The notes beneath the pieces are model-generated. The model worked only from the letters and a program-made list of their open reading frames with translations, was not told where the DNA came from and did no database searches. Shown in pieces: positions 1 through 64,000 of a stretch of DNA of 64,000 bases. Source of the stretch: Pseudomonadota bacterium (GTDB taxonomy: Bacteria; Pseudomonadota; Gammaproteobacteria; UBA9214); NCBI GenBank assembly GCA_039714975.1, contig JBDLIH010000005.1, forward strand, positions 12,857 to 76,856, written 5' to 3'. How positions within the stretch are numbered: position 1 is the stretch's first letter; each line of letters starts with the position of its first letter. The translations under genes were made by a program, and so were the position numbers.

Positions 1-171
1 CAAAGTCACCCGATCGACCGGACGTTCACAAAAGCAGAAATCGAGCGGCAATGTGCGGTGTATGAATTGCTGGCGCAGCATTTTCAGCGTTGCGGCATGC
101 GGGTCTTTGTGCGCACCGATTTTGAAGGCATGCCCCGGACGATTATTGATACGGAAGATTCCCGAGTTTGA
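1..171 (+). CDS. 3' end of an unidentified ORF entering from upstream of the window (last 56 codons)
   Basis: Frame 1 is open from the window edge to TGA at 169-171 (...CAVYELLAQHFQRCGMRVFVRTDFEGMPRTIIDTEDSRV*). No family recognised. Confidence 0.3.
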   Translation, partial: QSHPIDRTFTKAEIERQCAVYELLAQHFQRCGMRVFVRTDFEGMPRTIIDTEDSRV

Positions 172-176
172 AGTAG

Positions 177-209
177 CCCGGGTGCAGGCCCGTAGGGCCG
201 GAACCCGGG
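177..209. terminator. GC-rich nested hairpin between convergent genes (possible bidirectional terminator)
   Basis: CCCGGG (177-182) pairs with CCCGGG (204-209). Inner stem is GGCCC (187-191) / GGGCC (195-199). No clear T-run. Confidence 0.3.
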
Positions 210-236
210 AAAGTCCATATCCATCCCCGGATTCCG

Positions 237-1730
237 CTACGCTCCATCCGGGCTACAGGCCTGCTCATTCAGCCACGTGGTGAGTGTCTCAACCGGGTAG
301 ATTTGCGGCACCATCTTGCCTTCAATACCGATGAAAATTCCGACACGATCGGATCGTGAGCTGATGACGACATGGTGTTGATTAATCTGCCCGACATTCA
401 GCCACAGCGTCTCATCGATTGAGCAGGGGTGGTGGCCGACGATAAACGGAGTATCACCGCCAACTTCCAGACCCTTGCGGAACTGACGGACATCGTTACG
501 GGTATAACCGGCGGGGAAGGCCGTCGTCCTGACTCTGCTCCAGGTCATGTCATGGACAATGTCGGGGAACTGGTGTGCGTCGACCAGGCTTTGTCGTGAG
601 ACCTTTTTGCGCGGAGGACCTGCATGACAGGCAATAAAATCTTTTGAGAGCACCAGTAAGGGGGACTGCTGGTAAAAGAGTTCCAGCCCGGTTTTGTACT
701 CTTCGCCTCTTGACGACAGCACCTGTTTTTCCCAGAGCAGTCCCTGGGGGACCCCCTGCTTCATGATCTCATGCAGAAAGCTGTCGTGGTTACCAACGAT
801 ATAGAAAACCTTGTCAGGAAATTGCAGCTTCAGCCTGAAAATCAGGTCCATCATCAATAGAGAACTTTCCATGTCCCCAAGTTTTCCAGGTTCCTCAGGG
901 TGTACGGCATCCCCGAGGATGATCAGTGCAGCAGTACCTTTCTCCAGACTCTCAAGAACGGCATTCTCACTGAGTATCGTGAGCAGATTGTCCAGCTGCG
1001 CATGCAGGTCACCGACGAGTATTGGCGTGACATTGTCCGGCAACTCGAGGATGCCGCCGGGATTGCCAAGGGCATCCTTGCGATGGCCAATTTCGTTCAT
1101 GAGGAGGGTGTTGACCTGTTTCAGGGTTGCGGTTGCCTCGGGTGGAGACAGGGGCTCAAGTGGTCCTCCAAAGATTTCCAGGACCCGTTTTAAGGCGGCC
1201 CGGCGCTGAAGCACCCGGTCAGGGATTTCTTCCGGGTCGCCACTAAGCGAAATATAGGTGCCGAGTTCGGATATCGGGTCCTTGAAAATCAGGCTGTCAC
1301 CGTTGTGGGTGACAGAAAAATGGCGACGGAATGCGTCACGTGGCGAGCTGAATACATGTTCCTGGTACTTAACCTTGCTGTCTATTGCAAGCTTGCTTCC
1401 GGGGGACAGTCTTTGAAAATGAGAGACTCCGTTACTATAGCGCTCCGGGTCGAACAGAATAAAATCACAAGGCGATTCGTTGTCAGAAGCGGTGATGCCA
1501 GGGTCCGGCGACAGGATGAGAGTTTGCTTGCCCATCTCGATCCTGTATTCCTGATACCCCTTGATCGGGATGCGCAGTTCCTTGCCCGAGAGTCGAAGCT
1601 TTTGTGAAGGATCGGGAATAACGGTTTCCAGTTGAGGCTGGAAATAACCCCGAATATTTTGCCAGATCGATGGTTTCGTCATGCTGGAGTGAACCGGGTT
1701 CTCGCGATGGTTGTGTTTGTCTTCAGGCAT
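237..1730 (-). CDS. Calcineurin-like metallophosphoesterase (Ser/Thr-phosphatase-type) with FHA-like N-terminal region
   Basis: Motifs VGDLHAQLDNL, ILGDAVHPE and VGNHD. The N-terminal ~190 aa carries an FHA-like stretch (...SLIFKDPISELGTYISL). Confidence 0.75.
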   Translation of the reverse strand: MPEDKHNHRENPVHSSMTKPSIWQNIRGYFQPQLETVIPDPSQKLRLSGKELRIPIKGYQEYRIEMGKQTLILSPDPGITASDNESPCDFILFDPERYSNGVSHFQRLSPGSKLAIDSKVKYQEHVFSSPRDAFRRHFSVTHNGDSLIFKDPISELGTYISLSGDPEEIPDRVLQRRAALKRVLEIFGGPLEPLSPPEATATLKQVNTLLMNEIGHRKDALGNPGGILELPDNVTPILVGDLHAQLDNLLTILSENAVLESLEKGTAALIILGDAVHPEEPGKLGDMESSLLMMDLIFRLKLQFPDKVFYIVGNHDSFLHEIMKQGVPQGLLWEKQVLSSRGEEYKTGLELFYQQSPLLVLSKDFIACHAGPPRKKVSRQSLVDAHQFPDIVHDMTWSRVRTTAFPAGYTRNDVRQFRKGLEVGGDTPFIVGHHPCSIDETLWLNVGQINQHHVVISSRSDRVGIFIGIEGKMVPQIYPVETLTTWLNEQACSPDGA

Positions 1731-1937
1731 GGAGAAATGAAAGTGTAGCAGATGACCAACAGGTTTATCTCTATGCCCTGATTCGACCGGATAATATTGT
1801 CAACGTCATCGCTGGCATTATGGTGCCAGTGATTGTTACACTCCCGTCCTGTGATATTCCTGTCGTGTGTTGTTCTTACCTTGCAAGGAGAACCTGGCTG
1901 AAGTGTATCTGACAAACTGCAGTAAGAGACGGACCCG

Positions 1938-2348
1938 ATGGCTGTAAAGGCGGGGTATTTTCATCGACAGTCCGGGGTTATCCCTTACCGGGTGCGCAAG
2001 GGGGAGCTTGAGATCCTCCTCATTACCTCACGAAAAAAACGCCGCTGGATTATTCCCAAGGGCATCATCGAACCCGATTTCACTGCGCGCCACTCGGCCG
2101 CCAAAGAGGCGTTTGAAGAAGCCGGTGCCATGGGCGATGTGCACGACAAGCTACTTGGCCGCTATCAGCACAGGAAGCTGGGCAGGGACTGTACCGTCAA
2201 GGTATATCCGATGCGTGTTACCCGGACTTACAAGGTATGGGAAGAAGCCGATCGGGACCGCGAATGGGTGTCGCTGAAGAAAGCACTCAAACGAATCAGT
2301 AATGGCGGATTAAAGCGGGTATTGAGGAAGTTACCGCAAACGGTCTGA
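1938..2348 (+). CDS. Nudix hydrolase, DIPP/Aps1-like subgroup
   Basis: Nudix box region PKGIIEPDFTARHSAAKEAFEEAGA. Paralogous to the C-terminal half of the ORF at 20217-21176. Confidence 0.8.
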   Translation: MAVKAGYFHRQSGVIPYRVRKGELEILLITSRKKRRWIIPKGIIEPDFTARHSAAKEAFEEAGAMGDVHDKLLGRYQHRKLGRDCTVKVYPMRVTRTYKVWEEADRDREWVSLKKALKRISNGGLKRVLRKLPQTV

Positions 2349-2434
2349 CCGGACAGGAAATAATCAATTCACATGTAGCCTGTGTGCATCCCTGCAGCAG
2401 CATGCTGCATGCGGGATTCAGCGTCTGATTATCA

Positions 2435-3739
2435 TTATAAAATCACCCGTTCGGGCGGGAAGTGGCAGGTAAAGGTGCTGCCGCCTCCCACCGTGCTGAT
2501 GATTTCCAGTTCTGCCTCGTGACGCTCAAGTACGTGTTTGACGATGGCCAGTCCGAGGCCGGTTCCCCCGGTATCCCGCGAATGGCTGGCATCGACACGG
2601 TACAGCCGTTCAGTCAGTCGGGGGATGTGGCGGGGGGCAATGCCTTCGCCGGTATCCGTCACACTGAGGCGGGCACCCGCATGATCCACTTGCCAGCGGA
2701 CACTGACTTCCGCCTGGTTCGGGGTGTGTCTGATGGCATTGTTAACCAGATTTGAAAAAGCGGTACGGAGTTCCTTTGCGTTGCCGTGTAATCCGCCGGG
2801 TGAACGGATGTCCAGATGCAGTACATGCTGCGCTGCACCACTCAGGGTGCGTGCTTCCTCAATAATCGTTGTGAGCAGCTCCGCTATCGGAACGTGTTCG
2901 TCAGATGTGGATTTCTGTTGTATCTCCAGTCGAGACAATGTCAGCAGGTCGGACACCAGTTCACTCATGCGTCTTGCCTGTTGAACTATCAGTTCGGTTG
3001 ACCGTGACAGTATGGCCGGATCAGGTTTGTCTGTGTTCAACTGTTCAGCAAGTCCGGATATGACGGTCAGTGGGGTGCGCAGTTCATGCGACACATTGGC
3101 GACGAAGTCACGCCGTGCCGTATCGAGGTAATACTGGCGGGTAATGTCTCGCGCCACCAACATTAGCCGGTCGGCTTCATGTTTCAGCTGGGTGATAAAA
3201 ACCGAGAGGATCTTTGCCCGGTTTGCCGGAGAGGTAATGACCAGCGGCATGGCAAAATCACCGTTTGCCAGATATTCCCCGAGTACCGGGTCCGGTACAA
3301 GAGCGGTCAGTAAATCACCCTGTGAATCCGGCCATACGATATTTAGCAGGTTTCCGGCGGCGGGGTTGGACCAGTCGACCCGGCCTGACGGGTCCAGGAT
3401 GACCACGGCATCCGGTAGTGTGTTGACTGTGTCCCGAAAACGGCCAAGTTGCGAGGAGAGATCACGACTGCGAGTGTGGTTACTGAGATGCAGGCCCTGT
3501 ATTTCCCTGGCGATACCTTTCCACAGCCCCCTTGAATACGGCCCGTCTTGACCCTCATCCCCAAGCAGGTGCGGCAGACGGGCCAGTTGATACAAATGCC
3601 AGCCGAGATAAACCAGCAGACCGAGCATCAGGCAGGGCAGCAATTGTCCCGTTAGCGTACCTGCCAGGCCTGCTGCGAGCATTATCCCGAGGAACAGCCG
3701 GAGTTCTTCTTGCCAGTGGTTGGGCATGGAGAACATCAT
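2435..3739 (-). CDS. phoR: Phosphate regulon sensor histidine kinase PhoR
   Basis: Hydrophobic N-terminus, PAS-like region, H-box FVANVSHELRTPLTVI, and ATPase domain DTGEGI...GGTGLGLAIVKH. Lies directly downstream of phoB. The track start (TTG 3895) reads through the 90-bp repeat at 3771-3859. The first ATGs after it are 3739/3736/3727, so the start is uncertain. Confidence 0.85.
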   Translation of the reverse strand: MMFSMPNHWQEELRLFLGIMLAAGLAGTLTGQLLPCLMLGLLVYLGWHLYQLARLPHLLGDEGQDGPYSRGLWKGIAREIQGLHLSNHTRSRDLSSQLGRFRDTVNTLPDAVVILDPSGRVDWSNPAAGNLLNIVWPDSQGDLLTALVPDPVLGEYLANGDFAMPLVITSPANRAKILSVFITQLKHEADRLMLVARDITRQYYLDTARRDFVANVSHELRTPLTVISGLAEQLNTDKPDPAILSRSTELIVQQARRMSELVSDLLTLSRLEIQQKSTSDEHVPIAELLTTIIEEARTLSGAAQHVLHLDIRSPGGLHGNAKELRTAFSNLVNNAIRHTPNQAEVSVRWQVDHAGARLSVTDTGEGIAPRHIPRLTERLYRVDASHSRDTGGTGLGLAIVKHVLERHEAELEIISTVGGGSTFTCHFPPERVIL

Positions 3740-3770
3740 ACAAGGTAGAGTCGATCCAGAAACAATAATT

Positions 3771-3859
3771 CTCGCCAAGGCGCAAAGACGCAAAGAAAAA
3801 TATAATACACTTGCGAACTGTACGATTTTAACTTTGCGAGCTTTGCGTCTTGGCGAGAG
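3771..3859. repeat. ~90-bp intergenic element with ~22-bp terminal inverted repeats (copy 1)
   Basis: Left arm ctcgccaaggcgcaaagacgc, AT-rich centre, right arm gcgagctttgcgtcttggcgagag. Same architecture as 5431-5520. No coding capacity. Confidence 0.85.
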
Positions 3860-3891
3860 AGAATTACGGTGTTTAGGGAGTGATTCCGTGT

Positions 3892-4578
3892 TCAATCGTG
3901 TGTGGAAAACCGGTAGCCGCTACCGCGAACGGTCTGAACCAGCTGATCGTGTCCTGACGGCTCCAGCGTCTTGCGCAGGCGGCGTATGTGAACATCAACG
4001 GTGCGTTCCTCGACCCAGGCGCTGGTTCCCCAGACCTGGTCGATTAATTGCTGACGGCTGTAAACTCGTTCCGGATGTGTCATGAAGAACTGCAGTAACT
4101 GAAATTCCATAGGCGCCAGTTCCAGCGAGCTATTATTGATGCTGACCCGGTGAGTCGCCGGGTCCAGCCGCAGTGTCCCGGTTTCCAGAATTTCCCCGCC
4201 GCTGTCCCGGTGGGTGCGGCGCAGCACCGCCTTGATGCGTGCCAGCAGTTCGGAGACCGAGAAGGGTTTGGCGACATAATCATCTGCGCCGGCCTCCAGC
4301 GCGGCCACCTTGTCTTCCTCTTCAGCCCGCGCCGTTAACATGATGACGGGTATTTGTTTATGGACGGAATCCCGCTGCAGTGCACGGGCAAACTCGTATC
4401 CGGATTGACCGGGGAGCATCCAGTCGAGCAGGACCAGGTCAGGTGCCTGGTTGGCAATTGTTTGCCGGGCATCCAGTGTGTTGCCGGCCTCCTGTACCTC
4501 ATAGCCGCCACTCATCAGCGCCAGCTTGATCATCTCGCGAATAGCGGGATCGTCTTCAACGACAAGGATTGTCGGCAT
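3892..4578 (-). CDS. phoB: Phosphate regulon response regulator PhoB
   Basis: Receiver domain ILVVEDDPAIREMI...DLVLLDWMLPG plus OmpR/PhoB winged helix ...VQTVRGSGYRFS. Start moved to ATG 4578 (MPTILVVEDD), 13 nt after the pstB stop. Confidence 0.9.
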   Translation of the reverse strand: MPTILVVEDDPAIREMIKLALMSGGYEVQEAGNTLDARQTIANQAPDLVLLDWMLPGQSGYEFARALQRDSVHKQIPVIMLTARAEEEDKVAALEAGADDYVAKPFSVSELLARIKAVLRRTHRDSGGEILETGTLRLDPATHRVSINNSSLELAPMEFQLLQFFMTHPERVYSRQQLIDQVWGTSAWVEERTVDVHIRRLRKTLEPSGHDQLVQTVRGSGYRFSTHD

Positions 4579-4591
4579 TGATTCTGGATTG

Positions 4592-5395
4592 CTATCCGTA
4601 GCGGCCCTCGATGTAGTCCGCCGTTTCCTGTTTCTGTGGCGTGACGAACATGTCATCGGTGGCGGTGTGTTCCACGACCTTGCCCATCAACATGAAGATG
4701 CACTCTTCACTGGCACGGCGTGCCTGGGCCATGTTGTGGGTTACGATCAGAATGGTGTACTTGCCGCGCAGTTCCCAGATCAGCTCTTCCACGGCCTCGG
4801 TGCCTTTGGGATCGAGGGCGGAGCAGGGCTCATCCATCAGCAACAGGCCGGGCTTGACGGGCAGCAGACGGGCGATACACAGCTTTTGCTGCTCCTCCAG
4901 TGATAGCTCGGTGGCCTTGCTGTCCAGCCGGTCCTTGACCTTGTCCCATAACAGGACCTGGCGCAGGGCGCTTTCGGCAATCTCGTCCTGTTCACTGCGC
5001 GGTGCACGTTTGCCTTCCGCATGCAGGTTATAGCCAAACAGTACGTTGTCACGGATGGAGATCGGCAGGGGGTTCGGGCGCTGGAAAACCATGCCGATCT
5101 GTTTTCTGACCTGCACGAGTTCCACGGCCGGATCATAGATGTTGTTTCCGAAGACGTCGATCGTGCCATCGATACGAACATAGCCCAGCCGTTCGTTGAT
5201 GCGGTTGACGCTACGCAGGAAAGTGGACTTGCCGCAACCGGAAGGTCCTATGAGGGAGGTGATGATGCCTTGTTTGATACCGAGATCGATATCGAACAGC
5301 GCCTGAAACGTCCCGTACCAGAGATTCAACTGTTCTGTCCGGATGGCATAGTCCATCGGGTTATCAATGACTGCCTGGCTATTTGTATTCATCAT
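4592..5395 (-). CDS. pstB: Phosphate ABC transporter ATP-binding protein PstB (degenerate signature motif)
   Basis: Walker A GPSGCGKST, Q-loop MVFQRPNP, Walker B LLLMDEPCSALD, H-loop VTHNM. The signature reads LSLEEQ instead of LSGGQ. The track start is TTG 5404 and the first ATG is 5395. Confidence 0.9.
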   Translation of the reverse strand: MMNTNSQAVIDNPMDYAIRTEQLNLWYGTFQALFDIDLGIKQGIITSLIGPSGCGKSTFLRSVNRINERLGYVRIDGTIDVFGNNIYDPAVELVQVRKQIGMVFQRPNPLPISIRDNVLFGYNLHAEGKRAPRSEQDEIAESALRQVLLWDKVKDRLDSKATELSLEEQQKLCIARLLPVKPGLLLMDEPCSALDPKGTEAVEELIWELRGKYTILIVTHNMAQARRASEECIFMLMGKVVEHTATDDMFVTPQKQETADYIEGRYG

Positions 5396-5430
5396 AACAT
5401 CCAAGGATTTTCATAAATGCTGCAATTTTT

Positions 5431-5520
5431 CTTGCCAAGGTGCAAAGATGCCAAAAAAGAAATATTAATATTTTTATAGCAATAGTTTATAACTTTGCGA
5501 TCTTTGCGCCTTGGCGAGAG
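5431..5520. repeat. ~90-bp intergenic element with terminal inverted repeats (copy 2)
   Basis: Left arm cttgccaaggtgcaaagatgcc, AT-rich centre, right arm gcgatctttgcgccttggcgagag. Sits between the two pstB paralogs. Confidence 0.85.
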
Positions 5521-5537
5521 TTTTTCTTTTTGTCTGG

Positions 5538-6341
5538 TCACCCGAACCGTCCCTCGACATAATCCCGGGTGCGGGGATCCTTGACCTCGCCGGTAAACAG
5601 GTCCTCGGTTTTGCCAATTTCCACACACTCGCCATTGAGGAAAAAAGCGGTACGGCTGGCGAGTCGTCGTGCCTGCTGTACCAGGTTCGTCACCAGGATG
5701 ATGGTCATTTCCTGTTTCAGTTCCTTGAGGACATCTTCAATACGCATGGTTGTCACCGGGTCGACGGCAATGGAAAACTCGTCGAGCATCAGTACTTCCG
5801 GTTCCTGGGAGAGTGCCCGGGCAATCGTCAGACGCTGCTGCTGGCCTCCGGAAAGCAGGCTGCCGAGGGAATTCAGCCGGTCCTTGACCTCGTCCCAGAG
5901 TGCGGCGCGGGTCAGGCAACGCTCGACGATGACGTCGAGGTCAGCCTTGTTTTTCAATCCCGAGAGGCGTGGGGAGAGGGCTACATTGTCATAAATGGTC
6001 ATCGGCAGACCGACCGGCAGGGGGAACACCACGCCGATACGGGAACGCAATGCGTAGACATTTCTCAGACGACGGATATCAAGACCGTTGAACTGGATTT
6101 CACCTTCGACATGCATGTTGGAATCGAACATGTCCATGCGATTCAGTGTCTTTAGGAACGAGGTTTTACCGGCGTTGGCCGGGCCGATGATGCCGAAGAT
6201 TTCGTGTTCGCGTATGGCCAGGCTGACATTACTGAGTGCCGGTGTATTGCCATAGCGAATGGACAGGTCGCGCACTTCCAGCTTGACGGGTACCTGTTCT
6301 GTTACCGTTTCGTGTACGGCTGTCTGTGTACTGGCTACCAT
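5538..6341 (-). CDS. PstB-like ABC ATPase paralog with degenerate Q-loop and H-loop
   Basis: Walker A GPANAGKTS, intact signature LSGGQQQRL, Walker B VLMLDEFSIAVD. The Q-loop Gln is replaced (VVFPLP) and the H-loop His is replaced (VTNLVQQ). Confidence 0.85.
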   Translation of the reverse strand: MVASTQTAVHETVTEQVPVKLEVRDLSIRYGNTPALSNVSLAIREHEIFGIIGPANAGKTSFLKTLNRMDMFDSNMHVEGEIQFNGLDIRRLRNVYALRSRIGVVFPLPVGLPMTIYDNVALSPRLSGLKNKADLDVIVERCLTRAALWDEVKDRLNSLGSLLSGGQQQRLTIARALSQEPEVLMLDEFSIAVDPVTTMRIEDVLKELKQEMTIILVTNLVQQARRLASRTAFFLNGECVEIGKTEDLFTGEVKDPRTRDYVEGRFG

Positions 6342-7204
6342 TTCTTTTTACCCCGCAACCAGGTACGGAAGGCGATGGAGAGGCTGTTCATCAACAACAC
6401 CATGGCGATGAGCACCAGGGCAACACCATAAGGCAGGTTCTCGGGTACACCGGGCACCTGCGTCGATACCACGAACAGGTGCAGGGACATGGCCATGGTC
6501 TGGTCAAAGATACCCTGCGGCAGGAACGGGGTGAAGAATACCGCGCCGGTAAACATGATGGGAGCGGTCTCGCCGGAGGTGCGCGACACCTCGAGAATGA
6601 CACCGGTGAGGATGCCGGAGACGGCATTGGGCAGTACCACGCGGCGGATCGTCTGCCAGCGGGTGGCGCCCATGTTCCAGCAGGCCTCGCGAAATGCATG
6701 CGGGACTGCCTGCAGGGACTCGCGGGTTGCAACAATCACCACTGGCAGGGTCATGATGGCCAGCGTCAGACTGGCTGCGAGAATGCTGGTGCCAAAGCCG
6801 AAAAACAGCACAAAGGCGCCGACGCCAAACAGGGCATGCACGATCGACGGGACACCGGCCAGGTTGATGATGGCCAGGTTGATGATGCGGGTAAACCAGT
6901 TCTCGCCGGCGTATTCACTGAGATAGATGGCGGCTGCAATTCCCAGCGGTACGGAAATGAGTAACGCCACCGCGACCAGCCACATGGTACCCAGCAGGGC
7001 AGGGAAGATGCCGCCTGCGGTCATGCCGTCGGTCGGGGCGGTGAACAGGAAATCGATGGAGATGACCGAGCCGCCCTTTACAATCAAGGTTCCGAGGATG
7101 AGCAGTACTGGTAGAATCAGCAGCACAGTCATCAGCAGGAACAGGATATTGAAGAGTCGCTGGACCCGCTGGTTCCTGATGTTGAGTGCAGATGTCTCAA
7201 ACAT
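6335..7204 (-). CDS. pstA: Phosphate ABC transporter permease PstA
   Basis: Polytopic permease with ...ESLQAVPHAFREACWNMGATRWQTIRRVVLP. ATG 7204 lies just after the pstC stop (7209-7211). The track start is TTG 7234. Confidence 0.9.
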   Translation of the reverse strand: MFETSALNIRNQRVQRLFNILFLLMTVLLILPVLLILGTLIVKGGSVISIDFLFTAPTDGMTAGGIFPALLGTMWLVAVALLISVPLGIAAAIYLSEYAGENWFTRIINLAIINLAGVPSIVHALFGVGAFVLFFGFGTSILAASLTLAIMTLPVVIVATRESLQAVPHAFREACWNMGATRWQTIRRVVLPNAVSGILTGVILEVSRTSGETAPIMFTGAVFFTPFLPQGIFDQTMAMSLHLFVVSTQVPGVPENLPYGVALVLIAMVLLMNSLSIAFRTWLRGKKKW

Positions 7205-7208
7205 GGTC

Positions 7209-8141
7209 TTAGCCTTTGCGTACGCCGCGTACAATCAGATCGGCGGTGAGGTTAATAATGAAGGTGATCAGGAACAGGAAGATGCCGATGGTGAACAGTA
7301 CCTGGTAGTGATCGGAACCCACGGCAGTCTCACCCAGTTCGGCGGCAATCGTGGCCGTCAGGGCGCGCACCGAGTCGAAGATGCTGCCCGGGATGTTGAT
7401 CGAGTGACCTGTCGCCATCAGCACAGCCATGGTTTCACCGAAACCCCGGCCGACACCGAGCAGTACCGCACCCAGCAGGCCGTTTTTTGCAGCCGGCAAT
7501 ACCGTTTTGTAGATGACCTGCCAGCGGGTGGCGCCCATAGCTTCAGCCGCTTCACGGTAGCGGTCAGGCACTGCCTTGAGTGCATCCTCGGCGATGGAGG
7601 TCATGATAGGTGCGGCCATCAATCCGAGGATGATGCCGGCGTTCAGTACGTTCAGTCCCACCGGGACATCAAAGAGTTCAATAATCAGCGGGTTCATGAT
7701 GCTGAGACCTATGAAGCCCCAGACTACCGAGGGGATGGCGGCCAGCAGTTCCACCAGTATCTTGAGGATTTCCCGGGTCTTGCCGGTGGCAAACTCGGCA
7801 ATGTAGACCGCCGCACCCAGTGAAAACGGAATGGCCACCAGCATTGCCAGTCCGGTGACACTGGCCGTGCCCGCGATCAGTGCCAGGATGCCATATTCCG
7901 GATCTTCCTCCTCGGCAGGGTACCAGTAGGGTGAGGTGAAGAATTCCTGGAAATCAAAACGGTCGAGAATAAAACCGAAGCCTTCCTTGGTGACAAAGGC
8001 AAAGATACCAACGACGAAGATGATGGCCGAGATGCCGCCGATGAAGACCAGCAGCTGGACCAGCTTGTCGATATACCAGTCGGCGTTGCGGCGATCGAAG
8101 TCAGCCGCATGGCGACTGCTTGTCGAGGGTTGAGTGGTCAT
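7209..8141 (-). CDS. pstC: Phosphate ABC transporter permease PstC
   Basis: ...AEDALKAVPDRYREAAEAMGATRWQVIYKTVLPAAKNG. ATG 8141 lies 1 nt after the upstream stop (8143-8145). The track start is GTG 8159. Confidence 0.9.
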   Translation of the reverse strand: MTTQPSTSSRHAADFDRRNADWYIDKLVQLLVFIGGISAIIFVVGIFAFVTKEGFGFILDRFDFQEFFTSPYWYPAEEEDPEYGILALIAGTASVTGLAMLVAIPFSLGAAVYIAEFATGKTREILKILVELLAAIPSVVWGFIGLSIMNPLIIELFDVPVGLNVLNAGIILGLMAAPIMTSIAEDALKAVPDRYREAAEAMGATRWQVIYKTVLPAAKNGLLGAVLLGVGRGFGETMAVLMATGHSINIPGSIFDSVRALTATIAAELGETAVGSDHYQVLFTIGIFLFLITFIINLTADLIVRGVRKG

Positions 8142-8142
8142 G

Positions 8143-9228
8143 CTAGGTGGCGCCTTCACCGCGCAGGGCTTCCATCAGGTCACGGACCTGGACAGCCGTA
8201 TCGCGGTAAATCTCTTCCAGCCGGCTGATGCCAGCTTCATCGCTATTTTCCGGGGCGGGGCCGACATCCCACTCCAGGGGAGTTGTGTGGAAGGGGACCT
8301 GGTCGAAGTAGGATTTGACCGGGCCCTGCAGGCTGACGATGACATGTTGCGCGGTCAGTTCCAGTGCGGTCATGTCAAGCGGTCCGGGTTTGGCAGTGTC
8401 AGCAAGGCTTACGCCATGGCTGTCAAGAAATTCCACCATGGCCGGATTCAGTTCGTTGGCAGGCTGTCGCCCGGCGCTGGTGTAGTTGCCGCTTTCGGGA
8501 AAATGCTTGCGGGCAATGGCCTCGGCGATCTGGCTTTGACAACTGTTGTCCTCGTCAATAAACAGGATGTTGTATACCTTGGGTGCCTTGGTGTCCCCGG
8601 TAGAGGCGAATACCGCTTCTTCGCAGAGGTTCTTGGCCTGGTCTGCGACCCGTTTCAACTGGTTGAAAACGGCGAACATTGCCAGCAGGTTCTTGACTGC
8701 GTCCCGGTCGTCATTGGCCATCAATTCGGAATAAATGATATCCAGATCATTCTCCATCTGCTCTTCCAGGATCATGGTGGCTTTTGCCATCTCGGGGTTA
8801 AGCTCGTTAAAGGCCTTGATGGACTGGCCCAGCATGAGTTGCGTCTCGTTGCCGACACGTTCGAGTTCACTGGACATCGGCCCTGACGGAGGTGACGACA
8901 GCTGTATTGCCTCGCGGGCGATGGTGGCTGCGTAATCGCCGATCCGCTCCAGTTCGATGTTTGCCCGGATCACGGAAGACAGCAGCCGCAGATGGCCGGC
9001 ACTCGGCAGATGCAAGGCAATGAATTTATGACACAACTGATCGATCCGCCGCATGGCGCGGTTGATCGGGTGGTCTGCAATTACGGTAGCGGATGCGAGT
9101 TTGCCGTTGCCGGTTTGCAGTGCATGCATGGCATTCCTGACCGCTGTTTCCACCAGCCCGGCCATGTCTGCTACCTGCTCGCGGATAACGATCAGGTCTT
9201 TTTCCAGACGTTCTTCATAGTGACTCAT
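8143..9228 (-). CDS. PhoU-domain protein fused to a catalytically degenerate LMW-PTP/ArsC-like domain
   Basis: The N-terminal ~220 aa is a PhoU duplication (...ANIELERIGDYAATIAREA..., ...VFNQLKRVADQAKNLCEEAV). The C-terminal ~130 aa aligns to the LMW-PTP/ArsC fold (NILFIDEDNSCQSQIAEA...YTSAG...NP). Its P-loop is D-x5-Q instead of C-x5-R. Confidence 0.8.
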   Translation of the reverse strand: MSHYEERLEKDLIVIREQVADMAGLVETAVRNAMHALQTGNGKLASATVIADHPINRAMRRIDQLCHKFIALHLPSAGHLRLLSSVIRANIELERIGDYAATIAREAIQLSSPPSGPMSSELERVGNETQLMLGQSIKAFNELNPEMAKATMILEEQMENDLDIIYSELMANDDRDAVKNLLAMFAVFNQLKRVADQAKNLCEEAVFASTGDTKAPKVYNILFIDEDNSCQSQIAEAIARKHFPESGNYTSAGRQPANELNPAMVEFLDSHGVSLADTAKPGPLDMTALELTAQHVIVSLQGPVKSYFDQVPFHTTPLEWDVGPAPENSDEAGISRLEEIYRDTAVQVRDLMEALRGEGAT

Positions 9229-9302
9229 TGTCTAGCGTCCCGTTGTGTCAAGTCGGGTTAGGCCGCAAGGCCATAACCCGGCAGGGTGTAAGAAATTGCG
9301 GC

Positions 9303-10175
9303 TCAATCGCACTTCACGGCGTGTATCGGGGCATAGCCTTTCTTCACCAATATGCATTGACCGGCATCGCTATGAATCCAGTCCATGTAGCTCTTGATCG
9401 CACCCCGGGGTTCGCCGTTGGTATACATGAACAATGGACGGGCAATCGGGTAGCTGCGGTCACTGGCTGTTGCCACGCTCGGGCTTACACAGGCATCCGC
9501 ACCGTCTGTGGCGATGCAGACCGACTTGAGGTGGTCCGTTGCGTAAGCCAGACCACTGTAGCCGATGGCGCAGGGTGTCTTCTCGACCAGGTCAACGACA
9601 TCCTTGGAGCCATGCATGTCCAGAGTGCCCTGGCGATACTTGCCTTTCTTGCCCAGCACGGTCTCTTTGAAATAGGCGTAAGTGCCGGAATTGTTCTGCC
9701 GGCTGACGACCACAATTTCATCCTTGCAGCCGGGTACGGTGATACCCATGTCCGACCACTTTTTGACCTTGGGGTCACGGCCATAGATATCCTTCAACTG
9801 TGCCAGCGACATGGACTTGACCGGGTTATTCTTGTGAATAAATACGGCCAGCGCATCGAAACCGACAACATGTTCGACCGGTGACTGGCCATTTTTCTTG
9901 GCCAGGTCCATTTCCTTGCCCTTCATTTTGCGGCTGGCGTTGGCGATATCCACGGTGCCGTTGATCATGGCGGCAATGCCGGTACCGGAACCACCGCCGG
10001 AAACCGCAACAGCAACATCGGGGTTAACCGTGGGATAGGCTTCTGCCCAGGCCTGGGCCACATTAACGAGAGTGTCGGAACCCTTGTTCTGAATCAGGGT
10101 GCGTGCCTGCGGGGCCATTGCGGTGAGCAGGGCAGACATCAGCAGCGTGGTGGAAAAAACAAGTTTCAGCTTCAT
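9303..10175 (-). CDS. pstS: Phosphate-binding protein PstS
   Basis: Signal peptide, then GSDTLVNVAQAWAEAY...VSGGGSGTGIAAMINGTVDIANASR. Start set to ATG 10175, 9 nt after AGGAG. The track start at 10184 abuts the SD. Confidence 0.85.
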   Translation of the reverse strand: MKLKLVFSTTLLMSALLTAMAPQARTLIQNKGSDTLVNVAQAWAEAYPTVNPDVAVAVSGGGSGTGIAAMINGTVDIANASRKMKGKEMDLAKKNGQSPVEHVVGFDALAVFIHKNNPVKSMSLAQLKDIYGRDPKVKKWSDMGITVPGCKDEIVVVSRQNNSGTYAYFKETVLGKKGKYRQGTLDMHGSKDVVDLVEKTPCAIGYSGLAYATDHLKSVCIATDGADACVSPSVATASDRSYPIARPLFMYTNGEPRGAIKSYMDWIHSDAGQCILVKKGYAPIHAVKCD

Positions 10176-10241
10176 GGGTAACATCTCCTGTTTAGATTAA
10201 TATTAGAAAAATATTAAATCTGTGTTAGCAATGAGCAGCTG

Positions 10242-10275
10242 ACTATAACAGCGGGATGTTACCGTTTTGTTACAA
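10242..10275 (-). promoter_or_regulatory. Candidate Pho box plus -10 hexamer upstream of pstS
   Basis: The minus strand reads TTGTAACAAAACGGTAAC (two half-sites 11 bp apart with an A-rich spacer, roughly 12-14/18 to CTGTCATAWAWCTGTMAY). A 10-nt spacer and TATAGT follow. This is the same geometry as E. coli Pho promoters. Confidence 0.5.
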
Positions 10276-10361
10276 TACTGATTGCCTCAGGACGTCTCCA
10301 CCTTGTTACTTTGAATGTATAGGCAATATATAGGCCGTTGACGCCGGCTTGCCCTGCACGG

Positions 10362-10712
10362 CTACTTTTTGCCTTTCTTTTTTCCCTTGCCCTTTTTCTT
10401 GTCCTTGTCTTTTCCCTTGCCTTTGTTCTTTTTCTTTTTTTCCTTTTTGTCTTTCTTGCCTTTGACAGCAACCTTGCTCTGTTTCACTGACGCCCCTTTG
10501 TCTGTGTCTGGCCGGGTTGTTCCTGATTCGGCAAGCAGTTCGGTGGCAGCGGCAATGACCCGGGCTGCACGTGCTTCACTGAAGCCGGGAATGGCAGTGA
10601 TTTGTTCGATTGATGCCTTGGAAAGGCTGACAAGGCCTTTGATGCGATGTTCGGCCAGTGTTTCTGCTGCTGCCGGTCCGATGCCCGGAATATCGATAAT
10701 GGCTGGTTTCAT
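10362..10712 (-). CDS. Helix-hairpin-helix (HhH) DNA-binding protein with histone-H1-like poly-Lys tail
   Basis: HhH motifs IPGIGPAAAETL and IPGFSEARAARV. The C-terminal ~40 aa reads KGKKDKKEKKKKNKGKGKDKDKKKGKGKKKGKK. Confidence 0.7.
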   Translation of the reverse strand: MKPAIIDIPGIGPAAAETLAEHRIKGLVSLSKASIEQITAIPGFSEARAARVIAAATELLAESGTTRPDTDKGASVKQSKVAVKGKKDKKEKKKKNKGKGKDKDKKKGKGKKKGKK

Positions 10713-10926
10713 GTTATGCCCCCATTCGTTTTTGACGCCTTACCCATTCGTTGTTGATGCTTTAATTTAGATGAACTTGTAATACTGGCATTTGCCTGAA
10801 TTAGTGGCAATTTTATAGACTGATTATATGATGGAAATTTGATCTGGATCAAATATTACGGCCTGTTGATCCGGGCTCGCAGGGTGCGGGTCTGTCGTCG
10901 CCCGGGGTATTCCGGGATATGAGCAC

Positions 10927-11679
10927 CTATTCCCAGCAAGATATGCGTTGCTTGACATCCTCCCACAGGGCTTCGTAGCAATGGGCCGTGCGACCATTGG
11001 GTGCGAAGTCACCCAGCGGGGTGCGACAGGTCCCCATGCGTTCCACTTGACTGTCGTAGGGTATGGCCGTTTGCAGGAGATTTTTCATGTAGTCCGGCGG
11101 GGTGTCCACGATAGAACTGTGCATTTTTTTGCGGCGATCGACCATGGAGAAGAATGGCAGGATCTTGACGGTATCAAGATCGTGCTGCCGGAAAAACTTT
11201 TGTATCTGCTTGTAGGTACGCAATGACAGGGTGGTGGGTATGGTGGGCACCAGCACGGTGTCGGTTGCCTCGAAGATGTTTTCCGATACCAGGGAAATGC
11301 TCGGCGGACAGTCAAGAAAGACATAGTAATATTCGCTCTTGAAGGGTTTGAGCAGTTTGCGCAACTGGCTTATCGGGTTTTTCGTATGTTCCAGATAGAG
11401 GTCCATCTTGCGGTAGGAAAAATCCGCCGGCAACAGGTCGAGCAGTTCATAATCAGTGCCGCGGATAAAATCTTCCAGGTCACGTTTGCCCTGGACCAGG
11501 CGTTTGCCGCCGCCCTTGATCTTCGGTTTGATACGGAAGTAATAGCTCGCGGCACCCTGGGGATCAAGGTCCCAGACAAGTGTGGGTGCACCCTCGCGGG
11601 CAGCAAGCCAGGCAAGATTGACGGCAGTGGCGGTTTTCCCAACGCCCCCCTTGATATTGTATGTGGCGATTACTTTCAA
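10927..11679 (-). CDS. Orphan ParA/MinD-family ATPase
   Basis: Deviant Walker A KGGVGKTATAVNLA and DLDPQG. Start moved to TTG 11679 (M)KVIATYNIKGG, 10 nt after GGAG and 14 nt below the CHAD gene stop. No parB-like gene is adjacent. Confidence 0.85.
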   Translation of the reverse strand: MKVIATYNIKGGVGKTATAVNLAWLAAREGAPTLVWDLDPQGAASYYFRIKPKIKGGGKRLVQGKRDLEDFIRGTDYELLDLLPADFSYRKMDLYLEHTKNPISQLRKLLKPFKSEYYYVFLDCPPSISLVSENIFEATDTVLVPTIPTTLSLRTYKQIQKFFRQHDLDTVKILPFFSMVDRRKKMHSSIVDTPPDYMKNLLQTAIPYDSQVERMGTCRTPLGDFAPNGRTAHCYEALWEDVKQRISCWE

Positions 11680-11695
11680 GCTTGCGTTTCTCCGG

Positions 11696-13249
11696 CTAAT
11701 GGCTGGATGAGAAAAGTTTTCGGAATCGGTCCTGGTTGTCCTGGCGTGAGAAGCCGGCGTAGCGGCCGGAAAATTCCTCACGTGCCTGGCGCTGGCGCCG
11801 TTCCAGACCATCGATCAGCATACCCATGGCGAGCAGCGTGTCAGGAGGGACTGCGCCTTCGGCAACCATCTGGTGGCTGAATGTTTTCAGGGTGGTGACC
11901 TGTACCTCATAATCCTGAAAGTTACCCAGGTTGTCCTGCAATGTCTTGAGTGTGCGGATTAATTCCTTGATATTGCCGGCCGGGTACAGGCTCAGGAAGA
12001 ACTCCATGAGATAACGCAGTTTCTTGCAGGTCTTGCGCAGTTCATGGAGATCATCCGCGGGCGATTCAGGGGTGATGGCATCGCCTTCCCGGATGACGCG
12101 CCGGAAGATACGCCAGATACGCTCGCTGGCTACCTCAACGACGGGCCGGCCTGCATTTTTCAGCGTCGAGCGTTCGTTGACCGATTCCTCAAGAAAACTG
12201 CGCCAGTTCCTGATCAGACGGCTGTAGCGTGCCGAATTCAGTGCCTTGACCAGGCTTTTGTTTTCAGCTTTCTGGTGTTTGATGAGGAACGTACGCAGTG
12301 GCTCGATATCGGTCTGCACGGCGGCAGGGAGGCTGTTACGGTATTCGTCAAAGTTCAGTAAATAGACATCCAGGTCACGGCTGGGACTGGTTATTTGCCC
12401 GAGCCAGGCAAATTCGGCTTTATATCGGTCAACAATGCGTTTCGGGAACACTGCCTTGATCTGGGAAAGGGCGGAACGGGTACGGCGAATAGCGACCCGA
12501 AAATCATGCAGGAACTCGGTGTCCGTACCGGTGCGTGTGCCGGCCTCGTTTTGCAGCATGATATCAAGTAGCCGATGCAAGATGAGCTTGCTTGCCTCAT
12601 CTGCCCGCATGGCGGGATCCAGTTCCAGGTTCAGTTTGGACGAGTAGTTACCCGGTGTTTCACCGATAGTGGACAGGACCGCCAGCAAGAGATCATCCTC
12701 TGCCGGGCTCAAACCCTGCTGCTGCAGAATTTTTGCTACTGCCTTGCCGGGTTTCGGGAAACCCCTGACCGGAATGATGACTGCCCGATTATCAAGTTTT
12801 CCGGAACGGACTCCTTTCTGTCGAGGCAGGGTGTTTTCCTCGACCACCAGCCAGGCCACCGTTTTTTCGTCCTTGTTCAGGATGCGCAGGGTGTTGGTCC
12901 TGGTGCGAATTCTGAATTTCGGGACCAGTTCGCGCATTTCAAGCACCGGTTCAAGCTGCTTGCGGAGCGGTCCTTGTGGCAGGTCCCAGGCAAATCGGGG
13001 CGCTTTATTCAGCTTCAGGCGGGGACAGCGTTGTTCACCTTTCAGGGTTCGCCATACCAGTGTGTGGCTGTTGCCGTCACGGGTGTCTTCAAGTAGTGAA
13101 TCATCCAGATACAGACGCCAGTCAAAACTGTCATAGTACGTCCGGTAGATCGTCCGTGACGGTTCTGTGAGTAATCGTGTGTTTTCCTGAAGAGTTGACT
13201 GCAAGTCTTCGAAGCACAGGTTCTCGGGAATAATATAATCTATACGCAT
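11696..13249 (-). CDS. CYTH-like (degenerate) / CHAD domain protein
   Basis: CHAD helices EFLHDFRVAIRRTRSAL and DDLHELRKTCKKLRYLMEFF. The N-terminal ~200 aa is CYTH-like (YYDSFDWRL) but lacks ExExK. Start moved to ATG 13249 (MRIDYII...); the longer ORF would overlap the divergent gene. Confidence 0.8.
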   Translation of the reverse strand: MRIDYIIPENLCFEDLQSTLQENTRLLTEPSRTIYRTYYDSFDWRLYLDDSLLEDTRDGNSHTLVWRTLKGEQRCPRLKLNKAPRFAWDLPQGPLRKQLEPVLEMRELVPKFRIRTRTNTLRILNKDEKTVAWLVVEENTLPRQKGVRSGKLDNRAVIIPVRGFPKPGKAVAKILQQQGLSPAEDDLLLAVLSTIGETPGNYSSKLNLELDPAMRADEASKLILHRLLDIMLQNEAGTRTGTDTEFLHDFRVAIRRTRSALSQIKAVFPKRIVDRYKAEFAWLGQITSPSRDLDVYLLNFDEYRNSLPAAVQTDIEPLRTFLIKHQKAENKSLVKALNSARYSRLIRNWRSFLEESVNERSTLKNAGRPVVEVASERIWRIFRRVIREGDAITPESPADDLHELRKTCKKLRYLMEFFLSLYPAGNIKELIRTLKTLQDNLGNFQDYEVQVTTLKTFSHQMVAEGAVPPDTLLAMGMLIDGLERRQRQAREEFSGRYAGFSRQDNQDRFRKLFSSSH

Positions 13250-13337
13250 TTGCTGTCGTGCCCGGATTGCTTTCCGGTAATGAATATATCTGCCCCACGC
13301 TGATAATCCGGTAACCGTATTTTTTATACAGCCCATT

Positions 13338-13372
13338 CTGTCACTAAAACTGCCATTCATGCAATGATAAGT
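13338..13372 (+). promoter_or_regulatory. Pho-box-like direct repeat plus -10-like hexamer upstream of the CNNM gene
   Basis: CTGTCAC-TAAAA-CTGCCAT, then 10 nt, then ATAAGT. The half-site period is 12 bp rather than the canonical 11 bp. Confidence 0.3.
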
Positions 13373-13412
13373 GTATGTTTTGGCAGATCTGGCTGGATTC
13401 TGGTATGAATAT

Positions 13413-14672
13413 ATGATGGAAATTGTTGCTCTGCTGGTGTTGCTGGTTTTTTCCGGAATTTTCTCCGGCTCGGAGACGGCCCTGGTTGCGCTGTCCATGG
13501 CGCGGGTGGGAGCCCTTGTCACGGAAGAGAGAGCGGGTGCGAAGGCGCTCTACCAGCTCAAGAAAGACCCTTCGCGGATGCTGACGACCATCCTGATCGG
13601 TAACAATCTGGTCAATATTGCAGCCTCGGCACTGGCGACGGTTGTTGCAACGCGGGAGTTTGGCAGTGCCGGGCCGGGTATTGCCGTTGGTGTGCTGACC
13701 CTGTTTATTCTGGTGTTTGGTGAAATTACACCCAAGAGCCTGGCGACGCGTTTTTCCGAGCGCATTTCACTGTTTATCGCCTTTCCGTTACTGACATTCA
13801 TGCGCCTGATTTATCCCCTGGTGTGGTTCTTTGGCAATTTCACCAACTGGGTACACCGCCTGACAGGCGGCAAGGGGGATCCAACGGTGACCGAACTGGA
13901 ACTGATCGGGATGCTGGGATACGGTGTTGAGGAAGGCGCCATCGAGCATAATGAGCAGAAAATTATCGAGCGGGTATTTGCCTTCAATGACCTGAAGGTT
14001 CGGGATGTCATGACGCCCAAGGGTAAAATGTTTACCCTGGACAGTGCGCTTTCAGTAGCCGCAGCCATCCCGGTAGTATCGCAGGAGCGCTATTCGCGGA
14101 TTCCCCTGTTTGAAGGACAAAACGATAACATAACGAAGGTGCTATACCTGCGGGACCTGCTCAGGGCTTCTGCCAGCGGGCAGATGGAAGAATCACTGGG
14201 CAGTATTGCCCATGAGCCGCTGTTCGTGTCGCAGTATCAGGCGATCGATGACCTGTTTGCCACCTTGAGACAGCGTAACCGGCTTTTCTCTATCGTGGTG
14301 GATGAATACGGAGATGTACGGGGAATTGTGACGCTCGAAGACCTGCTGGAGGAACTGGTCGGTGAAATCTACGATGAAAGCGATGTTGCGCCACTTGATG
14401 TCGACAGTCTTTCCATGAATGAAATCAGTGTGCCGGGATCTGCTGAACTGCGTGTGGTAGAGGAATTCTTCAATCTGGAACTGCCGGGAAAACCAACCGA
14501 TACGGTCAGTCTGTGGATCTTGAGCCACACGGAATATATTCCCCGCGAGAGTGAAACATTCACAATCGACAATCTGGAAGTCAGGATTGTCAGGGCATCG
14601 GACCGCAGTATCGACCAGGTCAATATACGTTACCCTGCCGGTGTTCCGGACAGTGTTGAAGATGATCAATAA
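13413..14672 (+). CDS. CNNM/CorC-HlyC family transporter (DUF21 + CBS pair + CorC_HlyC)
   Basis: FSGIFSGSETALVAL (DUF21), a CBS pair, and a C-terminal transporter-associated domain. The track start is GTG 13371 and the first ATG pair is at 13413/13416. Confidence 0.85.
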   Translation: MMEIVALLVLLVFSGIFSGSETALVALSMARVGALVTEERAGAKALYQLKKDPSRMLTTILIGNNLVNIAASALATVVATREFGSAGPGIAVGVLTLFILVFGEITPKSLATRFSERISLFIAFPLLTFMRLIYPLVWFFGNFTNWVHRLTGGKGDPTVTELELIGMLGYGVEEGAIEHNEQKIIERVFAFNDLKVRDVMTPKGKMFTLDSALSVAAAIPVVSQERYSRIPLFEGQNDNITKVLYLRDLLRASASGQMEESLGSIAHEPLFVSQYQAIDDLFATLRQRNRLFSIVVDEYGDVRGIVTLEDLLEELVGEIYDESDVAPLDVDSLSMNEISVPGSAELRVVEEFFNLELPGKPTDTVSLWILSHTEYIPRESETFTIDNLEVRIVRASDRSIDQVNIRYPAGVPDSVEDDQ

Positions 14673-14681
14673 TGAGATCCC

Positions 14682-14755
14682 GTCATTCCCGCGAAGGCGG
14701 GAATCCAGTAAACCGAGCTGGATTCCAAATGGATCCCCGCTTTCGCGGGGATGAC
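14682..14755. repeat. GC-rich double-hairpin palindromic intergenic repeat (copy A)
   Basis: gtcattcccgcgaaggcgggaatcc...ggatccccgctttcgcggggatgac. Lies between convergent genes. Belongs to the same family as 40443-40509, with compensatory stem changes. Confidence 0.85.
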
Positions 14756-14763
14756 GTGGAGGG

Positions 14764-15966
14764 TTAAGTCAGAGACAGCAAGGCTGCAGCCAGCAGTTCA
14801 GCATCATAATAAGGTGCACTTTGCTTGCTGATCAGACGGGTATCGATGATCCGGATACCCAGTTCCTGCATGAGCGGGGCTGACAGTGATGACGGGTAGT
14901 TACCCCGCTTGCTGTCCATAAGCACAAAATTAAGCAGTTTCCCGTTGGGACACTTGTCGGTGTTATCGGCACGCAGGTAGTCGAGCAGGGTCAGTACGGA
15001 ACTGTCCAGGGTCATACCGATTTGTTCCGGGTCCTGTCCAAGGTTGGGAATGTAGACTTTCGGGCAATCCGTCGCGGCGATGGATGAACCGACGCCTGCC
15101 GGCAACAGGTTGGCCACCAGGCTTGAATAGAAACTACCGGGCGGGTAGCAGATGAGTTCCGACTGCTGGATCAGTCGGCAGTACTTTTTGCGCATTTCTG
15201 CCTTCGCAGCGATGGGTTTGTCGCGATGACTGGACAGGAACAGGCGGCTGACGGGTGACTTCAATGGTGCAGCTTCCTTGCCGGTCAGTCGATGCTGACC
15301 GGTCACGCAACTGCCGTCCTCCAGTTCTGCCGCCAGGTGCAGGTCGTTATTGACCACGGCGAGTACCGTGCCCAGTACATTGACCAGTTTGGAGAACAGG
15401 AAAATGATCGGGTCCAGGTGTTTGTGGTTATTCAGGTAACCGCCGGCAAGAATCAGATTGCCTGTACTGGCGCCACGCAGATCGAAATCATCCGGCATGG
15501 CCTCACGGAAGTAGCCCAGCTGGTTGCGGATCAGCCGGCGCATGGGGTTGGAGATGGCTGCCACCAGTGGTTCCTTGCCCCTGATCATCAGGTCGAGCCT
15601 GGCCAGCAGTTCGTCGGCGGGTTCATCAACGGGAAAACGATAGGTAAATAGCTGGTAAACCTCCGGGTGCCCGGTAATATTTTCATCGGCGAGAGCGACC
15701 AGTCGGCTGCGGAGGTCGCCAATCGACGGCATGGAGAAGGCCTGGCGCAGCTTTGCCGAGCTGCCGCCGGAATCAAAGGGCGTAACCAGGTGGATGGAGT
15801 TGTGCGTGTAGCGTTTTATTACACGGCTCGTGGCGGTGAGGGCAGTCCCGCCGCTGAAAAACAAAATGCGAGGCCCCAGTTCGGGTGCCTTCAGGTAGCG
15901 ACTGAGTCGCACCCGGTCGGGTATTTTTACGGTGCGGGTGATTCTGACAGATTTGTGTTCAGACAC
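14764..15966 (-). CDS. CofD/YvcK-like protein (GAK-system CofD-related type)
   Basis: N-terminal ILFFSGGTALTATSR...LVTPFDSGGSSAKLR is typical of the CofD/UPF0052 fold. Divergent from the ATP-grasp/kinase operon. Confidence 0.75.
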   Translation of the reverse strand: MSEHKSVRITRTVKIPDRVRLSRYLKAPELGPRILFFSGGTALTATSRVIKRYTHNSIHLVTPFDSGGSSAKLRQAFSMPSIGDLRSRLVALADENITGHPEVYQLFTYRFPVDEPADELLARLDLMIRGKEPLVAAISNPMRRLIRNQLGYFREAMPDDFDLRGASTGNLILAGGYLNNHKHLDPIIFLFSKLVNVLGTVLAVVNNDLHLAAELEDGSCVTGQHRLTGKEAAPLKSPVSRLFLSSHRDKPIAAKAEMRKKYCRLIQQSELICYPPGSFYSSLVANLLPAGVGSSIAATDCPKVYIPNLGQDPEQIGMTLDSSVLTLLDYLRADNTDKCPNGKLLNFVLMDSKRGNYPSSLSAPLMQELGIRIIDTRLISKQSAPYYDAELLAAALLSLT

Positions 15967-16115
15967 TATTCAGGTCCGTGAGTGGTTCAGGGGGCATGTC
16001 CACATCTCAGTCGCAGGTCTCCGGGCTCATCTGGTACATAAGGTTTGTATTATTAACCTCGACGTTTGACTGCTATGATTAAATACTACAATACAATAAC
16101 CGCTATGGCAGGCCT

Positions 16116-16589
16116 ATGGAATCGATAGTTGCTCCGATACGCAATGCTGCCCGCGCACTGATCAGGCAGGACAATAATATTCTGCTGTTGCGCAAGGAGG
16201 GGTATGAAGACGGTGAGCGCTTTGCCCTTCCCGGGGGAGGGCAGGATTTGGGGGAGACACTGGAACAGGCGTTGCACCGTGAATGTTTGGAGGAAATCGG
16301 TACCCGGGTGGAAATCCATGATCTGGTCCATGTGGCGGACTGTTTCAAGCCGCGGGATACATTGCCCCGCAGCACGCGTCACCTGACCGAATTTCTGTTC
16401 GCGTGTACCGTTCCTGGTGACTATGTACCCGGGAACGGTCACCACCCGGACAAGCACCAGGTAGAGGTGGTCTGGGTCAGGCTGGAGGAGCTGGCGGACA
16501 TGCCGCTTTACCCGAGGGCGCTGGCCCCGTATCTGGTGACATCCAGGGAGAGTGACGGCACCGTTTATCTGGGCACTATCGACTGGTAA
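16116..16589 (+). CDS. Nudix hydrolase (canonical Nudix box)
   Basis: GGGQDLGETLEQALHRECLEEIG matches Gx5Ex7REUxEExGU. Confidence 0.85.
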   Translation: MESIVAPIRNAARALIRQDNNILLLRKEGYEDGERFALPGGGQDLGETLEQALHRECLEEIGTRVEIHDLVHVADCFKPRDTLPRSTRHLTEFLFACTVPGDYVPGNGHHPDKHQVEVVWVRLEELADMPLYPRALAPYLVTSRESDGTVYLGTIDW

Positions 16590-18229
16590 TGAAACTTTCG
16601 AAGCAAATACGCAACAATCTCCGCTTCCTGGTAGCCGAGGTTGGATCCCAGGTCACCAATCTGCAGGCCTATCTTGACACCCCCTCGGCAACCGTCGCAC
16701 GGCGTATTCTTGATCGCAGCGGCTATGCCTATAATCTTATGCTGCGGATACACGACAGTTGCCACAGTCAGGTCATCAAGGCCGGTGAATCCGGTACAGA
16801 GACTGCGTCACTGCGGACCATTGAGTCCATTGCGACTGACCTGGAACATATCACCGGCTTGTGTCGCGAATGCATCCAGCAACTGGACCAGATGCAAAAG
16901 AGGTGTTGTCCCGGTGCCGGCACCTGCAGGTACATGCTTGGCAGTATCATTCAGGGACTGGACCGGATTGAAGATGCGATCCGTCAAAACGATACCCGGC
17001 TGGCTCTCAAGATCGGCCGCATCAAACCGCGCCTGGACAAGGCCAGTCAGAAACTGCTGAGAAAATACACGGCAGGGTTGAAGCACAAGAAACATACGGA
17101 AGACCTGGTGGCAGGGTTGTTCGTGGTTCATGGCATTGAGCAGATGGGCGATGCCATGCTCAATATCAGCGAAGCCATTATATCTGCCAATCTGGGGCAA
17201 CCCATCAATATTGAACGCTACAACTCCCTGCGTGCTTCAATGGAAGAGCTGGATACGGCAAGTAACCATTCAGAACTGGTGGCGGAGACGATTGCAGAAA
17301 CCCGTTCGGGCAGCGGTATTTCCGGTATCAGCTCAACGGGGCAGGAAGATGCCGGCTATGTGGCTATCTACAAGGATGGCAAGAAGCGCAAGTTGCGGGA
17401 GGAGCGCAGGGGCCTTGCAAGCTGGCAGGAAATATACCCGGGGCTGGCGCCGAGGATTCTTTCCTACAAAAAGCGCGGACAATCAGCCTCCTTATTGATT
17501 GAACATCTGGCCGGAATGACATTCGAGCAGATATTGCTGCATGAGCCAGGCCGCTTGCTCAGACAGACCCGGAAGCAACTCAATCGCACTCTGGGAAAGA
17601 TCTGGCGCGAGACGCGTACCGGCAAGCCGGTTTCCGCCGCTTACATGACGCAACTCTCAAAACGCCTGGAGGAGGTGTATACCATTCACCCGGAATTTCG
17701 GACGGATGACTGCCGTATCTGTGGCAAGGCCGTGCCGTCGTTTGGTGCCTTGCTGAAACAGGCACATAAACGCGAAGCCGGGATCAGGGCGCCGTTTTCC
17801 GTGTATATCCATGGCGATTTCAATGTGGACAATATCATCTACGATCCGCTGGAGAAGAAAATCAATTTCATTGACCTGCACCGTTCGCGCTACATGGACT
17901 ACGTACAGGATGTCTCTGTTTTCATGGTATCCAATTACCGCTTGCAGATTTTTGATGCACCACTACGCCGGCGTATCATGTTGCTGACACGGGATTTCTA
18001 CCGTTTTGCAGCGGCCTTTGCCAGGAAATCCGGCGACACAACATTTGAGCTGCGCCTGGCCCTGGGGCTGGCGCGCTCGTTTGCCACATCCACACGGTTC
18101 ATCCTGGACAAGTCACTGGCACGCGCCATGTTCCTGCGTGCGCAGTACCTGCTCGAGCAGGTACTGGCTGCAGACCTGAAAGACCCGGCAGCGTTCCGTG
18201 TGCCGGTTAAGGAGATCTTCATTGGCTGA
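16589..18229 (+). CDS. PhoU-like domain fused to an APH/choline-kinase-fold kinase
   Basis: The N-terminal ~200 aa has two PhoU-like helical repeats (...IESIATDLEHITGLCREC..., ...HGIEQMGDAMLNISEAI). The C-terminus has the kinase catalytic loop YIHGDFNVDNIIYD and NFIDL. There is a TAATG junction with the upstream gene. Confidence 0.65.
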   Translation: MKLSKQIRNNLRFLVAEVGSQVTNLQAYLDTPSATVARRILDRSGYAYNLMLRIHDSCHSQVIKAGESGTETASLRTIESIATDLEHITGLCRECIQQLDQMQKRCCPGAGTCRYMLGSIIQGLDRIEDAIRQNDTRLALKIGRIKPRLDKASQKLLRKYTAGLKHKKHTEDLVAGLFVVHGIEQMGDAMLNISEAIISANLGQPINIERYNSLRASMEELDTASNHSELVAETIAETRSGSGISGISSTGQEDAGYVAIYKDGKKRKLREERRGLASWQEIYPGLAPRILSYKKRGQSASLLIEHLAGMTFEQILLHEPGRLLRQTRKQLNRTLGKIWRETRTGKPVSAAYMTQLSKRLEEVYTIHPEFRTDDCRICGKAVPSFGALLKQAHKREAGIRAPFSVYIHGDFNVDNIIYDPLEKKINFIDLHRSRYMDYVQDVSVFMVSNYRLQIFDAPLRRRIMLLTRDFYRFAAAFARKSGDTTFELRLALGLARSFATSTRFILDKSLARAMFLRAQYLLEQVLAADLKDPAAFRVPVKEIFIG

Positions 18230-19112
18230 ATACAAAATTGGTGTTATCGGTATACCGGGCAAGTGGTCCACGGAAACCCTGGCCGATGCCGTTGAGGAAA
18301 GGACCGGTTACCGGCGGGTAATCGATATGGGTGAGGTGAGCCTTGACCTGGAACGACAGCGCCTGCTGTTCCAGGATCAGGACCTGTGTCAGCTGGATGC
18401 GCTGATCGTCAAGAAGATCAGTGCCAGCTACAACCCCAATACCCTGGATCGCCTGGAACTGCTACGTGTTGCCGAGCAGGCCGGGGTTCGGGTCTTCAGC
18501 CGGGCGGAGAACATCCTGCGCCTGATCGACCGCCTGAGTTGCACCGTTACCCTGCGCAATGCCGGCATCCCCATGCCGGCGACCCGTGTCACCGAGGATA
18601 TCGGGGCGGCAATTACGGCCGTAGAGGATTTTGGCAGCGCCGTCTTCAAACCCCTGTATTCCACCAAGGCGCGCGGCATGTGCGTGATCGATGCTGAACT
18701 TGACCACAGTGAGATTGAACGTGAAATTCAAGCCTTTCAGGCGGAGAATCCCATGATGTATATCCAGCAGAAAATCGAGTTGCCGGGCCGCGACCTGGGC
18801 ATGGTGTTCCTGGCGGGTGATTATCTTGGCAGCTATGCCCGGGTGTCCAGGGACGATGCCTGGAACACGACCATACACAGTGGCGGCAAGTATGCCGCAC
18901 ATACACCACCGGATGCTGTAATAGAGCTTGCACAGCGCTCCCAGGCGCTGTTTGATATGGACTTCACCACGGTCGATGTCGCCGAAACAAAGGAGGGTCC
19001 GATTGTGTTCGAAGTATCGGCATTCGGTGGCTTTCGTGGTGCGCTGGAGGGTATTGGCATCGATGCTGCCGGTTTGTATGTTGAACATGTACTGCGCCAA
19101 CTGACAGTATGA
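18222..19112 (+). CDS. RimK-like ATP-grasp enzyme (GAK-system type)
   Basis: VFKPLYSTKARGMCVI, YIQQKIELPGRDLGMVF and FTTVDVAETKEGPIVFEVSAFGGFRG. Start moved to TTG 18222, 7 nt after AAGGAG (18209-18214). The track start is GTG 18198. Confidence 0.8.
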   Translation: MAEYKIGVIGIPGKWSTETLADAVEERTGYRRVIDMGEVSLDLERQRLLFQDQDLCQLDALIVKKISASYNPNTLDRLELLRVAEQAGVRVFSRAENILRLIDRLSCTVTLRNAGIPMPATRVTEDIGAAITAVEDFGSAVFKPLYSTKARGMCVIDAELDHSEIEREIQAFQAENPMMYIQQKIELPGRDLGMVFLAGDYLGSYARVSRDDAWNTTIHSGGKYAAHTPPDAVIELAQRSQALFDMDFTTVDVAETKEGPIVFEVSAFGGFRGALEGIGIDAAGLYVEHVLRQLTV

Positions 19113-19131
19113 ACAAGAGGGGGGAACGACG

Positions 19132-20220
19132 ATGGGCTACACAGAAGAATCTGCCGTGAGTGCTTTACAGGCTGAAGCACCTTTGTGTGCTGATGAACTG
19201 TATCTTGCACTCAGTGGCTGTACGCTGAGACTGCGCTCCAACTCCACGGAACTGGTGGCCGTGCTGGCCGATTATTTCTCGCATGTCGCAAGCGAATCAG
19301 TGACGCCTGACGTCGACATCATTGCCATTGAACGCGATGCGCCGGAACTGGATATCAACTTTATTGACTGGGAACGCGAGCCGGGCAAGACCGGACGCAA
19401 GGATTCCTATGCGGACCTGCCGGGTGGACGTCTGGTACGCAAGGTGCGCACCGGCATGGTGTTTCTGCAAAGTGTGCATCACCGTATCGCGGCCGGGCCG
19501 TGCCTGAAATACGACAATCAGGTGATCAACTTTATCAACTCCCAGTACATGAACTGGTTGCAGAACCGGGGCTGGTTGATCTGCCATGCTGCGGGGCTGG
19601 TCTTCCGGGGCAAGGGTCTTGGAATTGCCGGGTTCTCCGGTGGCGGCAAGTCGACCCTGATGCTGCATTTACTGGACAATGATGAGGTATCGTACCTGAC
19701 CAACGATCGTTTGTTCATTCATGCCGGTTCCGGCCAGGTGCAGGCACGTGGCATACCGAAATTGCCACGCATCAATCCCGGTACCATCGTTCACAATCAA
19801 AAACTGCACAGCCTCATTCCTGCACAACAGCGCGAGGCTCTGCTGCAGTTGCCGGCAGCAGAGCTCTGGGAACTCGAGGAAAAATACGACGTGCATATCG
19901 ACAGGGTCTACGGACCCGGCAGGATCACACCGGAGGCCCCCCTGTCAGCATTCCTGATTCTTGACTGGCAACGTGACAGTGACAGCGAACTGCAGGTAGA
20001 GCGGATCGATCTGGCAACACAACGTGATCTGCTGGGTGCCTTGATGAAATCTCCCGGTCCGTTCTACCAGTATCCGGATGGCAGCTTCCAGGAGGATACG
20101 ACCGCCTTTGATGCTTCGGCCTACCTGGATGCACTGGAAAATGTGCCTGTCTATGTTGCCAGGGGGCGGGTTGATTTTTCCACCCTGTCAGACCGCTGTC
20201 TGCAGGAGGTACTGGCATGA
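19132..20220 (+). CDS. HprK-related P-loop kinase
   Basis: GLGIAGFSGGGKSTLMLHLL...LTNDRLFI parallels the HprK/P motif G-SG-GKS...DD. Confidence 0.7.
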   Translation: MGYTEESAVSALQAEAPLCADELYLALSGCTLRLRSNSTELVAVLADYFSHVASESVTPDVDIIAIERDAPELDINFIDWEREPGKTGRKDSYADLPGGRLVRKVRTGMVFLQSVHHRIAAGPCLKYDNQVINFINSQYMNWLQNRGWLICHAAGLVFRGKGLGIAGFSGGGKSTLMLHLLDNDEVSYLTNDRLFIHAGSGQVQARGIPKLPRINPGTIVHNQKLHSLIPAQQREALLQLPAAELWELEEKYDVHIDRVYGPGRITPEAPLSAFLILDWQRDSDSELQVERIDLATQRDLLGALMKSPGPFYQYPDGSFQEDTTAFDASAYLDALENVPVYVARGRVDFSTLSDRCLQEVLA

Positions 20221-21176
20221 ACCGCGAACTGCTGCTGCTGCGCCATGGCAAGTCCGACTGGAGTACCGGTCTCGATGATTTTCATCGCCCGCTGACGGAC
20301 CGAGGCAAGCGGGGTGCCCAGCGTATCGGGGTATGGCTTGCGCAGCAGAAAATGGTACCTGATTTTATTGTCACCTCACCGGCGGAACGTGCACTGGTCA
20401 CTGCCCAAAAGGCCTGCAAGGCCATGGGGAACGGTGACGAGGGGATACAGCGGGACAGACGCCTGTATGCAGCCGGTATAGATGAATTAGTGGCTGTGCT
20501 TGGTGATTGTCCGCCGGACGCAGGTCGGGTCATGCTGGTAGGACATAACCCGGGACTGGAGGAGCTGCTGGTATGGCTGGCGAGTGATACGGTAACGGTG
20601 CCGGATGATGGCAAACTCCTGCCGACAGCGACGCTGGCCAGATTATACATGCCGGCTGACTGGCAAGCCCTGATAGCCGGGTGTGCACAACTGGATGCCA
20701 TTACACGGCCGGCAATGCTGCCGAAGAAATTTCCTTATCCTGCACCCGACGGCAAGGAACAGCGTGACCGGCCCGCGTACTACTATACCCAGTCATCCGT
20801 GATCCCGTACCGTGTGCGTGACGGGAAAATGGAAATACTGGTTATAGCGTCCAGCAAGAAGCATCACCTCGTAGTCCCGAAAGGCATCAAGGATCCCGGG
20901 CTGTCTCCCCGGGCATCAGCCGCGAAGGAGGCACTGGAGGAGGCCGGCATCGAGGGAGACATTGCGGAAACCGCGCTCGGTAGTTATACCTGTGAAAAGT
21001 GGGGCGCTACCTGTACCGTCGCGGTATATCCCATGAAAGTAACCCGTGTCATACCGGAGGAAGAGTGGGAGGAACGCCACCGGGGGCGCGAGTGGGTTGC
21101 CCCGGACGTGGCAGCAAGCCGGCTGAAACAGGAGGAACTGCGGCCCCTGGTCAGGAAGCTGGAAGCGCTGCTCTGA
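20217..21176 (+). CDS. SixA-type histidine phosphatase fused to a DIPP-like Nudix domain
   Basis: N-terminus: LLLLRHGKSDW, SPAERALVTA, LVGHNPGLEEL. C-terminus: VIPYRVRDGKMEILVI...PKGIKDPGLSPRASAAKEALEEAGI. There is an ATGA overlap with the upstream gene. Confidence 0.8.
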   Translation: MNRELLLLRHGKSDWSTGLDDFHRPLTDRGKRGAQRIGVWLAQQKMVPDFIVTSPAERALVTAQKACKAMGNGDEGIQRDRRLYAAGIDELVAVLGDCPPDAGRVMLVGHNPGLEELLVWLASDTVTVPDDGKLLPTATLARLYMPADWQALIAGCAQLDAITRPAMLPKKFPYPAPDGKEQRDRPAYYYTQSSVIPYRVRDGKMEILVIASSKKHHLVVPKGIKDPGLSPRASAAKEALEEAGIEGDIAETALGSYTCEKWGATCTVAVYPMKVTRVIPEEEWEERHRGREWVAPDVAASRLKQEELRPLVRKLEALL

Positions 21177-21179
21177 ACA

Positions 21180-21881
21180 ATGGCCAGATTGATTGCGGCG
21201 CTGATTCGACACGGCGACTATCATCAGTCACCGGACACCCCCAGTGCCCATCAACCCTGGCCGCTCAACAGCGAAGGGGAAGCCCAGGCGCAGGAAGGTG
21301 CGCAACTGCTGCATGACATGATTATCCGGAGTGGCTGGACCCTGGTTCCGTCAATTGATTCATCCCGCTTGCTGCGTGCATGGCAGACGGCGGCGATATT
21401 TGCAGACAGGCTTGCCGAGCGGGCTTCATCCCCGCTGCATATCGAGAGTTATGACGAGTTGGCTGAAAGGGGCGTCGGCTGCCTGGCCAACCTGAGCATC
21501 GCACAGATCGAGGACGTCCTGCGCCAGGACCCGCGTGTTTCCGATCCACCTGCCGACTGGAAGGCGGACAGCCATTACCGCTTGCCGTTACAGGGTGCCG
21601 AATCCCTTTTGCAGGCCGGTGAACGGGTAGCCAATCACCTGTCGCAATCCATGGCGGCATTACCGCCCGACGATAATGACCGGGTAAAGGTTTTTGTCGG
21701 TCACGGCGCTGCCTTCCGCCATGCTGCCTACCATCTCGGGGTGCTGGAGTTCAGGCAACTCAGGCAACTCAGTATGTTTCACTGCCAGCCGGTCATGCTT
21801 GAGTATATACCCGACGGGAGCTGGCACCATGTCGAGGGAGACTGGAAAGTGCGTACCCTGCAGAGCAGCTTCACCGACTAA
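21180..21881 (+). CDS. Histidine phosphatase (PGAM-like) family protein
   Basis: ALIRHGDY, SSRLLRAWQTA and FVGHGAAFRH. Confidence 0.8.
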   Translation: MARLIAALIRHGDYHQSPDTPSAHQPWPLNSEGEAQAQEGAQLLHDMIIRSGWTLVPSIDSSRLLRAWQTAAIFADRLAERASSPLHIESYDELAERGVGCLANLSIAQIEDVLRQDPRVSDPPADWKADSHYRLPLQGAESLLQAGERVANHLSQSMAALPPDDNDRVKVFVGHGAAFRHAAYHLGVLEFRQLRQLSMFHCQPVMLEYIPDGSWHHVEGDWKVRTLQSSFTD

Positions 21882-21895
21882 TCGGGAATCCAGCC

Positions 21896-23230
21896 ATGCA
21901 ATTGAAGAATTCATGCAAATACCTCCCGCGTTACAAGGGGACATCCTGGATCAAGGCCAGCCTGCCGGGGCAGGGGCAGGTCTGGATGCTGGGTAAACAG
22001 CTTTCCGTTAAAAAAGACAAATACCACAGTGCTGCCTATGCGCAGGAAATGCACAAGGCAATCGGGCAGGAACCGTGGAAATGGCCGAAACGGACCCTGT
22101 ATTTTATTTCCGATATGCATGCCGATGCCGATGCCTTCATGGCCTCCCTGGTTGCCTCGGGCGGTGTAAAAAAAACCGGGCCGCGGGACAAGGATTTCAA
22201 GCTCACCAGGGCAGGGCGGAAGTCGCGTTTTCTTATCGGCGGCGACAGTTTTGACAAGGGGCCGAGTACGCTGCGGTTGCTGGATGTTATCCGTCTGCTG
22301 ATCGATCGTGGCGGGGATGTGCAACTACTGGCCGGTAATCATGATATCCGCATGATGCTTGGAATAAGGGCGGCCGGGATGGAGCCTGACCCGAGAATCG
22401 ATCATTTTTTTATCCGCATGGGGCCCAAGATGGTTCCGTTCCTGACCGAGATCCGTGACCGCTATCTGCAAGAGAAAGACGCTTTGCACGGTGTGCCGGA
22501 TAGTCGTGAATGCAGGCGCCGGCTCTACCCCCCGAAAAGCTGGTTCCAGGAATTTCCGCAACTGGCCGTCTGGGCAATGCCGGAAACGACCATTGAGCGT
22601 GAGGTGAACAAATTACGCAAGAAGGTGAGAATCTTTGAAGCGGATTGCGAGAAGGCAGGACTGTCCCTGCGCATGGTGTACGCGGCTGCAAGGAAATGGC
22701 AGGAGTTATTCATGCATTCAAAGGGCGAATACGCGTGGTTTTATAAACGTATGAAACTCGGTTACCGTGAAGGTTCTTTTATTTTTGTCCATGCCGGTAT
22801 CGATGACCGAATGGCCAGATTGATCAGCGAAAAGGGTATGAAGCATATCAACCGGAAATTCCGCAAGCTGATGTACAGTGATCCGTTTGATTTCTACTAT
22901 GGCCCCATGGCCAATATTATTCGCACCAAGTATCGTCCGGTAGACATGCCCCTGACCCGGTATGGTGTCAAACTGCTCAGAAACAAGAGTGGTGTGCATG
23001 CCATTGTTCACGGCCATCGCAACCTGCTGCATGGACAACGGGTGATGTTGAGAAAAGGGATGGTCAATTTTGAGTGTGATACCACGCTGGATCGCAACTC
23101 AAGAAAAAAAGAGGGGCTGGAGGGGCCGGGAGCGGCGGTCACCATCTTCAGGCCGGAAGGGCTGGTGATGGGCGTCAGTACCGACTACCCTTATATCAAG
23201 GTATTTGAACCGGCATCTGCAAATCACTAA
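21896..23230 (+). CDS. Metallophosphoesterase
   Basis: FISDMHADADAF, LIGGDSFDKGP and LLAGNHD. Confidence 0.75.
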   Translation: MQLKNSCKYLPRYKGTSWIKASLPGQGQVWMLGKQLSVKKDKYHSAAYAQEMHKAIGQEPWKWPKRTLYFISDMHADADAFMASLVASGGVKKTGPRDKDFKLTRAGRKSRFLIGGDSFDKGPSTLRLLDVIRLLIDRGGDVQLLAGNHDIRMMLGIRAAGMEPDPRIDHFFIRMGPKMVPFLTEIRDRYLQEKDALHGVPDSRECRRRLYPPKSWFQEFPQLAVWAMPETTIEREVNKLRKKVRIFEADCEKAGLSLRMVYAAARKWQELFMHSKGEYAWFYKRMKLGYREGSFIFVHAGIDDRMARLISEKGMKHINRKFRKLMYSDPFDFYYGPMANIIRTKYRPVDMPLTRYGVKLLRNKSGVHAIVHGHRNLLHGQRVMLRKGMVNFECDTTLDRNSRKKEGLEGPGAAVTIFRPEGLVMGVSTDYPYIKVFEPASANH

Positions 23231-23286
23231 CACCATTCCCGGACATAACCCGGTTACCGGGGAATACCGACAACGGATTTGTAAAA

Positions 23287-23556
23287 ATGAGAAACAGAAA
23301 AAAAAGTTTCCGTCACCAGTCACTGCAGGATGAGAAATCCATTCAGGATATTCTGAAAGCCATTACCGGCGGCATCGCCAGGGGGAAAATCACCTTCAGC
23401 GATGAAGACGAAAAAATCGTCATGCGGCCCGAGGGTCTGCTGGAACTCAAGGTTACCGCTAACCAGGAAGATAATCGCAACCGCTTCAATATCCGGATAA
23501 GCTGGCAGGTGGAGGATGACCATGAGAAGAAAAAGAAATCGTTGTCCGTGAAGTGA
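23287..23556 (+). CDS. Small charged protein, amphi-Trp-domain-like
   Basis: 89 aa with an amphipathic N-terminal helix (SIQDILKAITGGIARGKI) and a C-terminal ...RISWQVEDDHEKKKK. Assignment rests on context and my recollection of the amphi-Trp definition only. Confidence 0.5.
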   Translation: MRNRKKSFRHQSLQDEKSIQDILKAITGGIARGKITFSDEDEKIVMRPEGLLELKVTANQEDNRNRFNIRISWQVEDDHEKKKKSLSVK

Positions 23557-23727
23557 GGTCGACGACACAAATGCAGCATGGGTGCCTGCGACCGGGGAGG
23601 GTGCTTCATGGTTAAACTGCAGACAAGATCTGGAGGATATCTGACTTTCAGTACGCAGAGACGTTAACTTAAGTGACATTGTTGAAAGATCTTTTACATT
23701 GCAGTCATAACTTGTTATCTTTCAGTC

Positions 23728-24390
23728 ATGCGCGCGATTATTACCAGGCACTACAAGACCATAATCAATGCGTCGGAACAGATTCTGGGTTGGGGGGATT
23801 CTCCGCGAGACAGCGGCTGGAGGGCCGATGTCGAGTTTGTCAGTGTCCGGCTGCAGGAAAACGGGATCAACTTCGATGCCGTCTATTCAAGCGATCTGGA
23901 ACGCTCCCGGCAGACTGCAATGTTTCATGCCCGGCGCCTGGGTATCCATCTCATACACGACACGCCGGCACTGAATGAAGTCAACTACGGGAAGCTGTAC
24001 AAAAAGAAAAAGAAGTGGGTGGCCGAACACTACCCGCAACACAAGAAGGATCCGGATTTAGTCTATCCGGAAGGCGAGAGTTTTCGCCAGATGCAACAGC
24101 GCAGCGTCAACTATCTTTCATCCCTGGCACAGATACATCCACTACAGACTGTTCTTATCGTCGCTCATGCCGGAGTGATAAGGGGGCTTGTCAGCCATTT
24201 CCTCAGTCTGGACTATGCGGACAATCTCAACCATAAAATATCACACCGCTATATCGGTGATTTCCTGTTTGATGGTAAGCACTGTGTGCGTTATGACGAA
24301 CTGGGTAAGCCATCCGGATTTGTGCGTGAAAGTGTCATCAAGATACCCTTTTCCTGTTCTGTCACAGATAGTCTGGTGAATACTGCATAG
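23728..24390 (+). CDS. Histidine phosphatase (PGAM-like) family protein
   Basis: IITRHYKT, SSDLERSRQTA and VAHAGVIRG. Confidence 0.75.
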   Translation: MRAIITRHYKTIINASEQILGWGDSPRDSGWRADVEFVSVRLQENGINFDAVYSSDLERSRQTAMFHARRLGIHLIHDTPALNEVNYGKLYKKKKKWVAEHYPQHKKDPDLVYPEGESFRQMQQRSVNYLSSLAQIHPLQTVLIVAHAGVIRGLVSHFLSLDYADNLNHKISHRYIGDFLFDGKHCVRYDELGKPSGFVRESVIKIPFSCSVTDSLVNTA

Positions 24391-24543
24391 TTCCGACCCG
24401 TGCTGAAAATTTCCACCCGATCAGCCGGGAACACCTGGGTTTTCTGAGCTATCCTGCTGACACGGCCGGCCAGGCGTATTGGCAAGGCACATGGATCATG
24501 TCAGCGCCTTGTAGCTGCCCGCCATCTAAAAACAGGCAGATAG

Positions 24544-26376
24544 TTATACCGCATGTTCAAGTACTTCCTCAGGCAGGACAGTCTTGGCCATGCGCTTGGA
24601 GAAATAATAGATCCGCTTCAGTTTCTCGATTAAATCCATTTCGATTGTGTAGGCCTCCAGCCGGTTTGGTTCGTCTGCAACCAGTCGTTTGGCCTGGTGC
24701 ATGGTGGCTGAATCAATCAGACGGGCGATGTCATCTTTCATGGCAATCACTTCCTGCGCGGCCTGCTGGTCAGCTTTCATGACAGCATCCATGGACAGCT
24801 CCGCTGTTGTTGAAACGATGCCATGCAGCTTGTTGAGGACCTCCTGGGTCATATCACTGATGGATACCTCTTTATCGATACGCTGATTACCGAGGTAGAC
24901 CATCTCCTTTTCGATGACATCACCGATATTTTCCAGGTCATTGATGGCCTCCATCAGGTCGACGAGTTCACGGGTCTGCTTTTCCGAGAGCTGATTGCGG
25001 CTGATGCGGCCGAGATATTCGATGATGTGCTTGTAGAGAATGTCGACCTCGTCATCGATTTTGGCAATCTCCTTAAGGGTGGTACGATTACCCGACATAA
25101 TGGCCGGCATGATCTTTTCCAGCATTTTGTTGACGCGCTCTCCCATATGGCCTGCCTCCAGTCGTACCCGGTCCAGCGCCAGCGAGGGGGTTTCAAGGAG
25201 TTCATCGTCAAGATACTTTGGTCTTGCAATCATTTTTTCTGCCATCGGCCTGTCTGGCACCAGCCACTCCACCAGTCGTGCAAACTGGCCGGCAAGTCCG
25301 ATAAAGATGAAAGTATTGGCGACATTGAATACGGTATGGGCATTGGCGATCTGGCGCGGCGCCTCGGCACCCAGCCGGTCGACCCCCGCCAGTTCCGGGT
25401 GGGCGGGTGACAGCCAGGTGACGAATTGTGCCAGGTAGGGGATAAAACCGACCCACAGCAGTACGCCGAAGACATTGAACATGACGTGCACTACCGCAGC
25501 ACGAACGGCTTCCCGGGGTTTGCCGATGGCCGCCAGCATGGCGGTCACGCAGGTACCGATATTGGCACCCAAGGCAAGCGCAATACCGGCCTGCAGGGTA
25601 ATGAAGCCCTGGGTCGCCATTACGATCACGATACCCGTGGTTGCCGAGGATGACTGGACCAGTCCGGTGAAGGCTGCAGCGACCAGAATCCCGACAAACG
25701 GATTTTCCATGCTGGTCATCAGATCCAGGAACGGCTGATAGCTGCGCAATGGCTTCATGGCCTCGCTCATGACGCTCATGCCGAAAAAGACCATACCAAG
25801 CCCCATCAGCATGCCGCCATAGTTTTTTATCTTTTCCTGTTTCGAGAAAAACAGCATGCCGAAACCCACTGCAATCATGAGCAGTGCCGCCTTGGTGACC
25901 TTGAAGGCGACGATCTGGGCGGTGATGGTGGTGCCGATATTGGCCCCCATGATGACACCGATAGACTGGGACATGGACATCAGGCCGGCCGTGATAAAGC
26001 CGACCACCAGTACAGTAGTCACCGACGAGGACTGGATGATAGCGGTTACGAAGGCACCGGTCGCGGCCCCCATGAAGCGGTTGGTCGTCAGTTTCGCGAG
26101 GATGACTTTCATGCGTTCGCCGGCAACCGCCTTGAGTGCGTCGGCCATTTGCTCCATACCGAACAGGAACAGTGCCAGCCCGCCCAGCAGCTTCATGCCC
26201 ATATTCCACCATTCCATTTCACCCGGAGCGCCGCTGGCGGCCAGTGCCAGTGCCGGTGCAGCCATTAGCCCGGCCATTGCCGCACAAATCATTAACAGTG
26301 AAACGGGAATACTCTCCAGCAGACTGATGGCTTTGAAACGATGTCGCATGTTGCTCTCCTCAAGGAGTGTTTTCAT
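24544..26376 (-). CDS. Na/Pi cotransporter family protein with C-terminal PhoU-like domain
   Basis: Duplicated QSSSVTTVLVVGF / QSSSATTGIVIVMA motifs. The C-terminal ~230 aa is helical and PhoU-like. Confidence 0.85.
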   Translation of the reverse strand: MKTLLEESNMRHRFKAISLLESIPVSLLMICAAMAGLMAAPALALAASGAPGEMEWWNMGMKLLGGLALFLFGMEQMADALKAVAGERMKVILAKLTTNRFMGAATGAFVTAIIQSSSVTTVLVVGFITAGLMSMSQSIGVIMGANIGTTITAQIVAFKVTKAALLMIAVGFGMLFFSKQEKIKNYGGMLMGLGMVFFGMSVMSEAMKPLRSYQPFLDLMTSMENPFVGILVAAAFTGLVQSSSATTGIVIVMATQGFITLQAGIALALGANIGTCVTAMLAAIGKPREAVRAAVVHVMFNVFGVLLWVGFIPYLAQFVTWLSPAHPELAGVDRLGAEAPRQIANAHTVFNVANTFIFIGLAGQFARLVEWLVPDRPMAEKMIARPKYLDDELLETPSLALDRVRLEAGHMGERVNKMLEKIMPAIMSGNRTTLKEIAKIDDEVDILYKHIIEYLGRISRNQLSEKQTRELVDLMEAINDLENIGDVIEKEMVYLGNQRIDKEVSISDMTQEVLNKLHGIVSTTAELSMDAVMKADQQAAQEVIAMKDDIARLIDSATMHQAKRLVADEPNRLEAYTIEMDLIEKLKRIYYFSKRMAKTVLPEEVLEHAV

Positions 26377-26478
26377 TCTTGATGTACAGTGACGGACCCG
26401 GGACAGGTGGAATACCTGTGATCGGTCCCGGAGTTCTGGTGCCAGGGGGCAGCAAGGCCACCCGGATCCTGCAGGCTC

Positions 26479-26949
26479 CTACGAATTATCCTTTATGATC
26501 ATGACCGGAATCGGTGCCAGGCGGACCACCTGTTCCGCCTTGGATCCCAGCAGTACATGGGATATTCCGGTACGCCCCATACTGCCCATGATGATCATGC
26601 GTGCATTGAGTTTGCTTGCCGTTTCCAGGATCCGGGTTACCGGCAGCCCAACGGCCTGGATCGCCTGTGCATCTTTCAGGGTCTGTCGTTCGGGATATTT
26701 CTCCCTTATCTCCCGCATGAAGTTTTCCAGCATCTCGGTGGCAACATCTTCCATCCGGGCCATATGCTTCTTCCTGCCTTTGACTGCATAGTAGCCCGGT
26801 GCCTGGGCCAGATCATGGACAACGTGCAGGACAACGAGTGGCAGGTTCAGCACTTCGGCCATTTCGGCTGCGCACACCAGGGCTGCCTCTGAATGGGGTG
26901 AAAAATCGATGGGGACCAGAATCGTCTGGTTCTTTGTTTTTGAGGCCAT
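26479..26949 (-). CDS. Universal stress protein (UspA family)
   Basis: ILVPIDFSPHSEAAL, LVVLHVV and IIMGSMGRTGISHVLLGSKAEQV. Confidence 0.85.
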   Translation of the reverse strand: MASKTKNQTILVPIDFSPHSEAALVCAAEMAEVLNLPLVVLHVVHDLAQAPGYYAVKGRKKHMARMEDVATEMLENFMREIREKYPERQTLKDAQAIQAVGLPVTRILETASKLNARMIIMGSMGRTGISHVLLGSKAEQVVRLAPIPVMIIKDNS

Positions 26950-27095
26950 TATTTTATCCTGCGTTTTTAAAGCGGGTGTTTTATTGGATGCCAGTGCCTT
27001 AGCCTAATACTTGTTATGGAATAAATAAAGCATAACTCACGCATCCCGAAAGAATCTAACAGCAGGACAGCTGCTATCGGGCAAGGAAGTCGCCT

Positions 27096-27113
27096 CTGTC
27101 ACAAAACCGTCAA
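27096..27113 (+). promoter_or_regulatory. Pho-box-like direct repeat upstream of the PitR-like/PiT pair
   Basis: CTGTCAC-AAAA-CCGTCAA, with half-site cores 11 bp apart. No convincing -10 hexamer at the expected 10-nt distance. Confidence 0.35.
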
Positions 27114-27288
27114 TGTATCCACAAGCCTGCAGGCAATATGGAATAACCCCTTCAATCAACAGGTGTATGTATCTATACTTCGTATTTCAGATAGATGTGT
27201 TCCTGGTGCTGACTGCGAGTATTTACTGGCAAACACTGACCGGAGCATTATGGGGAAATCAGCAACACTAACAAGAGAGGTGATGGTA

Positions 27289-27969
27289 ATGCCCGCCACA
27301 ATCAACTTCAGCAAGCTTTTCGGGAAGTCTCCCTTCAAGCCCATGAAGAAGCACATGAGCATCGCCAACGAGTGCGCGATGCATATGCCAAGCGCCATGG
27401 AAGCCTTCTTCAAACGCGACAAGGAGACACTCAAGGATATCAAGCACAGCATTTCCCAGCTTGAGGGGGATGCCGACAAGATCCTGGAAGAACTGCAGAG
27501 CCGCTTGCCCAAGACCATGTTCATGCCGGTGGATCGCCGGGACCTGCTGGACGTGATGGAAATGCAGGAGGCCATTGCTGACCGTACCCAGGACATCATT
27601 GGCCTCATGCTTGACTTGCCCATGGATGTGCCCGAGGAAATGCACAAGCCCATTATGCGGCTTGTCAATAGTGTCACCGATGCAGTTAACGGTGCCTACA
27701 ACATCGTCAAGGCTTTCGAAGACCTTGTCGAGACCGGTTTCAAGGGCCCGCATGTGGAAAAGACACAGAGGTTGATTCACAACGTGGTTGGCATGGAAAC
27801 CGATGCCGATACCATTGGCACCGATATCACTCACACATTGTTCGCCCATGCCAAGGAAATGGATCCGGTTTCGGTTGTGTTCCTCTACCGCCTGATCGGA
27901 TGGATTGACGATCTGGCCGACTATTCTGAAGAACTTGCCATGCGCGCACGCCTGATGCTGGCGCGTTAA
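27289..27969 (+). CDS. DUF47/TIGR00153-type PhoU-like phosphate transport regulator (PitR-like)
   Basis: FSKLFGKSPFKPMKKH...ISQLEGDADKI. Start set to ATG 27289, 8 nt after GAGAGG. The track start is GTG 27163. Confidence 0.85.
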   Translation: MPATINFSKLFGKSPFKPMKKHMSIANECAMHMPSAMEAFFKRDKETLKDIKHSISQLEGDADKILEELQSRLPKTMFMPVDRRDLLDVMEMQEAIADRTQDIIGLMLDLPMDVPEEMHKPIMRLVNSVTDAVNGAYNIVKAFEDLVETGFKGPHVEKTQRLIHNVVGMETDADTIGTDITHTLFAHAKEMDPVSVVFLYRLIGWIDDLADYSEELAMRARLMLAR

Positions 27970-27998
27970 TACTCAATAAATTACAAGGGGGAGGAGCC

Positions 27999-29285
27999 AT
28001 GGGGATCATTGCCGAATACGGCACGGTTTTCATGATACTGGCCATCGTATTTGGCCTCTACCTGACATGGGGTATCGGGGCCAACGATGTCGCCAATGCC
28101 ATGGGCACCTCGGTCGGTTCGGGTGCCATCACCGTCAAGCAGGCGATCATCATCGCCGCAATTTTTGAATTTGCCGGTGCCTTCATTGCCGGTGGTTCAG
28201 TCACCAAGACTATCCGCAAGGGGATCATCAATCCCGAAGCCATTACCGGTACGCCGGAGATCCTGCTGTTCGGCATGCTGGCTGCCATGCTGGCTGCAGG
28301 CGTCTGGTTGATGATTGCCTCCTGGCGGGGATGGCCGGTCTCGACGACCCATACAATCATCGGTGGACTGGTCGGTTTTGCCGTGGTGGCCATCGGCATA
28401 AGCGCTGTCAACTGGGGCAAGATCGGTCAGATAGTCGCCAGCTGGCTGATATCCCCCCTGCTTGGCGGGGCTCTTGCCTATGGTTTGATGATCAGTATCC
28501 AGCGACTGATATTGAGGACCGACAAACCGTTCGAGAATGCGAAGAAATGGGGGCCGATGTATGTCTTCCTGGTCGGCTGGATCGTCAGTCTGGTGACCAT
28601 GTTCAAGGGTCTGAAACATCTGCATCTGGAAATCGGTCCTGTGACCACTTTCGTGCTCGCGGTGTTATTCGGTCTGGTGCTTGCTTACATCGGCAAGCGT
28701 ATGATCAATCGCATCCAGGTCGATGAGGCGGCCGATGAGGAATTTCACTTTGCCAGTGTCGAAAAGGCATTCGCACCCATGATGATATTTACCTCCTGTG
28801 CCATGGCCTTTGCACACGGTTCCAATGATGTTGCCAATGGTATCGGCCCGCTGGCGGCGGTGGTCAGCCTGGTCAAATCTGGCGGTGAAGTGGCGCAGAG
28901 CGCGGATATGCCCTTGTGGATTCTGGTGCTTGGCGGTATCGGCATCGTGGTCGGCCTGACCACGCTGGGTTACCGGGTGATGCGCACCATCGGTAGCGAG
29001 ATCACTCACCTCACGCCCACACGCGGCTATTGTGCGACCCTGGCGGCGGCTACCACCGTGGTGCTGGCCTCCAAGACGGGCTTGCCGGTATCGACAACCC
29101 ACATTGCGGTCGGTGCGGTCATGGGTGTGGGTATGACCAGTGGCGTGGCGGCCGTGGATCTGCGGGTCATCAGGGACATCGTCGCATCATGGGTGATTAC
29201 CCTCCCCGCAGGTGCAGTAATGGCGATAGTGTTCTTTTTCATGCTGAAGGGGATTTTTGGCATAAGCTGTCCCCCCTGTTCCTGA
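27999..29285 (+). CDS. Inorganic phosphate transporter, PiT family
   Basis: PHO4 signatures GANDVANAMGTSVGSGA and GSNDVANGIGPLA. Polytopic. Confidence 0.9.
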   Translation: MGIIAEYGTVFMILAIVFGLYLTWGIGANDVANAMGTSVGSGAITVKQAIIIAAIFEFAGAFIAGGSVTKTIRKGIINPEAITGTPEILLFGMLAAMLAAGVWLMIASWRGWPVSTTHTIIGGLVGFAVVAIGISAVNWGKIGQIVASWLISPLLGGALAYGLMISIQRLILRTDKPFENAKKWGPMYVFLVGWIVSLVTMFKGLKHLHLEIGPVTTFVLAVLFGLVLAYIGKRMINRIQVDEAADEEFHFASVEKAFAPMMIFTSCAMAFAHGSNDVANGIGPLAAVVSLVKSGGEVAQSADMPLWILVLGGIGIVVGLTTLGYRVMRTIGSEITHLTPTRGYCATLAAATTVVLASKTGLPVSTTHIAVGAVMGVGMTSGVAAVDLRVIRDIVASWVITLPAGAVMAIVFFFMLKGIFGISCPPCS

Positions 29286-29301
29286 CAGGCAGTGCGACAA
29301 C

Positions 29302-31593
29302 TTATTCTTTATGTTTCAGTCGGTTGTGGAAATGGTTCAGGAGTTTCTTGCGTAACTTGGCCTGCTGGTGTTTCGATGCAGCAGCCATGCGTTTCTGTGC
29401 CAGCTGGATGAAGGTCTCCTGTGAACTGAGTGATTTTTTGCCGCTGGTATCCTTGCGTTCGATATAGCTGCCGTCCGCCTGCATCTCCCAGACATGCTTG
29501 CGGCTGGATAGCTGGACATCGATGATCAGGCGCAGTTCCTGCCGCAGTTTTGCGTCTTCGACAGGGGTAACGACTTCCACACGGCTTTCCAGGTTGCGTT
29601 TCATGAGATCGGCAGAGCCTATGAAGTATTCCTCATCGCCGTTGTTGTGGAAATAATAGATCCGCGCATGTTCCAGAAAACGCCCGATGACACCGATGAC
29701 CTGGGTGCTTTCGGTCAGACCGGGAAGCCCCGGTCGCAGGCGGCAGGTGTCACGTACGATGAGGTCTACCTTGACACCCGCCCGGGCGGCACGATACAGG
29801 GCCCGGGTGATGTCCACATCTTCCAGTGCATTCATCTTGAACTGAATCAGACCCGGAGTCGCCGGCGAATGGTTCTTGATCTCCCGGTCGATTTTTTCAA
29901 TCAGGGTCTTTTTCAGGGTGTACGGGGAGGTCAGTATCTTGCGATACCTCGGTGGAGGTGAATAGCCGGTCAGGTAGTTGAACAGTTCGGTCAGGTCCTT
30001 GGCGATGGCTTCGTCGCAGGTCAGCATGCCGAGATCGCAGTACAGGTGTGCGGTGCCGGCGTGGTAATTGCCGGTTCCGATGTGGGCATAGCGGCGCAGG
30101 CCATTGTAATCCTTGCGAACCACGAGGATGACCTTGCTGTGCGTCTTGAGTCCGACGACACCATAGGTGACATGGATGCCGGCCTGTTCCATGCGCCGTG
30201 CCCAGCGTATGTTCGCCGCCTCGTCGAAACGCGCCTTGAGTTCAACGAGTACAGCGACCTGTTTGCCGTTGCGCGATGCATTGACAAGTGAGTCGACAAT
30301 TTCGCTGTCTTCCGATGTGCGGTACAGCGTCATCTTGATGGCCAGTACCTTGGGATCTTCACTTGCAGTGCGCAGGAAGCGTTCCACACTGGTACTGAAA
30401 GATTCATAGGGGTGCTGCAGCAACAAGGCGCCACGTTCCCGGATGATGTGAAAGATATTGCGGGAGTCATGGACCAGCCGGGTATGCTCTACCGGTTTGT
30501 GGGGTGCATCATGCAACTCGGGGAAGTCCAGGCCGGCGATCGTGAACAGATCGCGCATGGCCATCATCGATTCAACCCCGAACACATCGGCTGCCTCATC
30601 GAGCCCCAGTTCGGCGGCCAGCATGCCCCGGTGGGTCGGGTTCATGTCCTGTTCGACCTGCAGGCGGACGATGGGTGCAAAGTGACGGTCGCGCAACTCG
30701 GTTTCGATCATTGCCAGCAGGTCATCCGCCTCTTCTTCCTCTATTTCCACGACGGCATTGCGGGTAACCCGGAAAAGTTCACAGGAGGTGATCTCCATTC
30801 CCGGAAATAACAGGTCCAGGTTGTTGCTGACAACGTCCTCGAGTTTCACATAGATGTTGCTGTCATCAACATGCAAAAACCGTGGTGCAATCCCTTTCAC
30901 CATGGGCACCTTGACACGGGCATAGTGGGAGGCGCTGCCGCCCGGGTAGCGCAGTGAAACCAGCAGATTCAGGGCGAGATTGGAGATAAAGGGAAATGGA
31001 TGTCCGGGGTCCATGGCCAGGGGTGTCAGCAGCGGGAAGATGTTGGTGATAAATTTGTCCCGCAGCAGTTTCCGCTCACCCGGCTTCAGTTCGGTATAAC
31101 GGCTGAGCCGTATGCCCTGTGCATCCAGTAACTCGTGCAGTTGCCGGTAAATCCGGTTCTGCTCCTGGTGAGTATCCCGCACGACCACCTGGCTTTCCCG
31201 GAGTTGTTCCATCGGTGTCCGGCCATCAACCGATGGTGTGCGAATACCGGCAGCGATCTGCTGTTTCAGCCCGCCAACACGTTTCATGAAAAATTCATCG
31301 AGATTGGCGCTGACGATTGCAAGGAACTTGACGCGTTCCAGCAGGGGGGTGGCATCATCCGCAGCCATGTGCAGTACGCGGCGATTGAACTCCAGCCAGG
31401 TCAATTCCCGGTTCAGGTAGAGTGACGGATCATCCAGGTTGATCCTGGGCGTCTGTGTAGTGCGTGTTGCAGTCGTGTTTTTGCCTGTGGGTCGGGTACG
31501 TTTTGTAGCCGCTTTTTTGCGGGTCCCGGGACGGGCTGTGCTGCTTAGAGTTGATGATGCGGGTCGACCCTTTCTGGTTACGGGTTTATCCAT
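29302..31593 (-). CDS. ppk1: Polyphosphate kinase 1 with basic N-terminal extension
   Basis: YLNRELTWLEFNRRVL, and the autophosphorylation region ...DRHFAPIVRL. Two PLD-like C domains (HSKVILVVR). ~55 extra N-terminal residues are rich in R/K/T. Confidence 0.95.
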   Translation of the reverse strand: MDKPVTRKGRPASSTLSSTARPGTRKKAATKRTRPTGKNTTATRTTQTPRINLDDPSLYLNRELTWLEFNRRVLHMAADDATPLLERVKFLAIVSANLDEFFMKRVGGLKQQIAAGIRTPSVDGRTPMEQLRESQVVVRDTHQEQNRIYRQLHELLDAQGIRLSRYTELKPGERKLLRDKFITNIFPLLTPLAMDPGHPFPFISNLALNLLVSLRYPGGSASHYARVKVPMVKGIAPRFLHVDDSNIYVKLEDVVSNNLDLLFPGMEITSCELFRVTRNAVVEIEEEEADDLLAMIETELRDRHFAPIVRLQVEQDMNPTHRGMLAAELGLDEAADVFGVESMMAMRDLFTIAGLDFPELHDAPHKPVEHTRLVHDSRNIFHIIRERGALLLQHPYESFSTSVERFLRTASEDPKVLAIKMTLYRTSEDSEIVDSLVNASRNGKQVAVLVELKARFDEAANIRWARRMEQAGIHVTYGVVGLKTHSKVILVVRKDYNGLRRYAHIGTGNYHAGTAHLYCDLGMLTCDEAIAKDLTELFNYLTGYSPPPRYRKILTSPYTLKKTLIEKIDREIKNHSPATPGLIQFKMNALEDVDITRALYRAARAGVKVDLIVRDTCRLRPGLPGLTESTQVIGVIGRFLEHARIYYFHNNGDEEYFIGSADLMKRNLESRVEVVTPVEDAKLRQELRLIIDVQLSSRKHVWEMQADGSYIERKDTSGKKSLSSQETFIQLAQKRMAAASKHQQAKLRKKLLNHFHNRLKHKE

Positions 31594-31801
31594 TTTTTCT
31601 ATTGTCTCTCATGGGCTGGCCACCGAATCTATCAGTTTAAAATGACAGGTTAATTGATCCGCATCAAATATATGGAGGTTTCCTGCTGATAATGTAACCT
31701 ATTGGTCCTCGTTTGTTTAGCGATTCGGGATGCATGTATGGCTGCTGCCTGTGCGGACAGGTGGCACAGGGGAGCGCTGGGGCTATCCGGGTATAAGTCA
31801 A

Positions 31802-33349
31802 ATGGAAAGTATAATTCAGGAAATAATTCAGCAATGGGGTGCCATTAAGGCGTTTTTTGACTTTGATACCGCGCGCCTGGCAGAACCCGATATGATCTTT
31901 CGCCTGGGTATCCAGGTGATGTTGCTGTGTGGTTCTGCCTTCTTTTCCGGCTCGGAAACCGCTCTGTTCTCCCTGTCCCGTCTGGACCTGCAGAAACTTC
32001 GCCGGGAGCGTAACCGCCATACCGAGACCCTGCATGCCTTGCTGGATCAGCCGCGGCGGCTGATTATCTCCATTCTCTGTGGCAATGAACTGGTCAACAT
32101 TGCGGCGGCTGCCAATATGACGGGGATACTGGTGGTCCTTTATGGTGTGGAGCGTGCGGGCTGGATCAGTGTCCTGGTCATGGTTCCCCTGTTGTTGCTG
32201 TTTGGCGAGGTGACGCCGAAGACCATTTCGGTATCGAATCCTGTGCGAGTCAGCACCGGGATAGTGGCCACACCCATGAGTGTGTGGGTCAGGCTGATTG
32301 CGCCACTGGTGTGGGCGATTCGCAGTGTTGCCGACCGCATTACCACTCTGATCGTCGGCGAGGAAAAAGCCGCCGAGAATATTCTGCAACTGGACGAATT
32401 CCGCACGCTGGTGGAGGAGGTCGCCAAGGAAGGGGAACTCAATGCAACCGAGCGTGCCCTGATTTACAACCTGCTGGAAGCGGGGGATACGGAAGTCGTC
32501 GAGATCATGACCCCGCGGACGCGCACGGCCTTTCTTAATGCGGAGATGACAGTACCTGAAATGGTCGAGCGGTTCCGCACTTTCCGTCATCCGCGGGTCC
32601 CGGTTTTCAGGGAACACCGTGATAACCTGGTTGGCTTTGTCCATGCCGAGGATATCCTGCGGCTGGTACTTGATGAAACCAACCTGATGTCACTGGGGCT
32701 GGATGACATTATGCATTCACCGGTGGTGGTTCCCCTTACCAAGAAAGTCGATGAGATGTTTGACTTTTTTACAGTAAACAATGCCCGTGCCGCGGCAGTG
32801 CTGAACGAGTTCGGCGGGGTCGAGGGCTTCGTTACTATGAAAGATGTTCTGACCTTTATCTTTGGTCAGATTTCCGGTGATGTCGAGGGGCAGGAGTTGT
32901 ATCACGAACGTGACGAGGACGCCTATGAGGTGGACGGTGATATGAAGCTGACAGACTTCAATAACCTGAGTAACTTCGGGATTGAGGACCCCCGCATGAC
33001 GACCATCGGCGGTGTCGCATTCCGGCACCTGGACCGCCTGCCCAGGGTTGGCGACAGCATCAGTATTGAAGATATCAGTATCACCGTCCTGGCAATGGAT
33101 GAACACCGGATTGCACGCGTCAGGGTGAGCCGTGGCAACCGGGACGATGAGGTGTTTGCCGCAGAAGCACTGGCTGACTCCATTGATACAGAAGCAGCGT
33201 CAGATGGATATCACAATGACGGGATGCCTGATTCGGATGGCGATGAAGACGTCACTGCTGACAATCAATTAATCAATGATGATACCCCACCCGGGTCTGC
33301 CGGCACGGGTGGTGCAGACAACGACCCTGACCACAAGGTGATTCACTGA
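31802..33349 (+). CDS. CNNM/CorC-HlyC family transporter with acidic C-terminal tail
   Basis: LLCGSAFFSGSETALFSL, a CBS pair and CorC_HlyC. The tail reads ...DSDGDEDVTADNQLINDDTPPGSAGTGGADNDPD. The start is uncertain (31730, 31802 or a later ATG). Confidence 0.8.
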   Translation: MESIIQEIIQQWGAIKAFFDFDTARLAEPDMIFRLGIQVMLLCGSAFFSGSETALFSLSRLDLQKLRRERNRHTETLHALLDQPRRLIISILCGNELVNIAAAANMTGILVVLYGVERAGWISVLVMVPLLLLFGEVTPKTISVSNPVRVSTGIVATPMSVWVRLIAPLVWAIRSVADRITTLIVGEEKAAENILQLDEFRTLVEEVAKEGELNATERALIYNLLEAGDTEVVEIMTPRTRTAFLNAEMTVPEMVERFRTFRHPRVPVFREHRDNLVGFVHAEDILRLVLDETNLMSLGLDDIMHSPVVVPLTKKVDEMFDFFTVNNARAAAVLNEFGGVEGFVTMKDVLTFIFGQISGDVEGQELYHERDEDAYEVDGDMKLTDFNNLSNFGIEDPRMTTIGGVAFRHLDRLPRVGDSISIEDISITVLAMDEHRIARVRVSRGNRDDEVFAAEALADSIDTEAASDGYHNDGMPDSDGDEDVTADNQLINDDTPPGSAGTGGADNDPDHKVIH

Positions 33350-33366
33350 GGTCTGGAGAAGCGCTT

Positions 33367-34626
33367 ATGGATTTTCTGATTATATTACTGGTGATGGTGT
33401 TGCTCCTGCTGCTGAAGGGGTTTTTCTCGGGCTCGGAAATCGCCCTTGTTAACTCGGACAAGTTCAAGATGCACCACAAGGCGAATCAGGGAAACCGCGG
33501 TGCCAGGTTGGTGCTCAAGTTGTTCGAGACGCCGGATGTATTGCTGGGCACTACACTGGTCGGGACCAATATAGCGACCATTATTCTGACGACGCTCGGG
33601 ACCATGCTGATGATTCGCTCGTTCGGCCAATTGGGCGACCTGTACGCCGTGCTGTTGTTTACGCCCCTGTTCCTGGTGCTGGGCGAGATTGTGCCCAAGA
33701 GTGTGTTTCAGCAGAAATCCAACGAGATTGCACCGATGATGGTGTATCCCTTGCGGGTGTTTTCCATACTGTTCTATCCCATTGTGTTTGTCTTTTCACG
33801 CATCGCACGTCTGGTCGCGCGTCTCGTGGGCGGCGGCAAGACCGAGCAGACTGTCTTTATTACCCGGGAACAGATGCGCATGGTGGTGGACATGGCCGAA
33901 CGCGGGGCCAATGTAGACGTCTTTGACCGTGTACGCATCAAGCGTGTCATTCGTTTCGCGGAAACCTCGGTAGGCGAGGCCATGATACCGGTAGCCGAGA
34001 TGACGGCGATCAACCGCAACCGGGACACCCGCAGTGCCATTACCCTGGTACGTCGGCGTGGCTATAACCGGCTCCCGGTATATAGCCGGAATATCAGCAA
34101 TATCGTGGGTATTGTTACACTGACAACCTGGGATCTGATGGACCAGGAACTGCCGGATCGTCCCCTGGAGGAACTCATCAAGCCGGCCCACTATGTTTCT
34201 CCTTACCAGACGATCGATCAGTTGCTGCCCATTTTGCGTAACCGCGATGATCACATGGCCATTGTGGTGAATGAATTCGGTTCGGCGATCGGCATGATCA
34301 CCATGGAAGATATCCTGGAAGAGGTGGTTGGTGAAATAGATGTCGGGTATGACTTCGAGGAATACCTGCCACGTCGGAAACGTATTTTCGAAATGCTGGA
34401 TGAAGAGACTTACCTGATGGATGCGCGCCTGCCCATTTCTGAAGTCAACGAATTGCTTGGCACCAGTCTGCCGGCCGTGGAATCACATACTATTGGTGGT
34501 CTGATGATGGCTCGGTTACGCCATATTCCCGATGAAGGGGAGTCCATTGTGGAATCGGGATTTAAATTTACGGTAACTGAGGCAACCGACCGGGCTGTTG
34601 TGAAGTTGCGGGTTGAACCGGCGTAG
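33367..34626 (+). CDS. CNNM/CorC-HlyC family transporter
   Basis: LLLLKGFFSGSEIALV, a CBS pair and a CorC_HlyC C-terminus. Lies 18 nt after the preceding paralog. Confidence 0.85.
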   Translation: MDFLIILLVMVLLLLLKGFFSGSEIALVNSDKFKMHHKANQGNRGARLVLKLFETPDVLLGTTLVGTNIATIILTTLGTMLMIRSFGQLGDLYAVLLFTPLFLVLGEIVPKSVFQQKSNEIAPMMVYPLRVFSILFYPIVFVFSRIARLVARLVGGGKTEQTVFITREQMRMVVDMAERGANVDVFDRVRIKRVIRFAETSVGEAMIPVAEMTAINRNRDTRSAITLVRRRGYNRLPVYSRNISNIVGIVTLTTWDLMDQELPDRPLEELIKPAHYVSPYQTIDQLLPILRNRDDHMAIVVNEFGSAIGMITMEDILEEVVGEIDVGYDFEEYLPRRKRIFEMLDEETYLMDARLPISEVNELLGTSLPAVESHTIGGLMMARLRHIPDEGESIVESGFKFTVTEATDRAVVKLRVEPA

Positions 34627-34642
34627 GAAAAGGGGGGAGAAC

Positions 34643-34921
34643 ATGGCTGAACCATCTGATGAAGATGGCGTCATTCTGGCGCTCATCGAGAGATTCGAAA
34701 AACAGAGACTTCCAAGGCTCAAGGCACTCAAAGAGAAGGTTGACAGAGGCGAAGTGCTGGGCGAAGGGGATGTTAAATTCCTGGAAACGGTGATAGACGA
34801 TGCCCAGCAGAGCAAACAGTTAATAGACCGGCATCCGGAATGGCAGTCATTTTGCTCGTATGTAGTACACCTCTATGAAACGATCACTGAAAAGGCACTG
34901 GAAAACGAAAAGACGCCATAG
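34643..34921 (+). CDS. Hypothetical 92-aa helical acidic protein
   Basis: ATG 34643 is preceded by AAGGGGGGAGA. Lies directly after the CNNM pair. No family recognised. Confidence 0.5.
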   Translation: MAEPSDEDGVILALIERFEKQRLPRLKALKEKVDRGEVLGEGDVKFLETVIDDAQQSKQLIDRHPEWQSFCSYVVHLYETITEKALENEKTP

Positions 34922-34963
34922 GGCGCAGGCCTTCTGCTGGAAGTGGAACGCCATGCCGGTATG

Positions 34964-35992
34964 CTAGCTGAGTGAAAACACTGTCCTGTCAAGCAGTTCT
35001 CTTTTAGGGAACATTGCCAGTGTGACCACACGGGGCAGGTCATTGCCAAAAGTTACTTCGGTCAGGTTGAGTTCGTTGACTGCCTGTGCTGAATCGTCGC
35101 TGATCTTGACGCCCATCTTGTTGAGCCTGAGTGGAAAATTCCTGACACTGACAAAATCTTCCGGCTTGCTGAACACGTCCATTACCTGCTCCAGCATTAC
35201 TTGTGGGGTCAGCAGTGGATTATTCATCATTTGTTTCTCGGCCTTTCCCAGTTCCAGGCTGGTCTCTTCAATGCTGTATGCAAGTTTGACGGCAGTTGGG
35301 GTGCCTTGTCCCGCTTCACCTGCTTTTTGATTGTAGTGTCTGAGCCTCGCGTGCAGCATCTGATGCCTGCTTTGCAGTTGGTCGCTTGCAAACCGCAGTT
35401 GCACGATTTGCTCGAGCGCTTTTGTCACCAGGCCCTGGAACAGGCAGTTCTTGAGTCCTTCCCGTGTTTCAGGCTCACTCGGGGCGGGTGAATAAACCCT
35501 GTGATCCGAGAAGCTGACTGCAGTCTGCAAGACATCCTTTTTCAGCATATTGCCTGACAGTTCCATTCCCATGACGGTTTTCTCTGAGCGACGCATGCAT
35601 AACAGGGCGCAGCAACGGGTATCACTGTCATGGCAGGATTCCATATAATCCTGTACTTCGGAGCTGTGACTGAAAATCGATTGCAAATCCGTGACATTCG
35701 TGAAAAAGGCATTCACATAGGGGTCGGAGACAAAAGTACTGCTGCTGACTTCAATGGCTGCAGGCATCTGGTTGACGAGATCATCAGCAAGTTCGAGCGA
35801 GCCTCGAATATAATTCTGCAGTTTCTTTTTATAGCCGGGTACCAGCCGGATCTTGCTGTCCGTACCATCCACCACGTTTTCCACGGTGTTGAGGACATCA
35901 GCGGCACTGCTGCGTCCAGGTGTTTTCCCCTGGCCGTTACGCTGGAAGGTATCCCGCAGTGCGGAAAATTTGTTGTCCATAAAATGCCACAT
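34964..35992 (-). CDS. Hypothetical protein (342 aa)
   Basis: A long ORF with ordinary composition and the only minus-strand gene in this stretch. No family recognised. Confidence 0.5.
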   Translation of the reverse strand: MWHFMDNKFSALRDTFQRNGQGKTPGRSSAADVLNTVENVVDGTDSKIRLVPGYKKKLQNYIRGSLELADDLVNQMPAAIEVSSSTFVSDPYVNAFFTNVTDLQSIFSHSSEVQDYMESCHDSDTRCCALLCMRRSEKTVMGMELSGNMLKKDVLQTAVSFSDHRVYSPAPSEPETREGLKNCLFQGLVTKALEQIVQLRFASDQLQSRHQMLHARLRHYNQKAGEAGQGTPTAVKLAYSIEETSLELGKAEKQMMNNPLLTPQVMLEQVMDVFSKPEDFVSVRNFPLRLNKMGVKISDDSAQAVNELNLTEVTFGNDLPRVVTLAMFPKRELLDRTVFSLS

Positions 35993-36068
35993 AACGATGG
36001 CCCCCTGTTTTTATTACTAAAGTATAGGATGCCCCGATCCATTTGTCATTGTGTCATAATAGTCTGCC

Positions 36069-36923
36069 ATGAGTGCAATGAAAGCAAAGGCTGGAAAAAT
36101 CAAGAACCAGCAGCGCCGCAAGAAGAAATCCATGGCTGAAAGGGCAGACCGGCATGTCCTGTATGAAAAATCGGTGCAAAATGTTGCATTTGAATACAAA
36201 TTCGTAAGCAAGACCTTCCGGAAATTACGTGGTCGGCGTCCCCGGCATGTACGAGAGGACTTCTGCGGTACTGCCAGTATGTGCTGTGAATGGGTCAGGC
36301 GTGACAAGGGGAATACCGCCATTGGCGTGGATCTCGATCCGGAAGTGCTGTCATGGGGACGTAAACATAACCTGTCCCGTCTGAAACCGGACGAGCGCCT
36401 GCGGGTCAGCCTGATTGAGAAAAATGTATGCGAGCTGAAAACAGCAAAGCCGCTTGATGTGGTGCTGGCCATGAATTTCAGTTACCAGTTGCTTATGACA
36501 CGCAAGAAGCTGGGTGGCTATTTCCGCAATGTGCACAAGGCGCTGGCCAAAGACGGTATTTTATTTATGGATGCCTTCGGGGGGTCAGATGCCTATCGGG
36601 AACTCAAGGACAAGCGCAAGTACAAGGGCTTCAAGTACATCTGGGAGCATGCTCGCTATAATCCTGTTGACGGACACATGGTCTGTCATATCCATTTCGG
36701 ATTCCCTGACGGGTCAAAGTTGAGGAAGGCGTTTAGCTATGAGTGGCGTCTGTGGAGTTTGCCTGAGCTGCGTGAACTTCTTGATGAGGCAGGTTTTTCA
36801 AAGGTTACGGTGTACTGGGAGGGGACTGACCCGGAGACCGGAGAGGGGACCAATGTCTATTCACCGGCTACCGTGGGCGATGCAGATCCAGGGTGGATTT
36901 GTTTTCTTGTCGCAGAAAAATAG
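36069..36923 (+). CDS. Class I SAM-dependent methyltransferase (probable)
   Basis: Motif I-like EDFCGTASM...AIGVDLD and post-I/II VVLAMNFSYQ. Confidence 0.65.
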   Translation: MSAMKAKAGKIKNQQRRKKKSMAERADRHVLYEKSVQNVAFEYKFVSKTFRKLRGRRPRHVREDFCGTASMCCEWVRRDKGNTAIGVDLDPEVLSWGRKHNLSRLKPDERLRVSLIEKNVCELKTAKPLDVVLAMNFSYQLLMTRKKLGGYFRNVHKALAKDGILFMDAFGGSDAYRELKDKRKYKGFKYIWEHARYNPVDGHMVCHIHFGFPDGSKLRKAFSYEWRLWSLPELRELLDEAGFSKVTVYWEGTDPETGEGTNVYSPATVGDADPGWICFLVAEK

Positions 36924-36968
36924 ACGGAGTACTTCTTCAGCCCGATCCCGGTTGATTATGTTGTAATC

Positions 36969-38159
36969 ATGTCAAAGTTAATTGTCATCAAGGAGTCCGA
37001 AGGTGACCGCACCCCTTTTCTGCGCGGGATCCTGGTGCGGTCTCTGGTCAAGACCGGGCTTGCATTTGAAGATGCCTATGAACTGGCACAGGCCGTACGC
37101 AATGAGCTGCAGGAAGGACGGGAGATTACAAGTACTGAACTGAAGGGCAGGGTGGCCGTGCTGCTGGAAGAACGACACGGCAGCCAAAAGCGCGAGCTCT
37201 ATGAAGCCGAGCCCCACGGTGATTCCGGTATCATCGTGCACGCACCCACACGCAGCGTCCCCTTTTCTGTAGGCATACTGGCGCATTCACTGGAAACCTG
37301 TGCCATAACACCGGAGATGGCCATGCAGGGCGCGCGCAAGGTTCTGGCCAATTTGAGAAAAACAGGTCACCGGGAAATTGACCACAAGGCCCTGCGGCGG
37401 GTTATACACAGATGCCTGCATGAGCACTGTTCCCCGGAAGCGGCTGACCGCTATCTGTCATGGCGCCGCTTTGAGAACAGCGGCATGGCCCTGATTATCC
37501 TGATTGGCGGTATTACCGGTAGTGGCAAGAGCACGGTATCATCCGAACTCGCTTATCGACTGGATATTTCACGTCACCAGTCCACGGACATGATGCGAGA
37601 GATCATCCGCTCCTACCTGTCACCGCAGATGGTGCCTACCCTGAAGTATTCAAGCTTCGAGGCCTGGCGTGGTCTGCCGGGTAATGCGGACGGGAGCGGG
37701 TCGGCCACTGAAGGTCAGGTCATTGCCGGTTTTCTTTCACAGTTTTCCGCCATGAAACTGGCACTGGAATCAACCATTGACCGCGCCATCGAGGAAAGAC
37801 AGCATCTGATTCTGGAAGGTGTCCACGTGGTACCCACAGAATTGGGTCTTCAGGCCAGGCAGGACGAGGCTGTTGTTATCCCGATCAAGCTTGCCTGCAT
37901 GAAAAAGGAATTGTTGCGGAAACAGCTTGAACGACATGGCCGTAAAAAAAACAAGCAGCTTGCCGCGCACTACCTGGAGAATCTGGATGATATCTGGAAT
38001 CTGCAATCATGGTTGCTGGATGAAGCAGACAAGGCAGAGATAACCATCATAGAAAACTGGTATATCGAAGATACAGTACGTGCGGCACTGGATCTTGTTA
38101 TCGGGGAATTAATGAAGCGGTTTCCGCCAGAACCGGATGATGAGCAGTACCTGAACTGA
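36969..38159 (+). CDS. ATP-cone domain fused to a P-loop kinase (2-phosphoglycerate-kinase-like)
   Basis: N-terminal ATP-cone-like IVIKESEGDRTPFLRGILVRSL...ELAQAVRNEL. P-loop ILIGGITGSGKSTVSSELA, followed by STDMMREIIR. Confidence 0.65.
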   Translation: MSKLIVIKESEGDRTPFLRGILVRSLVKTGLAFEDAYELAQAVRNELQEGREITSTELKGRVAVLLEERHGSQKRELYEAEPHGDSGIIVHAPTRSVPFSVGILAHSLETCAITPEMAMQGARKVLANLRKTGHREIDHKALRRVIHRCLHEHCSPEAADRYLSWRRFENSGMALIILIGGITGSGKSTVSSELAYRLDISRHQSTDMMREIIRSYLSPQMVPTLKYSSFEAWRGLPGNADGSGSATEGQVIAGFLSQFSAMKLALESTIDRAIEERQHLILEGVHVVPTELGLQARQDEAVVIPIKLACMKKELLRKQLERHGRKKNKQLAAHYLENLDDIWNLQSWLLDEADKAEITIIENWYIEDTVRAALDLVIGELMKRFPPEPDDEQYLN

Positions 38160-38626
38160 TGCCCCGGGAGATTGAAAGAAAATATCGGGTCAGGGGTGTC
38201 GGCTGGCGCACGCAGGGGACAGGGGTTCCTTACCGGCAGGGTTATCTCTCCACGGTAGCAGAACGTACTGTCCGTGTAAGGGTAATCCGGGATAAAGGCT
38301 ATCTCACTATCAAGGGCATCACTGTCGGCGCCACGCGCGCCGAGTACGAATATGAAATCCCGGCCGATGAGGCTGGCGAGATGCTGGATAATCTCTGTGA
38401 ACGTCCCTTGATAGAAAAAACACGTTACCGGATTGAACACCAGGGCCTGACCTGGGAGGTTGATGAGTTCGACGGCGACAATGCGGGTCTGATCATTGCC
38501 GAGGTGGAACTTGACGCGGAAGAGCAGGCTATCGTGTTACCTGACTGGGTTGGAGAAGAAGTGACAGACGACCCGCGCTACTACAATGCAAACCTGATTG
38601 CACACCCTTATTCAACATGGCCGTGA
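38159..38626 (+). CDS. CYTH (triphosphate tunnel metalloenzyme) domain protein
   Basis: Canonical N-terminal ExExK (MPREIERKYRV) and ...IIAEVELD acidic strand. There is a TGATG junction with the upstream gene. Confidence 0.85.
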   Translation: MPREIERKYRVRGVGWRTQGTGVPYRQGYLSTVAERTVRVRVIRDKGYLTIKGITVGATRAEYEYEIPADEAGEMLDNLCERPLIEKTRYRIEHQGLTWEVDEFDGDNAGLIIAEVELDAEEQAIVLPDWVGEEVTDDPRYYNANLIAHPYSTWP

Positions 38627-38646
38627 TCTGGCAGCCGTTGCATGAT

Positions 38647-39933
38647 CTAGGGTACCTTGCTGTTAATCGTTATTTGAATTTCTTCTTTCGTCTGCGTGGC
38701 TACAGGTGAAACGGTACCTTGCAGGTCACCGCTCTGTGGCATCGCGCCGCCTGACTTTGAAACCCGGGCGCCGACGGTGACCTGATCAAACTTTGACAGC
38801 ACCATTTGCGGCGTCATTGCCATTGAGTCATTCAGTGTCACGGTAACGGGCAGGTCTTTTACCTGCTTGCGAACGATGGCCAGCGGCATGCGTGGCCCTT
38901 GCGCTGCGCGGGCAAAGATAAACACGGTGTCTTCAGCAGCGGCCGCTGCAGCAAGGTCCGGGTCCAGGGCGACGTGCACGCTCAGTGTTGCGCTACTGGC
39001 ACTGTCCACGGCTGCGGTGGTGGCTGACTCCGCCATTACTGTGGCGGGGGCAGTTTCTGTGTCAATACCGAGTTGACCCTGAAGCCTGTTGATCTGTTGA
39101 GCGATCACGGCGGCATCTTCACTGCCGGCCGGCAGCTTCGCGGCTGCCTGCTGCCAGTACTCAAGTGCCTCTGTATACGCACCCGACTGATTCTTCCAAT
39201 GCCCGGCGAGCCACAGGCCCTTGACGTTGCCCGGGTCGAGTTCCAGCGCCCGTATCAGCAGTGCACCGGAATCATCAGTGAAGGTGCCGCCGCTGGCCAT
39301 GACCATGGCATCGGCATAATCGGTCAGCAGGGCGGCATTCTCACCACCCAGGCGCAGCACGTTTTCATAGGCGGTCACGGCTTCGTTGTAGCGTTTCATG
39401 ATGCTGTAGCTGCGGGCCAGCATCACCCAGCCTTTCAGGTCGTCCGGTTGTTGCTGCAGGCGTGCAGCAAGCTTGGCCACCATTTCCTCTATCGAGGCTG
39501 CCTGCTGTGACTGTGCTGCTTGTGGCTGTGCTGCTTGTGACGGTGAAGATCGTGCCTGCTGCAACCGGTCAATTAGCTCCGCAGAGCCCATGAGTTGATA
39601 AAACAGTACCGCACACAGGGGGATGGCGGGAATTAACAGCAGCGTAAGCCAGCGGCCATTGCGTTCGGGTGTTATCGTCCGCTCGCTTTCGGTGGAGCCA
39701 AGATCATAGAGCAGCTCTCGCTCAATATCCTGGCGAGCCGCATCATACTGGGTCTTGTCAAGTTTGCCGGCAGTCAGGTCGGCCTCCAGTTCAGCAAGCT
39801 GTTCCTTGATGACCGTTGTGTTGAGATCGTCCCGGGTAACGACGGACACTGTGCGCTTGCGCATCAGCGGTGGCAATACAAACAGTAGTGCCACCATCAC
39901 CATGACGGTGGCGAGACTCCAGAAGACGGTCAT
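38647..39933 (-). CDS. ccmI: Cytochrome c maturation protein CcmI (TPR)
   Basis: N-terminal TM segments and TPR-like repeats (...YSIMKRYNEAVTAYENVLRL...). Last gene of the ccm operon, with an ATGA overlap with ccmH. Confidence 0.8.
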   Translation of the reverse strand: MTVFWSLATVMVMVALLFVLPPLMRKRTVSVVTRDDLNTTVIKEQLAELEADLTAGKLDKTQYDAARQDIERELLYDLGSTESERTITPERNGRWLTLLLIPAIPLCAVLFYQLMGSAELIDRLQQARSSPSQAAQPQAAQSQQAASIEEMVAKLAARLQQQPDDLKGWVMLARSYSIMKRYNEAVTAYENVLRLGGENAALLTDYADAMVMASGGTFTDDSGALLIRALELDPGNVKGLWLAGHWKNQSGAYTEALEYWQQAAAKLPAGSEDAAVIAQQINRLQGQLGIDTETAPATVMAESATTAAVDSASSATLSVHVALDPDLAAAAAAEDTVFIFARAAQGPRMPLAIVRKQVKDLPVTVTLNDSMAMTPQMVLSKFDQVTVGARVSKSGGAMPQSGDLQGTVSPVATQTKEEIQITINSKVP

Positions 39934-40457
39934 TGGTCTTTGTCCTGGCTGGTTGTTGTATTGCCGAGGATGGTATTCAGTCGTTCACGTTCCTCGGCCG
40001 AAATTTCGGCAGCCGGCACTTTTTGCTGTCTGCGTATACTGCGCAGCAACAACAGGCCGGCAATGAGCAACAGCACGAAAGGGCCAAACCAGATCAGGTA
40101 AGTGGACGGTTTTATCGGCGGATTATAGAGCACGAAGTCACCGTAGCGGGCGACAAGAAATTCGACAATCTCCTGGTCATTCTTGCCAGCCTGAACCATG
40201 TCATAGACTTCGGCGCGCAGGTCATGGGCCAGTTCGGCATCAGAGTCCACCAGTGACTGATTCTGGCACACAAGGCAACGAAGTTCTTCAATAAGGTCCT
40301 TGAAGTGCTGTTCTTCAGCCTTGCTGTCAAACTTGAAGGACTCCAGAGTGACGCCGGCCTGTGCCAGGCTGGCGCCTAGCAGCAGGCATAGCGTCAGAAC
40401 AGCAACCAGTGTTTTCAGGATGCCCTGAGTAATTATTTTATCGTCATCCCGGCGCAT
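39930..40457 (-). CDS. ccmH: Cytochrome c heme lyase subunit CcmH
   Basis: LRCLVCQNQSLVDSD (CXXC) and a C-terminal TM. Start set to ATG 40457, giving the signal peptide MRRDDDKIITQGILKTLVAVLTLCLLLGASLAQA. This ATG lies inside the palindromic repeat. The track start at 40535 adds 26 repeat-encoded residues. Confidence 0.8.
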   Translation of the reverse strand: MRRDDDKIITQGILKTLVAVLTLCLLLGASLAQAGVTLESFKFDSKAEEQHFKDLIEELRCLVCQNQSLVDSDAELAHDLRAEVYDMVQAGKNDQEIVEFLVARYGDFVLYNPPIKPSTYLIWFGPFVLLLIAGLLLLRSIRRQQKVPAAEISAEERERLNTILGNTTTSQDKDQ

Positions 40458-40509
40458 GCCGGGATCCAGGGTTTTCAATGCACTGGATGCCGGCATGCGC
40501 CGGCATGAT
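40443..40509. repeat. GC-rich double-hairpin palindromic intergenic repeat (copy B)
   Basis: gtcatcccggcgcatgccgggatcc...ggatgccggcatgcgccggcatgat. Same architecture as 14682-14755. Lies at the ccmG/ccmH junction. Confidence 0.85.
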
Positions 40510-40531
40510 GAATTAATCAGCGTTTCACTTT

Positions 40532-41071
40532 TCATGGGGTGGATTGCAGCTCTGCGATTAGTGGCAATATTTCATTGTTCAGGGCGTCGACTGTAAGCGG
40601 GCCAATATGCTTGTGGCGGATGATCCCCTGTTTATCCATGATGAAGGTCTCCGGTGCGCCGTAAACACCCCAGTCAATGCCGGTGCGGCCATCGGCATCG
40701 AAGGCATTTGCTGCGTAGGGGTCACCGAGTTGCAGCAGCCACTGTTGTGCCTTGGGACGTTCATCCTTGTAATTCAGGCCATAGATATCGACCTTGCCGG
40801 TCTTTGCCAGCAACAATAACACTTCGTGTTCTGCGCGACAGGAGACGCACCAGGTCGCCCAGATATTCAGAATGGAGACTTTGCCCTTGAGGTCGGTGTC
40901 GCTAATGGTGGCAGCGGGGTCCTGTAAACGCGGTAACACAAATGCCGGCATCGGTTTGCCGACCAGCGGGGACGGCACCCGCTTGGGATCGAGACTCAGT
41001 CCCCGGTAAAGAAAGGCAACCAGAATAAAAAAGATTGCCAGTGGTACCAGGTAGCGCAGGTAGCGTGTCAT
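40532..41071 (-). CDS. ccmG: Thiol:disulfide interchange protein DsbE/CcmG
   Basis: Thioredoxin-fold WATWCVSCRAEH and an N-terminal membrane anchor. Confidence 0.9.
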   Translation of the reverse strand: MTRYLRYLVPLAIFFILVAFLYRGLSLDPKRVPSPLVGKPMPAFVLPRLQDPAATISDTDLKGKVSILNIWATWCVSCRAEHEVLLLLAKTGKVDIYGLNYKDERPKAQQWLLQLGDPYAANAFDADGRTGIDWGVYGAPETFIMDKQGIIRHKHIGPLTVDALNNEILPLIAELQSTP

Positions 41072-43077
41072 CAGACGCGGCCCTCCGTTGCCAGCCGTTT
41101 GGAGGCGACCGGTTCCGCGACGGTCTTGCGCAGGGCCGCCATACGATAGCGCCGGTCGGTGGCAGCGAGCAGGCCGCCCAGACCCATGAGGATGCAGCCG
41201 AGCCAGATCCAGCGTACAAAGGGTTTGTAATACAGGCGCAGACTCCAGTCACCGTTGCCCAGTGTTTCTCCCAGCGAGACATAGATGTCGCGGGTGAAAC
41301 CGGGGTCGATACCGGCTTCCGTCATTGGTTTGGTCTGTACCAGGTAGGTGCGTTTTTCAGGATTCAGCACGGCGACTTCCTGACCACTGCTGTTGAATAC
41401 CCGAATCGTGCCCCGGTCGGCGCGGTAGTTGGGGCCCTGTACGGCCTCGGCGCCATCGAAGCGGAAGGTGTGTCCTGCCAGTTCGACCGTCTGTCCGGGT
41501 GACATGCGGATGTCCTGTTCCACATCAAACTGGGTGACAAAGGTGACCCCGATAATAAAGACGGCGATGCCGAAGTGCGCAATGATCATGCCGTAGTAGC
41601 TGCCACTGCCGCGTGCGCCGAAATCCCGCAGTAGGCCGGCCAGTCCCTTGCGGTATTTGAAACGCTGCCGCAGGCTGAGCACCAGTGACGAGACCACCCA
41701 CAGTGACAGCATCACGGCGAGACCGATCCAGATATTGCCTTCATGGAATAGCGGTAATGCCAGCAGGATACCGCCGCCAACACTCACCAGCAGTGCAAGA
41801 CGCAGTTGCCGGGCGAGGGCGCCGGGGTCCTGCTTTTTCCAGCGGGCCAGGGGGCCGATTCCCATGAGCATGACCAGAAACGGCGTAAAGATGACAAACA
41901 TGGTGGTGAACCAGGGGAACCCGACCGAGATCTTTCCCCAGCCCATGGCGTCGTAAATCAGCGGTGCCAGTGTCCCCAGCAGAATAAAGGCGGTGATCAC
42001 TACCAGCAGTACGTTATTCCCCAGCAACAGGGTCTCGCGGCAGAACAGGTCAAAACGTCCGCCGCTGGTGACTTCAGGCGCCCGCCAGGCGTACAACAGC
42101 AGCGAACCGCCAATGACAATGCACAGAAAGATCAGGATGAACAGTCCGCGTGCCGGGTCGGCGGCAAAGGAGTGCACCGAGGTGAGTACGCCGGAGCGCA
42201 CCAGGAAGGTGCCCAGCAGGCTCAAGGAGAAGGCCGTCAGCGCCAGCAGCACCGTCCAGCGTTTGAAGGCGCCGCGTTTTTCGGTCACCGCCAGTGAATG
42301 GATCAGGGCCGTGGCCACCAGCCAGGGCATGAACGAGGCATTCTCGACCGGGTCCCAGAACCACCAGCCGCCCCAGCCCAGTTCATAGTAGGCCCACCAG
42401 CTGCCCAGGCCGATGCCAAGGGTCAGAAACACCCAGGCGATCAGGGTCCAGGGCCTGGACCAGCGCGCCCAGGCCGCATCCAGTTTGCCGCCAATCAGCG
42501 CCGCGATGGCAAAACTGAAGGCCACGGACAGGCCGACGTAGCCCATGTAGAGCATGGGGGGGTGTATCGCCAGACCAAAGTCCTGCAGCAGCGGGTTCAG
42601 GTCGCCGCCTTCCAGCGGCACCGGGAAGATGCGTTCAAACGGGTTGGAGGTAAACAGCAGGAATGATATGAAGCCGATACTGACCATGCCCATCACCGAC
42701 AGCACCCGCGCCAGCACCTCGGCCGGCAGCTTGCGACTGAACAGCGAGACGGCCACGGTCCAGGTGCCCAGGGTCAGGGCCCACAGCAGCAGTGATCCCT
42801 CGTGGGCGCCCCAGACGGCGGAGATCTTGTAGATGTCCGGCAGCTGGGAGTTGCCATTTTGGGCGACATAGAGCACGGAAAAGTCATTGGTCAGGAAGGC
42901 ATTGACAAGGCAACCAAAGGAAATCATCAGAAAGGTGAACTGTCCCAAAGCCGCCGGGCGTGCCAGCGCGACCCAGCCGGGTGTGTTGTTGAGGCTGCCG
43001 ATCATGGGAACGGTCGCCAGCACCAGCGACATGCACAGCGCCAGGATCAGGGCAAATTGACCAAGTTCCGGGATCAT
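41071..43077 (-). CDS. ccmF: Cytochrome c heme lyase subunit CcmF
   Basis: 668-aa polytopic protein with WWD motif WGGWWFWDPVENASFMPW. Confidence 0.95.
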   Translation of the reverse strand: MIPELGQFALILALCMSLVLATVPMIGSLNNTPGWVALARPAALGQFTFLMISFGCLVNAFLTNDFSVLYVAQNGNSQLPDIYKISAVWGAHEGSLLLWALTLGTWTVAVSLFSRKLPAEVLARVLSVMGMVSIGFISFLLFTSNPFERIFPVPLEGGDLNPLLQDFGLAIHPPMLYMGYVGLSVAFSFAIAALIGGKLDAAWARWSRPWTLIAWVFLTLGIGLGSWWAYYELGWGGWWFWDPVENASFMPWLVATALIHSLAVTEKRGAFKRWTVLLALTAFSLSLLGTFLVRSGVLTSVHSFAADPARGLFILIFLCIVIGGSLLLYAWRAPEVTSGGRFDLFCRETLLLGNNVLLVVITAFILLGTLAPLIYDAMGWGKISVGFPWFTTMFVIFTPFLVMLMGIGPLARWKKQDPGALARQLRLALLVSVGGGILLALPLFHEGNIWIGLAVMLSLWVVSSLVLSLRQRFKYRKGLAGLLRDFGARGSGSYYGMIIAHFGIAVFIIGVTFVTQFDVEQDIRMSPGQTVELAGHTFRFDGAEAVQGPNYRADRGTIRVFNSSGQEVAVLNPEKRTYLVQTKPMTEAGIDPGFTRDIYVSLGETLGNGDWSLRLYYKPFVRWIWLGCILMGLGGLLAATDRRYRMAALRKTVAEPVASKRLATEGRV

Positions 43078-43541
43078 GGATCGGTTCCGTTGGTGTTTGT
43101 GTCAGCGGTACCTGCCTCATGGGTGGCTTTCAGGGCATCGGCCACTTCCGGTGGCATGTAGTTTTCGTCATGCTTGGCCAGCACTTCGCTGGCGACGAAC
43201 ATCCGGTCCTTGCCAAGCTCTCCCAGCGCCACGATACCCTGACCCTCGCGGAACAGATCCGGCAGGATACCGGTGTACCGGATGGTGGTCGTTTCGGCGT
43301 TGTCGGTGATGTCAAAGTGTACGGTCAGTCCGTCTTCCTGGCGTTTCACGCTGCCGGTGGTGACCAGTCCGCCGACGCGGATGGGATGATCGACCGGTGC
43401 CTCACCGGCGACGATGTCGGACGGTGTATAGAAGAACATCAGGTTTTCGTTGAAGGCCTTGAGCGCAAAGCCGGCCGCGATAGCGATGCCTGCGACCATG
43501 AGCACTATCAGGATCATGCGTTTCTTGCGTTTGGGTGTCAT
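43074..43541 (-). CDS. ccmE: Heme chaperone CcmE
   Basis: LAKHDENYMPPEV (heme-binding His). Start moved to ATG 43541 (MTPKRKKRM...), which overlaps the ccmD stop (ATGA). Confidence 0.9.
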   Translation of the reverse strand: MTPKRKKRMILIVLMVAGIAIAAGFALKAFNENLMFFYTPSDIVAGEAPVDHPIRVGGLVTTGSVKRQEDGLTVHFDITDNAETTTIRYTGILPDLFREGQGIVALGELGKDRMFVASEVLAKHDENYMPPEVADALKATHEAGTADTNTNGTDP

Positions 43542-43711
43542 GTGGTGTTTCTCCGTGCCCGTCTTGCTGCACGGGCAATGTCGCCCAGCAGCTTCTTGCG
43601 CTGCCGCAGCGGCAGGATCACATTGGCCAGCAGGACGATCAGGGCCAGACCGTAGGATGTCCACACGTAGAACGCGTAACCACCCATGTGGAAGAATTCA
43701 TTCAGATTCAT
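43538..43711 (-). CDS. ccmD: Heme exporter protein CcmD (57 aa; not in the ORF track)
   Basis: My own translation is MNLNEFFHMGGYAFYVWTSYGLALIVLLANVILPLRQRKKLLGDIARAARRARRNTT*. The NEFFxMGGYAFxVW core matches CcmD. There are ATGA overlaps with ccmC (43708-43711) and ccmE (43538-43541). Confidence 0.85.
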   Translation of the reverse strand: MNLNEFFHMGGYAFYVWTSYGLALIVLLANVILPLRQRKKLLGDIARAARRARRNTT

Positions 43712-44448
43712 TTTGTCTCCGCAAGTTCCCTGACCCAGCCGGTATTACGCTCGCGCTCCAGCACCTCGCAGCGTGCACGCATCAGCACCACGAAAGCGTA
43801 GTAGAACTTGAAGGCAAACGCCATCAGCAGCAGGGGTATCAGCATACTGAGATGGATAGAGGGTTTGTCGAACTTGGTAACGGTCGGGCCCTGGTGCAGG
43901 GTATTCCACCATTCGACCGAATAGTGAATGATGGGGATATTCACGACGCCGACCAGAGCAAGGATAGCCACGGCACGCGCTGCAGTGCGCTTGTCGTCGA
44001 TTGCATTGTACAGCGCGATCACACCCAGGTAGAGAAACAGCAGGATCAGTTCGGACGTCAGGCGTGCATCCCAGACCCACCAGGTGCCCCACATCGGCTT
44101 GCCCCAGATCGAACCGGTAACCAGCGCCAGAAACGTAAACGAGGCACCGACGCCCGCACTGCTGATGGCCATCACCTCGGCCAGCTTGATATGCCAGATC
44201 AGGCCGATGGCCCCGGCAGCGGCCATTACCACATAGATGAACATCGACATCCAGGCGGCCGGCACATGAATGAACATGATGCGGTAACTATCACCCTGCT
44301 GGTAATCCGGCGGCGCCTTGTACAGGCCGTAGTACAGGCCGGCCAGGAACAGCAGAACGCAGCCCGTCGCGAGCCACGGGATAAGGCGCCCGGAAATACT
44401 GTAGAAGTATTTTGGTGACGCCATCTTGTGAAAGAAGTTATTGAACAT
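43708..44448 (-). CDS. ccmC: Heme exporter protein CcmC
   Basis: WWD motif WGKPMWGTWWVWDARLTS. Confidence 0.95.
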   Translation of the reverse strand: MFNNFFHKMASPKYFYSISGRLIPWLATGCVLLFLAGLYYGLYKAPPDYQQGDSYRIMFIHVPAAWMSMFIYVVMAAAGAIGLIWHIKLAEVMAISSAGVGASFTFLALVTGSIWGKPMWGTWWVWDARLTSELILLFLYLGVIALYNAIDDKRTAARAVAILALVGVVNIPIIHYSVEWWNTLHQGPTVTKFDKPSIHLSMLIPLLLMAFAFKFYYAFVVLMRARCEVLERERNTGWVRELAETK

Positions 44449-44449
44449 A

Positions 44450-45133
44450 TCAACTCAAACTTATACGCAGGGCCGCAGCGGTTGCCAGTGGCGACAGGCT
44501 CAGGGACAACACCAGTAACGCGCTGATCAGCGATAAATGGGCAGTAACCGGAAGGCCTGCAGCAGCCGTATCCACTGCATTGGCCGCAAATATCAACAAC
44601 GGAATGTATAATGGTAACACGAGCAGGGACAGTATCATCCCCCCCTTGCGCAGTCCCACCGTGAGTGCCACGCCCACGGCACCGATCAGGCTCAGCACCG
44701 GCGTGCCCAGCGCCAGGGTAACCAGCAGGATCATAATGGCATCGCCGGGCAGCCCCAGCAGCACGCCCAGCAGCGGTGAAATCACCAGCAAGGGCAGGCC
44801 GGTGATCAGCCAGTGGGCCAGTACCTTGGCAAGCACCAGCACCGATACCGGGTGCGAACTCAGCAGGAACTGTTCCAGTGTGCCGTCCTCGAAATCGGAG
44901 CGGAAGATGCCTTCCAGCGACAGCAGGGCGGCGAGCAGCGCTGCCACCCAGATTACACCCGGGCCCACTGCCTGCAGCAGTTTCGGGTCGGCGCCGATGC
45001 CAAGCGGGAACAGGCTGGTGACCAGCACGAAGAACAGCAGCGGGTTGATCATTTCCGCCCGGTGCCGGATTGCCAGCGTCAGGTCACGCTTCAGCAGCAG
45101 GGTAAAGGCACGGAGCAGGGAATCGGAGGTCAT
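44450..45133 (-). CDS. ccmB: Heme exporter permease CcmB
   Basis: 227-aa six-TM protein between ccmA and ccmC. Confidence 0.9.
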   Translation of the reverse strand: MTSDSLLRAFTLLLKRDLTLAIRHRAEMINPLLFFVLVTSLFPLGIGADPKLLQAVGPGVIWVAALLAALLSLEGIFRSDFEDGTLEQFLLSSHPVSVLVLAKVLAHWLITGLPLLVISPLLGVLLGLPGDAIMILLVTLALGTPVLSLIGAVGVALTVGLRKGGMILSLLVLPLYIPLLIFAANAVDTAAAGLPVTAHLSLISALLVLSLSLSPLATAAALRISLS

Positions 45134-45774
45134 GCGGCCAGTTCGGACAGGTTGATGCGCTGGATAGTGGTGCTGGCAAGGTTGACGGCGTGGTGTGAAG
45201 TCACCGCCAGCATACCGCCGCGGGACGTGTGCTGGTCCAGCAGTTCCTCAATGACCTGGATGCCATGCACATCGAGTGAGGTAAACGGCTCGTCCAGAAT
45301 CCACAGGACGGTGTCGGTGACCAGCAGGCGCGCCAGCGCCAGGCGCCGCTGCTGGCCGGCTGACAGGTTGCGCGTCAGCACATCCTCAAACCCGTACAGG
45401 TCAACCTTCTCCAGGGCCTCCTCAAGCGTGGTGTCATTGGGTTTGCCCAGCGCCCGGGCCATGGCGAGGTTCTCCAATGGCGTCAGGTCGAGCTTGATAC
45501 CGTCCCGGTGGCCCACGTAGGCCGTATGTTCATGATAGTCCGCACCCAGCCGGTTGATCTCTTCACCGCACCAGTTGATACGGCCGGCGTCCGGCAGCCG
45601 GATGCCGCACAGGATGCGCAACAGCGAAGTCTTGCCGCTGCCGTTACGGCCTTCCAGTACCAGTGCCTGTCCACGTTCGAGCCTGAAGCTCAAGTCACTG
45701 AACAGGGTGCGGTCATCGCGAATGCATTCCAGTCCATGGGCTTCGAGTCTGGTATTGTTCTTGCTCTGGGTCAC
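45130..45774 (-). CDS. ccmA: Heme exporter ATP-binding protein CcmA
   Basis: Walker A GRNGSGKTS, signature LSAGQQRRLALARL, Walker B LWILDEP. Confidence 0.9.
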   Translation of the reverse strand: MTQSKNNTRLEAHGLECIRDDRTLFSDLSFRLERGQALVLEGRNGSGKTSLLRILCGIRLPDAGRINWCGEEINRLGADYHEHTAYVGHRDGIKLDLTPLENLAMARALGKPNDTTLEEALEKVDLYGFEDVLTRNLSAGQQRRLALARLLVTDTVLWILDEPFTSLDVHGIQVIEELLDQHTSRGGMLAVTSHHAVNLASTTIQRINLSELAA

Positions 45775-45884
45775 AGTCTTTAATTTGTATTAACGACAGG
45801 CAGTCGCACGGATTAGTGGATTAAAAATCGAATCATACCTGTTTCAGGCTGTTTAGCCCAAGACTGTACACAGGTAATATTGTT

Positions 45885-45914
45885 AAAAAAAAAAGGGCGG
45901 AATAATCCGCCCTT
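45885..45914 (-). terminator. Rho-independent terminator after the small Cys-peptide gene
   Basis: The minus strand reads AAGGGCGG-attatt-CCGCCCTT followed by T10. Confidence 0.8.
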
Positions 45915-45965
45915 GGGGATGGAACTGGAAAGTGGGGGGTTCCAGTCCCTGGAAACCGTGCTGTA

Positions 45966-46178
45966 CTAGTTAGCGATGCAAACCTTGTTTTTATTACCCC
46001 CAGGGTAAGTCGTTCGCGCATTGCAAGCCGTCTTGTCGAGGATTTCATCGCAGGTTACCGTGCTTTCACAATCCGAATCGACTGCGTGGCTGGTGCTAAC
46101 CAGCATCAGACTGCCAATGGCCAGCAACAGGCCGCCAACAAGTAACAGGGTTCCTGCAATGCCGTTTCTCATGACCAT
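45966..46178 (-). CDS. Small secreted Cys-rich peptide (70-aa precursor)
   Basis: Signal/anchor GTLLLVGGLLLAIGSLMLVSTSHA. The mature ~37 aa has 4 Cys. It has its own sigma-54 promoter and intrinsic terminator. The C-terminus is homologous to the C-terminus of the cytochrome at 49265-51907. Confidence 0.7.
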   Translation of the reverse strand: MVMRNGIAGTLLLVGGLLLAIGSLMLVSTSHAVDSDCESTVTCDEILDKTACNARTTYPGGNKNKVCIAN

Positions 46179-46217
46179 CTTTTCTGAATAGTGTTTTCCA
46201 TATAATTAGTGAACAAG

Positions 46218-46232
46218 GCAAGCTTCATGCCA
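46218..46232 (-). promoter_or_regulatory. Sigma-54 (-24/-12) promoter of the small Cys-peptide gene
   Basis: The minus strand reads CTGGCATGAAGCTTGCC (TGGCAT-N5-TTGC). The -12 element lies 40 nt upstream of ATG 46178. Confidence 0.75.
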
Positions 46233-46308
46233 GGCACGGGTAAATCAGGAACTTTCTGGCAGAATAGGACGTTAGCTTACACATTCCTCCTGGTCCAGAT
46301 TAGAAGCA

Positions 46309-46356
46309 TGACAAATTTGTCAGGTATGTCACATACAGTCTGTCAGACAAATGACA
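46309..46356. promoter_or_regulatory. TGTCA/TGACA array (candidate enhancer/UAS), site A
   Basis: Five pentamers in 48 bp, including the perfect 14-bp palindrome TGACAAATTTGTCA (46309-46322) and TGTCAGACAAATGACA (46341-46356). Lies 75-125 bp upstream of the -24 box. Confidence 0.6.
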
Positions 46357-46578
46357 TTATTGGCAAAAAAAACCTGTATCAAGAAAGAAAACCTGCCAAG
46401 GGTACACATACACAGGGTTGTTTAATGAGGCAGCTGTAATTACGGGATGATTCATCGCGCCGGGGAGGGCGCTCTCACAGGTTGGTGAAATAATGCATGG
46501 TAGAAATGTTTGCCAGGCTGGTGTTGATCTGGAGAATAGGGTGTTCGGTCGTTATCACGCTTCACCCATGGACTAAAC

Positions 46579-47373
46579 ATGTTTCTGCGACTACCGAAAT
46601 TCATCTGTGCATTGTTCCTCGCCTGCATGGCCGGCTGTGCGCCCGACTCGGGCCAGCAACCGCAACTCATGGTGTTTGCCGCGGCAAGTCTGCGCGATGT
46701 CATGAGTGAAGTGGGTACGCGTTTTGAGCAGGAACACGGCATCCACGTCAACTACAACTTCGCCGGCAGTAATGTGCTTGCCCAGCAACTCCTTGCTGCC
46801 CCCAAGGCCGACCTCTTTCTCAGTGCCAACAAAGCCTGGATGCGGCGTCTGGGACAGGCTGAGCGGATCGTGCCCGGCTCGCACCAGGCGGTTCTGGGCA
46901 ACCGGCTCGTGGTCATCGCCAATCATGCCAGTATCCTGAAGGCTAATCCCCGGGAACTGTTCTGCACGCCCGGCTTTGAATACCTTTCCATTGGCAATCC
47001 GGAGGCAGTGCCCGCTGGAATCTATGCCAGGGAGTGGCTGGAAAAACTTCCCTGCGACGAGGGCAGCGCCTGGGACGCGGTTGCCGGCCGCATTGCGCCG
47101 GCGCCTGACGTGCGCGCGGCCCTGGGTCTGGTGGAAGCCGATCGGGATATTCCGGGAATTGTCTATGCCACCGATGCGGCCATGTCGGACAAGGTGCGCG
47201 TCATTCAGGAGGTGAGCGGTAACGATGCGCCCGTCATCCTCTATTACGCGGCCCTGGTGGACAACGAATCCAGCCATGAGCAGGCCAGGCTGTTTCTTCG
47301 TTTCCTGACCGGCGAGCAGGCCGCCGAAGTGTTCCGTCGTTACGGTTTTACCGGTCCGCAGAACCATGAATGA
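46579..47373 (+). CDS. modA: Molybdate ABC transporter substrate-binding lipoprotein ModA
   Basis: Lipobox [15 protein letters not shown], and the overall ModA pattern. Followed by modB and modC. Confidence 0.85.
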
Positions 47374-48046
47374 GGCCTCGCTGACGGCGCTGCTGTTGAC
47401 GCTGCAATATGCCTCGCTGGCCACGGCCATCGTCTTTGTACCCGGCATGCTCATTGCCTATGTGCTGGCACGTTTTTCCTTTCCCGGCAAGGTCTTCGTC
47501 AGTGCCCTGACGAGCCTGCCCCTGGTCCTGCCGCCCACTGCGGTGGGTTATCTGTTGCTGCAGATGCTCGCCACTGACGGGATTCTCGGCAGGGAGATTC
47601 TGGGTGTCGACCTGGACATTCTGTTGACCGGAAAAGCGGTCGTCGTGGCATGCGCGGTGATGTCGGTGCCGCTGATTATCCGGACTGCCCGGATCGCCTT
47701 CGAGGGGGTGAATGACCGCTACGAGGCTATGGCGCGCACTCTGGGTTATGGACCTGTAGAAACCTTTCTGCGTTTCACCTTTCCACTGGCGGCACGCGGC
47801 CTGCTGGCGGCGATGATCCTGGGTTTCACCCGCGCCATGGGCGAGTTTGGTGTGACCGTCACGATTGCCGGCAACATCCCCGGCCGCACCCAGACCCTGG
47901 CCTCTGCCATCTTCAGTGCCCAGCAGGTCGGCAACGATCACGAGGCCAATTTCCTGGTTCTCGTTGCCCTGGCGACCGGCTTTTGTGCGATCCTGGCGGC
48001 CGAGTTCCTTTCGCTACGGGGCGCGCGTAGACGCAAATCCCCTTGA
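47366..48046 (+). CDS. modB: Molybdate ABC transporter permease ModB
   Basis: Five/six-TM permease with the conserved loop ...[24 protein letters not shown]. Confidence 0.85.
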
Positions 48047-49146
48047 GCAACGGCCATGAAATTCGGGCTAAGCTGAATCTGCCCCTCGATCGATTCACCC
48101 TGTCAGTGGATCTCAAGCTGCGCCGGCATGTGACGGGTATCTTTGGGGCTTCGGGTTCCGGAAAGACCAGCCTGCTGGAGACTGTTGCCGGACTCCGCCG
48201 CAGTGCGCAGGGCATGCTCCGTCTGGGTGACCAGCTGTGGCAGGACTCTTACCGGGGCGCCTTCATGCCGCCTGAACGCCGCAATATCGGTTATGTGCCC
48301 CAGGATGCCCTGCTGTTTCCACACCGGAATGTGCGTGCGAACCTGCTTATTGGCCAGCGCCGGGCGCGGTGCCAGGGTCAGGATGTCGAGGCCCTGCAGC
48401 AGGAAGTGATCGCCTTGCTGGAACTGGATGCCCTGCTGGAGCGCAACGTCGACACTCTCTCGGGAGGGGAGCGCCAGCGGGTGGCCTTGGGTCGGGCTCT
48501 GTGTTCCGGACCGCGGCTGCTGCTGATGGATGAGCCACTGGCTTCCCTCGACCTGGGTATGCGGCGCAAGTTGTTGCCCTTTCTGCGCACGATCCGCCAA
48601 TCCTTCGACATCCCCATGCTATTGGTCTCACACGACCCAATTGAGGTTCAGGCCCTGTGTGATGAGTTGGTGGTCCTGCAGGATGGTCAGGTCATTGCCC
48701 AGGGTGAACCCCGGGTTACCCTGATGCAGGCGTCCCGTGATGCGGCGGAATTTGCGCATTTGGTCGAAAATGTACTGCCTTGCCGCTTTGAGCGTCATGA
48801 GGGCGAGGCAACTCTGGTCCGTATCGGGCTTGAGGGCGATGGCCCGCTGCTGACACTGCCCCGGGTGAGCGGGGCGGGTGCAAGCGCGCAGATGATTGCC
48901 GTGCGCAGCCGGGACATTATCGTATCCAATACCCGGCCATACGGTCTCTCGGCCCGCAATGTCCTGCCCGGTGTGGTGCGGCGGGTGGCAGCGGCCGGCA
49001 AGAAATACCTGGTCTTTTGCGCAGTAGACCGGAGCGCGGTGGAACTGGCCGTGGAAGTCACGCTGGCCTCGCTGCAGGAACTGGATCTCAAGCCGGAAAC
49101 CCCGGTGTTTCTTATTATCAAGGCAACTACCCTGGAACTCTGCTGA
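48043..49146 (+). CDS. modC: Molybdate ABC transporter ATP-binding protein ModC
   Basis: Walker [37 protein letters not shown], and a C-terminal Mop/TOBE-like ~130 aa. Confidence 0.85.
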
Positions 49147-49205
49147 ACCGCATCAGCACGCTGAGTCATGCAGGCATCAACTTGATGCGAACTGATAAAT
49201 GCAAA

Positions 49206-49239
49206 GGCCCGGGAGAAGTTCGCCCGGGCCGTTGATTTT
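49206..49239. terminator. Bidirectional hairpin terminator between modC and the cytochrome gene
   Basis: GGCCCGGG (49206-49213) pairs with CCCGGGCC (49223-49230). It is followed by gttgatttt on the plus strand and by tttgcattt on the minus strand. Confidence 0.55.
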
Positions 49240-49264
49240 CTACTTCAAGGTTAACCAGGTCCGG

Positions 49265-51907
49265 CTAGATCGGGCTACAGACCTTGTTCTTGTTGCTATA
49301 GCTGCAGGTGGCCTGCGCGTTGCAGGAGGTCTTGTCGCCGTTGTACTGCGAGCAGTCGACCTGCTCGCAGACAGGATCTCCGCCGCAGTTGTCGATGTCA
49401 TCACAGTCGACCAGTCCGTTGCAGTCGTTGTCAACACCGTCATCACAGGTCAGCTCCGTCGGCCCTTCCGGTGTACAGACGTTCGACACACACTGGCCGT
49501 TCTTTGGGCTGCCCTGCCAGTCACAGACAGGATCATTATTGCAGCTACCCTTGTCTTCGTGTATGGAGCAACCCTGGCCTGTTAGGCAGTCGGTATCCGA
49601 CGCATCGGTAAAACCATCACAGTCGTTGTCGACACCGTCAGTGCAGAAAGTTTCCTGTGTTTCCTGGCCGGGGGTCGGATTGCAGACCGGCGGGGTACCC
49701 CATTCGACCGAGTACATGACCACCGGCGGCACCATCTTGTAGTCGCCGTTGATCATCTGCACGCCGGTGATTGGCGCGCCGGTACTCTGGACAACGTCGG
49801 CATTGAGCCAGGCATCCATCATGGCGTCACCCTGATTGCCGAGGAACGCGTTCTCCCCGGTGTTGGCCATCTGCAGGAACTGTATGTATTCCCAGCTGGT
49901 GCCCTGATAGAGCAGGTCGATGGTGGCATGGACAGCACCGATTGGCGGGTTGAGCAATACATCGTCCGCGTGCTCGTAGGTATCGCCTGTCCTGGTATAA
50001 CGGGTTTCCGGCACCGGCAGTGCGTTGCGCTTCTTGGCTTCGGTGTAGCTCATCTGATACGGCGGAATGCGGTTGTCCTTGGATACGTAGTTGTTGAGCG
50101 CAAAATGGAAGGTCTCATGGTAGTCGCCCGAGCAATCAGGATACTGGACGGGATCGTCGAGCAGGAACTGACTGACAGTACAGTCTGGCAGACCCGTTAA
50201 GCGGTCATAGCTGAGCGCGAAGTCCGGGTCTTGCACGGCCTGCACGATAACAGCCCATTCCCTGGTGATGGCGTAGTGCGCTTCGTAGATCTCGGTGTTG
50301 GTGCCATCCAGCTTGAGGATGGTTTCCACGGCATCGGCCTGACCGTCACCGTCGAGGTCCATGTCGGTCTGCAGGCTGCCGTACGCGCCATCTTCTCCAA
50401 CCAGGGCGCCTTCACTGTCATACCACTTGATGTTCAGCCACATGCGGCGTCCTTCAGGGTAGCCGGTGATCAGCTTGTGGCCGGTCAGGTTGGTGACCGT
50501 GACGGTGTTGCCCGTTACCGACAGGGCACCCGCTTCACGCAGATGCTTGGTGGCGCGTTCCTGGCCGAGGTCCATTGCCAGCAGCTGGGTGCTGTTCAGA
50601 CCACCGCCTACACGCAGCGTACCGACGTCAGGCCGATCCTGGTACTGTGCCATGCTGGCGAACCAGTAGTTGCCGCCGGTGTGGTCATGGCGCGGCAGGT
50701 CGGACCGTGTCTTGACGTTCTTGTTGCAACCTTTGCCGGTAGTCGGGCGCATATGGCAGCTCTGGCAGCTGAATTTACGCGGTGTACCGTCAGCATAGTC
50801 ACCTTCGATTATGCTTGAGTCATTTGGGTCACCCGGATCTGCCGCGATGGCGGCCTGGTAGGTGACTTCAAGAGAACCGCCCGCCACCTGCAGGTCGAGC
50901 GGGAGATCTTCATTGAATCGGCCAACGCGCATGTTTGAAAGCGGGCTGGACTTGTATTCGCTGAAGGTACGTTCGACGATGCCGTAGGCATACGGCGGGT
51001 TGTTGAACGCGGCCTTGTTGACGATGGCGCCGCCCAGGCAGCCGCCGCCGACTGCGGACAGGTCGCCGCCCTCGGGAAACGGCAGGATGGTGTTGCCATT
51101 GTCATCGACACAGTCGAAATCACGACTTGAAATAACTGTTGCGTCTGTAGGCGCCAGACTCTGGGTGCCATGGTTGCCGGCGAGGTCACCCACCGCTGAG
51201 TTGGACACGTCGTGGCAGCTTCCGCAGAAATCCGGGTCGCGGTGCCATGCTGACTGTCTGAACTGGTGGCGTGCTTCGGCATCATCCTCAGCGTATGGTC
51301 CCAGTTTTACATTGACGTCAGGCCACAGCGAGAGCATGCCGCTGCCGTAGAAGCCTTCGCCAGCCGAGCCGGTCTTCGTACATTTGTCAGGGACGTTTGG
51401 ATCGGGCTCACAGTTGGCGATAAACGGCGAGTTCATCATGCCCTGCAGTATGGGGTCGGAATTGTTCGGGTTGGTCGCGGCATGGCAGGTATCGCAGTCG
51501 ATGCCGTTATCATCGCTCGCTGCCAGGCCGGAACCGTCGGTCGGTGTGGAGCGGCCATCATACCAACCCTTGGCGCTGTGGCAGCGGATGCAGAGATCGC
51601 CCGCGCCGTCGAAGTCCTGCTCGGCAATGGCCAGCGTGGCCCAGAACACCGGGTCACGTCCGGCGTTACCCATGGCGGCGCCGCGCCAGCCCGTGGCAGG
51701 TTCGGCGCCCGGGTCGTCGAGGTTGTATCCGGCGTGGCAGTTGTCGCACTTGTCCGGTGACTCGAAATTCCCGACTTCACCCGGCTGGGTGCCGGGCATC
51801 TTGATTTCGTTAGGCACAACACCAGCTGCTTGCGCAGTGATTGCGAATATTAGTGTCAGGCAGGCGAGTAGTGCACCTATAGGCAGGTCTTTGGTGAGGC
51901 TTGTCAT
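49265..51907 (-). CDS. Secreted five-heme c-type cytochrome with C-terminal Cys/Asp-rich (MopE-like) repeats
   Basis: Signal peptide ...IFAITAQAAG. Five CXXCH motifs (CDNCH, CIRCH, CDTCH, CGSCH, CQSCH). The C-terminal ~125 aa contains CTDGVDNDCDGFTD and CDDGVDNDCNGLVD repeats. Confidence 0.85.
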   Translation of the reverse strand: MTSLTKDLPIGALLACLTLIFAITAQAAGVVPNEIKMPGTQPGEVGNFESPDKCDNCHAGYNLDDPGAEPATGWRGAAMGNAGRDPVFWATLAIAEQDFDGAGDLCIRCHSAKGWYDGRSTPTDGSGLAASDDNGIDCDTCHAATNPNNSDPILQGMMNSPFIANCEPDPNVPDKCTKTGSAGEGFYGSGMLSLWPDVNVKLGPYAEDDAEARHQFRQSAWHRDPDFCGSCHDVSNSAVGDLAGNHGTQSLAPTDATVISSRDFDCVDDNGNTILPFPEGGDLSAVGGGCLGGAIVNKAAFNNPPYAYGIVERTFSEYKSSPLSNMRVGRFNEDLPLDLQVAGGSLEVTYQAAIAADPGDPNDSSIIEGDYADGTPRKFSCQSCHMRPTTGKGCNKNVKTRSDLPRHDHTGGNYWFASMAQYQDRPDVGTLRVGGGLNSTQLLAMDLGQERATKHLREAGALSVTGNTVTVTNLTGHKLITGYPEGRRMWLNIKWYDSEGALVGEDGAYGSLQTDMDLDGDGQADAVETILKLDGTNTEIYEAHYAITREWAVIVQAVQDPDFALSYDRLTGLPDCTVSQFLLDDPVQYPDCSGDYHETFHFALNNYVSKDNRIPPYQMSYTEAKKRNALPVPETRYTRTGDTYEHADDVLLNPPIGAVHATIDLLYQGTSWEYIQFLQMANTGENAFLGNQGDAMMDAWLNADVVQSTGAPITGVQMINGDYKMVPPVVMYSVEWGTPPVCNPTPGQETQETFCTDGVDNDCDGFTDASDTDCLTGQGCSIHEDKGSCNNDPVCDWQGSPKNGQCVSNVCTPEGPTELTCDDGVDNDCNGLVDCDDIDNCGGDPVCEQVDCSQYNGDKTSCNAQATCSYSNKNKVCSPI

Positions 51908-51958
51908 TGTGGATCCCCTCGTACGTTTTTTGGAACTTCGATTTGATCTACGTACAAA

Positions 51959-51973
51959 GCAAGAACGGTGCCA
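51959..51973 (-). promoter_or_regulatory. Sigma-54 (-24/-12) promoter of the five-heme cytochrome gene
   Basis: The minus strand reads CTGGCACCGTTCTTGCTT, a full match to TGGCAC-N5-TTGC. The -12 element lies 52 nt upstream of ATG 51907. Confidence 0.85.
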
Positions 51974-52062
51974 GATCTATAATAGATCTAAAATAGTAAA
52001 GAATATCTTAAGGTTATTCAGAAAAGATAAAATCCATGTTCAGCCTGACTTATGTTGATAGC

Positions 52063-52118
52063 TGTCAGAATTGGCAGAGAGGTGCCAATTCTGGTGTCAG
52101 TAGATGTCAGTAATGACA
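52063..52118. promoter_or_regulatory. TGTCA/TGACA array plus 11-bp perfect inverted repeat (candidate enhancer/UAS), site B
   Basis: TGTCA at 52063, 52095 and 52105; TGACA at 52114. CAGAATTGGCA-N6-TGCCAATTCTG spans 52066-52093. Lies 90-145 bp upstream of the -24 box. Confidence 0.6.
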
Positions 52119-52149
52119 GTACTGCGTGACTGGAGAAATACTGCAGGCG

Positions 52150-53007
52150 TCAGATTATGTCATGGCGTAACGCAAGACCAACGGCTTCTGTGCGGCTATG
52201 TACCCCCAGCTTCAGGAACATGTTCTTGAAATGGTTGCGTACGGTCTCGGCACTGATAAACAATTGTTTGGCAATTTGCGCGGTCTTCACTCCCTCTGAC
52301 GCCATGTTCAGCAATTGTTTTTCCCGGGGCGTCAGGCGACTGAAACATGTGTCGGGATGTGTATCGGTATTCTTCGTATTGGCCATCCGTTGCAGCAGTT
52401 GCCGGGTACTAATGTGCCGCAGGCTGAAAAAGACGCCAACGTTATCGGTATTCTGCTGTAATTCAGCCGGTGTGTAGTAAGCGCCCACATTGACCATAAT
52501 GGAATTACCGTTCTCGTGATCCACCATCATGTCGATATTCCCGGCCGCCGGCCTGCCGCTAGCCCTTTGGGAGAAGGGGCAATCGTGTCCACAAATGGCG
52601 TTTCCATGCAGGCCGACGCTGCACAGCACCCCGGCGCACGCGGTATTCAGGATATCTTCCCGGGTATGTCCCAGCAGATTTTCGCAACTGCTGTTCCAGA
52701 AGCGGATTCTTTTCTCACCATCAATGCCAAATACAGCATCTGTGCTCTGTTCAAAGACCTGGTACATGCCATTCATCATCTGGTTTCCCTTTAATGCATT
52801 ATCTGGAACCCATCCTTGTTGTTTATCAAACAGCCTTGTCCCGGTAACGATATATTCGGATGCACCAAACGTGCCAGAAATCTGTTTCGTATAAACAGAT
52901 GAATCTAAAGGTGTAAAATCACGGCTGCTCAGATCGTTCTGATCGAACATGACATAAATGACATATGTAAATGCCGATATGACGTTATTGGCATATTTTG
53001 GTGACAT
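52150..53007 (-). CDS. PAS-domain LuxR/FixJ-type (HTH) transcriptional regulator
   Basis: PAS core ...STDAVFGIDGEKRIRFWNSSCENLLGH... with a four-Cys cluster CAGVLCSVGLHGNAICGHDCP. The C-terminal HTH is LTPREKQLLNMASEGVKTAQIAKQLFISAETVRNHFKNMF. There is no receiver domain and the start is uncertain. Confidence 0.8.
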   Translation of the reverse strand: MSPKYANNVISAFTYVIYVMFDQNDLSSRDFTPLDSSVYTKQISGTFGASEYIVTGTRLFDKQQGWVPDNALKGNQMMNGMYQVFEQSTDAVFGIDGEKRIRFWNSSCENLLGHTREDILNTACAGVLCSVGLHGNAICGHDCPFSQRASGRPAAGNIDMMVDHENGNSIMVNVGAYYTPAELQQNTDNVGVFFSLRHISTRQLLQRMANTKNTDTHPDTCFSRLTPREKQLLNMASEGVKTAQIAKQLFISAETVRNHFKNMFLKLGVHSRTEAVGLALRHDII

Positions 53008-53237
53008 TAACTGACCAGGGAGGGAGGTTTTCCTCGTACGGTTTTGCCTGGTGCACTTTATCGAATATGACCCATGTGACGAGATTTATGACTCAAACGG
53101 GTCATTCATTCCGTATGGAGTAACCGCCAGAATCATTACCCATGACCAGTTGCCTGTGACGCCAGTGGTGTCGCAGGGTACGTGGTCCGGATAACGATAG
53201 TTCAACTAATTTTGGTCCGGTGACAGGAGGACAGGGG

Positions 53238-56030
53238 ATGGGCATTAAACGGCGTGTATTTCTGAAGATGCTGGCCGGGACGACGGTCACGGCGGCCTCC
53301 ATCAAGGCTTTTGGACTGGCTGGTGATAGCCTGAAGGTTGTTAGCGATCCCTATGCCTATCCACCGCAATACCGGGGCTGGGAGGATCTGTACCGTGACG
53401 AATGGACCTGGGACAGTGTGGCGCGCAGCACCCACGGCGTAAACTGCACCGGGTCGTGTTCGTGGAAAGTCTATGTCAAGGACGGCATGATCATGCGCGA
53501 GGAGCAGGCCGCCGACTTCCCCGTGATTGATCCGGCACTGCCCGACCTTAACCCGCGCGGTTGTAACAAGGGCGCCTGTTATACCGCCGAGTATGTCAAT
53601 GGCGACCGGCGCATCAAGTACCCGCTGCGTCGTACCGGCCCGCGTGGCTCCGGGCAATGGGAACGGATTTCCTGGGACACGGCGCTGACCGATATTGCCG
53701 ACCAGGTTATTGCAAATATCCAGGACAGTGGCCCGGATTCGCTTACCTTCTTCTCGCCCATCCCGGCCATGAGCCCGGTCTCCTTTTCGGCAGGTATCCG
53801 TCTGGCACACTTGCTTGGCGGCGTGGCCTGCAGTTTCTATGACTGGTACTGCGACCTGCCTCCCGGTTCGCCCATTACCCTGGGCGAGCAGACCGACGTG
53901 GCCGAGTCCACCGACTGGGTGAATTCCAAATACATGATCCTGTGGGGTTCGAACCCGGTGCAGACGCGCATCCCGGATGCCCACTTTGTTACCGAGGCAA
54001 AATACAACGGGTGCAAGGTACTGGCTATCTATCCTGATTTTGCCTCCAGTTCTATCCGTGCTGATCGCTGGCTGTCCGTTGAACCGGGCACCGATGCGGC
54101 CCTGGCGCTGGCCATCTGCCAGCACCTGATCGCAAGCGGCCAGTACGACGTGGGTTACCTGCAGGAGCAGACCGACATGCCGTTCCTGGTGGACACCGTC
54201 ACCGGCAAGTATCTGCGTGAGGCCGATGTGGTCACCGGTGGTGCTGAAGATCGGTTCTACGTCTGGTCCGGTGGTCAGCCTGAACTGGCACCTGATAGCG
54301 GTCTGGACCTGGGAAATCTCTCGCCAGTGCTCAACGGTGGTAGCTACGACGTCGACACTCTGAGCGGCTCGGTAACCGTAGAGACGGTATTTGACCGCCT
54401 CGCGACGCGCCTGCAAGCGAATGATCCATATGGACTGGTCTCGGCCGAGACCGGCGTAAGCGGCCAGGTTATCAGCGAGATCGCCGATGAAATCGGCGCC
54501 GCCGGTATCAGCAGTGGCGGCCAGGTGATGATTATGCACGGTGCCGGCACCAATCACTGGTACCACAACGACCTCAACAACCGTGCCATGCTGCTGATGC
54601 TGAGCCTGCTCGGTGCCATCGGCAAGAACGGCGGTGGTTTCAACCACTACGTGGGCCAGGAGAAGATCTGGCCGGGTGCTGGTCTAGGGAAGCTGTCATT
54701 CCCGCTGGGCACGGCATTTCAGCGTTTCCAGAACACCACCCTGTGGACCCATGTACATGCCGAACTTGATGATCAACCTGCCGCCGACATGAGTCAGACC
54801 ACCCGTGGTTATATGTTTGACTCGGTGGCCAATGGCTGGATGCCGCTTTACCCCGAAGGGGCGATGGGCAACGACAAGGCCAGCTTCGTAGCCAATGGGG
54901 TTCCGGTGAAGGACCCCAAGATGATGTTCATCTGGCGCGCCAACTGGTTCAACCAGGCCAAGGGCAATAACTACATAGAGGCCAGCCTGTATCCCAAGCT
55001 GAACATGATCGTTGACCTCAACTTCCAGATGGATACCACGGCTTTTTATGCCGACATCGTGCTGCCTTCAGCGAGCCACTACGAGAAGCACGACCTCAAT
55101 ACCACGGACATGCACAGTTTCTGCCATCCGTTCAATCCGGCGATCCCGCCCATGTTTGAATCCAAAACCGACTGGCAGATCTTCCAGGCGCTGGCGGCGA
55201 AGATCGAGGAGCGGGCGGGTGGTCTCACCTACGACGATTCGAAAGCGCCGGGCGGGGAACGTGACCTGTCGACCCTGGCAAGCGATTTTACCAATAATGG
55301 CGCCATTGCGGCGGATATCGATGCCGCCCAGTTGATTCTCGACAATGCCCCGGAGACCGTTGGCATGACCATGGCGGGCATTACGGCACAGCCGCAACGC
55401 TTCAACGCCACCACTAACTGGACCAGCAATATCGAAGAGGGACGGCCCTACACGGCCTTCCTGAAACACACCGAAGGCGATAAGGATCTATACCATACTC
55501 TCACCGGCCGTCAGCAATACCTGATTGAGCACGAGTGGTTCGTGGAGGCCGGTGAGGAACTGCCAACCTATAAACCGCCGGTGTTGGCAGCAGGGGAGGA
55601 GAGCTTCCCGCTGCTCTACAACACCCCGCACGGCCGCTGGGCCATCCATTCGACCTGGCGAAATGCCAAGCAGATGCTGCGCCTCAATCGCGGTGGCCCG
55701 ATCTGCTACATGCATCCCTCGGACATGGCCAGTCGCGGCCTGGTGGATGACGACTGGGTGAAGATGCACAACAACCACGGCCAGGTCATCGTCCGGGTCA
55801 AGGCAATGGAAAGCGAGAAGGCAGGCCGTGTCACCATGTTTCACAGCTGGGAGCGTTACGTCGGTGTGAAGGGGCAGATGGCCAACTTCAACAGCGTGAC
55901 GGGCATCCGTATCAAGCCCACCCAGCTTGCCGGGGGCTACGGTCAACTGAAATTCAAGCTCAACTACTGGGGGCCTACCGGCGTGCAGCGGGATACGCGG
56001 GTTGAAGTGGAGAAATACGTCGAACCCTGA
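53238..56030 (+). CDS. Type II DMSO-reductase-family molybdoenzyme, catalytic alpha subunit (Tat-exported, NarG/EbdA/SerA-like)
   Basis: AGGAGG lies 7 nt before ATG 53238. Tat signal MGIKRRVFLKML. FS0 motif HGVNCTGSCSWKVYVKDG. The NarG-like Mo-ligand region is SFYDWYCDLPPGSPITLGEQTDVAESTDW. Confidence 0.85.
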   Translation: MGIKRRVFLKMLAGTTVTAASIKAFGLAGDSLKVVSDPYAYPPQYRGWEDLYRDEWTWDSVARSTHGVNCTGSCSWKVYVKDGMIMREEQAADFPVIDPALPDLNPRGCNKGACYTAEYVNGDRRIKYPLRRTGPRGSGQWERISWDTALTDIADQVIANIQDSGPDSLTFFSPIPAMSPVSFSAGIRLAHLLGGVACSFYDWYCDLPPGSPITLGEQTDVAESTDWVNSKYMILWGSNPVQTRIPDAHFVTEAKYNGCKVLAIYPDFASSSIRADRWLSVEPGTDAALALAICQHLIASGQYDVGYLQEQTDMPFLVDTVTGKYLREADVVTGGAEDRFYVWSGGQPELAPDSGLDLGNLSPVLNGGSYDVDTLSGSVTVETVFDRLATRLQANDPYGLVSAETGVSGQVISEIADEIGAAGISSGGQVMIMHGAGTNHWYHNDLNNRAMLLMLSLLGAIGKNGGGFNHYVGQEKIWPGAGLGKLSFPLGTAFQRFQNTTLWTHVHAELDDQPAADMSQTTRGYMFDSVANGWMPLYPEGAMGNDKASFVANGVPVKDPKMMFIWRANWFNQAKGNNYIEASLYPKLNMIVDLNFQMDTTAFYADIVLPSASHYEKHDLNTTDMHSFCHPFNPAIPPMFESKTDWQIFQALAAKIEERAGGLTYDDSKAPGGERDLSTLASDFTNNGAIAADIDAAQLILDNAPETVGMTMAGITAQPQRFNATTNWTSNIEEGRPYTAFLKHTEGDKDLYHTLTGRQQYLIEHEWFVEAGEELPTYKPPVLAAGEESFPLLYNTPHGRWAIHSTWRNAKQMLRLNRGGPICYMHPSDMASRGLVDDDWVKMHNNHGQVIVRVKAMESEKAGRVTMFHSWERYVGVKGQMANFNSVTGIRIKPTQLAGGYGQLKFKLNYWGPTGVQRDTRVEVEKYVEP

Positions 56031-56132
56031 GCGGAGCACGTGAATTGAAGTGGAAAAATACAATGGTTAAGCAAATAAACAAGTTAACAGCGTTACCGGG
56101 TAACCGGGTAACCGAGACTGGAGGTACCTGCA

Positions 56133-57149
56133 ATGGCTAAAGGTGGAGGTGGTGGTGGCAATCAGATTGCGATGCTCATCAATCTTGATAAGTGTCTTGG
56201 CTGCCATACGTGTACGGTTGCTTGCAAGAACCTGTGGACCAACAAGGGTGGCCGCGAGTACATGTACTGGAACAACGTTGAATCGCGTCCCGGCGAGGGT
56301 TACCCGAGGAACTGGGAAGGTATGGGCGGTGGCTTCCAGGGCGGTCAACCTGACCCGGGTATCTTCCCGGCAAACAGCGACTACGGCCTGGGCGACCAGG
56401 GTCAGATCGTCGATTTCGATTATCCGACACGCCTGGGTCATGATCCGGACAACGTGACCCCGAATCCCGGTATCGTCGATGCCGACCCGCAACCGGAGTG
56501 GCTGTCCAACTGGGACGAGGAGCAGGGTGACGGTACGTTCCCGAACAGCTACTACTTCTATCTGCCGCGTATGTGCAATCATTGCGATCGGCCCGCGTGT
56601 CTGGAGTCCTGTCCGCGCAAGGCCATCTACAAGCGCGAGGAGGACGGCATCGTGCTGGTGGACCAGGATCGCTGCCGCGGCTACCGCCAGTGCGTGCGCA
56701 CCTGCCCCTACAAGAAAGTCTTCTTCAACAGCGAGACGCTGAAATCGGAGAAGTGCATCTTCTGCTACCCGCGTATCGAAGCTGGCGAGGCCACCGCCTG
56801 TGCGGTGCAATGCCCCGGCCGCGTCCGCCATGTGGGTTTCGTGAGCGACGCTTCCTCGGATGTCTACAGGCTGGCCAAGGACCTGAAGGTGGCCCTGCCG
56901 CTGCATCCGGAGTACGAGACCGGACCCAACGTCTACTATATACCGCCCTTCTCGGGGCCTTCACAGGTCGATTCGAACGGAAATCTGATAAACGTGGAAC
57001 GGATACCGGTGGCCTACCTGCGCTTCCTGTTTGGCGATGAAGTCGATGCGGCCATCGCCACCCTGCGAGACGCCAGGGCTAACGGCGACCCGGACGGCAT
57101 CCTTGCCATCCTGAATTCCAATAATCGTTACGACATACCGCAACCGTAG
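56133..57149 (+). CDS. Molybdoenzyme beta subunit (NarH/EbdB-like, four Fe-S clusters)
   Basis: CLGCHTCTVACK, CNHCDRPACLESCP, CRGYRQCVRTCPY and CIFCYPRIEAGEATACAVQCP. Confidence 0.9.
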   Translation: MAKGGGGGGNQIAMLINLDKCLGCHTCTVACKNLWTNKGGREYMYWNNVESRPGEGYPRNWEGMGGGFQGGQPDPGIFPANSDYGLGDQGQIVDFDYPTRLGHDPDNVTPNPGIVDADPQPEWLSNWDEEQGDGTFPNSYYFYLPRMCNHCDRPACLESCPRKAIYKREEDGIVLVDQDRCRGYRQCVRTCPYKKVFFNSETLKSEKCIFCYPRIEAGEATACAVQCPGRVRHVGFVSDASSDVYRLAKDLKVALPLHPEYETGPNVYYIPPFSGPSQVDSNGNLINVERIPVAYLRFLFGDEVDAAIATLRDARANGDPDGILAILNSNNRYDIPQP

Positions 57150-57159
57150 GGGGCTAGTC

Positions 57160-58392
57160 ATGAAAACGTCTATGATGAAACACAACTGGTTACGCCTCCT
57201 TTGCATCCTCGTGTGTCTCTCGTTCACCGCGGGCATGAGCGCCGGCGCCTTTGCGGCCCCTCCGGATCGAGACGGCGATGGTTACGATAAGCGATCCGAC
57301 TGCGACGACAATAATGCCGCCGTCAATCCGGGCGCAACAGAAGGCCCGTTTGGTGACGCGACCTGTTCCGATACCTGGGACAACGACTGCAATGGATTGA
57401 CCGATGGAGACGATCCGCAATGTCAGGGCGGTGTCACATGCACCGACAACGACCTGGATGGTTACGGCAGTCCGGGCGATCCCTCCTGTCCGAACGGCGG
57501 AGCCACGGACTGCGACGACAATAATGCTGCCGTCAACCCGGACGCGACGGAAGGCCCGTTTGGTGACCCAACCTGTACAGATACCTGGGACAACAACTGT
57601 AACGGATTGACCGACGTTGATGACCTGAGTTGCCAGCTTGTCGACGAGGTCTGCAATGATGGCTTCGACAACGACGGTGATGGCAATATTGACTGCGCCG
57701 ATTCGGACTGTGCCGGCGAATCTGCCTGCACCGCGGGCAATAAGCTGACGGTCAACCGAGTTACCGGCACCGTGCTGGGCATCGGGCCGGATGACGGTCT
57801 GTGGAACGCCACCGCAGCGACCAGCTACAACCTGGCCTGGCGCGACGATATCAATGATACCTGTCCGCCGGAGCAAAGCTGCAGTGGTAACCAGCCGAGC
57901 TTGACGGTCAAGGCCATCCACAACGGCACCGACATCGCCTTCCTGATGTCCTGGACCGATGTCGACCAGAGCAGCGAGGTCTATCAGCCGTCGGAATTCG
58001 GCGACCGCGCCGTGATCATGCTCAACGCCAACCGCATTTGCCAGATGGGCAGTCCGACCAATCCGACCAATATGTGGTTCTGGAATGCGGCGGACAAGAC
58101 CCAGGAGACCGAGGGATCATATGGCAGCGTGCAGAACCTGCTCGGGGGTGGGATCGGCACTATCACCCATACCGATGGCGACGACAACATCCAGGCAGTC
58201 AGCAGCTACGCGGGAGGCATGTGGCAGGTGGTAATGAGTCGTCCGCTGGCCGCGATTGATCCGCTTGATCAGTTCGAGTTTACTCTTGGTGTGACCACCG
58301 ATGTGTCCTATGCCGTGTATGATGGAGCGTTCAAGCAGCGCAACGGGTCCAAGTGGATCAGCGGCCGGGAAGCGATAAACATCGCACCTTGA
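57160..58392 (+). CDS. Molybdoenzyme gamma subunit (EbdC/DdhC/SerC-like heme-b domain) with N-terminal Cys/Asp-rich repeat extension
   Basis: Sec signal ...GMSAGAFAAPP. Residues ~35-200 hold three DxDxDG...CDDNNAAVNPxATEGPFGDxTCxDTWDNxCNGLTD-type repeats. The C-terminal ~210 aa is EB_dh-like (LTVKAIHNGTDIAFLMSWTD, FGDRAVIMLN, MWFWNA, GMWQVVMSRPL). Confidence 0.75.
   Translation: MKTSMMKHNWLRLLCILVCLSFTAGMSAGAFAAPPDRDGDGYDKRSDCDDNNAAVNPGATEGPFGDATCSDTWDNDCNGLTDGDDPQCQGGVTCTDNDLDGYGSPGDPSCPNGGATDCDDNNAAVNPDATEGPFGDPTCTDTWDNNCNGLTDVDDLSCQLVDEVCNDGFDNDGDGNIDCADSDCAGESACTAGNKLTVNRVTGTVLGIGPDDGLWNATAATSYNLAWRDDINDTCPPEQSCSGNQPSLTVKAIHNGTDIAFLMSWTDVDQSSEVYQPSEFGDRAVIMLNANRICQMGSPTNPTNMWFWNAADKTQETEGSYGSVQNLLGGGIGTITHTDGDDNIQAVSSYAGGMWQVVMSRPLAAIDPLDQFEFTLGVTTDVSYAVYDGAFKQRNGSKWISGREAINIAP
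57298..57414 (+). repeat. Intragenic direct repeat, copy 1 (~117 bp)
   Basis: gactgcgacgacaataatgccgccgtcaatccg...acctgggacaacgactgcaatggattgaccgat.... By eye it is highly similar to 57508-57624, offset by 210 bp (70 codons). Confidence 0.85.
57508..57624 (+). repeat. Intragenic direct repeat, copy 2 (~117 bp)
   Basis: gactgcgacgacaataatgctgccgtcaacccg...acctgggacaacaactgtaacggattgaccgac.... Confidence 0.85.
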
Positions 58393-58402
58393 TTGCCGGG
58401 CA

Positions 58403-59092
58403 ATGACTACAGAAGCAAAGGAGAACAACATGTCGGGACAAGCTGCACTGGAAATGACGAAGCTCACGGACGAGGATCTTGTCGATGTTAACCGCAGTCG
58501 GCTGTACAAGCTGCTTGCCCTGGGGTTCGGGTTTCCGTGCAAGGATTTGCATGATGCACAGGCCGAACTCCGGGAAATCGCGGCAGCGCTGTATCCCGAT
58601 CTGGAACTGAACCGGGAAGATGTGAACCTGCTGGCCCCGGAAATCGAGTCGTTGTACATCAATGTGCTCGATGGGCATAACCAGAAAAAGGCCTGCAGGC
58701 CCTACGAAACTGCCTGGCGAGAGGGCGAACGGTCCATGCAGCAGTGGGAAGTGAAGAAGTTATACCAGATATTCGGTCTGGAGCTGAACAAGGAAACCAA
58801 CGAGTTGCCGGACCATATCGTGAACGAACTGGAGTTCATGCATTTCCTCAGTCATCAGGCAGTGGAGGCCAGCAGGGGGCTGCTGGGTGATGGCGACAGC
58901 CGCAAGCAGTATGTGCATGCGCAGAAGGACTTTCTGGAGCGGCACCTCAGTCTGTGGGTGCCAAAATTCTGCAAGGCACTGCAGGAAAAGATTGACGAAC
59001 CGTTCTACATGAATCTCGCAGCCCTCACGGAACAGTTTGTCACGGATGACCTCGAGTGGGTGCAGGAGCAGTACGAGGCCGAGAACGGCTAG
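58403..59092 (+). CDS. TorD/NarJ/EbdD-family molybdoenzyme maturation chaperone
   Basis: RSRLYKLLALGFGFP and ELPDHIVNELEFMHFL. Its position is directly after the structural genes. Confidence 0.8.
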   Translation: MTTEAKENNMSGQAALEMTKLTDEDLVDVNRSRLYKLLALGFGFPCKDLHDAQAELREIAAALYPDLELNREDVNLLAPEIESLYINVLDGHNQKKACRPYETAWREGERSMQQWEVKKLYQIFGLELNKETNELPDHIVNELEFMHFLSHQAVEASRGLLGDGDSRKQYVHAQKDFLERHLSLWVPKFCKALQEKIDEPFYMNLAALTEQFVTDDLEWVQEQYEAENG

Positions 59093-59113
59093 CCGCGACT
59101 TCCATTTACTGCC

Positions 59114-60109
59114 ATGCCTAACCTTGTTGATTCGTTCGGGCGCTGCATCGATTACCTGCGGATTTCAGTTACCGACCGTTGTAATTACCACTGCTTCTAC
59201 TGCCGGCCGGCCGGTGCGGTGGTCGATGGCAGCCATCATGACTTTCTCAGGCATGAGGAAATAGCTCGCCTGGTCCGCCTGTTTTCCGAACTGGGTGTGA
59301 GCAAGGTGCGGCTCACCGGTGGTGAACCGCTGCTGCGGCGCAATCTTGCAGGGTTGGCGACCATGATCACCGGCCTGCCGGGGATTGCCGATCTTTCCCT
59401 GTCCACCAACGGCCATTTGCTCGAACGTTTCGCGGCACCGCTGCAAGCGGCGGGGATAGGGCGCGTCAATATCTCCCTGGATTCCCTGGATCAGGATAAT
59501 TTCTCGGCCATTACCTGTGGTGGCGATCTCGACTGCGTCATCAAGGGAATCGAGGCCGCTCAGGCAGCCGGTATGACACCGATAAAGATCAACATGGTGG
59601 TCATGAAGGGGGTCAATGAACACGAGATCGATAGCATGCTGGACTTCGCGCTGGAGCGGGGTCTGGAGCTGCGTTTTATTGAAACCATGCCGGTGGGAAC
59701 GGCCGGTGCCGGTAACATGGTCCATTATTATCCGGCTGCCCGGATTCTCGAGCATATTCGCGCGCATTACGGTTCCCGGCTTGTTCCCGTGCAGGGACAA
59801 CGCGGGCCGGGACCCGCACGTTACTATCAGGCCGGCGACAGTGATGTAAAGGTCGGGGTGATATCCGCGGTATCCAGGCATTTCTGCGAGAGCTGTAATC
59901 GCGTGCGCCTGACAGCGCGCGGCGATCTGGTGCTTTGTCTGGGTCACGAGGACCGGGTTTCATTGCGCAGTGCGCTGCGTGACGGGCGTTCCGATGCCGG
60001 GATCAAGCAGGACATCCTGGCAGCCATCGCGAGAAAACCGGAACACCATGATTTCAGCAGTAAGGCTGACCAGCCGGTTACCGCTCAAATGGTCACCCTG
60101 GGTGGATGA
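59114..60109 (+). CDS. moaA: GTP 3',8-cyclase MoaA (molybdenum cofactor biosynthesis)
   Basis: Radical-SAM CNYHCFYC and LTGGEPLLR. The C-terminal cluster is CESCNRVRLTARGDLVLCL. Confidence 0.9.
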   Translation: MPNLVDSFGRCIDYLRISVTDRCNYHCFYCRPAGAVVDGSHHDFLRHEEIARLVRLFSELGVSKVRLTGGEPLLRRNLAGLATMITGLPGIADLSLSTNGHLLERFAAPLQAAGIGRVNISLDSLDQDNFSAITCGGDLDCVIKGIEAAQAAGMTPIKINMVVMKGVNEHEIDSMLDFALERGLELRFIETMPVGTAGAGNMVHYYPAARILEHIRAHYGSRLVPVQGQRGPGPARYYQAGDSDVKVGVISAVSRHFCESCNRVRLTARGDLVLCLGHEDRVSLRSALRDGRSDAGIKQDILAAIARKPEHHDFSSKADQPVTAQMVTLGG

Positions 60110-60174
60110 AGCCCGGGCGGCACGATGACAACGGGTTCGAGCGTGAAGATAAAAAAGGCAGGAAACTGATTGGG

Positions 60175-60801
60175 ATGTCAGAGCACGGTGAGACAGGCAG
60201 GGTTCAGCCACTGACAGCAGCGCTGTTCAGTCTCATATTCGTGTGCGCATGCGTTCCTGTTTCCGCTGATGAATCGGTCGAGGCCGCCCGGGCGGCGGCT
60301 CACGCCGCCGAGGCAGCCAGAGAGGGAACCGGGATTCCTGCGCTTCCGGAGAAACAGATGGCTGCCTACCTGGATGGCCGGGCGATGTGGATGGCCAGTG
60401 TGGCAGAGCTGAATCATTATCCCGACCCGCGGCAGGTACTGGAACTCGCAGCGAAGCTTGAACTCTCCGCGGAACAGCAACAGGCCACCATGAAGCTTTA
60501 TGATGAAACACGCCCGGAGGCAATCCGTCTTGGCAAACAACTGGTAGAACAGGAGCAGAGACTTAACCGGGTCTTTGCATGGGGACAGGCATCAGGAAAA
60601 AATATCAGGCAAGTCGTGACTGACATCGGCGCACTTAAGGCAAAACTCAGATTAACGCATCTGCTGGCCCACATTAGTACAAGAGAACTGCTCACGGAAG
60701 ATCAGGTCAAGCGCTATGATGAACTTCAGGGCTATGGCGAAACAACCGGGGAGAGCGGTAACAGGATGGGCTGCAATGCCATGCATCATCACGGGCGCTG
60801 A
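60175..60801 (+). CDS. Periplasmic CpxP/Spy/ZraP-like protein with His-rich C-terminus
   Basis: Signal peptide ...LFSLIFVCACVPVSA. LTxxQ-type helices (LSAEQQQATMKLYDE, LTEDQVKRYDEL). The C-terminus is ...CNAMHHHGR. The start could instead be ATG 60106 (ATGA-coupled to moaA). Confidence 0.6.
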   Translation: MSEHGETGRVQPLTAALFSLIFVCACVPVSADESVEAARAAAHAAEAAREGTGIPALPEKQMAAYLDGRAMWMASVAELNHYPDPRQVLELAAKLELSAEQQQATMKLYDETRPEAIRLGKQLVEQEQRLNRVFAWGQASGKNIRQVVTDIGALKAKLRLTHLLAHISTRELLTEDQVKRYDELQGYGETTGESGNRMGCNAMHHHGR

Positions 60802-61622
60802 GAGGGTTTATTGTCCGAAGGTTGCTGCTCCAGCGCCTGTTTGATAGCACTATTGAACACGTTTACTGGTTGTGCACCAATAACGACCTTCCCGGTAATC
60901 TTCTTGCTGTCCGATTTCCCGATAATAAAGCTGGGTGTACCTGTCAATTTCACACCCCTGGCGTCTTGTGCATCCTTGTCGATTGCGTCGAGATGCCGGT
61001 CGCTGTTCAGGCAAGCATTGAAGGCTTCAACGTCCAGTGACAGCTCTTGGGCATAACCGGGCAGGTGTTGCACACCAATTGCTTTCGGGTTCTCGAACAG
61101 CGTTTCACGCATTTCCCAGAACTTGCCCTGGTCGCCCGCGCACAGCGCGCCCTGGGCTGCCTTGCGCGCGTCCTTGTGGAATGCCAGCGGCAGATTGAGG
61201 GCGACCCAGCGCACCTTGCCGGTATCGATGTAGTTTTTCTTTAAATGGGGGAACGTGGTCTTGCTGAAGCGCAGGCAAAACGGGCACTGGTAATCGGCGA
61301 ATTCCACCACGGTGACAGGGGCATCCGCGGAACCCATGGTTGGCCGACCCTCGATGTTCATCGTGGCGACCGTCGGTTTGGAAGGCCGCTTGGCGGTGCG
61401 TCCACCCTGTTTCTCAATCTTCTCCAGCACCTGTCTGATCGCCTTGAGTTCAAGCAGGATGGCATCCATCTTCACGTCGGGGTTAGTAGCCGAATCCACG
61501 GCTTCCTCCGTCATGGCTGCCGGTGACGTCAGCAGGGCAACAGCGGTCAGTGCCAGCGGAATACAGGTTTTAAACAACCGGGAAAGTCGATTGTTAGCGT
61601 TCGTGAAGTTTTGAATAGCCAT
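60789..61622 (-). CDS. DsbA-family thiol:disulfide oxidoreductase
   Basis: Signal peptide and thioredoxin-fold FADYQCPFCLRF. The 3' end overlaps the convergent gene by 13 nt. Confidence 0.8.
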   Translation of the reverse strand: MAIQNFTNANNRLSRLFKTCIPLALTAVALLTSPAAMTEEAVDSATNPDVKMDAILLELKAIRQVLEKIEKQGGRTAKRPSKPTVATMNIEGRPTMGSADAPVTVVEFADYQCPFCLRFSKTTFPHLKKNYIDTGKVRWVALNLPLAFHKDARKAAQGALCAGDQGKFWEMRETLFENPKAIGVQHLPGYAQELSLDVEAFNACLNSDRHLDAIDKDAQDARGVKLTGTPSFIIGKSDSKKITGKVVIGAQPVNVFNSAIKQALEQQPSDNKPSQRP

Positions 61623-61642
61623 GCTTAGTATCGTTATCTGTT

Positions 61643-61720
61643 ATGTCAATCATGTCAATCATGCCAATTATGTCATAAGTATAACCCGACATTATGTTAT
61701 ACTCACTGACAGTATTGACA
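61643..61720. promoter_or_regulatory. 9-bp-periodic ATGTCAATC iterons and TGACA pair upstream of the sigma-54 activator gene, site D
   Basis: ATGTCAATC ATGTCAATC ATGCCAATT ATGTCATAA (61643-61678), then TGACA at 61707 and 61716, again 9 bp apart. Confidence 0.6.
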
Positions 61721-61756
61721 GCAGACATGCAACACTACTGATTCCGTGGGGGCATC

Positions 61757-63163
61757 ATGAAAGATTCAATTTCCAATATCGTTAATTTGGTTGATCCGGT
61801 TACACCGGTCTCGGTTGAGTTGCAATCACTGGTTGACAGTCATGAACAACCGTTTGTCGTGATCGACAGGGATTACCGCATACTGGCAATCAACAGTGCC
61901 TACGAAAAGACCTTTGGCGTACGCTGTGACAAGGCCGTTGGATTGCCGTGTTACAAGGTCAGTCACGATAGCGAGGTACCTTGCCATGAATCCGGCGAAG
62001 ACTGCCCGCACGCCAATATGTTCGAAATAGGTAAATCTGATTCTTGCCTGCACGTCCACTTTGATTCAGACCACCGGATGTGTCAGGTCCGGGTAACTGC
62101 CTTTCCACTGCGTGGCAATAATGGCGAACTCTATATGGGTGAGCTGATTCAGCAGCTCTCGGGGCCTGAAGATCGCCGCGTCAATGGCCGGCGCATGGTT
62201 GGCCAGACACCCCCGTTTCTTGCCTGTATTGATCAGATGAAAATGATTGCAGCAGCATCGGCGCCGGTACTACTGCAGGGAGAAACCGGCACCGGCAAGG
62301 AGCTGGCGGCGCACTTTATTCATAGTCATTCCATGCGTCGTGAACAGCCGTTTCTTACCGTGGACTGTACGGTACTGACAGAACCCCTGTTCGAGGCCGA
62401 GGTCTTCGGGCATGCGCGCGGTGCCTATACCGGCAGTGTCGGTGACCGGACCGGTCTGTTCGAACAGGCCGATAGAGGCACCCTGTTTCTGGACGAGGTG
62501 GGTGAGTTGCCGCTGTCCCAGCAGGCCAAGCTGTTGCGAGTGCTGGAAACGGGGCAGTATCGCCGTGTCGGTGGTAAAGGGACTCGCAATGCAGACGTGC
62601 GCATTGTTTGTGCCACCAACCGGCACTTGTGGGAGTTGGTGAGTGCCGGTCGGTTCCGTGAGGATCTTTACTATCGGATCGCCTGTCTGTCTGTACGCTT
62701 GCCTGCACTGCGGGAACGGCTGGATGATATCGAGGTGCTGGCGCCTGATCTGCTGGGCCCGGTCAGCCATACCATGAATCAGAAGTTCAAACTGACCCAG
62801 GCGGCCATAGAGCGTCTCAAATTATATGATTACCCCGGTAATGTGCGTGAACTCCGCAACATCCTGTTTATTGCCGCCACACACTCCAGCGCTGGCGAGA
62901 TTGATGACACTATGATAGAAACCGTGCTGCAACAACTTGCCCATGGCAGGAATGACCGGAATCAGAAAGCGCCTGCGGAGGCCCAGCCGCTTGTGACAGA
63001 AGCATCACCCGGTAAGGCTGGCAAAGGATTGCATGAAGTGGAGGCAAAGCACATCGCTGAGTTGTTAGTGCAGCACCATGACAACCGCAGGCAGGTCGCG
63101 GCGGTACTCGGTGTCAGCGAACGCACCCTGTATCGGAAACTCAAGCGTTATAATCTGAACTGA
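61757..63163 (+). CDS. Sigma-54-dependent transcriptional activator (PAS - AAA+ - Fis HTH), no receiver domain
   Basis: PAS-like N-terminus with a four-Cys cluster ([29 protein letters not shown]). AAA+ [14 protein letters not shown], sigma-54 contact loop GAYTGS, and C-terminal [19 protein letters not shown]. Confidence 0.9.
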
Positions 63164-63301
63164 TCGAATCACTTTCAGCAGCCTGCCGGTAGAGAGGTCC
63201 TGTCGCCGCAGAATTTGTCAGCGCCGTTACCGGCGCGAGTTGTCACTGTAATCATCCACTGAAACCCGTTTGCATAAGTGTACAAACTGTCTTCGTTCGA
63301 A

Positions 63302-63365
63302 TGACAGCATTAACGGCGACCTCATGACAAACAAGACATGACAGCCCTGACGCGACTGTCATGAC
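63302..63365. promoter_or_regulatory. TGTCA/TGACA array (candidate enhancer/UAS), site C
   Basis: TGACA at 63302, 63325 and 63339. TGTCATGAC spans 63357-63365. Extra copies are at 63216 and 63241. Lies 75-140 bp upstream of the candidate -24 box. Confidence 0.55.
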
Positions 63366-63438
63366 GGTGTCGCATGTTATTGAATTAGTCTTGTTCCCGA
63401 TTCTATTTAAAACAATAGCTTGTGTTGCCAATAGAAAC

Positions 63439-63454
63439 TGGCATGGATTGTGCC
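63439..63454 (+). promoter_or_regulatory. Candidate sigma-54 (-24/-12) promoter of the downstream secreted-protein gene
   Basis: CTGGCATGGATTGTGCC. GG-N10-GC spacing is correct. The -12 reads GTGC rather than TTGC. Lies 110 nt upstream of ATG 63564. Confidence 0.5.
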
Positions 63455-63563
63455 TGCTTGTATGTCCAGTGTTCGCTTATCTGGAAACATATAAGCGGTC
63501 CGTTTGCCAGGGGGGCAATCCGTACACAGACGGAGCCGTAAACAATAACCGGGAGATATCCTA

Positions 63564-64000
63564 ATGTTTAGAACTTCATTTTCACGAATCGCACACAAGG
63601 CACTGGCACTGGTTGCCTGTACCGGCGCCATCCTGGCGTTGGCGGCGGGGCCGGTATCGGCGGCGCACAACACGACGCTGACGATTAGCAAGGCGTCCTG
63701 GAATGATAAAAAGAGCGAACTGACCATTGAGGGTCGGGCTGAAGCCGGTTTTGAAGTCTTCGCCTCCAATGCGGCGGACGTTAGCCAGTCTCTGGGCTCC
63801 GATATTCCGGGCAATAACCAGCGATACAAGATTGTGGTTGCCGGGCCGATCAGCCCCTTCCCTTGTGCCGTGCACGTCGAACAGTGGGACGGTGTCGAAC
63901 TCGGCATCGTCGAGGCACCGGTTGCCAATGCACCGCCGGAGTGTCAGGGCGGCCAGAATCTGCCACCGATCTGTACTATCAACACCCCGACAGGCGATAC
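63564..64000 (+). CDS. 5' part of a secreted protein of unknown function (runs off the window; not in the ORF track)
   Basis: GGGAGA lies 7 nt before the ATG. My own translation is MFRTSFSRIAHKALALVACTGAILALAAGPVSAAHNTTLTISKASWNDKKSELTIEGRAEAG...APPECQGGQNLPPICTINTPTGD, open to the window end. The signal peptide has an A-x-A site. Confidence 0.6.
   Translation, partial: MFRTSFSRIAHKALALVACTGAILALAAGPVSAAHNTTLTISKASWNDKKSELTIEGRAEAGFEVFASNAADVSQSLGSDIPGNNQRYKIVVAGPISPFPCAVHVEQWDGVELGIVEAPVANAPPECQGGQNLPPICTINTPTGD

Follow-up and report, generated by a model that had tools for sequence, protein, structure and literature searches.

The window, by which we mean the whole 64,000-nucleotide stretch analysed here, carries a gene for a CofD/YvcK-like protein that diverges from a row of nine genes encoding kinases, a ligase, phosphohydrolases, and a small protein. 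Is this cluster a GAK system, which of its parts are peculiar to this lineage, and what might such a system do? TIGRFAMs/NCBIfam describe the GAK system by five families, namely amphi-Trp (TIGR04354), HprK-related kinase B (TIGR04355), ATP-grasp (TIGR04356), CofD-like (TIGR04357), and XXXCH domain (TIGR04358) proteins. We found no functional literature on it.

An intact GAK system

All ten open reading frames (ORFs) of the original prediction, one on the minus strand and nine on the plus strand, were recovered in the ORF list of the window:

14764..15966, minus: GAK-system CofD/YvcK-like protein, 400 aa, divergent from the operon
15967..16115, no strand: divergent intergenic/promoter region, TTGACT and TACAAT conserved in close relatives
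16116..16589, plus: Nudix hydrolase (Nudix1), 157 aa (Pfam NUDIX)
16589..18229, plus: PhoU::APH/EcKL-fold kinase fusion (Pfam PhoU, APH, EcKL)
18222..19112, plus: GAK ATP-grasp ligase of RimK/LysX/MptN type, 296 aa from a TTG start (TIGR04356)
19132..20220, plus: HprK-related kinase B, 362 aa (TIGR04355)
20217..21176, plus: SixA-type His-phosphatase::Nudix fusion (Pfam His_Phos_1 and NUDIX)
21180..21881, plus: PGAM/CobC-type histidine phosphatase (HisPhos), 233 aa (Pfam His_Phos_1)
21896..23230, plus: calcineurin-like metallophosphoesterase (MPE), 444 aa (Pfam Metallophos)
23287..23556, plus: amphi-Trp small protein, 89 aa (TIGR04354; Pfam Amphi-Trp)
23728..24390, plus: second PGAM/CobC-type histidine phosphatase (HP2), 220 aa, a lineage-specific add-on (Pfam His_Phos_1)

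The predicted overlaps and domain calls are all real (ORF list, Pfam, NCBIfam), and the operon with its divergent gene indeed encodes two kinases, one ATP-grasp ligase, one CofD-like protein, and six phosphohydrolase domains. From the ORF coordinates, the Nudix1 stop and the PhoU::kinase start overlap in TAATG at 16589, and the HprK-like kinase and SixA::Nudix genes overlap in ATGA at 20217. The ORF list gives starts at 18198 and 18222 for the ATP-grasp gene, with an end at 19112. The 8-nt overlap at 18222-18229 also holds: the TTG start at 18222 has an AAGGAG Shine-Dalgarno sequence 7 nt before it, and the orthologue of locus L001, called from the equivalent start, is also 296 aa long. The tight packing claimed for all nine genes holds for these junctions but not for the ninth gene, HP2, which follows the amphi-Trp gene after a 171-nt gap with a promoter-like site (23693-23721) and is itself followed by a terminator-like hairpin (24425-24438). 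The 89-aa protein ends in KKKKSLSVK, and not in KKKK as first described.

The proposed GAK identity was borne out by a profile search against NCBIfam, in which four marker profiles exceed their curated cut-offs: TIGR04357 (546.5 bits vs 340), TIGR04356 (454.9 vs 300), TIGR04355 (358.7 vs 200), and TIGR04354 (65.6 vs 31). Judging from sequence, the region is almost certainly an intact GAK system of a conserved gamma/alphaproteobacterial subtype.

The core enzymes have informative relatives. The CofD-like protein (Pfam CofD, 129 bits) has its best PDB sequence matches in 2o2z and 2hzb, two YvcK-type UPF0052 structures. The PhoU::kinase (Pfam PhoU 37.3 bits, APH 29.9, EcKL 27.8) consists of a two-repeat PhoU at residues ~5-200, with TIGR02135 aligned to residues 5-198, and an APH/EcKL-fold kinase at ~240-460 with HGDFNVDN and FIDL motifs; it shares 34.6% identity over 544 aa with its Desulfonema orthologue. 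After its own family, the ATP-grasp protein (Pfam RimK) best matches the NCBIfam models MptN (1e-43), RimK family (4e-29), and LysX (2e-25), and in the PDB LysX/ArgX (5k2m, 3vpd) and RimK (4iwx, 5zct). The HprK-like kinase has a P-loop (GFSGGGKST), an N191-D192-R193 triplet that is invariant in a 68-sequence alignment, and a PKxPRINPGT motif. Its AlphaFold2 model (pLDDT 93.8) matched ATP-dependent PEP carboxykinases over the full length (TM ~0.5) and the HprK/P catalytic domain (target TM 0.47-0.61) in Foldseek.

A subtype with its own phosphohydrolases

We compared the locus with 50 full-length proteobacterial loci and six distant loci from Desulfobacterota and Phycisphaerae. The block Nudix / PhoU::kinase / ATP-grasp / HprK-like kinase / SixA::Nudix / His-phosphatase / metallophosphoesterase / amphi-Trp is syntenic in dozens of gamma- and alphaproteobacterial species, and since this order is repeated so often the cluster is more than chance. 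The PhoU::kinase fusion had been taken for an expansion of the system, which is wrong: it adjoins the ATP-grasp and HprK-like genes in all six distant loci and in 49 of the 50 proteobacterial ones, and is therefore a core GAK component. In all loci examined, its kinase is joined to a complete PhoU module of two repeats. The universal core has five parts: the amphi-Trp protein, the PhoU::APH-fold kinase, the RimK/LysX-type ATP-grasp, the HprK/PEPCK-fold P-loop kinase, and, usually, the YvcK/CofD-like protein. The gene of the latter is present and divergent in 30/50 proteobacterial loci and missing within 10 kb in the other 20. In the canonical type it lies 3' of the HprK-like kinase gene in five of the six distant loci, and none was found within 10 kb in the sixth (L086).

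The view of the six phosphohydrolase domains as an expansion stands for HP2 (Pfam His_Phos_1, 100.7 bits), which occurs in 7/50 loci, close relatives only, and is the sole lineage-specific phosphohydrolase; the other five domains are a fixed signature common to the subtype. Nudix1 (Pfam NUDIX, 69 bits), with an intact Nudix box GGGQDLGETLEQALHRECLEEIGT, is kept in 42/50 proteobacterial loci. SixA::Nudix, kept in 49/50, combines a SixA-type domain with an RHG motif (residues 1-125; TIGR00249 sixA, 2.3e-11; SixA structures 4hbz and 2rfl) with a DIPP/Ap4A-hydrolase-like Nudix domain (~195-315) whose PDB matches are DIPP1/NUDT3 (1.4e-5) and Ap4A hydrolases. HisPhos (Pfam His_Phos_1, 65.6 bits) is found in 44/50 loci and MPE in 43/50, and the two are lost or relocated jointly. 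MPE (Pfam Metallophos, 28.7 bits) has the motifs DMH, GDSFDKG, and GNHD, and its similarity to ApaH in a PDB sequence search was weak and not significant. Some lineages add extra Nudix, CYTH, and EEP phosphohydrolases to the block.

Of the five marker families of the canonical system, four are clustered here, and the PhoU::APH kinase partner is shared with it. In contrast, none of the 50 proteobacterial loci has the XXXCH protein or the unannotated protein of ~385 aa found in the canonical type, and the subtype hydrolases (Nudix, SixA::Nudix, His-phosphatase, and metallophosphoesterase, with an extra His-phosphatase in the lineage of the window) take over from them. MPE, immediately 5' of the amphi-Trp gene, occupies the slot of the ~385-aa protein. 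The CofD gene is divergent upstream here and downstream there, and canonical loci have several amphi-Trp-like modules, in two or three copies vs one here.

The phosphate neighbourhood

The predicted flanking pst, phoBR, ppk1, and pit genes are present in the window (Pfam). The flanks hold phoR, phoB, two pstB, pstA, pstC, PhoU::LMWPc, pstS, ParA-like, CHAD, and CNNM genes, and further Na/Pi::PhoU, Usp, PhoU_div and Pit, ppk1, and two CNNM genes. Those closest to the operon are:

10362-10712, minus: HhH protein with a Lys-rich tail (Pfam HHH_5)
10927-11811, minus: ParA-like ATPase (Pfam AAA_31/CbiA/ParA)
11696-13522 (maximal ORF), minus: CHAD-domain protein (Pfam CHAD, 205 bits)
24544-26376, minus: Na/Pi cotransporter::PhoU (Pfam)
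26479-26949, minus: Usp (Pfam)
27163-29285, plus: PhoU_div and Pit (Pfam)
29302-31593, minus: polyphosphate kinase 1, ppk1 (Pfam)

The last four also flank the block in close relatives. Genes for pst-phoU, ParA-CHAD, ppk1, Pit/PhoU_div, Na/Pi, and Mg2+ transporters (CNNM, MgtE) lie near the block in at least eight arrangements, in 16/50 loci and in Desulfonema, whereas 34/50 loci have no Pi or polyphosphate (polyP) gene within 10 kb. The locus exemplifies a widespread proteobacterial form of GAK with its own phosphate-cleaving enzymes, often found among phosphate/polyphosphate genes.

In the divergent region, TTGACT (16066-16071) and TACAAT (16087-16092) are promoter-like by consensus resemblance only, and the window, L004, and L006-L011 have in common ...GCGTTTGACTGGTATGATT...TACAATA...ACCGCTACGGCAGGC. 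A pstS-type Pho box is absent from this promoter, the site being found solely at pstS. A phosphate connection of the operon is credible, and it rests on the PhoU domain and the recurring Pi/polyP/Mg2+ neighbours, with no Pho box.

The amphi-Trp protein as a possible substrate

The small protein has an N-terminal motif, F8-R-H10-Q-S12-L-Q14-D15, and a W73. Across 31 orthologues F8, Q14, and W73 never vary, and conservation of H10, S12, and L13 reaches 90% or more. Conservation of the motif, Ser12 included, extends from Desulfobacterota to Gammaproteobacteria: of the amphi-Trp copies in the six distant loci, only the one adjoining PhoU::APH keeps F-x-x-x-S-[LIF]-Q-D, and the second paralogues do not.

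We tentatively favour a modification cycle gated by phosphate, with the amphi-Trp protein as its covalent substrate or carrier. A reversible cycle, as first proposed, would be consistent with the make-up of the operon. Ser12 in the N-terminal tail would receive a phosphate from the HprK-like kinase, and the PhoU domain would gate the second, APH-fold kinase by phosphate status. The ATP-grasp ligase might elaborate the mark with an amide-linked amino acid and the CofD-like protein with a phosphodiester from a nucleotide-activated donor, whereas SixA::Nudix, the His-phosphatases, and the metallophosphoesterase would strip the mark or clear intermediates. Handling of polyphosphate, Pi, or Mg2+ could be the target of the modified protein. 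The Ser12 step would parallel HprK/P, which acts on Ser46 of HPr (88 aa), and the HprK-like kinases whose substrates are lasso-peptide precursors. HprK/P-type chemistry is reversible with Pi, yielding PPi, and we therefore propose that the modification state would depend on Pi.

Several observations point to a protein substrate. The amphi-Trp protein belongs to the core of both subtypes, and its GAK-specific Ser12 motif lies in a segment (residues 1-15) predicted to be unstructured by a low-confidence AlphaFold2 model. The nearest solved relatives of the ATP-grasp, LysX/ArgX and RimK, modify small proteins, and the HprK-like kinase shows the HprK/P catalytic fold. SixA family members dephosphorylate proteins, namely NPr, an HPr paralogue (PMC6282199, PMC7948535), and Ndk (PMC12934123). 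SixA::Nudix also stays with the amphi-Trp gene, both where the operon is split (L047, L053; together with the HprK-like kinase) and where HisPhos and MPE are lost (L040, L044, L061, L067). Phosphate gating is suggested by the two-repeat PhoU fused to a kinase and by the recurring Pi/polyP/Mg2+ genes, and the promoter without a Pho box speaks against it. Against a protein substrate, position 12 is Ala in L034, and no amphi-Trp gene was found near the block in L010, L033, and L037, loci with long flanks. The C-termini vary among orthologues, unlike those of LysW or S6. The several amphi-Trp-like modules of canonical systems could be scaffolds rather than substrates. The DIPP-like Nudix, PGAM-type, MPE, CYTH, and EEP families are typical of small-molecule work, the HprK-like kinase matches the small-molecule enzyme PEP carboxykinase over more of its length than HprK/P, and CofD, MptN, and CofF act on cofactors.

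Two known systems resemble the locus in part. As with HPr, HprK/P, and SixA, a protein of ~89 aa is encoded with an HprK/P-fold P-loop kinase and a SixA-family phosphatase, and HprK/P chemistry is said, in work by Mijakovic et al. in 2002, to be intrinsically sensitive to Pi and PPi. However, the amphi-Trp protein has no PTS-HPr Pfam match and so is not HPr, the GAK kinase matches neither Hpr_kinase_C nor TIGR00679 and has a PEPCK-like N-terminal domain, and Enzyme I and sugar transport genes are absent from the cluster and its annotated flanks. As in the LysW/LysX and RimK-S6 systems, a RimK-family ligase related to LysX/ArgX and RimK is paired with a small charged protein and a kinase, but the unconserved amphi-Trp C-terminus lacks a terminal Glu, the ligase scores below the TIGR00768 and LysX cut-offs, and LysY/J/K-type enzymes are missing here.

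Alternative functions

A small-molecule pathway, somewhat unlikely when taken by itself, is almost as likely as modification of the amphi-Trp tail. A metabolite containing a phosphodiester or phosphoanhydride would be assembled by the two kinases together with the CofD-like transferase and the MptN/CofF-like ligase. The Nudix, His-phosphatase, and metallophosphoesterase enzymes would perform the dephosphorylation steps of the pathway and clear side-products, and the amphi-Trp protein would serve as scaffold, chaperone, or regulator. Candidate products are a phospho-hydroxyacid-glutamyl tail, as in F420/H4MPT, and a highly phosphorylated signal or solute. With a GDP-activated donor, CofD makes the phosphodiester of FO-phospholactate, and tails of this kind receive Glu from MptN/CofF. 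As in F420/tetrahydromethanopterin tail assembly (CofD, CofE/CofF, MptN), a CofD-family protein co-occurs here with an MptN/CofF-like ATP-grasp of alpha-L-glutamate ligase type, whose best named NCBIfam neighbour is MptN. The APH/EcKL fold, typical of small-molecule kinases, the full-length PEP carboxykinase alignment, the Nudix domain closest to DIPP and Ap4A hydrolases, and the additional Nudix, CYTH, and EEP enzymes of some lineages argue in the same direction. Yet the GAK CofD-like protein is closer to the YvcK type than to CofD and is dispensable or distant in 20/50 loci, the cluster has neither a CofC-type nucleotidyltransferase for donor activation nor cofE or cofG/H, the ligase's nearest solved relatives work on proteins, and this reading does not account for a small protein that is dedicated to the system and conserves a tail motif specific to GAK.

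It is less probable still that the operon is a polyP-granule module. The amphi-Trp protein, abundant, amphipathic, and able to bind polyanions, would then coat the granules or serve as their adaptor, possibly as the partner of a ParA-like ATPase. By acting on polyP ends or on proteins of the granule, the enzymes would govern how granules form, are positioned, or are mobilised. Nudix enzymes of the DIPP type can cleave polyP, which counts for this reading. So do the genes adjoining the operon, which encode CHAD, a polyP-binding module (PMC6537752), a ParA-like ATPase, Ppk1, and the Lys-rich HhH protein; the ParA-like and CHAD genes again lie beside the block, rearranged, in L017, L053, L061, L069, and L070. 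In Pseudodesulfovibrio mercurii two amphi-Trp-domain proteins, one of which has a histone-H1-like Lys/Ala tail, flank a ParA-like gene; AlgP, found on polyP granules, may be compared (PMC9239181). Dissulfuribacter thermophilus has an amphi-Trp-domain protein, be it the GAK copy or not, among its 20 most abundant proteins (PMC13490349). However, the 34 loci without a nearby Pi/polyP gene do not fit, and no polyP-binding domain was detected in any operon protein (NCBIfam, Pfam).

An anti-phage defence or other conflict system, in the phosphate island by coincidence, is very improbable: kinase, Nudix, and ATP-grasp combinations are found in some defence systems and Nudix1 weakly matches the PADLOC candidate PDC-S07, but the other nine proteins match no PADLOC model, the GC content is unremarkable, and in chromosomes of different genera the block keeps a stable synteny, next to housekeeping genes and without mobile-element hallmarks.

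Eukaryotes possess an inositol-pyrophosphate toolkit for phosphate signalling, made of PPIP5K (an ATP-grasp kinase with a His-phosphatase domain), IP6K, and DIPP Nudix enzymes (PMC4063336). The GAK ATP-grasp does not resemble PPIP5K or ITPK1 in sequence at E<=1, the GAK His-phosphatases are of branch 1 and not branch 2, and no inositol-phosphate genes were seen here. The likeness is an analogy of parts only. These parts are the ATP-grasp, histidine phosphatase, and DIPP-like Nudix superfamilies, joined in both cases with a phosphate-sensing module (PhoU here, SPX in eukaryotes), and DIPP1 is the best PDB match of the GAK Nudix domain.

The gene cluster and its genomic context

Our ORF map returned exactly the coordinates that the original prediction had given for the ten-gene cluster, namely a CofD-like gene and a nine-gene run at 16116-24390 on the opposite strand.

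Genes of the GAK cluster
14764-15966, minus strand, CofD-like protein (400 aa)
16116-16589, plus strand, Nudix hydrolase (Nudix1)
16589-18229, plus strand, PhoU-like domain fused to an APH-fold kinase (PhoU::APH)
18222-19112, plus strand, ATP-grasp enzyme
19132-20220, plus strand, HprK-like kinase
20217-21176, plus strand, SixA::Nudix fusion
21180-21881, plus strand, His-phosphatase 1
21896-23230, plus strand, metallophosphoesterase
23287-23556, plus strand, amphi-Trp protein
23728-24390, plus strand, His-phosphatase 2

The overlaps noticed at 16589 (TAATG) and 20217 (ATGA) are both implied by these coordinates, and the 8-nt overlap corresponds to a TTG start of the ATP-grasp gene at 18222, with AAGGAG 7 nt before it. 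An equivalent start is called for the ATP-grasp orthologue (296 aa) in a 428-kb contig. Gaps between the first eight plus-strand genes do not exceed 56 nt. The ninth, encoding His-phosphatase 2, is preceded by a 171-nt gap with a promoter-like TTTACA-17-TATCTT site inside, and has a terminator-like hairpin on its 3' side.

The cluster sits within a 32-kb phosphate island. This starts with phoR, phoB, two pstB genes, pstA, pstC, a PhoU::low-molecular-weight-phosphatase fusion and pstS, and continues with an HhH protein whose tail is rich in Lys, a ParA-like ATPase, a CHAD protein, a CNNM/CorC transporter and the GAK cluster itself. After the cluster come a Na/Pi cotransporter::PhoU protein, Usp, PhoU_div with Pit, ppk1 and a further pair of CNNM genes. 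The remainder of the window carries ccm, mod and molybdoenzyme genes unrelated to the cluster, its base composition is even throughout, and a search of it against Rfam returned no RNA family. The host is an uncultured gammaproteobacterium, whose closest relative among the matches listed is an Ectothiorhodospiraceae MAG with an 85% identical kinase.

Further features of the island
237-1730, minus strand, calcineurin-like metallophosphoesterase (497 aa) at the left edge
4592-5404 and 5538-6341, minus strand, tandem pstB-like ABC ATPase genes of the pst operon, about 130 nt apart
8143-9228, minus strand, two-repeat PhoU fused to a low-molecular-weight phosphotyrosine-phosphatase/ArsC-like domain (361 aa; Pfam PhoU 81 bits, LMWPc 29.7 bits), in the phoU position of the pst operon
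10362-10712, minus strand, HhH protein (116 aa), between the ParA-like gene and pstS
13371-14672, 31730-33349 and 33367-34626, plus strand, flanking CNNM/CorC-type genes (Mg2+ transporter family)
34964-35992, minus strand, 342-aa ORF without Pfam match at the right edge

The island thus holds four PhoU-family modules (PhoU::LMWPc, PhoU::APH, Na/Pi::PhoU and PhoU_div), attached to or paired with different effectors.

Family membership of the proteins

The identification of the cluster as a GAK system was borne out by the NCBIfam profiles, since four marker families are matched far above their curated cut-offs: the CofD-like protein (TIGR04357, 546.5 bits for a cut-off of 340, full-length, 1-368 of 368), the ATP-grasp enzyme (TIGR04356, 454.9 bits for 300, also full-length), HprK-related kinase B (TIGR04355, 358.7 bits for 200) and the amphi-Trp protein (TIGR04354, 65.6 bits for 31). 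The last also matches Pfam PF20068 with 32.5 bits. None of the ten window proteins matches the fifth family, the XXXCH protein (TIGR04358). At the level of sequence families, the cluster therefore passes as a GAK system by four of five markers, without the XXXCH protein. By the curated thresholds, its proteins are not members of HprK/P, PhoU, RimK or LysX.

Pfam searches also agreed with the predicted nature of the remaining proteins, in gene order NUDIX, PhoU with APH/EcKL, His_Phos_1 with NUDIX, His_Phos_1, Metallophos and His_Phos_1. As read from the sequence, the catalytic motifs appear intact in Nudix1 (Nudix box), the APH-fold domain (HGDFNVDN and FIDL), the SixA and PGAM-type domains (RHG and the second His) and the metallophosphoesterase (DMH, GDSFDKG and GNHD). 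The box of the SixA::Nudix protein reads by eye as G-x5-L-x7-K-E-A-L-E-E-A-G-I, the first Glu and the Arg of the consensus being replaced. Residues 195-299 of this protein find their best PDB matches in DIPP1/2/3 (1.4e-5 to 1e-4) and Ap4A hydrolases, and its N domain matches SixA structures. In PhoU::APH, the PhoU domain exceeds the Pfam cut-off and scores 33.1 bits against TIGR02135, below the cut-off of 130.25, with 197 of 212 profile positions aligned; by these scores it is a PhoU-domain module, not a PhoU orthologue.

The HprK-like kinase has no match in PDB or Pfam by sequence, and none to Pfam Hpr_kinase_C or TIGR00679 even at E<=5; its distant homologues have weak precomputed or sub-threshold matches to the HprK/P family. 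Its AlphaFold2 model (68 sequences, pLDDT 93.8) retrieved with Foldseek the HprK/P catalytic domain (1kkl, 1kkm, 1jb1 and 3tqf; target TM 0.47-0.61, probability 1.00), and ATP-dependent PEP carboxykinases were matched over the full length with a TM of about 0.5. The protein shares with HPr kinase/phosphorylase a P-loop fold with Walker A (GFSGGGKST) and catalytic Asp (the invariant D192), but its sequence falls outside that family: it is related to HprK/P, not a member. Among the invariant positions are the P-loop, N191-D192-R193 and numerous Lys and Arg residues; in our reading, this basic character suggests that the substrate is anionic.

The best solved relatives of the ATP-grasp enzyme are LysX/ArgX and RimK, and its best named NCBIfam neighbour is MptN. 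It scores 41.4 bits against the Pfam RimK domain and stays below the cut-offs of TIGR00768 (101.9 bits for 143.4) and LysX (89.5 bits for 275.6). Judged by these profiles, it belongs to the RimK/LysX superfamily as a separate equivalog. A PPIP5K/ITPK1-like kinase was considered for this enzyme and discarded for want of sequence support, neither being among its matches. The CofD-like protein (Pfam PF01933, 129.4 bits) is closer to YvcK-type proteins than to CofD, including among solved structures. It has the family domain in common with CofD, the 2-phospho-L-lactate transferase of F420 synthesis, but the pathway partners are missing nearby, as no cofC, cofE or cofG/H domains were found in proteins of the cluster or its flanks.

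Three fused relatives were also encountered. P0190 joins the HprK-like kinase to the N-terminal part of CofD, and P0212 consists of ATP-grasp and HprK-like kinase fragments; both are possible gene-calling or assembly artefacts. The metagenomic P0258 (604 aa) joins the N-terminal part of a phosphogluco/phosphomannomutase to the C-terminal half of HprK-related kinase B, and could be a real fusion hinting at sugar-phosphate chemistry or an assembly artefact. Since all three may be artefacts, we did not rely on them as Rosetta-stone fusions.

Distribution and conservation of the block

The GAK system has a wide distribution. A search of clusters at 90% identity gave 1865 relatives of HprK-related kinase B at E<=1e-5, and at 50% identity the count was about 305 clusters (E<=1e-30). 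When one genome per GTDB species was scanned by pattern, such relatives turned up in at least 597 contigs or species-level genomes. We searched the best 80 loci (51-85% kinase identity) with all window proteins by tblastn, and counted genes in the 50 distinct loci having at least 4.5 kb on either side of the kinase. The ATP-grasp gene is present in all 50, SixA::Nudix in 49, amphi-Trp in 47, His-phosphatase 1 in 44, the metallophosphoesterase in 43, Nudix1 in 42 and a nearby CofD gene in 30. PhoU::APH and, apart from His-phosphatase 2, the phosphohydrolases travel with the HprK-like kinase in most loci. The original prediction had described the cluster as expanded with a PhoU::kinase fusion, a view that the census overturns: the fusion adjoins the ATP-grasp and HprK-like kinase genes in 49 of the 50 proteobacterial loci and in all six distant loci described below. 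Nor is the set of phosphohydrolases an expansion specific to the window, as His-phosphatase 2 alone is rare (7/50) and the others occur in 42 to 49 loci.

The commonest architectures are an eight-gene block without nearby CofD (15 loci) and the same block with a divergent CofD gene (14 loci); the exact layout of the window, including the second His-phosphatase, is shared by about 7 close relatives. Among the hosts are Marinobacterium, Halomonas, Marinobacter, Thalassospira, Terasakiella, Methyloprofundus, Thiodiazotropha, Sedimenticola and tubeworm symbionts. This recurrence across many hosts shows that the supposed expansion is a conserved subtype. Split blocks (L047 and L053) keep the genes of the HprK-like kinase, SixA::Nudix and amphi-Trp together. 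His-phosphatase and metallophosphoesterase genes shift or disappear as a pair, and in the loci lacking them SixA::Nudix is directly followed by amphi-Trp (L040, L044, L067 and, on the other strand, L061). Some lineages have added phosphohydrolases: an extra Nudix (187 aa) in 9 loci, an EEP-family protein in 5 and a CYTH triphosphate-tunnel protein in 4 (coordinates L002 14701-15285; L047 5111-6265 and 15538-16170, both minus strand).

Canonical loci in distant phyla

Using a profile of the most distant representatives, we found GAK loci of a canonical type, and read six of them, from Desulfobacterota and Phycisphaerae, by their precomputed Pfam annotation. Their common order is XXXCH (not always present), a protein of about 385 aa, amphi-Trp, PhoU::APH (544-551 aa), ATP-grasp, HprK-like kinase and, in some, CofD and a second amphi-Trp. 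The presence of PhoU::APH in proteobacterial and distant loci alike makes the PhoU::kinase fusion a core part of the system. None of the proteobacterial accessory hydrolases is found in the six distant operons, and neither XXXCH (tblastn with Desulfonema and Pseudodesulfovibrio queries) nor the protein of about 385 aa occurs in the 50 proteobacterial loci. It is in the hydrolase module that the two subtypes differ. Since XXXCH is absent from these 50 loci and present in Desulfonema ishimotonii (L082, 101.9 bits to TIGR04358), it is an accessory of the canonical subtype rather than a universal part.

The protein of about 385 aa (L082 5032-6195, L083 6017-7177, L084 5841-7148, L085 5984-7096, L086 5918-7120) is 52-58% identical among canonical operons and is encoded directly upstream of amphi-Trp. 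It has no Pfam, NCBIfam or credible PDB relative. Going by its invariant motifs alone (HWHPEF, PTxHN, PHPEQFWPILL, EVWNPQS and MGDDxHMGE), rich in His and Asp, our guess is that it may be an undescribed family of metal-dependent hydrolases or phosphoesterases. A putative phosphoesterase gene would then lie directly 5' of the amphi-Trp gene in both subtypes.

The GAK operon of Pseudodesulfovibrio mercurii runs on (L083 12345-14304): an amphi-Trp-domain protein whose Lys/Ala tail resembles histone H1 is followed by a 61-aa ORF, then by a ParA-like ATPase and a further amphi-Trp-domain protein, a layout that resembles a ParA and adaptor cargo-positioning module.

The amphi-Trp protein

F8, Q14 and W73 are invariant in the amphi-Trp protein, and conservation reaches at least 90% at H10, S12 and L13. 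In the six distant loci, the motif F-x-x-x-S-[LIF]-Q-D is kept only in the copy adjoining PhoU::APH and is missing from the second paralogues. A low-confidence model (pLDDT 62), built from a shallow alignment of 85-96% identity, leaves residues 1-15 unstructured, followed by one helix and five strands. Foldseek found nothing below E=0.2 in the PDB for this model, and a profile search of the PDB with the alignment gave no credible match. His10 is conserved in about 95% of the SixA-bearing subtype, a hint of a phosphohistidine site; as a universal site it was rejected, being present in 3/6 of the canonical type.

Links to phosphate, polyphosphate and Mg2+

The kinase carries a fused two-repeat PhoU module in all loci examined. 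Of the 50 proteobacterial loci, 16 have one or more Pi or polyP genes within 10 kb, in at least 8 different arrangements; the chance of finding such genes in a random stretch of 20 kb was put at a few per cent, by a rough estimate that was reasoned rather than computed. ParA-CHAD lies downstream of the block in L017 and L053, and in L069 it is inverted and lies upstream. L070 has ppk1 and PhoU_div on one side and CHAD-ParA on the other, and L047 has PhoU_div-Pit. In Desulfonema (L082), the GAK operon has pstCAB-phoU on one side and a gene for the Mg2+ transporter MgtE on the other. The MgtE gene of D. ishimotonii directly follows the operon (L082 12764-14191), and CNNM genes stand beside the block in L024, L027 and L053. 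With the three CNNM/CorC-type genes of the window, these neighbours hint at a link of the system to polyP and Mg2+.

A pstS-type repeat, TGTAACA-N4-GGTAACA, is found at pstS (10257-10274); the promoters of the GAK cluster, Na/Pi, Pit and ppk1 lack it when up to 3 mismatches are allowed, and the count of Pho-box-like matches in that search was below chance. As this direct repeat occurs only at pstS, transcriptional control by PhoB is disfavoured. Strings resembling a Pho box, by unscored likeness, occur in the CofD-Nudix spacer of a few other species, and the conserved divergent-promoter element resembles an ordinary TTGACT...TACAAT promoter.

The HhH protein of the island has an N-terminal Pfam HHH_5 domain (44 bits) and a Lys/Gly-rich tail ending ...KGKKDKKEKKKKNKGKGKDKDKKKGKGKKKGKK. 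Orthologues with KGK-repeat tails are encoded in the same left flank in two ORF clusters (L002/L010/L012 and L006-L008/L011). By comparison with AlgP, which is found on polyP granules (PMC9239181), it may bind polyP or DNA and act as a partner of the ParA-like ATPase.

Possible functions

Given the parts list, its conservation and the fold relationships, how the parts work together is what we infer. The reading we favour, tentatively and at somewhat less than even chances, is a phosphate-gated covalent modification cycle on the amphi-Trp tail, in which the HprK-like kinase would phosphorylate Ser12 as the first acceptor. We favour it because both subtypes have the small protein in their core, because its system-specific motif lies in a segment predicted to be unstructured by the low-confidence model, because the characterised HprK/P, RimK, LysX/ArgX and SixA act on small proteins, and because the genes of the kinase, SixA::Nudix and the small protein remain linked in rearranged loci. 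The kinds of hydrolases recruited and the PEPCK-like match over the whole HprK-like kinase speak for a small-molecule pathway instead, with F420-tail-like chemistry or a polyphosphorylated messenger, which is doubtful in itself and nearly as likely as the tail cycle. Quite unlikely, in our view, is a third option, in which the system would act on polyP granules in a structural or positioning role. Anti-phage defence was rejected, as PADLOC matched a generic Nudix to PDC-S07 and none of the other nine proteins.

An improbable further reading would make GAK a bacterial phosphate-status signalling device, a functional analogue of the eukaryotic inositol-pyrophosphate/SPX circuit. Two kinases, one gated by PhoU and the other of HprK type and reversible with Pi/PPi, would write a phospho-mark in several steps, which the ATP-grasp and CofD-like enzymes would elaborate, either on the amphi-Trp tail or as a soluble polyphosphorylated messenger made on the amphi-Trp protein. 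The DIPP-like Nudix, SixA, the PGAM-type phosphatases and the metallophosphoesterase would act as erasers. Through the marked protein, the device would govern the formation of polyphosphate granules and the transport of Pi and Mg2+.

Literature searches on GAK, amphi-Trp, HprK-related kinase and combinations of the enzymes found no functional study; the sole mention was in a proteomics table of Dissulfuribacter thermophilus, where an amphi-Trp-domain protein ranks within the top 20 by abundance (PMC13490349). The variant is not unique to the window, and the system is so far known by name only. Four points are new in this picture: the PhoU-fused kinase as a universal core part, the conserved Ser motif that is specific to the system's small protein, the existence of two architectures whose hydrolase modules are not homologous, and links to pst, polyP and Mg2+ genes that recur in independent arrangements. 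Together, they turn a system known by name into a testable hypothesis on bacterial phosphate sensing or buffering. The variant is well worth experiments, and culturable carriers for genetics include Marinobacterium, Halomonas, Marinobacter xestospongiae, Thalassospira lucentensis and Pseudodesulfovibrio mercurii.

Follow-up and report, generated by a model that had tools for sequence, protein, structure and literature searches.

The window, that is the whole stretch of 64,000 nucleotides analysed here, carries on its minus strand a small-protein gene, which has ccmA and modA as its neighbours. The open reading frame at 45966-46178 (minus strand) is verified, and the two C-terminal tails quoted in a preliminary description of this DNA, that of the peptide and that of a five-heme cytochrome, both match exactly. 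That description had announced a peptide of 70 residues; the reading frame stands, but the length does not, as the second ATG (46172) is probably the start codon. The gene would then occupy 45966..46172, stop codon included, and encode 68 residues. The first ATG is an ACG in one relative, the GGAG Shine-Dalgarno sequence of the relatives is at a spacing that suits the second ATG, and the gene-caller version of the protein found in databases (P0001) is also 68 residues long. The ORF ends with CESTVTCDEILDKTACNARTTYPGGNKNKVCIAN, followed by the stop codon.

Upstream of the gene and on the same strand, a sigma-54-type promoter, TGGCATGAAGCTTGC (TGGCAT-N5-TTGC), is predicted at 46218..46232, with GG at -24, GC at -12, the expected spacing and an upstream activator site. 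An array of TGACA/TGTCA half-sites at 46307..46356 (minus strand), including the palindrome TGACAAATTTGTCA, is presumed to be the enhancer for a sigma-54 activator, the arrays of this gene lying 75-140 nt upstream of the promoter. Downstream, an intrinsic terminator at 45885..45914 (minus strand) would mark the end of a monocistronic transcript, and it is followed by a putative sigma-70-like promoter, TTGGGC-N18-TATGAT, for the downstream ccmABC operon (45832..45861, minus strand). No RNA family was matched when the whole window was scanned with Rfam, so that the conserved beginning of the small-protein gene is not explained by any known sRNA.

The small protein is made of two parts of very different character. 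Its N-terminal 30 residues, MRNGIAGTLLLVGGLLLAIGSLMLVSTSHA (46083..46172, minus strand), consist of MRNG, a 21-residue hydrophobic core and then S-T-S-H-A, which contains an S-x-A site; from this composition, they are predicted to be either a signal peptide or a signal anchor. The AlphaFold model is weak and is at its best in a helix spanning residues 3-26 (means of 69, 85 and 58 for successive 10-residue blocks); the tail has a pLDDT below 50, from a shallow alignment of only 5 sequences. The 38-residue tail (45969..46082, minus strand) aligns, as detailed below, with the last ~38 residues of proteins that end in what we call module type B, and the degenerate module itself lies at 45969-46052 (minus strand). 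Several other classes of small exported product were considered and rejected: a RiPP precursor, as the neighbours are ccmA and modA and neither modifying-enzyme nor transporter genes are adjacent; a lipoprotein, as a lipobox-like LVGC is present in some homologues only; and a sortase or exosortase signal (LPXTG, PEP-CTERM), as the C-termini, ...NKNKVCSPI and ...NKNKVCIAN, are polar and have no hydrophobic helix followed by a basic tail. The sole weak matches to "anchor" profiles in the Pfam and NCBIfam scans (E 0.6-0.8) fall on the N-terminal helix.

The cytochrome is encoded at 49265..51907 (minus strand). From its ORF and motifs, it is predicted to be a secreted protein of 880 residues with five heme-binding sites (5 CxxCH) and a Cys-rich C-terminal extension, ending with CEQVDCSQYNGDKTSCNAQATCSYSNKNKVCSPI and the stop codon. 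This extension contains two Cys modules, scored with an independent HMM built from 16 modules that come from cytochromes of other genomes only: the terminal one, type B (CSQYNGDKTSCNAQATCSYSNKNKVCSPI; 49268..49354, minus strand), reaches 40.7 or 35.6 bits, and an internal one, type A (CSIHEDKGSCNNDPVCDWQGSPKNGQC; 49490..49570, minus strand), 44.0 or 36.3 bits. The internal copy was absent from the preliminary description. Both are assigned to the four-Cys module family defined below, module B with a Tyr in place of the Trp. Each is preceded by an acidic repeat, at 49367..49447 before module B and at 49586-49645 before module A (both minus strand). The former resembles the acidic double-disulfide (MopE/teneurin C-rich-like) repeat according to NCBIfam NF033662, Pfam PF11617 and Foldseek: cytochrome residues 749-780 give 32.7 bits (E 4.6e-8) with NF033662, for a cut-off of 41, and 19.4 bits are obtained with PF11617, for a cut-off of 27. 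Neither profile matches the peptide. The mature cytochrome contains 25 non-heme Cys, 7 of them in its core.

The core of this cytochrome defines a widespread family, present at 214 genome loci from Shewanella to Gemmatimonadota, plus a Methanosarcina. As read from the sequences, the C-terminal ends of its members vary, being Ig-like, FN3-like, dockerin-like or PEP-CTERM-like, and the acidic repeat plus Cys module ends the cytochrome in about a dozen lineages. Because such alternative ends occupy the same position in the family, a docking, anchoring or structural role is plausible for the module in the cytochrome. Searches of PDB sequences with the cytochrome and with the module profile gave no informative match.

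The small protein had been described as a stand-alone copy of the C-terminal module of this cytochrome, and the question of whether the two tails are really related can be answered. The ungapped alignment indeed has 15 identities over 34 residues (BLOSUM62 score of 65), and the similarity extends to DNA, with 47 of 73 bases identical (64%) and a match that stops exactly at the stop codon. The mature peptide aligned to the whole cytochrome gives a Smith-Waterman score of 88, against a mean of 33.5 (sd 5.2) and a maximum of 65 for 2000 shuffles, none of which reaches it; when the Cys positions are kept fixed, the ungapped score is equalled by only 1 of 20000 shuffles. The shuffling test suggested earlier as a possible refutation is thus clearly significant. 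With the independent HMM, the peptide scores 18.6 bits and the best composition-matched shuffle 14.6 (about 4,800 scored of 5,000 made). When some 25,000 six-frame ORFs, drawn from the window and from 80 related loci, are scored with it, only one match outside the cytochromes rises above noise, namely the peptide (18.0 bits, the next one being at 12.0), and hhalign compares the peptide family to the independent modules with a probability of 95.9% (E 5e-9). A chance likeness between short, Cys-rich, low-complexity sequences in which Cys, Asn and Lys are over-represented, which we consider next to impossible, is refuted by these shuffles, by the HMM and hhalign results and by the absence of any other off-target ORF. 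This alignment and profile evidence establishes that the small ORF shares, in its last 34-38 residues, a common origin with the Cys module that closes the cytochrome. Both proteins do end three residues after their last Cys, as previously remarked, and this is also a trait of most of the module family. When the flanks of the two genes are compared by BLASTN, no homology is found outside the coding module; promoter and terminator are therefore not duplicated, which indicates that there has been no recent duplication of the gene ends. A 14-nt exact inverted match between the two sets of flanks (E 0.11) is probably due to chance.

The module is found well beyond this locus. When 1.84 billion representative proteins are searched exhaustively with an HMM, a search of the kind proposed in the preliminary description, 83 proteins with the module are retrieved at E<=1e-3, nearly always with the module at the extreme C-terminus. 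The tail is a real C-terminal module that occurs on different proteins. A word-indexed protein search with the module profile, of low recall, yields 5 matches, all of them short C-terminal fragments. The family follows the pattern C-x8-9-C-x4-5-C-x-W-x6-9-C-x0-4-end, its invariant features being the four Cys and the Trp located two residues after Cys3, followed by a non-Cys residue. According to Pfam, the hosts are PD40 propellers, LVIVD proteins, M14 carboxypeptidases, S8 subtilases and a beta-helix protein; by reading of the sequences, they also include multicopper-oxidase-like ends (HCHILEHEDQGAMGW) and cytochromes with 5, 8 and 12 hemes. An intact stand-alone protein, made of a signal peptide plus the module, exists elsewhere (P0068/P0107, 91-92 residues). 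The clusters to which the module proteins belong are named "hypothetical protein" or subtilisin only, and nothing was found in the literature on the module, the small protein or the cytochrome family.

It had been stated that no described family was known with this C-terminal signature. This does not hold, as the module can be related to a divergent, minimal form of the PSI domain, or plexin repeat. Scanned directly against Pfam and NCBIfam, the peptide and the cytochrome show the acidic repeat only and leave the module unmatched. Pfam PSI (PF01437) nevertheless matches 32 of 60 family tails at E<=10, with a best E of 4.2e-6 and always over profile positions 1-30 of 52; the single modules of relatives score 15-22 bits, below the gathering score of 23.1, and only the double module of L014 is above it (30.6). 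At the same E<=10, PF01437 matches neither window modules A and B nor the peptide. An AlphaFold2 model of the last 63 residues of the cytochrome, made from an alignment of 60 sequences, has a pLDDT of 89.5 and shows the module as two short helices and a beta-hairpin. For the module part, its best Foldseek matches are PSI domains, those of semaphorin 2a/2b and of the plexin A2 / Sema6A complex, over 29-32 residues with an rmsd of 1.4-1.7 A and E values of 3-8, which are not significant. From the Pfam matches in the family tails together with this structural likeness, we interpret the module as a minimal PSI-like domain with four Cys, belonging to a fold class already known but found here in a bacterial C-terminal setting not described before.

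The resemblance to PSI lies in a small, extracellular, disulfide-stabilised alpha/beta domain with the succession C-S-x-[YFH]...C...[DN]-P-x-C-x-W...C. The differences are that the module has 4 Cys, whereas PSI has 8 (four disulfides), that it covers only profile positions 1-30 of 52, without the CxxC and W-C elements, that it falls below the Pfam threshold when single and is not matched in the window copies and the peptide, and that it stands at the extreme C-terminus of bacterial secreted enzymes, whereas PSI stands between Sema and IPT domains. The acidic double-disulfide/MopE/teneurin C-rich repeat is found immediately upstream of each cytochrome module, and in most family members, but it is the neighbour of the module and not the module itself. 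For the acidic-repeat part of the cytochrome model, the best Foldseek match is the teneurin C-rich domain, and teneurin-4 is also retrieved by phmmer; the teneurin C-rich region is related to the MopE motif (PMC3278476).

Although homologous to this module, the copy in the small protein is degenerate. Its Cys3 is replaced by a Tyr and its Trp by a Gly, the three-residue spacing after the last Cys being kept, so that three of the four module Cys and no Trp remain, for a total of four Cys in the tail. Its 18.6 bits are less than half of what a true module obtains (44.0 for A and 40.7 for B), and it falls outside the four-Cys module family, whose members carry, at the extreme C-terminus, four Cys with an aromatic residue after the third. 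Of the acidic repeat located upstream of the module, it retains the last Cys only, as "DC-E", compared to "P-x-C-[EQ]" in module-bearing proteins. The earlier view of the peptide as a stand-alone copy of the module is thus correct as to homology but not as to integrity. In the cytochrome orthologues, module B has lost neither the Trp nor any Cys, although synonymous divergence is saturated.

The relatives of the small protein tell which of its parts are maintained. The databases contain 12 homologues, all metagenomic, in which the N-terminal 30 residues are near-identical (MRHGIEGTLLLVGCLLLAIGSLMLVSTSHA) and the sequence beyond is strongly divergent. Contigs were recovered for nine relatives, the DNA pattern CATWGGCAGNNTGATGCTGRTYAGCAC having matched only 3 JGI contigs. 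In those that reach far enough (L081, L082, L083, L089 and L090), the gene is directly upstream of ccmA, on the same strand, and in L090 the whole ccm operon comes next, with Ccm proteins 66-94% identical to those of the window (82-94% for CcmA, B, C, F and G). On the other side, upstream and divergent, is a gene for a large secreted protein (a multicopper oxidase, by eye) or a c-type cytochrome. The leader is kept in all relatives, and the boxes of the sigma-54 promoter, the CTGACA/TGTCAG arrays and the stem of the terminator are kept in all those whose contig covers them. The promoter is identical to that of the window in L081 and L082 and differs by one spacer change in each of the others (G to A in L085 and L087, C to A in L088 and L089). 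The separate sigma-70-like promoter of ccmA is also conserved. The reading frame and Shine-Dalgarno sequence of the small gene are retained in every covered lineage, even in those that have no tail.

The tail, in contrast, has been eroded repeatedly. The whole module is cleanly deleted in L082, L088, L089 and P0009-P0011; its core is absent in L085, L087 and P0007, with a palindromic insert of about 100 nt and read-through in L085 and L087 but not in P0007; a TGC has become TAG ahead of the last Cys in L083, L090 and P0003; P0002 has no Cys1, and P0004 has two Cys left. These lesions are independent: deletions, core deletion plus insertion, nonsense mutation and differing Cys losses. The tail-less L088 encodes next door a putative multicopper oxidase of 1209 residues (read from sequence) with acidic repeats and an intact type A module, so that the loss of the tail is not explained by an absence of module proteins. 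The comparison of these loci indicates that evolution can dispense with the module-derived tail, and that what is conserved as a unit is promoter, hydrophobic leader and terminator.

The rates of substitution agree with this picture. By the Nei-Gojobori method, the leader has a dN/dS of 0.17-0.32 and the tail one of 0.49-1.14, figures that come from about 30 codons in three or four sequences and do not separate relaxed from diversifying selection. With 4-9 synonymous changes per pair, the low ratio of the leader points to purifying selection at the protein level. In the window, the frame of the peptide gene is intact and both tail motifs, DKxxCNA and NKNKVCIAN, are still present along with four Cys, so that this copy may be functional in this organism.

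The two genes also appear to share their control. The preliminary description had attributed sigma-54 promoters with the same upstream motif arrays to both, and this is borne out. The cytochrome gene has a putative sigma-54 promoter, TGGCACCGTTCTTGC, at 51959..51973, with a perfect TGGCAC-N5-TTGC to compare with the TGGCAT-N5-TTGC of the small gene, and a TGACA/TGTCA array upstream of it at 52062..52164 (both minus strand). A PAS-AAA+ sigma-54 activator is predicted at 61757..63163 (plus strand; Pfam Sigma54_activat 4.3e-62, PAS, HTH_8), and TGACA arrays flank its gene on both sides (61601-61760 and 63241-63370). Clusters of at least five TGACA/TGTCA per 120 nt, for 0.36 expected, occur at four places only in the 64 kb: three of them lie upstream of the peptide, cytochrome and activator genes respectively, and the fourth is downstream of the activator gene, this last cluster preceding a TGGCAT-N5-GTGC site and another secreted-protein gene. 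Because these few places include the upstream regions of both genes, co-regulation of peptide and cytochrome is supported at the sequence level, and the PAS-AAA+ activator is the candidate regulator of both. The genes of this candidate regulon adjoin a type II DMSO-reductase-like molybdoenzyme and mod, moaA and ccm genes.

We consider it fairly probable that the gene encodes a small sigma-54-regulated membrane or exported protein, the helix of which is functional and the module-derived tail of which is vestigial. A sigma-54-dependent, monocistronic transcript would direct the synthesis of a 68-residue protein, whose functional part would be the N-terminal 30 residues, with the 21-residue hydrophobic helix and the S-x-A site. 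The helix would either be inserted in the inner membrane as an anchor (N-in, C-out) or act as a Sec signal peptide for export. The 38-residue tail, presumably periplasmic, could be the product of a partial duplication or a fusion that involved the 3' end of another gene, one whose secreted product ends in a four-Cys PSI-like module of the type that also terminates the co-regulated five-heme cytochrome; as no larger protein with the leader of the small protein was found in the databases searched, a fusion origin is a conjecture. The helix could contact a membrane partner, under the control of the candidate activator of the cytochrome and from a gene directly upstream of ccmABC. Given the degeneracy of the copy and the relaxed constraint on it, the tail is most likely a vestige and not a device dedicated to competing with or capping the cytochrome tail.

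Such a protein would be reminiscent of CydX, AcrZ and KdpF, bacterial membrane proteins of small size in which a single transmembrane helix is conserved. Like them, it has fewer than 70 residues, a conserved helix and a variable soluble tail, and its gene adjoins an operon for membrane machinery, ccmABC. It differs from them in having no sequence relationship to any of the three, and in being encoded by a monocistronic gene with its own putative sigma-54 promoter and terminator.

The preliminary description had proposed instead that the free peptide competes with, caps or nucleates whatever the cytochrome tail binds. In a broader form, a functional copy of the module, free or tethered to the membrane, would bind either the cytochrome tail or the partner of that tail, and would in this way compete with, cap, tether or nucleate the docking of the cytochrome. 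True homology to the cytochrome tail, the apparent co-regulation through sigma-54 promoters and shared TGACA arrays, the even number of Cys (4) in both the window copy and P0002, and the intact stand-alone module protein P0068/P0107 all fit this idea. The hallmark Cys3 and Trp are nevertheless gone, the score is 18.6 bits compared to 36-58 bits, the Cys relevant to pairing vary between homologues, the dN/dS of the tail is about 0.5-1.1, and most relatives keep the gene with its tail deleted or truncated, including L088, which adjoins the gene of a module-bearing putative oxidase. Furthermore, none of the 80 cytochrome loci of other genomes has a free copy of the module within 10 kb. As the copy is degenerate and is being lost in relatives, the role of a free competitor is unlikely, and the broader reading is improbable as well.

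Alternatively, the gene could encode a diversifying secreted peptide, signal or antagonist, with a conserved export signal and a fast-changing, Cys-containing mature part, as in families that combine a conserved signal with a hypervariable toxin. Although the leader is indeed much more conserved than the mature part, in which dN/dS reaches 1.14, length varies from 13 to 41 residues counted from the S-x-A site and Cys counts are variable, and although the gene, which has a terminator to itself, forms a regulated monocistronic unit, we regard both this possibility and the likeness to toxin families as improbable. The changes are mainly deletions, a nonsense mutation and read-through after an insertion, which are typical of decay and not of adaptive substitution; the gene has ccmA and mod or oxidase genes beside it, but none for an exporter, a receptor or immunity; and a 21-residue hydrophobic core seems long for a cleaved signal peptide.

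A third possibility, which we hold to be quite doubtful, is that the whole ORF is a non-functional remnant, left over when an internal deletion reduced a larger secreted protein to its signal peptide and last module, its seeming conservation then reflecting the sampling of closely related genomes, an explanation that is no less doubtful. The mature part does correspond to exactly the last ~38 residues of module-bearing proteins, beginning right after S-x-A, and the relatives are close, as judged from their Ccm proteins. However, purifying selection is indicated for the leader, with 4-9 synonymous changes per pair, the frame, Shine-Dalgarno sequence, promoter, arrays and terminator are kept in all covering lineages, even the tail-less ones, and the databases searched contain no large protein with the leader of the small protein.

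The most far-reaching idea, and a very improbable one, is that extracytoplasmic redox enzymes and proteases of uncultured Gammaproteobacteria, Nitrospirota and others carry the minimal PSI-like module as a tag for docking or sorting at their C-terminus, of a kind not recognised before. The co-regulated small protein would then be a membrane-anchored partner or decoy, and by means of its module-derived tail it would hold or release the cytochrome at the surface of the inner membrane. With known C-terminal sorting tags (PEP-CTERM, LPXTG, the T9SS C-terminal domain and dockerin), the module does share the behaviour of a promiscuous element at the extreme C-terminus of unrelated secreted enzymes, at a position that is held alternatively by PEP-CTERM-like, dockerin-like, FN3-like and Ig-like ends in the cytochrome family. 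It differs from them as a predicted folded disulfide domain, without hydrophobic helix or basic tail, and no cognate sortase, exosortase or secretion genes were identified for it.

PSI-like and teneurin-C-rich-like Cys domains are usually seen as parts of animal cell surfaces. If the preferred reading, that of a functional helix with a vestigial, module-derived tail, and the PSI-like assignment are right, a tandem of the two domains would be a common tail on bacterial secreted cytochromes, multicopper oxidases and proteases. Domain libraries miss this tandem in the window copies and have it below threshold in most relatives, and a dedicated model would aid the annotation of environmental multiheme cytochromes. 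What is new here would be a bacterial variant of the known PSI-like fold class, together with a degenerate stand-alone derivative of it, and current understanding is not overturned. The small gene would exemplify the birth of a gene from a signal or anchor helix and the 3' end of a larger gene, the borrowed part being later lost. Finally, the PAS activator, the TGACA arrays, the cytochrome, the small protein and a further secreted protein would make up a candidate sigma-54 regulon, which would offer a testable handle on the regulation of an uncharacterised family of five-heme cytochromes.

The PAS-sigma-54 activator gene (window 61757-63163) is flanked on both sides by arrays of TGACA/ATGTCA repeats (61601-61760 and within 63241-63450), exemplified by ATGTCAATCATGTCAATCATGCCAATTATGTCA. 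A TGGCATGGATTGTGC site lies downstream of it, as does a gene for a further signal-peptide protein, which occupies 63565-64000 and continues past the window end. Taken with the five-heme cytochrome gene and the peptide gene, which encodes the 68-aa small protein, this region looks like a single sigma-54 regulon. Just upstream of the activator gene is encoded a DsbA-like thioredoxin-fold protein of 277 aa (60789-61622, minus strand), plausibly a helper for the numerous disulfides in the Cys-rich secreted proteins of the region.

Directly upstream of the cytochrome enhancer arrays lies a gene for a PAS and LuxR/GerE-type regulator (52150-53007, minus strand). The spacer between these arrays and the cytochrome sigma-54 promoter shares an exact 14-nt match, TATTCAGAAAAGAT, with the 5' UTR of the peptide gene, in inverted orientation (46183-46196, minus strand, in the 5' UTR; about 52021-52034, opposite orientation, in the spacer). 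This match is possibly due to chance, given its BLAST E of 0.11, or it could possibly be an IHF-type site. The neighbourhood also contains an operon for a molybdoenzyme of the type II DMSO-reductase family (53220-59092, plus strand), followed by MoaA (59114-60109). The operon encodes molybdopterin, 4Fe-4S and EB_dh haem-b subunits of 936, 338 and 410 aa, the last with MopE-like motifs of its own, as well as a NarJ-like chaperone.

Between the peptide and cytochrome genes, modABC (46579-49146) occupies the position held, in relatives, by a gene divergent from the peptide gene and with a product of about 1200 aa (contigs L081, 3-2816; L082, 3-86; L088, 853-4479). Read from its sequence alone, this product appears to be a secreted multicopper oxidase; besides a single PSI-like module of type A it has several acidic repeats and an additional Cys-rich end. 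The intergenic TGACA arrays of these relatives may be shared by both divergent genes. In two other peptide-gene relatives (L085, about 780-900; L087, about 290-400), an insert of about 100 nt, with long inverted repeats AGCCCGGATG...CATCCGGGCT, replaces the deleted module and lengthens the reading frame of the peptide gene; it looks like a REP/MITE-type element.

Among the database proteins with the four-Cys/Trp PSI-like module, P0019, P0057, P0075, P0085, P0088 and P0093 are Lys-rich and built from tandem copies of it, with Pro/Thr/Ala linkers in between, and are possibly surface proteins of eukaryotic or protist origin. Weak matches to the Pfam Paramecium surface antigen domain also occur in 15 of the 60 family tails.

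A PDB sequence search found no solved structure related to the five-heme cytochrome. In its family (loci L001-L080), a core of about 740 aa is kept and the C-terminal ends are interchangeable: they are FN3-like, dockerin-like or PEP-CTERM-like, or consist of an Ig-like '...APNRKG...' domain or of an acidic repeat followed by a PSI-like module. The presence of a homologue in Methanosarcina sp. KYL-1 (L059) suggests horizontal transfer.

Follow-up and report, generated by a model that had tools for sequence, protein, structure and literature searches.

A conserved sigma-54-type promoter and enhancer from an uncultured gammaproteobacterial lineage, in front of a micro-ORF that is a probable remnant of a multihaem cytochrome gene

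Results

Organization of the locus

The DNA analysed here is a single 64-kb stretch (hereafter the window) from an uncultured gammaproteobacterial lineage. Its minus strand carries a small transcription unit at 45885-46356, which consists of a cluster of TGACA/TGTCA pentamers, a -24/-12 element, a micro-ORF and a terminator, and which is flanked by the ccm genes on one side and by modABC on the other (Table 1). Beyond the gene of an 880-aa multihaem cytochrome follow a gene for a PAS-LuxR regulator and then the genes of a molybdoenzyme of the type II DMSO-reductase family. Among solved structures, the alpha subunit of this enzyme is closest to the perchlorate reductase PcrA (E about 1e-257); beta, haem-b gamma and NarJ-like delta subunits are also encoded, followed by MoaA. 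After MoaA come a DsbA-like gene and a gene with PAS, sigma-54-interaction and HTH_8 domains. The left 38 kb of the window are devoted to housekeeping phosphate metabolism.

Table 1. Coordinates of the features of the micro-ORF unit and of its surroundings in the window
Feature	Position	Strand	Remarks
ccmABCDEFGHI	38647-45774	minus	same strand as the unit, downstream
Intrinsic terminator AAGGGCGGATTATTCCGCCCTT and run of ten T	45885-45914	minus	9-bp stem 45914-45893, T run to 45885
3' UTR stem-loop between stop codon and terminator	45921-45951	minus	RNAalifold, 10 sequences: 9 pairs, some changed on both sides
Non-conserved 38-codon tail VDSDCESTVTCDEILDKTACNARTTYPGGNKNKVCIAN and stop	45966-46082	minus	probably left over from the disulfide module at the C-terminus of the multihaem cytochrome family
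Conserved N-terminal 30 codons MRNGIAGTLLLVGGLLLAIGSLMLVSTSHA	46083-46172	minus	helix resembling a signal peptide or signal anchor
5' leader, about 35 nt of RNA, weak Shine-Dalgarno AAAAGA	46173-46217	minus	presumed start point about 11 nt past the -12 GC
Sigma-54 promoter, -24/-12 element TGGCATgaagcTTGC	46218-46232	minus	exact consensus match
Upstream activating sequence, five TGACA/TGTCA pentamers	46309-46356	minus	putative; motif counts and dyads in relatives
modABC	46579-49146	divergent	upstream
880-aa multihaem cytochrome gene	49265-51907	minus	proposed paralogue of the source gene of the micro-ORF
Sister sigma-54 promoter of the 880-aa cytochrome gene	51959-51973	minus	exact TGGCAY-N5-TTGC match
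Candidate activator, PAS / AAA+ sigma-54-interaction / HTH_8 enhancer-binding protein, 468 aa	61757-63163	plus	Pfam and NCBIfam matches (PAS, Sigma54_activat, HTH_8)
Third sigma-54-like promoter TGGCATggattGTGC	63439-63453	plus	precedes a secreted-protein gene starting at 63564

Besides its own record, the peptide encoded by the micro-ORF has 11 metagenomic relatives in a collection of 5.8 billion proteins, and more were obtained from a profile search over 1.84 billion representatives. A scan of the GTDB species representatives with the peptide profile returned only a spurious Sorangium match. The sample of loci used for comparison comprised 17 related loci with 11 distinct sequences; one of them (L014) stems from a metagenome-assembled genome labelled Gammaproteobacteria bacterium. 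Mean nucleotide identity between the sequence groups was 0.99 for the promoter (15 nt), in comparison with 0.44 for the adjoining spacer between enhancer and promoter and 0.68 for the third codon positions of ccmA (0.90 for positions 1 and 2), so that the promoter is conserved beyond the neutral background. For the remaining parts the values were 0.85 (first 90 coding nucleotides, near those of ccmA coding sequence), 0.65 (terminator to ccmA), 0.61 (3' UTR with terminator), 0.47 (5' UTR), 0.46 (enhancer block) and 0.42 (tail of the ORF).

The sigma-54 promoter

In the raw sequence the minus strand reads cTGGCATgaagcTTGCc at 46232-46218, and the last base of TTGC (46218) is 40 nt away from the A of the ATG at 46178, as the original prediction had it. 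Exact matches to TGGCAY-N5-TTGC occur twice in the window, here and at 51973-51959 on the minus strand; the chance expectation is about 0.43, and two or more matches were obtained in 5 of 100 shuffles. The core TGGCATgaagcTTGCc has its GG and GC exactly 10 bp apart and fits TGGCAC-N5-TTGCW. Moreover, TGGCATGAAGCTTGC is present, identical or with one change in the spacer, in all 17 related metagenomic loci (L001-L003 and L005-L018), the flanks of which have diverged. The element predicted at this place therefore exists, exceeds chance and is conserved. With a small ORF and a terminator behind it, the self-contained unit to which an enhancer-dependent promoter had been proposed to be dedicated was likewise found, and the comparison supports the view that the element is a genuine, dedicated promoter of the enhancer type that drives one small unit. 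The rpoN gene was not identified among the window ORFs examined, and an IHF consensus (up to one mismatch) was found between enhancer and promoter in none of the loci.

The putative enhancer and the sister promoters

All five TGTCA/TGACA pentamers that had been reported 75-125 bp upstream, including the perfect palindrome, are present and form the densest cluster of this motif in the window. The perfect dyad, TGACAAATTTGTCA at 46322-46309, is centred 84 bp upstream of the -24 GG. At least four pentamers within 60 bp are found at only three places in the window, each of them 75-190 bp upstream of a sigma-54-like -24/-12 element (46232 and 51973 on the minus strand, 63439 on the plus strand). 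The cluster is significant: in first-order Markov simulations any cluster of four arose in 2 of 300 cases and a cluster of five in none of 300. The enhancer block as a whole is poorly conserved between the sequence groups, yet the motifs persist. In the related loci they form two TGRCA-N4-TGYCA dyads 22-23 bp apart, which are centred either 83-84 and 105-106 bp or 74 and 96-97 bp upstream of the GG. These two arrangements differ by one helical turn, which would fit a requirement for a defined face of the helix.

The start of the 880-aa cytochrome gene follows 52 nt after the second exact match in the window. The micro-ORF promoter had been proposed to have the same enhancer geometry as the cytochrome promoter; both have a pentamer cluster, but the dyads of the cytochrome promoter have the opposite polarity and lie at 139 and 97 bp, so the likeness is only a loose one. 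The promoter at 63439 matches the geometry of the micro-ORF promoter, with a dyad, TGACGCGACTGTCA, centred 85 bp upstream (84 bp for the micro-ORF). In four related loci (L001, L003, L006 and L007) the enhancer is also turned towards a divergent sigma-54-like promoter, TGGTATAGTTCTTGC; this precedes a large multicopper oxidase gene with CusBA-like genes behind it.

The candidate activator

The PAS enhancer-binding protein encoded at 61757-63163 is the obvious candidate for the activator that would bind and activate at these sites. An orthologue with 69% identity is the divergent neighbour of the peptide promoter in L014 and L015, at a distance of 240 bp, and one with 80% identity lies 1.3 kb from the orthologous peptide promoter in L005. 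The region upstream of the activator's own gene contains the same pentamers in two genomes. At the level of sequence, the promoter of the micro-ORF thus has both upstream sites and a candidate enhancer-binding protein. A cytochrome homologue with 76% identity from an AT-rich organism has a sigma-70-like promoter instead, which argues that the sigma-54 control is specific to the lineage of the window.

Start and N-terminal helix of the micro-ORF

The ORF lies on the minus strand, with a first ATG at 46178, a conserved ATG at 46172 (MRNG...) and a TAG at 45968-45966. The product had been given as 70 aa from the first ATG. We place the start at 46172, with a product of 68 aa, for three reasons: ACG stands at the first position in the relatives, it is the second ATG that suits the Shine-Dalgarno sequence, and the record of the gene gives 68 aa. 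The Shine-Dalgarno sequence of the relatives is GGAGG or GGAGAGA, in comparison with AAAAGA in the window, and the start codon stands in the context ATGAGA/ATGAAR across the loci.

The N-terminus has a short basic segment first, then 18-21 residues without charge and after these S-x-S-H-A, with the consensus M-[RK]-x-G-I-x-x-x-LLL-[VI]-G-x-LL-x-x-I-G-S-L-M-L-x-S-x-S-[HY]-A across the loci. The hydrophobic stretch is long enough for a membrane anchor, and some relatives have V at position -1 of the cleavage motif. From position 8 to position 25 there is no charged residue or proline in 12 of 12 distinct sequences, and every replacement is hydrophobic or small.

These 30 codons evolve as translated sequence. 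Their pN/pS is 0.31-0.41 in frame, versus 0.69-0.75 and 1.30-1.55 in the other two frames, and 27 of 68 possible synonymous variants were seen as against 33 of 193 non-synonymous ones (Fisher p = 3e-4). Such purifying selection, confined to one frame, bears out the earlier view that the ORF is not noise. The synonymous divergence of the N-terminal codons (0.25-0.42) is near that of ccmA (0.3-0.5), so no additional constraint at the RNA level is needed, and this idea was dropped. The degree of conservation has to be read with two reservations. The search that yielded the related loci relied throughout on similarity to the N-terminal peptide, and lineages with a decayed N-terminus would be missed, so the apparent N-terminal conservation is inflated. 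Furthermore, the N-terminus of L014 is only 57% identical, which is no better than an ordinary signal peptide (64% for the CcmH signal between the window and L005). By comparison of the loci, selection still acts on the promoter and on the 30-residue hydrophobic helix. Comparison of the peptide with Pfam and NCBIfam gave nothing meaningful, even at E = 10.

The tail and its relation to the multihaem cytochrome

The tail of the micro-ORF matches the C-terminus of the 880-aa cytochrome (BLASTP E = 4e-8); in the DNA and protein alignments it runs collinear with the final 38 codons of that gene, each codon against its counterpart, and has the stop at the same position. The 68-aa ORF has no CxxCH motif and is homologous only in its C-terminal 38 residues, so it is a fragment and not a member of the multihaem cytochromes. 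The corresponding module of the cytochrome, as well as the gamma subunit of the molybdoenzyme, matches the acidic double-disulfide repeat or MopE-type module (NF033662, PF11617). For the peptide there was no match to this module even at E = 10, and its cysteine pattern is not conserved.

Indeed, the numbers of cysteines after residue 30 across the relatives are 4, 4, 3, 3, 2, 2, 1 and 0, with different ones lost in different lineages; a 12-nt deletion in L002 and L005 removes the last cysteine. In L003, L006 and L012 it has shrunk to 14-16 residues of tail, and in L010 and L011 a REP-like repeat element is inserted in the tail. Its pN/pS between lineages is 0.6-1.1. A mature part kept as well as the signal, as for a Sec-secreted peptide, was not found; the tail has about half the nucleotide identity of the N-terminus. 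The cysteine-containing tail thus appears not to be under selection.

In L014-L016 what comes after the same promoter and signal-peptide family is the N-terminal 34 residues of the mature cytochrome (ADVVPPEIQLPGTQPNEVSNFESPDKCDNCHAVY), with its first haem motif CDNCH, and then a stop; this N-terminal piece matches the cytochrome of the window with E = 4e-20. The tails of L017 and L018 are unrelated to either end of the cytochrome. The same N-terminus is found joined to at least five unrelated tails, from which it follows that the tail was exchanged repeatedly while the head was kept. With promoter and signal peptide shared, different lineages thus retain opposite ends of one gene, which would be explained most simply if a sigma-54-controlled cytochrome paralogue was hollowed out by deletions, on this history at least twice independently. 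A full-length cytochrome with this signal peptide was not among the best 120 of more than 4,500 homologues, so that the full-length ancestor is itself inferred.

The 3' end of the unit and the ccm genes

A terminator had been predicted at 45885-45914; it was indeed found, and it is maintained with compensatory changes from A-U to G-C. It is recognisable in most of the loci, and L018 has REP-like elements in its place. The stem-loop between stop codon and terminator is also predicted from the single sequence; its sequence is not kept in the more distant L014, L017 and L018. As a whole, the predicted fold of the transcript is more stable than shuffled sequences (z = -3.7). Rfam gave no match over the whole window at gathering score, and only sub-threshold noise around the locus at E up to 5.

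On the same strand, ccmA follows about 185-200 nt past the stop in the window and in all loci with readable downstream sequence except L017 and L018, in which no ccmA is visible downstream. Between terminator and ccmA lies a conserved sigma-70-like element, TTGGGC-N18-TATGAT (45861-45832). Among the loci, the stop codon ranges from overlapping the hairpins to about 100 nt upstream of them. As the distance between stop and hairpins is not conserved, we rejected an attenuator in which the position of the ribosome relative to the hairpins would matter.

Discussion

A probable target of a PAS activator, with a probably eroded product

The unit at 45885-46356 is best explained as one target in a small regulon of the PAS sigma-54 activator. 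The activator would bind the phased TGRCA-N4-TGYCA sites about 75-125 bp upstream and contact sigma-54 RNA polymerase held at TGGCAT-N5-TTGC, upon which the promoter would open. Transcription would yield a monocistronic RNA of about 320 nt that ends at the stem-loop and the intrinsic terminator. The ORF on this RNA would descend from a paralogue of the 880-aa cytochrome gene that lost its body of about 800 codons by internal deletion, leaving the promoter, the ribosome-binding site, the signal peptide, the last 38 codons and the terminator. On balance, we hold it to be probable, from the comparison of the loci, that the unit is such an internally deleted cytochrome paralogue, which survives as a micro-ORF under enhancer control within the regulon of the PAS activator.

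With selection on the promoter and the helix and none apparent on the tail, the product is most likely a small peptide that is inserted in the inner membrane or cleaved there by signal peptidase, with the helix as its active part. Tentatively, the orphaned signal peptide may even have gained a function of its own, as a hydrophobic helix of about 30 residues induced by the PAS/sigma-54 activator, although we consider this step a possibility and not the expected outcome. Its place of action would be the inner membrane, where it could modulate a membrane complex or the processing of signal peptides, serve the regulon as a feedback signal, or be a membrane-active peptide. Such a role would explain why the helix outlived the exported cytochrome through several independent replacements of the tail.

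Other explanations of the unit

The original prediction saw in the ORF a dedicated, secreted, disulfide-bonded cysteine peptide, a regulated effector of which the mature part of 38 residues would be active after cleavage. In its favour, the N-terminus has the look of a signal peptide with S-H-A as the site, there are DsbA-like and DsbE genes in the vicinity, and the tail in the window, with four cysteines, resembles the module by which the cytochrome and the molybdoenzyme gamma subunit match the acidic double-disulfide repeat of NCBIfam. The peptide itself, however, matches neither this repeat model nor anything else in Pfam or NCBIfam, and the positions and numbers of its cysteines vary, with odd counts or none in some relatives. 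The near-neutral pN/pS of a tail that is moreover cut down (L003, L006, L012), replaced (L014, L017, L018) or interrupted by a repeat (L010, L011) does not fit a selected effector, and we regard this reading of the peptide as highly improbable. The functional product could instead be the RNA, a sigma-54-dependent small regulatory or dual-function RNA that would act on other mRNAs through its 3' stem-loop, C-rich single strands and terminator. Sigma-54-dependent small RNAs are an established class (GlmY, Qrr, CrcZ). A short monocistronic transcript with a dedicated sigma-54 promoter and a strong terminator, an additional conserved stem-loop with compensatory changes and a C/U-rich loop and linker, and a predicted fold that beats shuffled sequences all agree with this explanation. 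It is nevertheless unlikely, because the best-conserved part of the unit substitutes like translated sequence, with a low pN/pS in frame only, whereas the 3' hairpin covaries only among the closer relatives, its sequence is lost in L014, L017 and L018, and Rfam gave no match.

The micro-ORF might also be a dying pseudogene fragment with no present function, in which case promoter and enhancer would persist on account of a divergent neighbour (the activator gene or the multicopper oxidase gene), or too little time would have passed for their decay. In favour of this idea, the ORF is demonstrably the remnant of a deletion, the enhancer faces the divergent sigma-54-like promoter of the multicopper oxidase gene in L001, L003, L006 and L007 and the activator gene in L014 and L015, and the sampling of loci favours intact N-termini. 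A dead remnant would however be hard to reconcile with the -24/-12 element that is aimed at the micro-ORF, which is invariant including its spacer while neutral sites differ by 30-50%, with the significant purifying selection on the N-terminal codons, or with the survival of the N-terminus next to at least five unrelated tails. We therefore give it a low probability. Alternatively, the unit could be a sigma-54-dependent leader of ccmABCDEFGHI, in which induced read-through of the terminator would raise the capacity for haem attachment. To couple the induction of a cytochrome to Ccm capacity would be biologically sensible, and the synteny with ccmA in the readable loci other than L017 and L018 speaks for it. 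A strong terminator maintained by compensatory changes, a conserved sigma-70-like element in front of ccmA, the variable position of the stop relative to the hairpins and the lack of a visible ccmA downstream in L017 and L018 make such a leader very unlikely. Compared with these alternatives, the hollowed-out cytochrome paralogue under control of the PAS activator is the reading that we retain.

Comparison with known systems

The promoter has the architecture of ZraR/zraP, PspF/pspA, NifA/nifH and PcrR of the perchlorate-reduction islands. As in these systems, it has a GG-N10-GC core that fits TGGCAC-N5-TTGCW, repeated and helically phased dyad sites (here 75-125 bp upstream) and an AAA+ HTH_8 activator encoded nearby or, in relatives, divergently. 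The targets are envelope or redox proteins, and one of them, as with zraP or pspA, is the gene of a small envelope protein. In contrast to these systems, the activator is not a response regulator but a PAS protein of the one-component kind, the PAS motif of which is rich in Cys and His, the spacer has no IHF consensus, and the gene driven is a truncated remnant instead of an intact effector. To our knowledge, the TGRCA-N4-TGYCA motif cannot be assigned to any characterised activator. What is unusual about the unit is an enhancer-dependent promoter of a known type with an eroded target.

The closest relation within the window is the 880-aa cytochrome, which is likewise placed behind a sigma-54 promoter with a cluster of TGACA-type pentamers. 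Unlike it, the micro-ORF has no haem-binding body (about 800 residues in the cytochrome), it encodes a signal peptide other than that of the resident full-length gene, and its disulfide module has lost cysteines.

In size, in having one conserved hydrophobic helix with a poorly conserved remainder, and in its tight transcriptional control by a stress or redox regulator, the micro-ORF product resembles MgrB, AcrZ, CydX, MgtS and the hydrophobic type I toxins. In sequence it is unrelated to them, however, and neither a partner protein nor an antisense RNA was identified here. We know of no description of an origin from the signal peptide of an eroded gene for this class. With GlmY, Qrr, CrcZ and NrsZ the unit shares a short, terminator-bounded transcript, a dedicated enhancer-dependent promoter and structured 3' hairpins, but differs from them in that its most conserved stretch evolves as coding sequence, in the missing Rfam match and in the loss of the 3' structure in distant relatives. 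The literature searched for a sigma-54-controlled small protein tied to cytochrome c maturation, or for the acidic double-disulfide repeat, contained nothing relevant.

Significance

For an uncultured gammaproteobacterial lineage that carries a perchlorate-reductase-like molybdoenzyme island, our analysis provides a comparatively validated sigma-54 promoter with its enhancer, at least three target promoters and a one-component PAS protein as the candidate activator. It also corrects a tempting mis-annotation, since what looks like a Cys-rich secreted peptide is probably the eroded stump of a cytochrome gene. The locus raises a testable question, namely why an enhancer-dependent promoter and a bare signal-peptide ORF have been preserved after the loss of their cargo. 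If the helix is functional, a micro-protein would here have arisen from a signal peptide.

Regulatory elements within the window

A third sigma-54-like promoter follows the gene of the PAS/AAA+/HTH_8 enhancer-binding protein, the candidate regulator of the sigma-54 promoters (61757-63163, plus strand), and lies ahead of a secreted-protein gene (Table). Upstream of this promoter lie six TGACA/TGTCA pentamers, and the dyad TGACGCGACTGTCA is found 85 bp from its GG dinucleotide. A minus-strand ORF included in the ORF list (63407-63928) is probably spurious.

Coordinates of the features discussed
Feature	Location	Strand	Remarks
Third sigma-54-like promoter region	window 63216-63453	+	element TGGCATggattGTGC
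Secreted-protein gene	window, from 63564	+	product MFRTSFSRIAHKALALVACTGAILALAAGPVSAAH...; incomplete at window end
Direct repeats 5' of activator gene	window 61644-61720		ATGTCAATC ATGTCAATC ATGCCAATT ATGTCAT
Perfect palindrome	window 52072-52093	-	AATTGGCA-CCTCTC-TGCCAATT
Sigma-70-like element	window 45832-45861	-	TTGGGC, 18 nt, TATGAT; between terminator and ccmA
Molybdoenzyme operon	window 53220-60109	+	type II DMSO-reductase family
231-aa ORF	window 60106-60801	+	weak match to ZraP zinc-resistance sensor/chaperone (E = 6e-4)
Divergent sigma-54-like promoter	L006 9740-9754	-	TGGTATAGTTCTTGC; also in L001, L003, L007

Direct repeats precede the activator gene itself, where TGACAG-N4-TGACAG is also present. 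Since similar repeats recur at the orthologous position in the related metagenomic locus L005 (7690-7800), autoregulation of this gene is suggested. The sigma-54-contacting loop of the encoded protein reads GAYTGS, the conserved Phe being replaced by Tyr, whereas GAFTGS is found in the orthologs of L005 and L015. A metal or redox cofactor is suggested by a conserved Cys/His-rich stretch in its PAS domain (PCYKVSH...).

The palindrome in the upstream region of the multihaem cytochrome promoter is flanked by TGACA pentamers and may be recognised by a second regulator, for example the neighbouring PAS-LuxR protein (52150-53007). The sigma-70-like element upstream of ccmA is flanked by a conserved block, and both are conserved in the window and in most related loci with readable downstream sequence. 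This element probably serves the ccm operon as its own promoter; it was overlooked by a simple promoter scan because the -35 hexamer matches at only 3/6 positions.

Insertions in and around the micro-ORF

REP-like palindromic elements have been inserted in the orthologous peptide gene or just after it in three related loci, namely GTAGCCCGGATG...CATCCGGGCTAC in the peptide tail of L010 and L011, and GCAGGGTGCGC...GCGCACCCT in L018 (480-960). Their location shows that insertions are tolerated in the region beyond codon 30 of the micro-ORF. The 5' leader of L001, L002, L005 and L013 carries an insertion of about 30 nt forming the hairpin GCCGGTACCTGATTTGCCGGC, which is absent from the window and the short-leader group.

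Metabolic context

The closest solved protein to the alpha subunit of the molybdoenzyme is PcrA. The operon also codes for a beta subunit, a haem-b EB_dh gamma subunit with a long N-terminal extension of MopE/acidic double-disulfide repeats, a NarJ-like delta subunit and MoaA. No chlorite dismutase was seen among the annotated ORFs of the window, so the substrate may be perchlorate, chlorate, selenate or another compound. The weakly ZraP-like 231-aa ORF has moaA on one side and a DsbA-like gene on the other, with the gene of the sigma-54 activator nearby, an arrangement that recalls ZraP/ZraSR.

In L001, L003, L006 and L007, the peptide promoter and a divergent sigma-54-like promoter have a common enhancer. 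The divergent promoter precedes a gene that encodes a multicopper oxidase (about 1,200 aa), and efflux genes of the CusB/CusA-like kind come next; in these genomes the regulon may therefore have to do with metals or copper.
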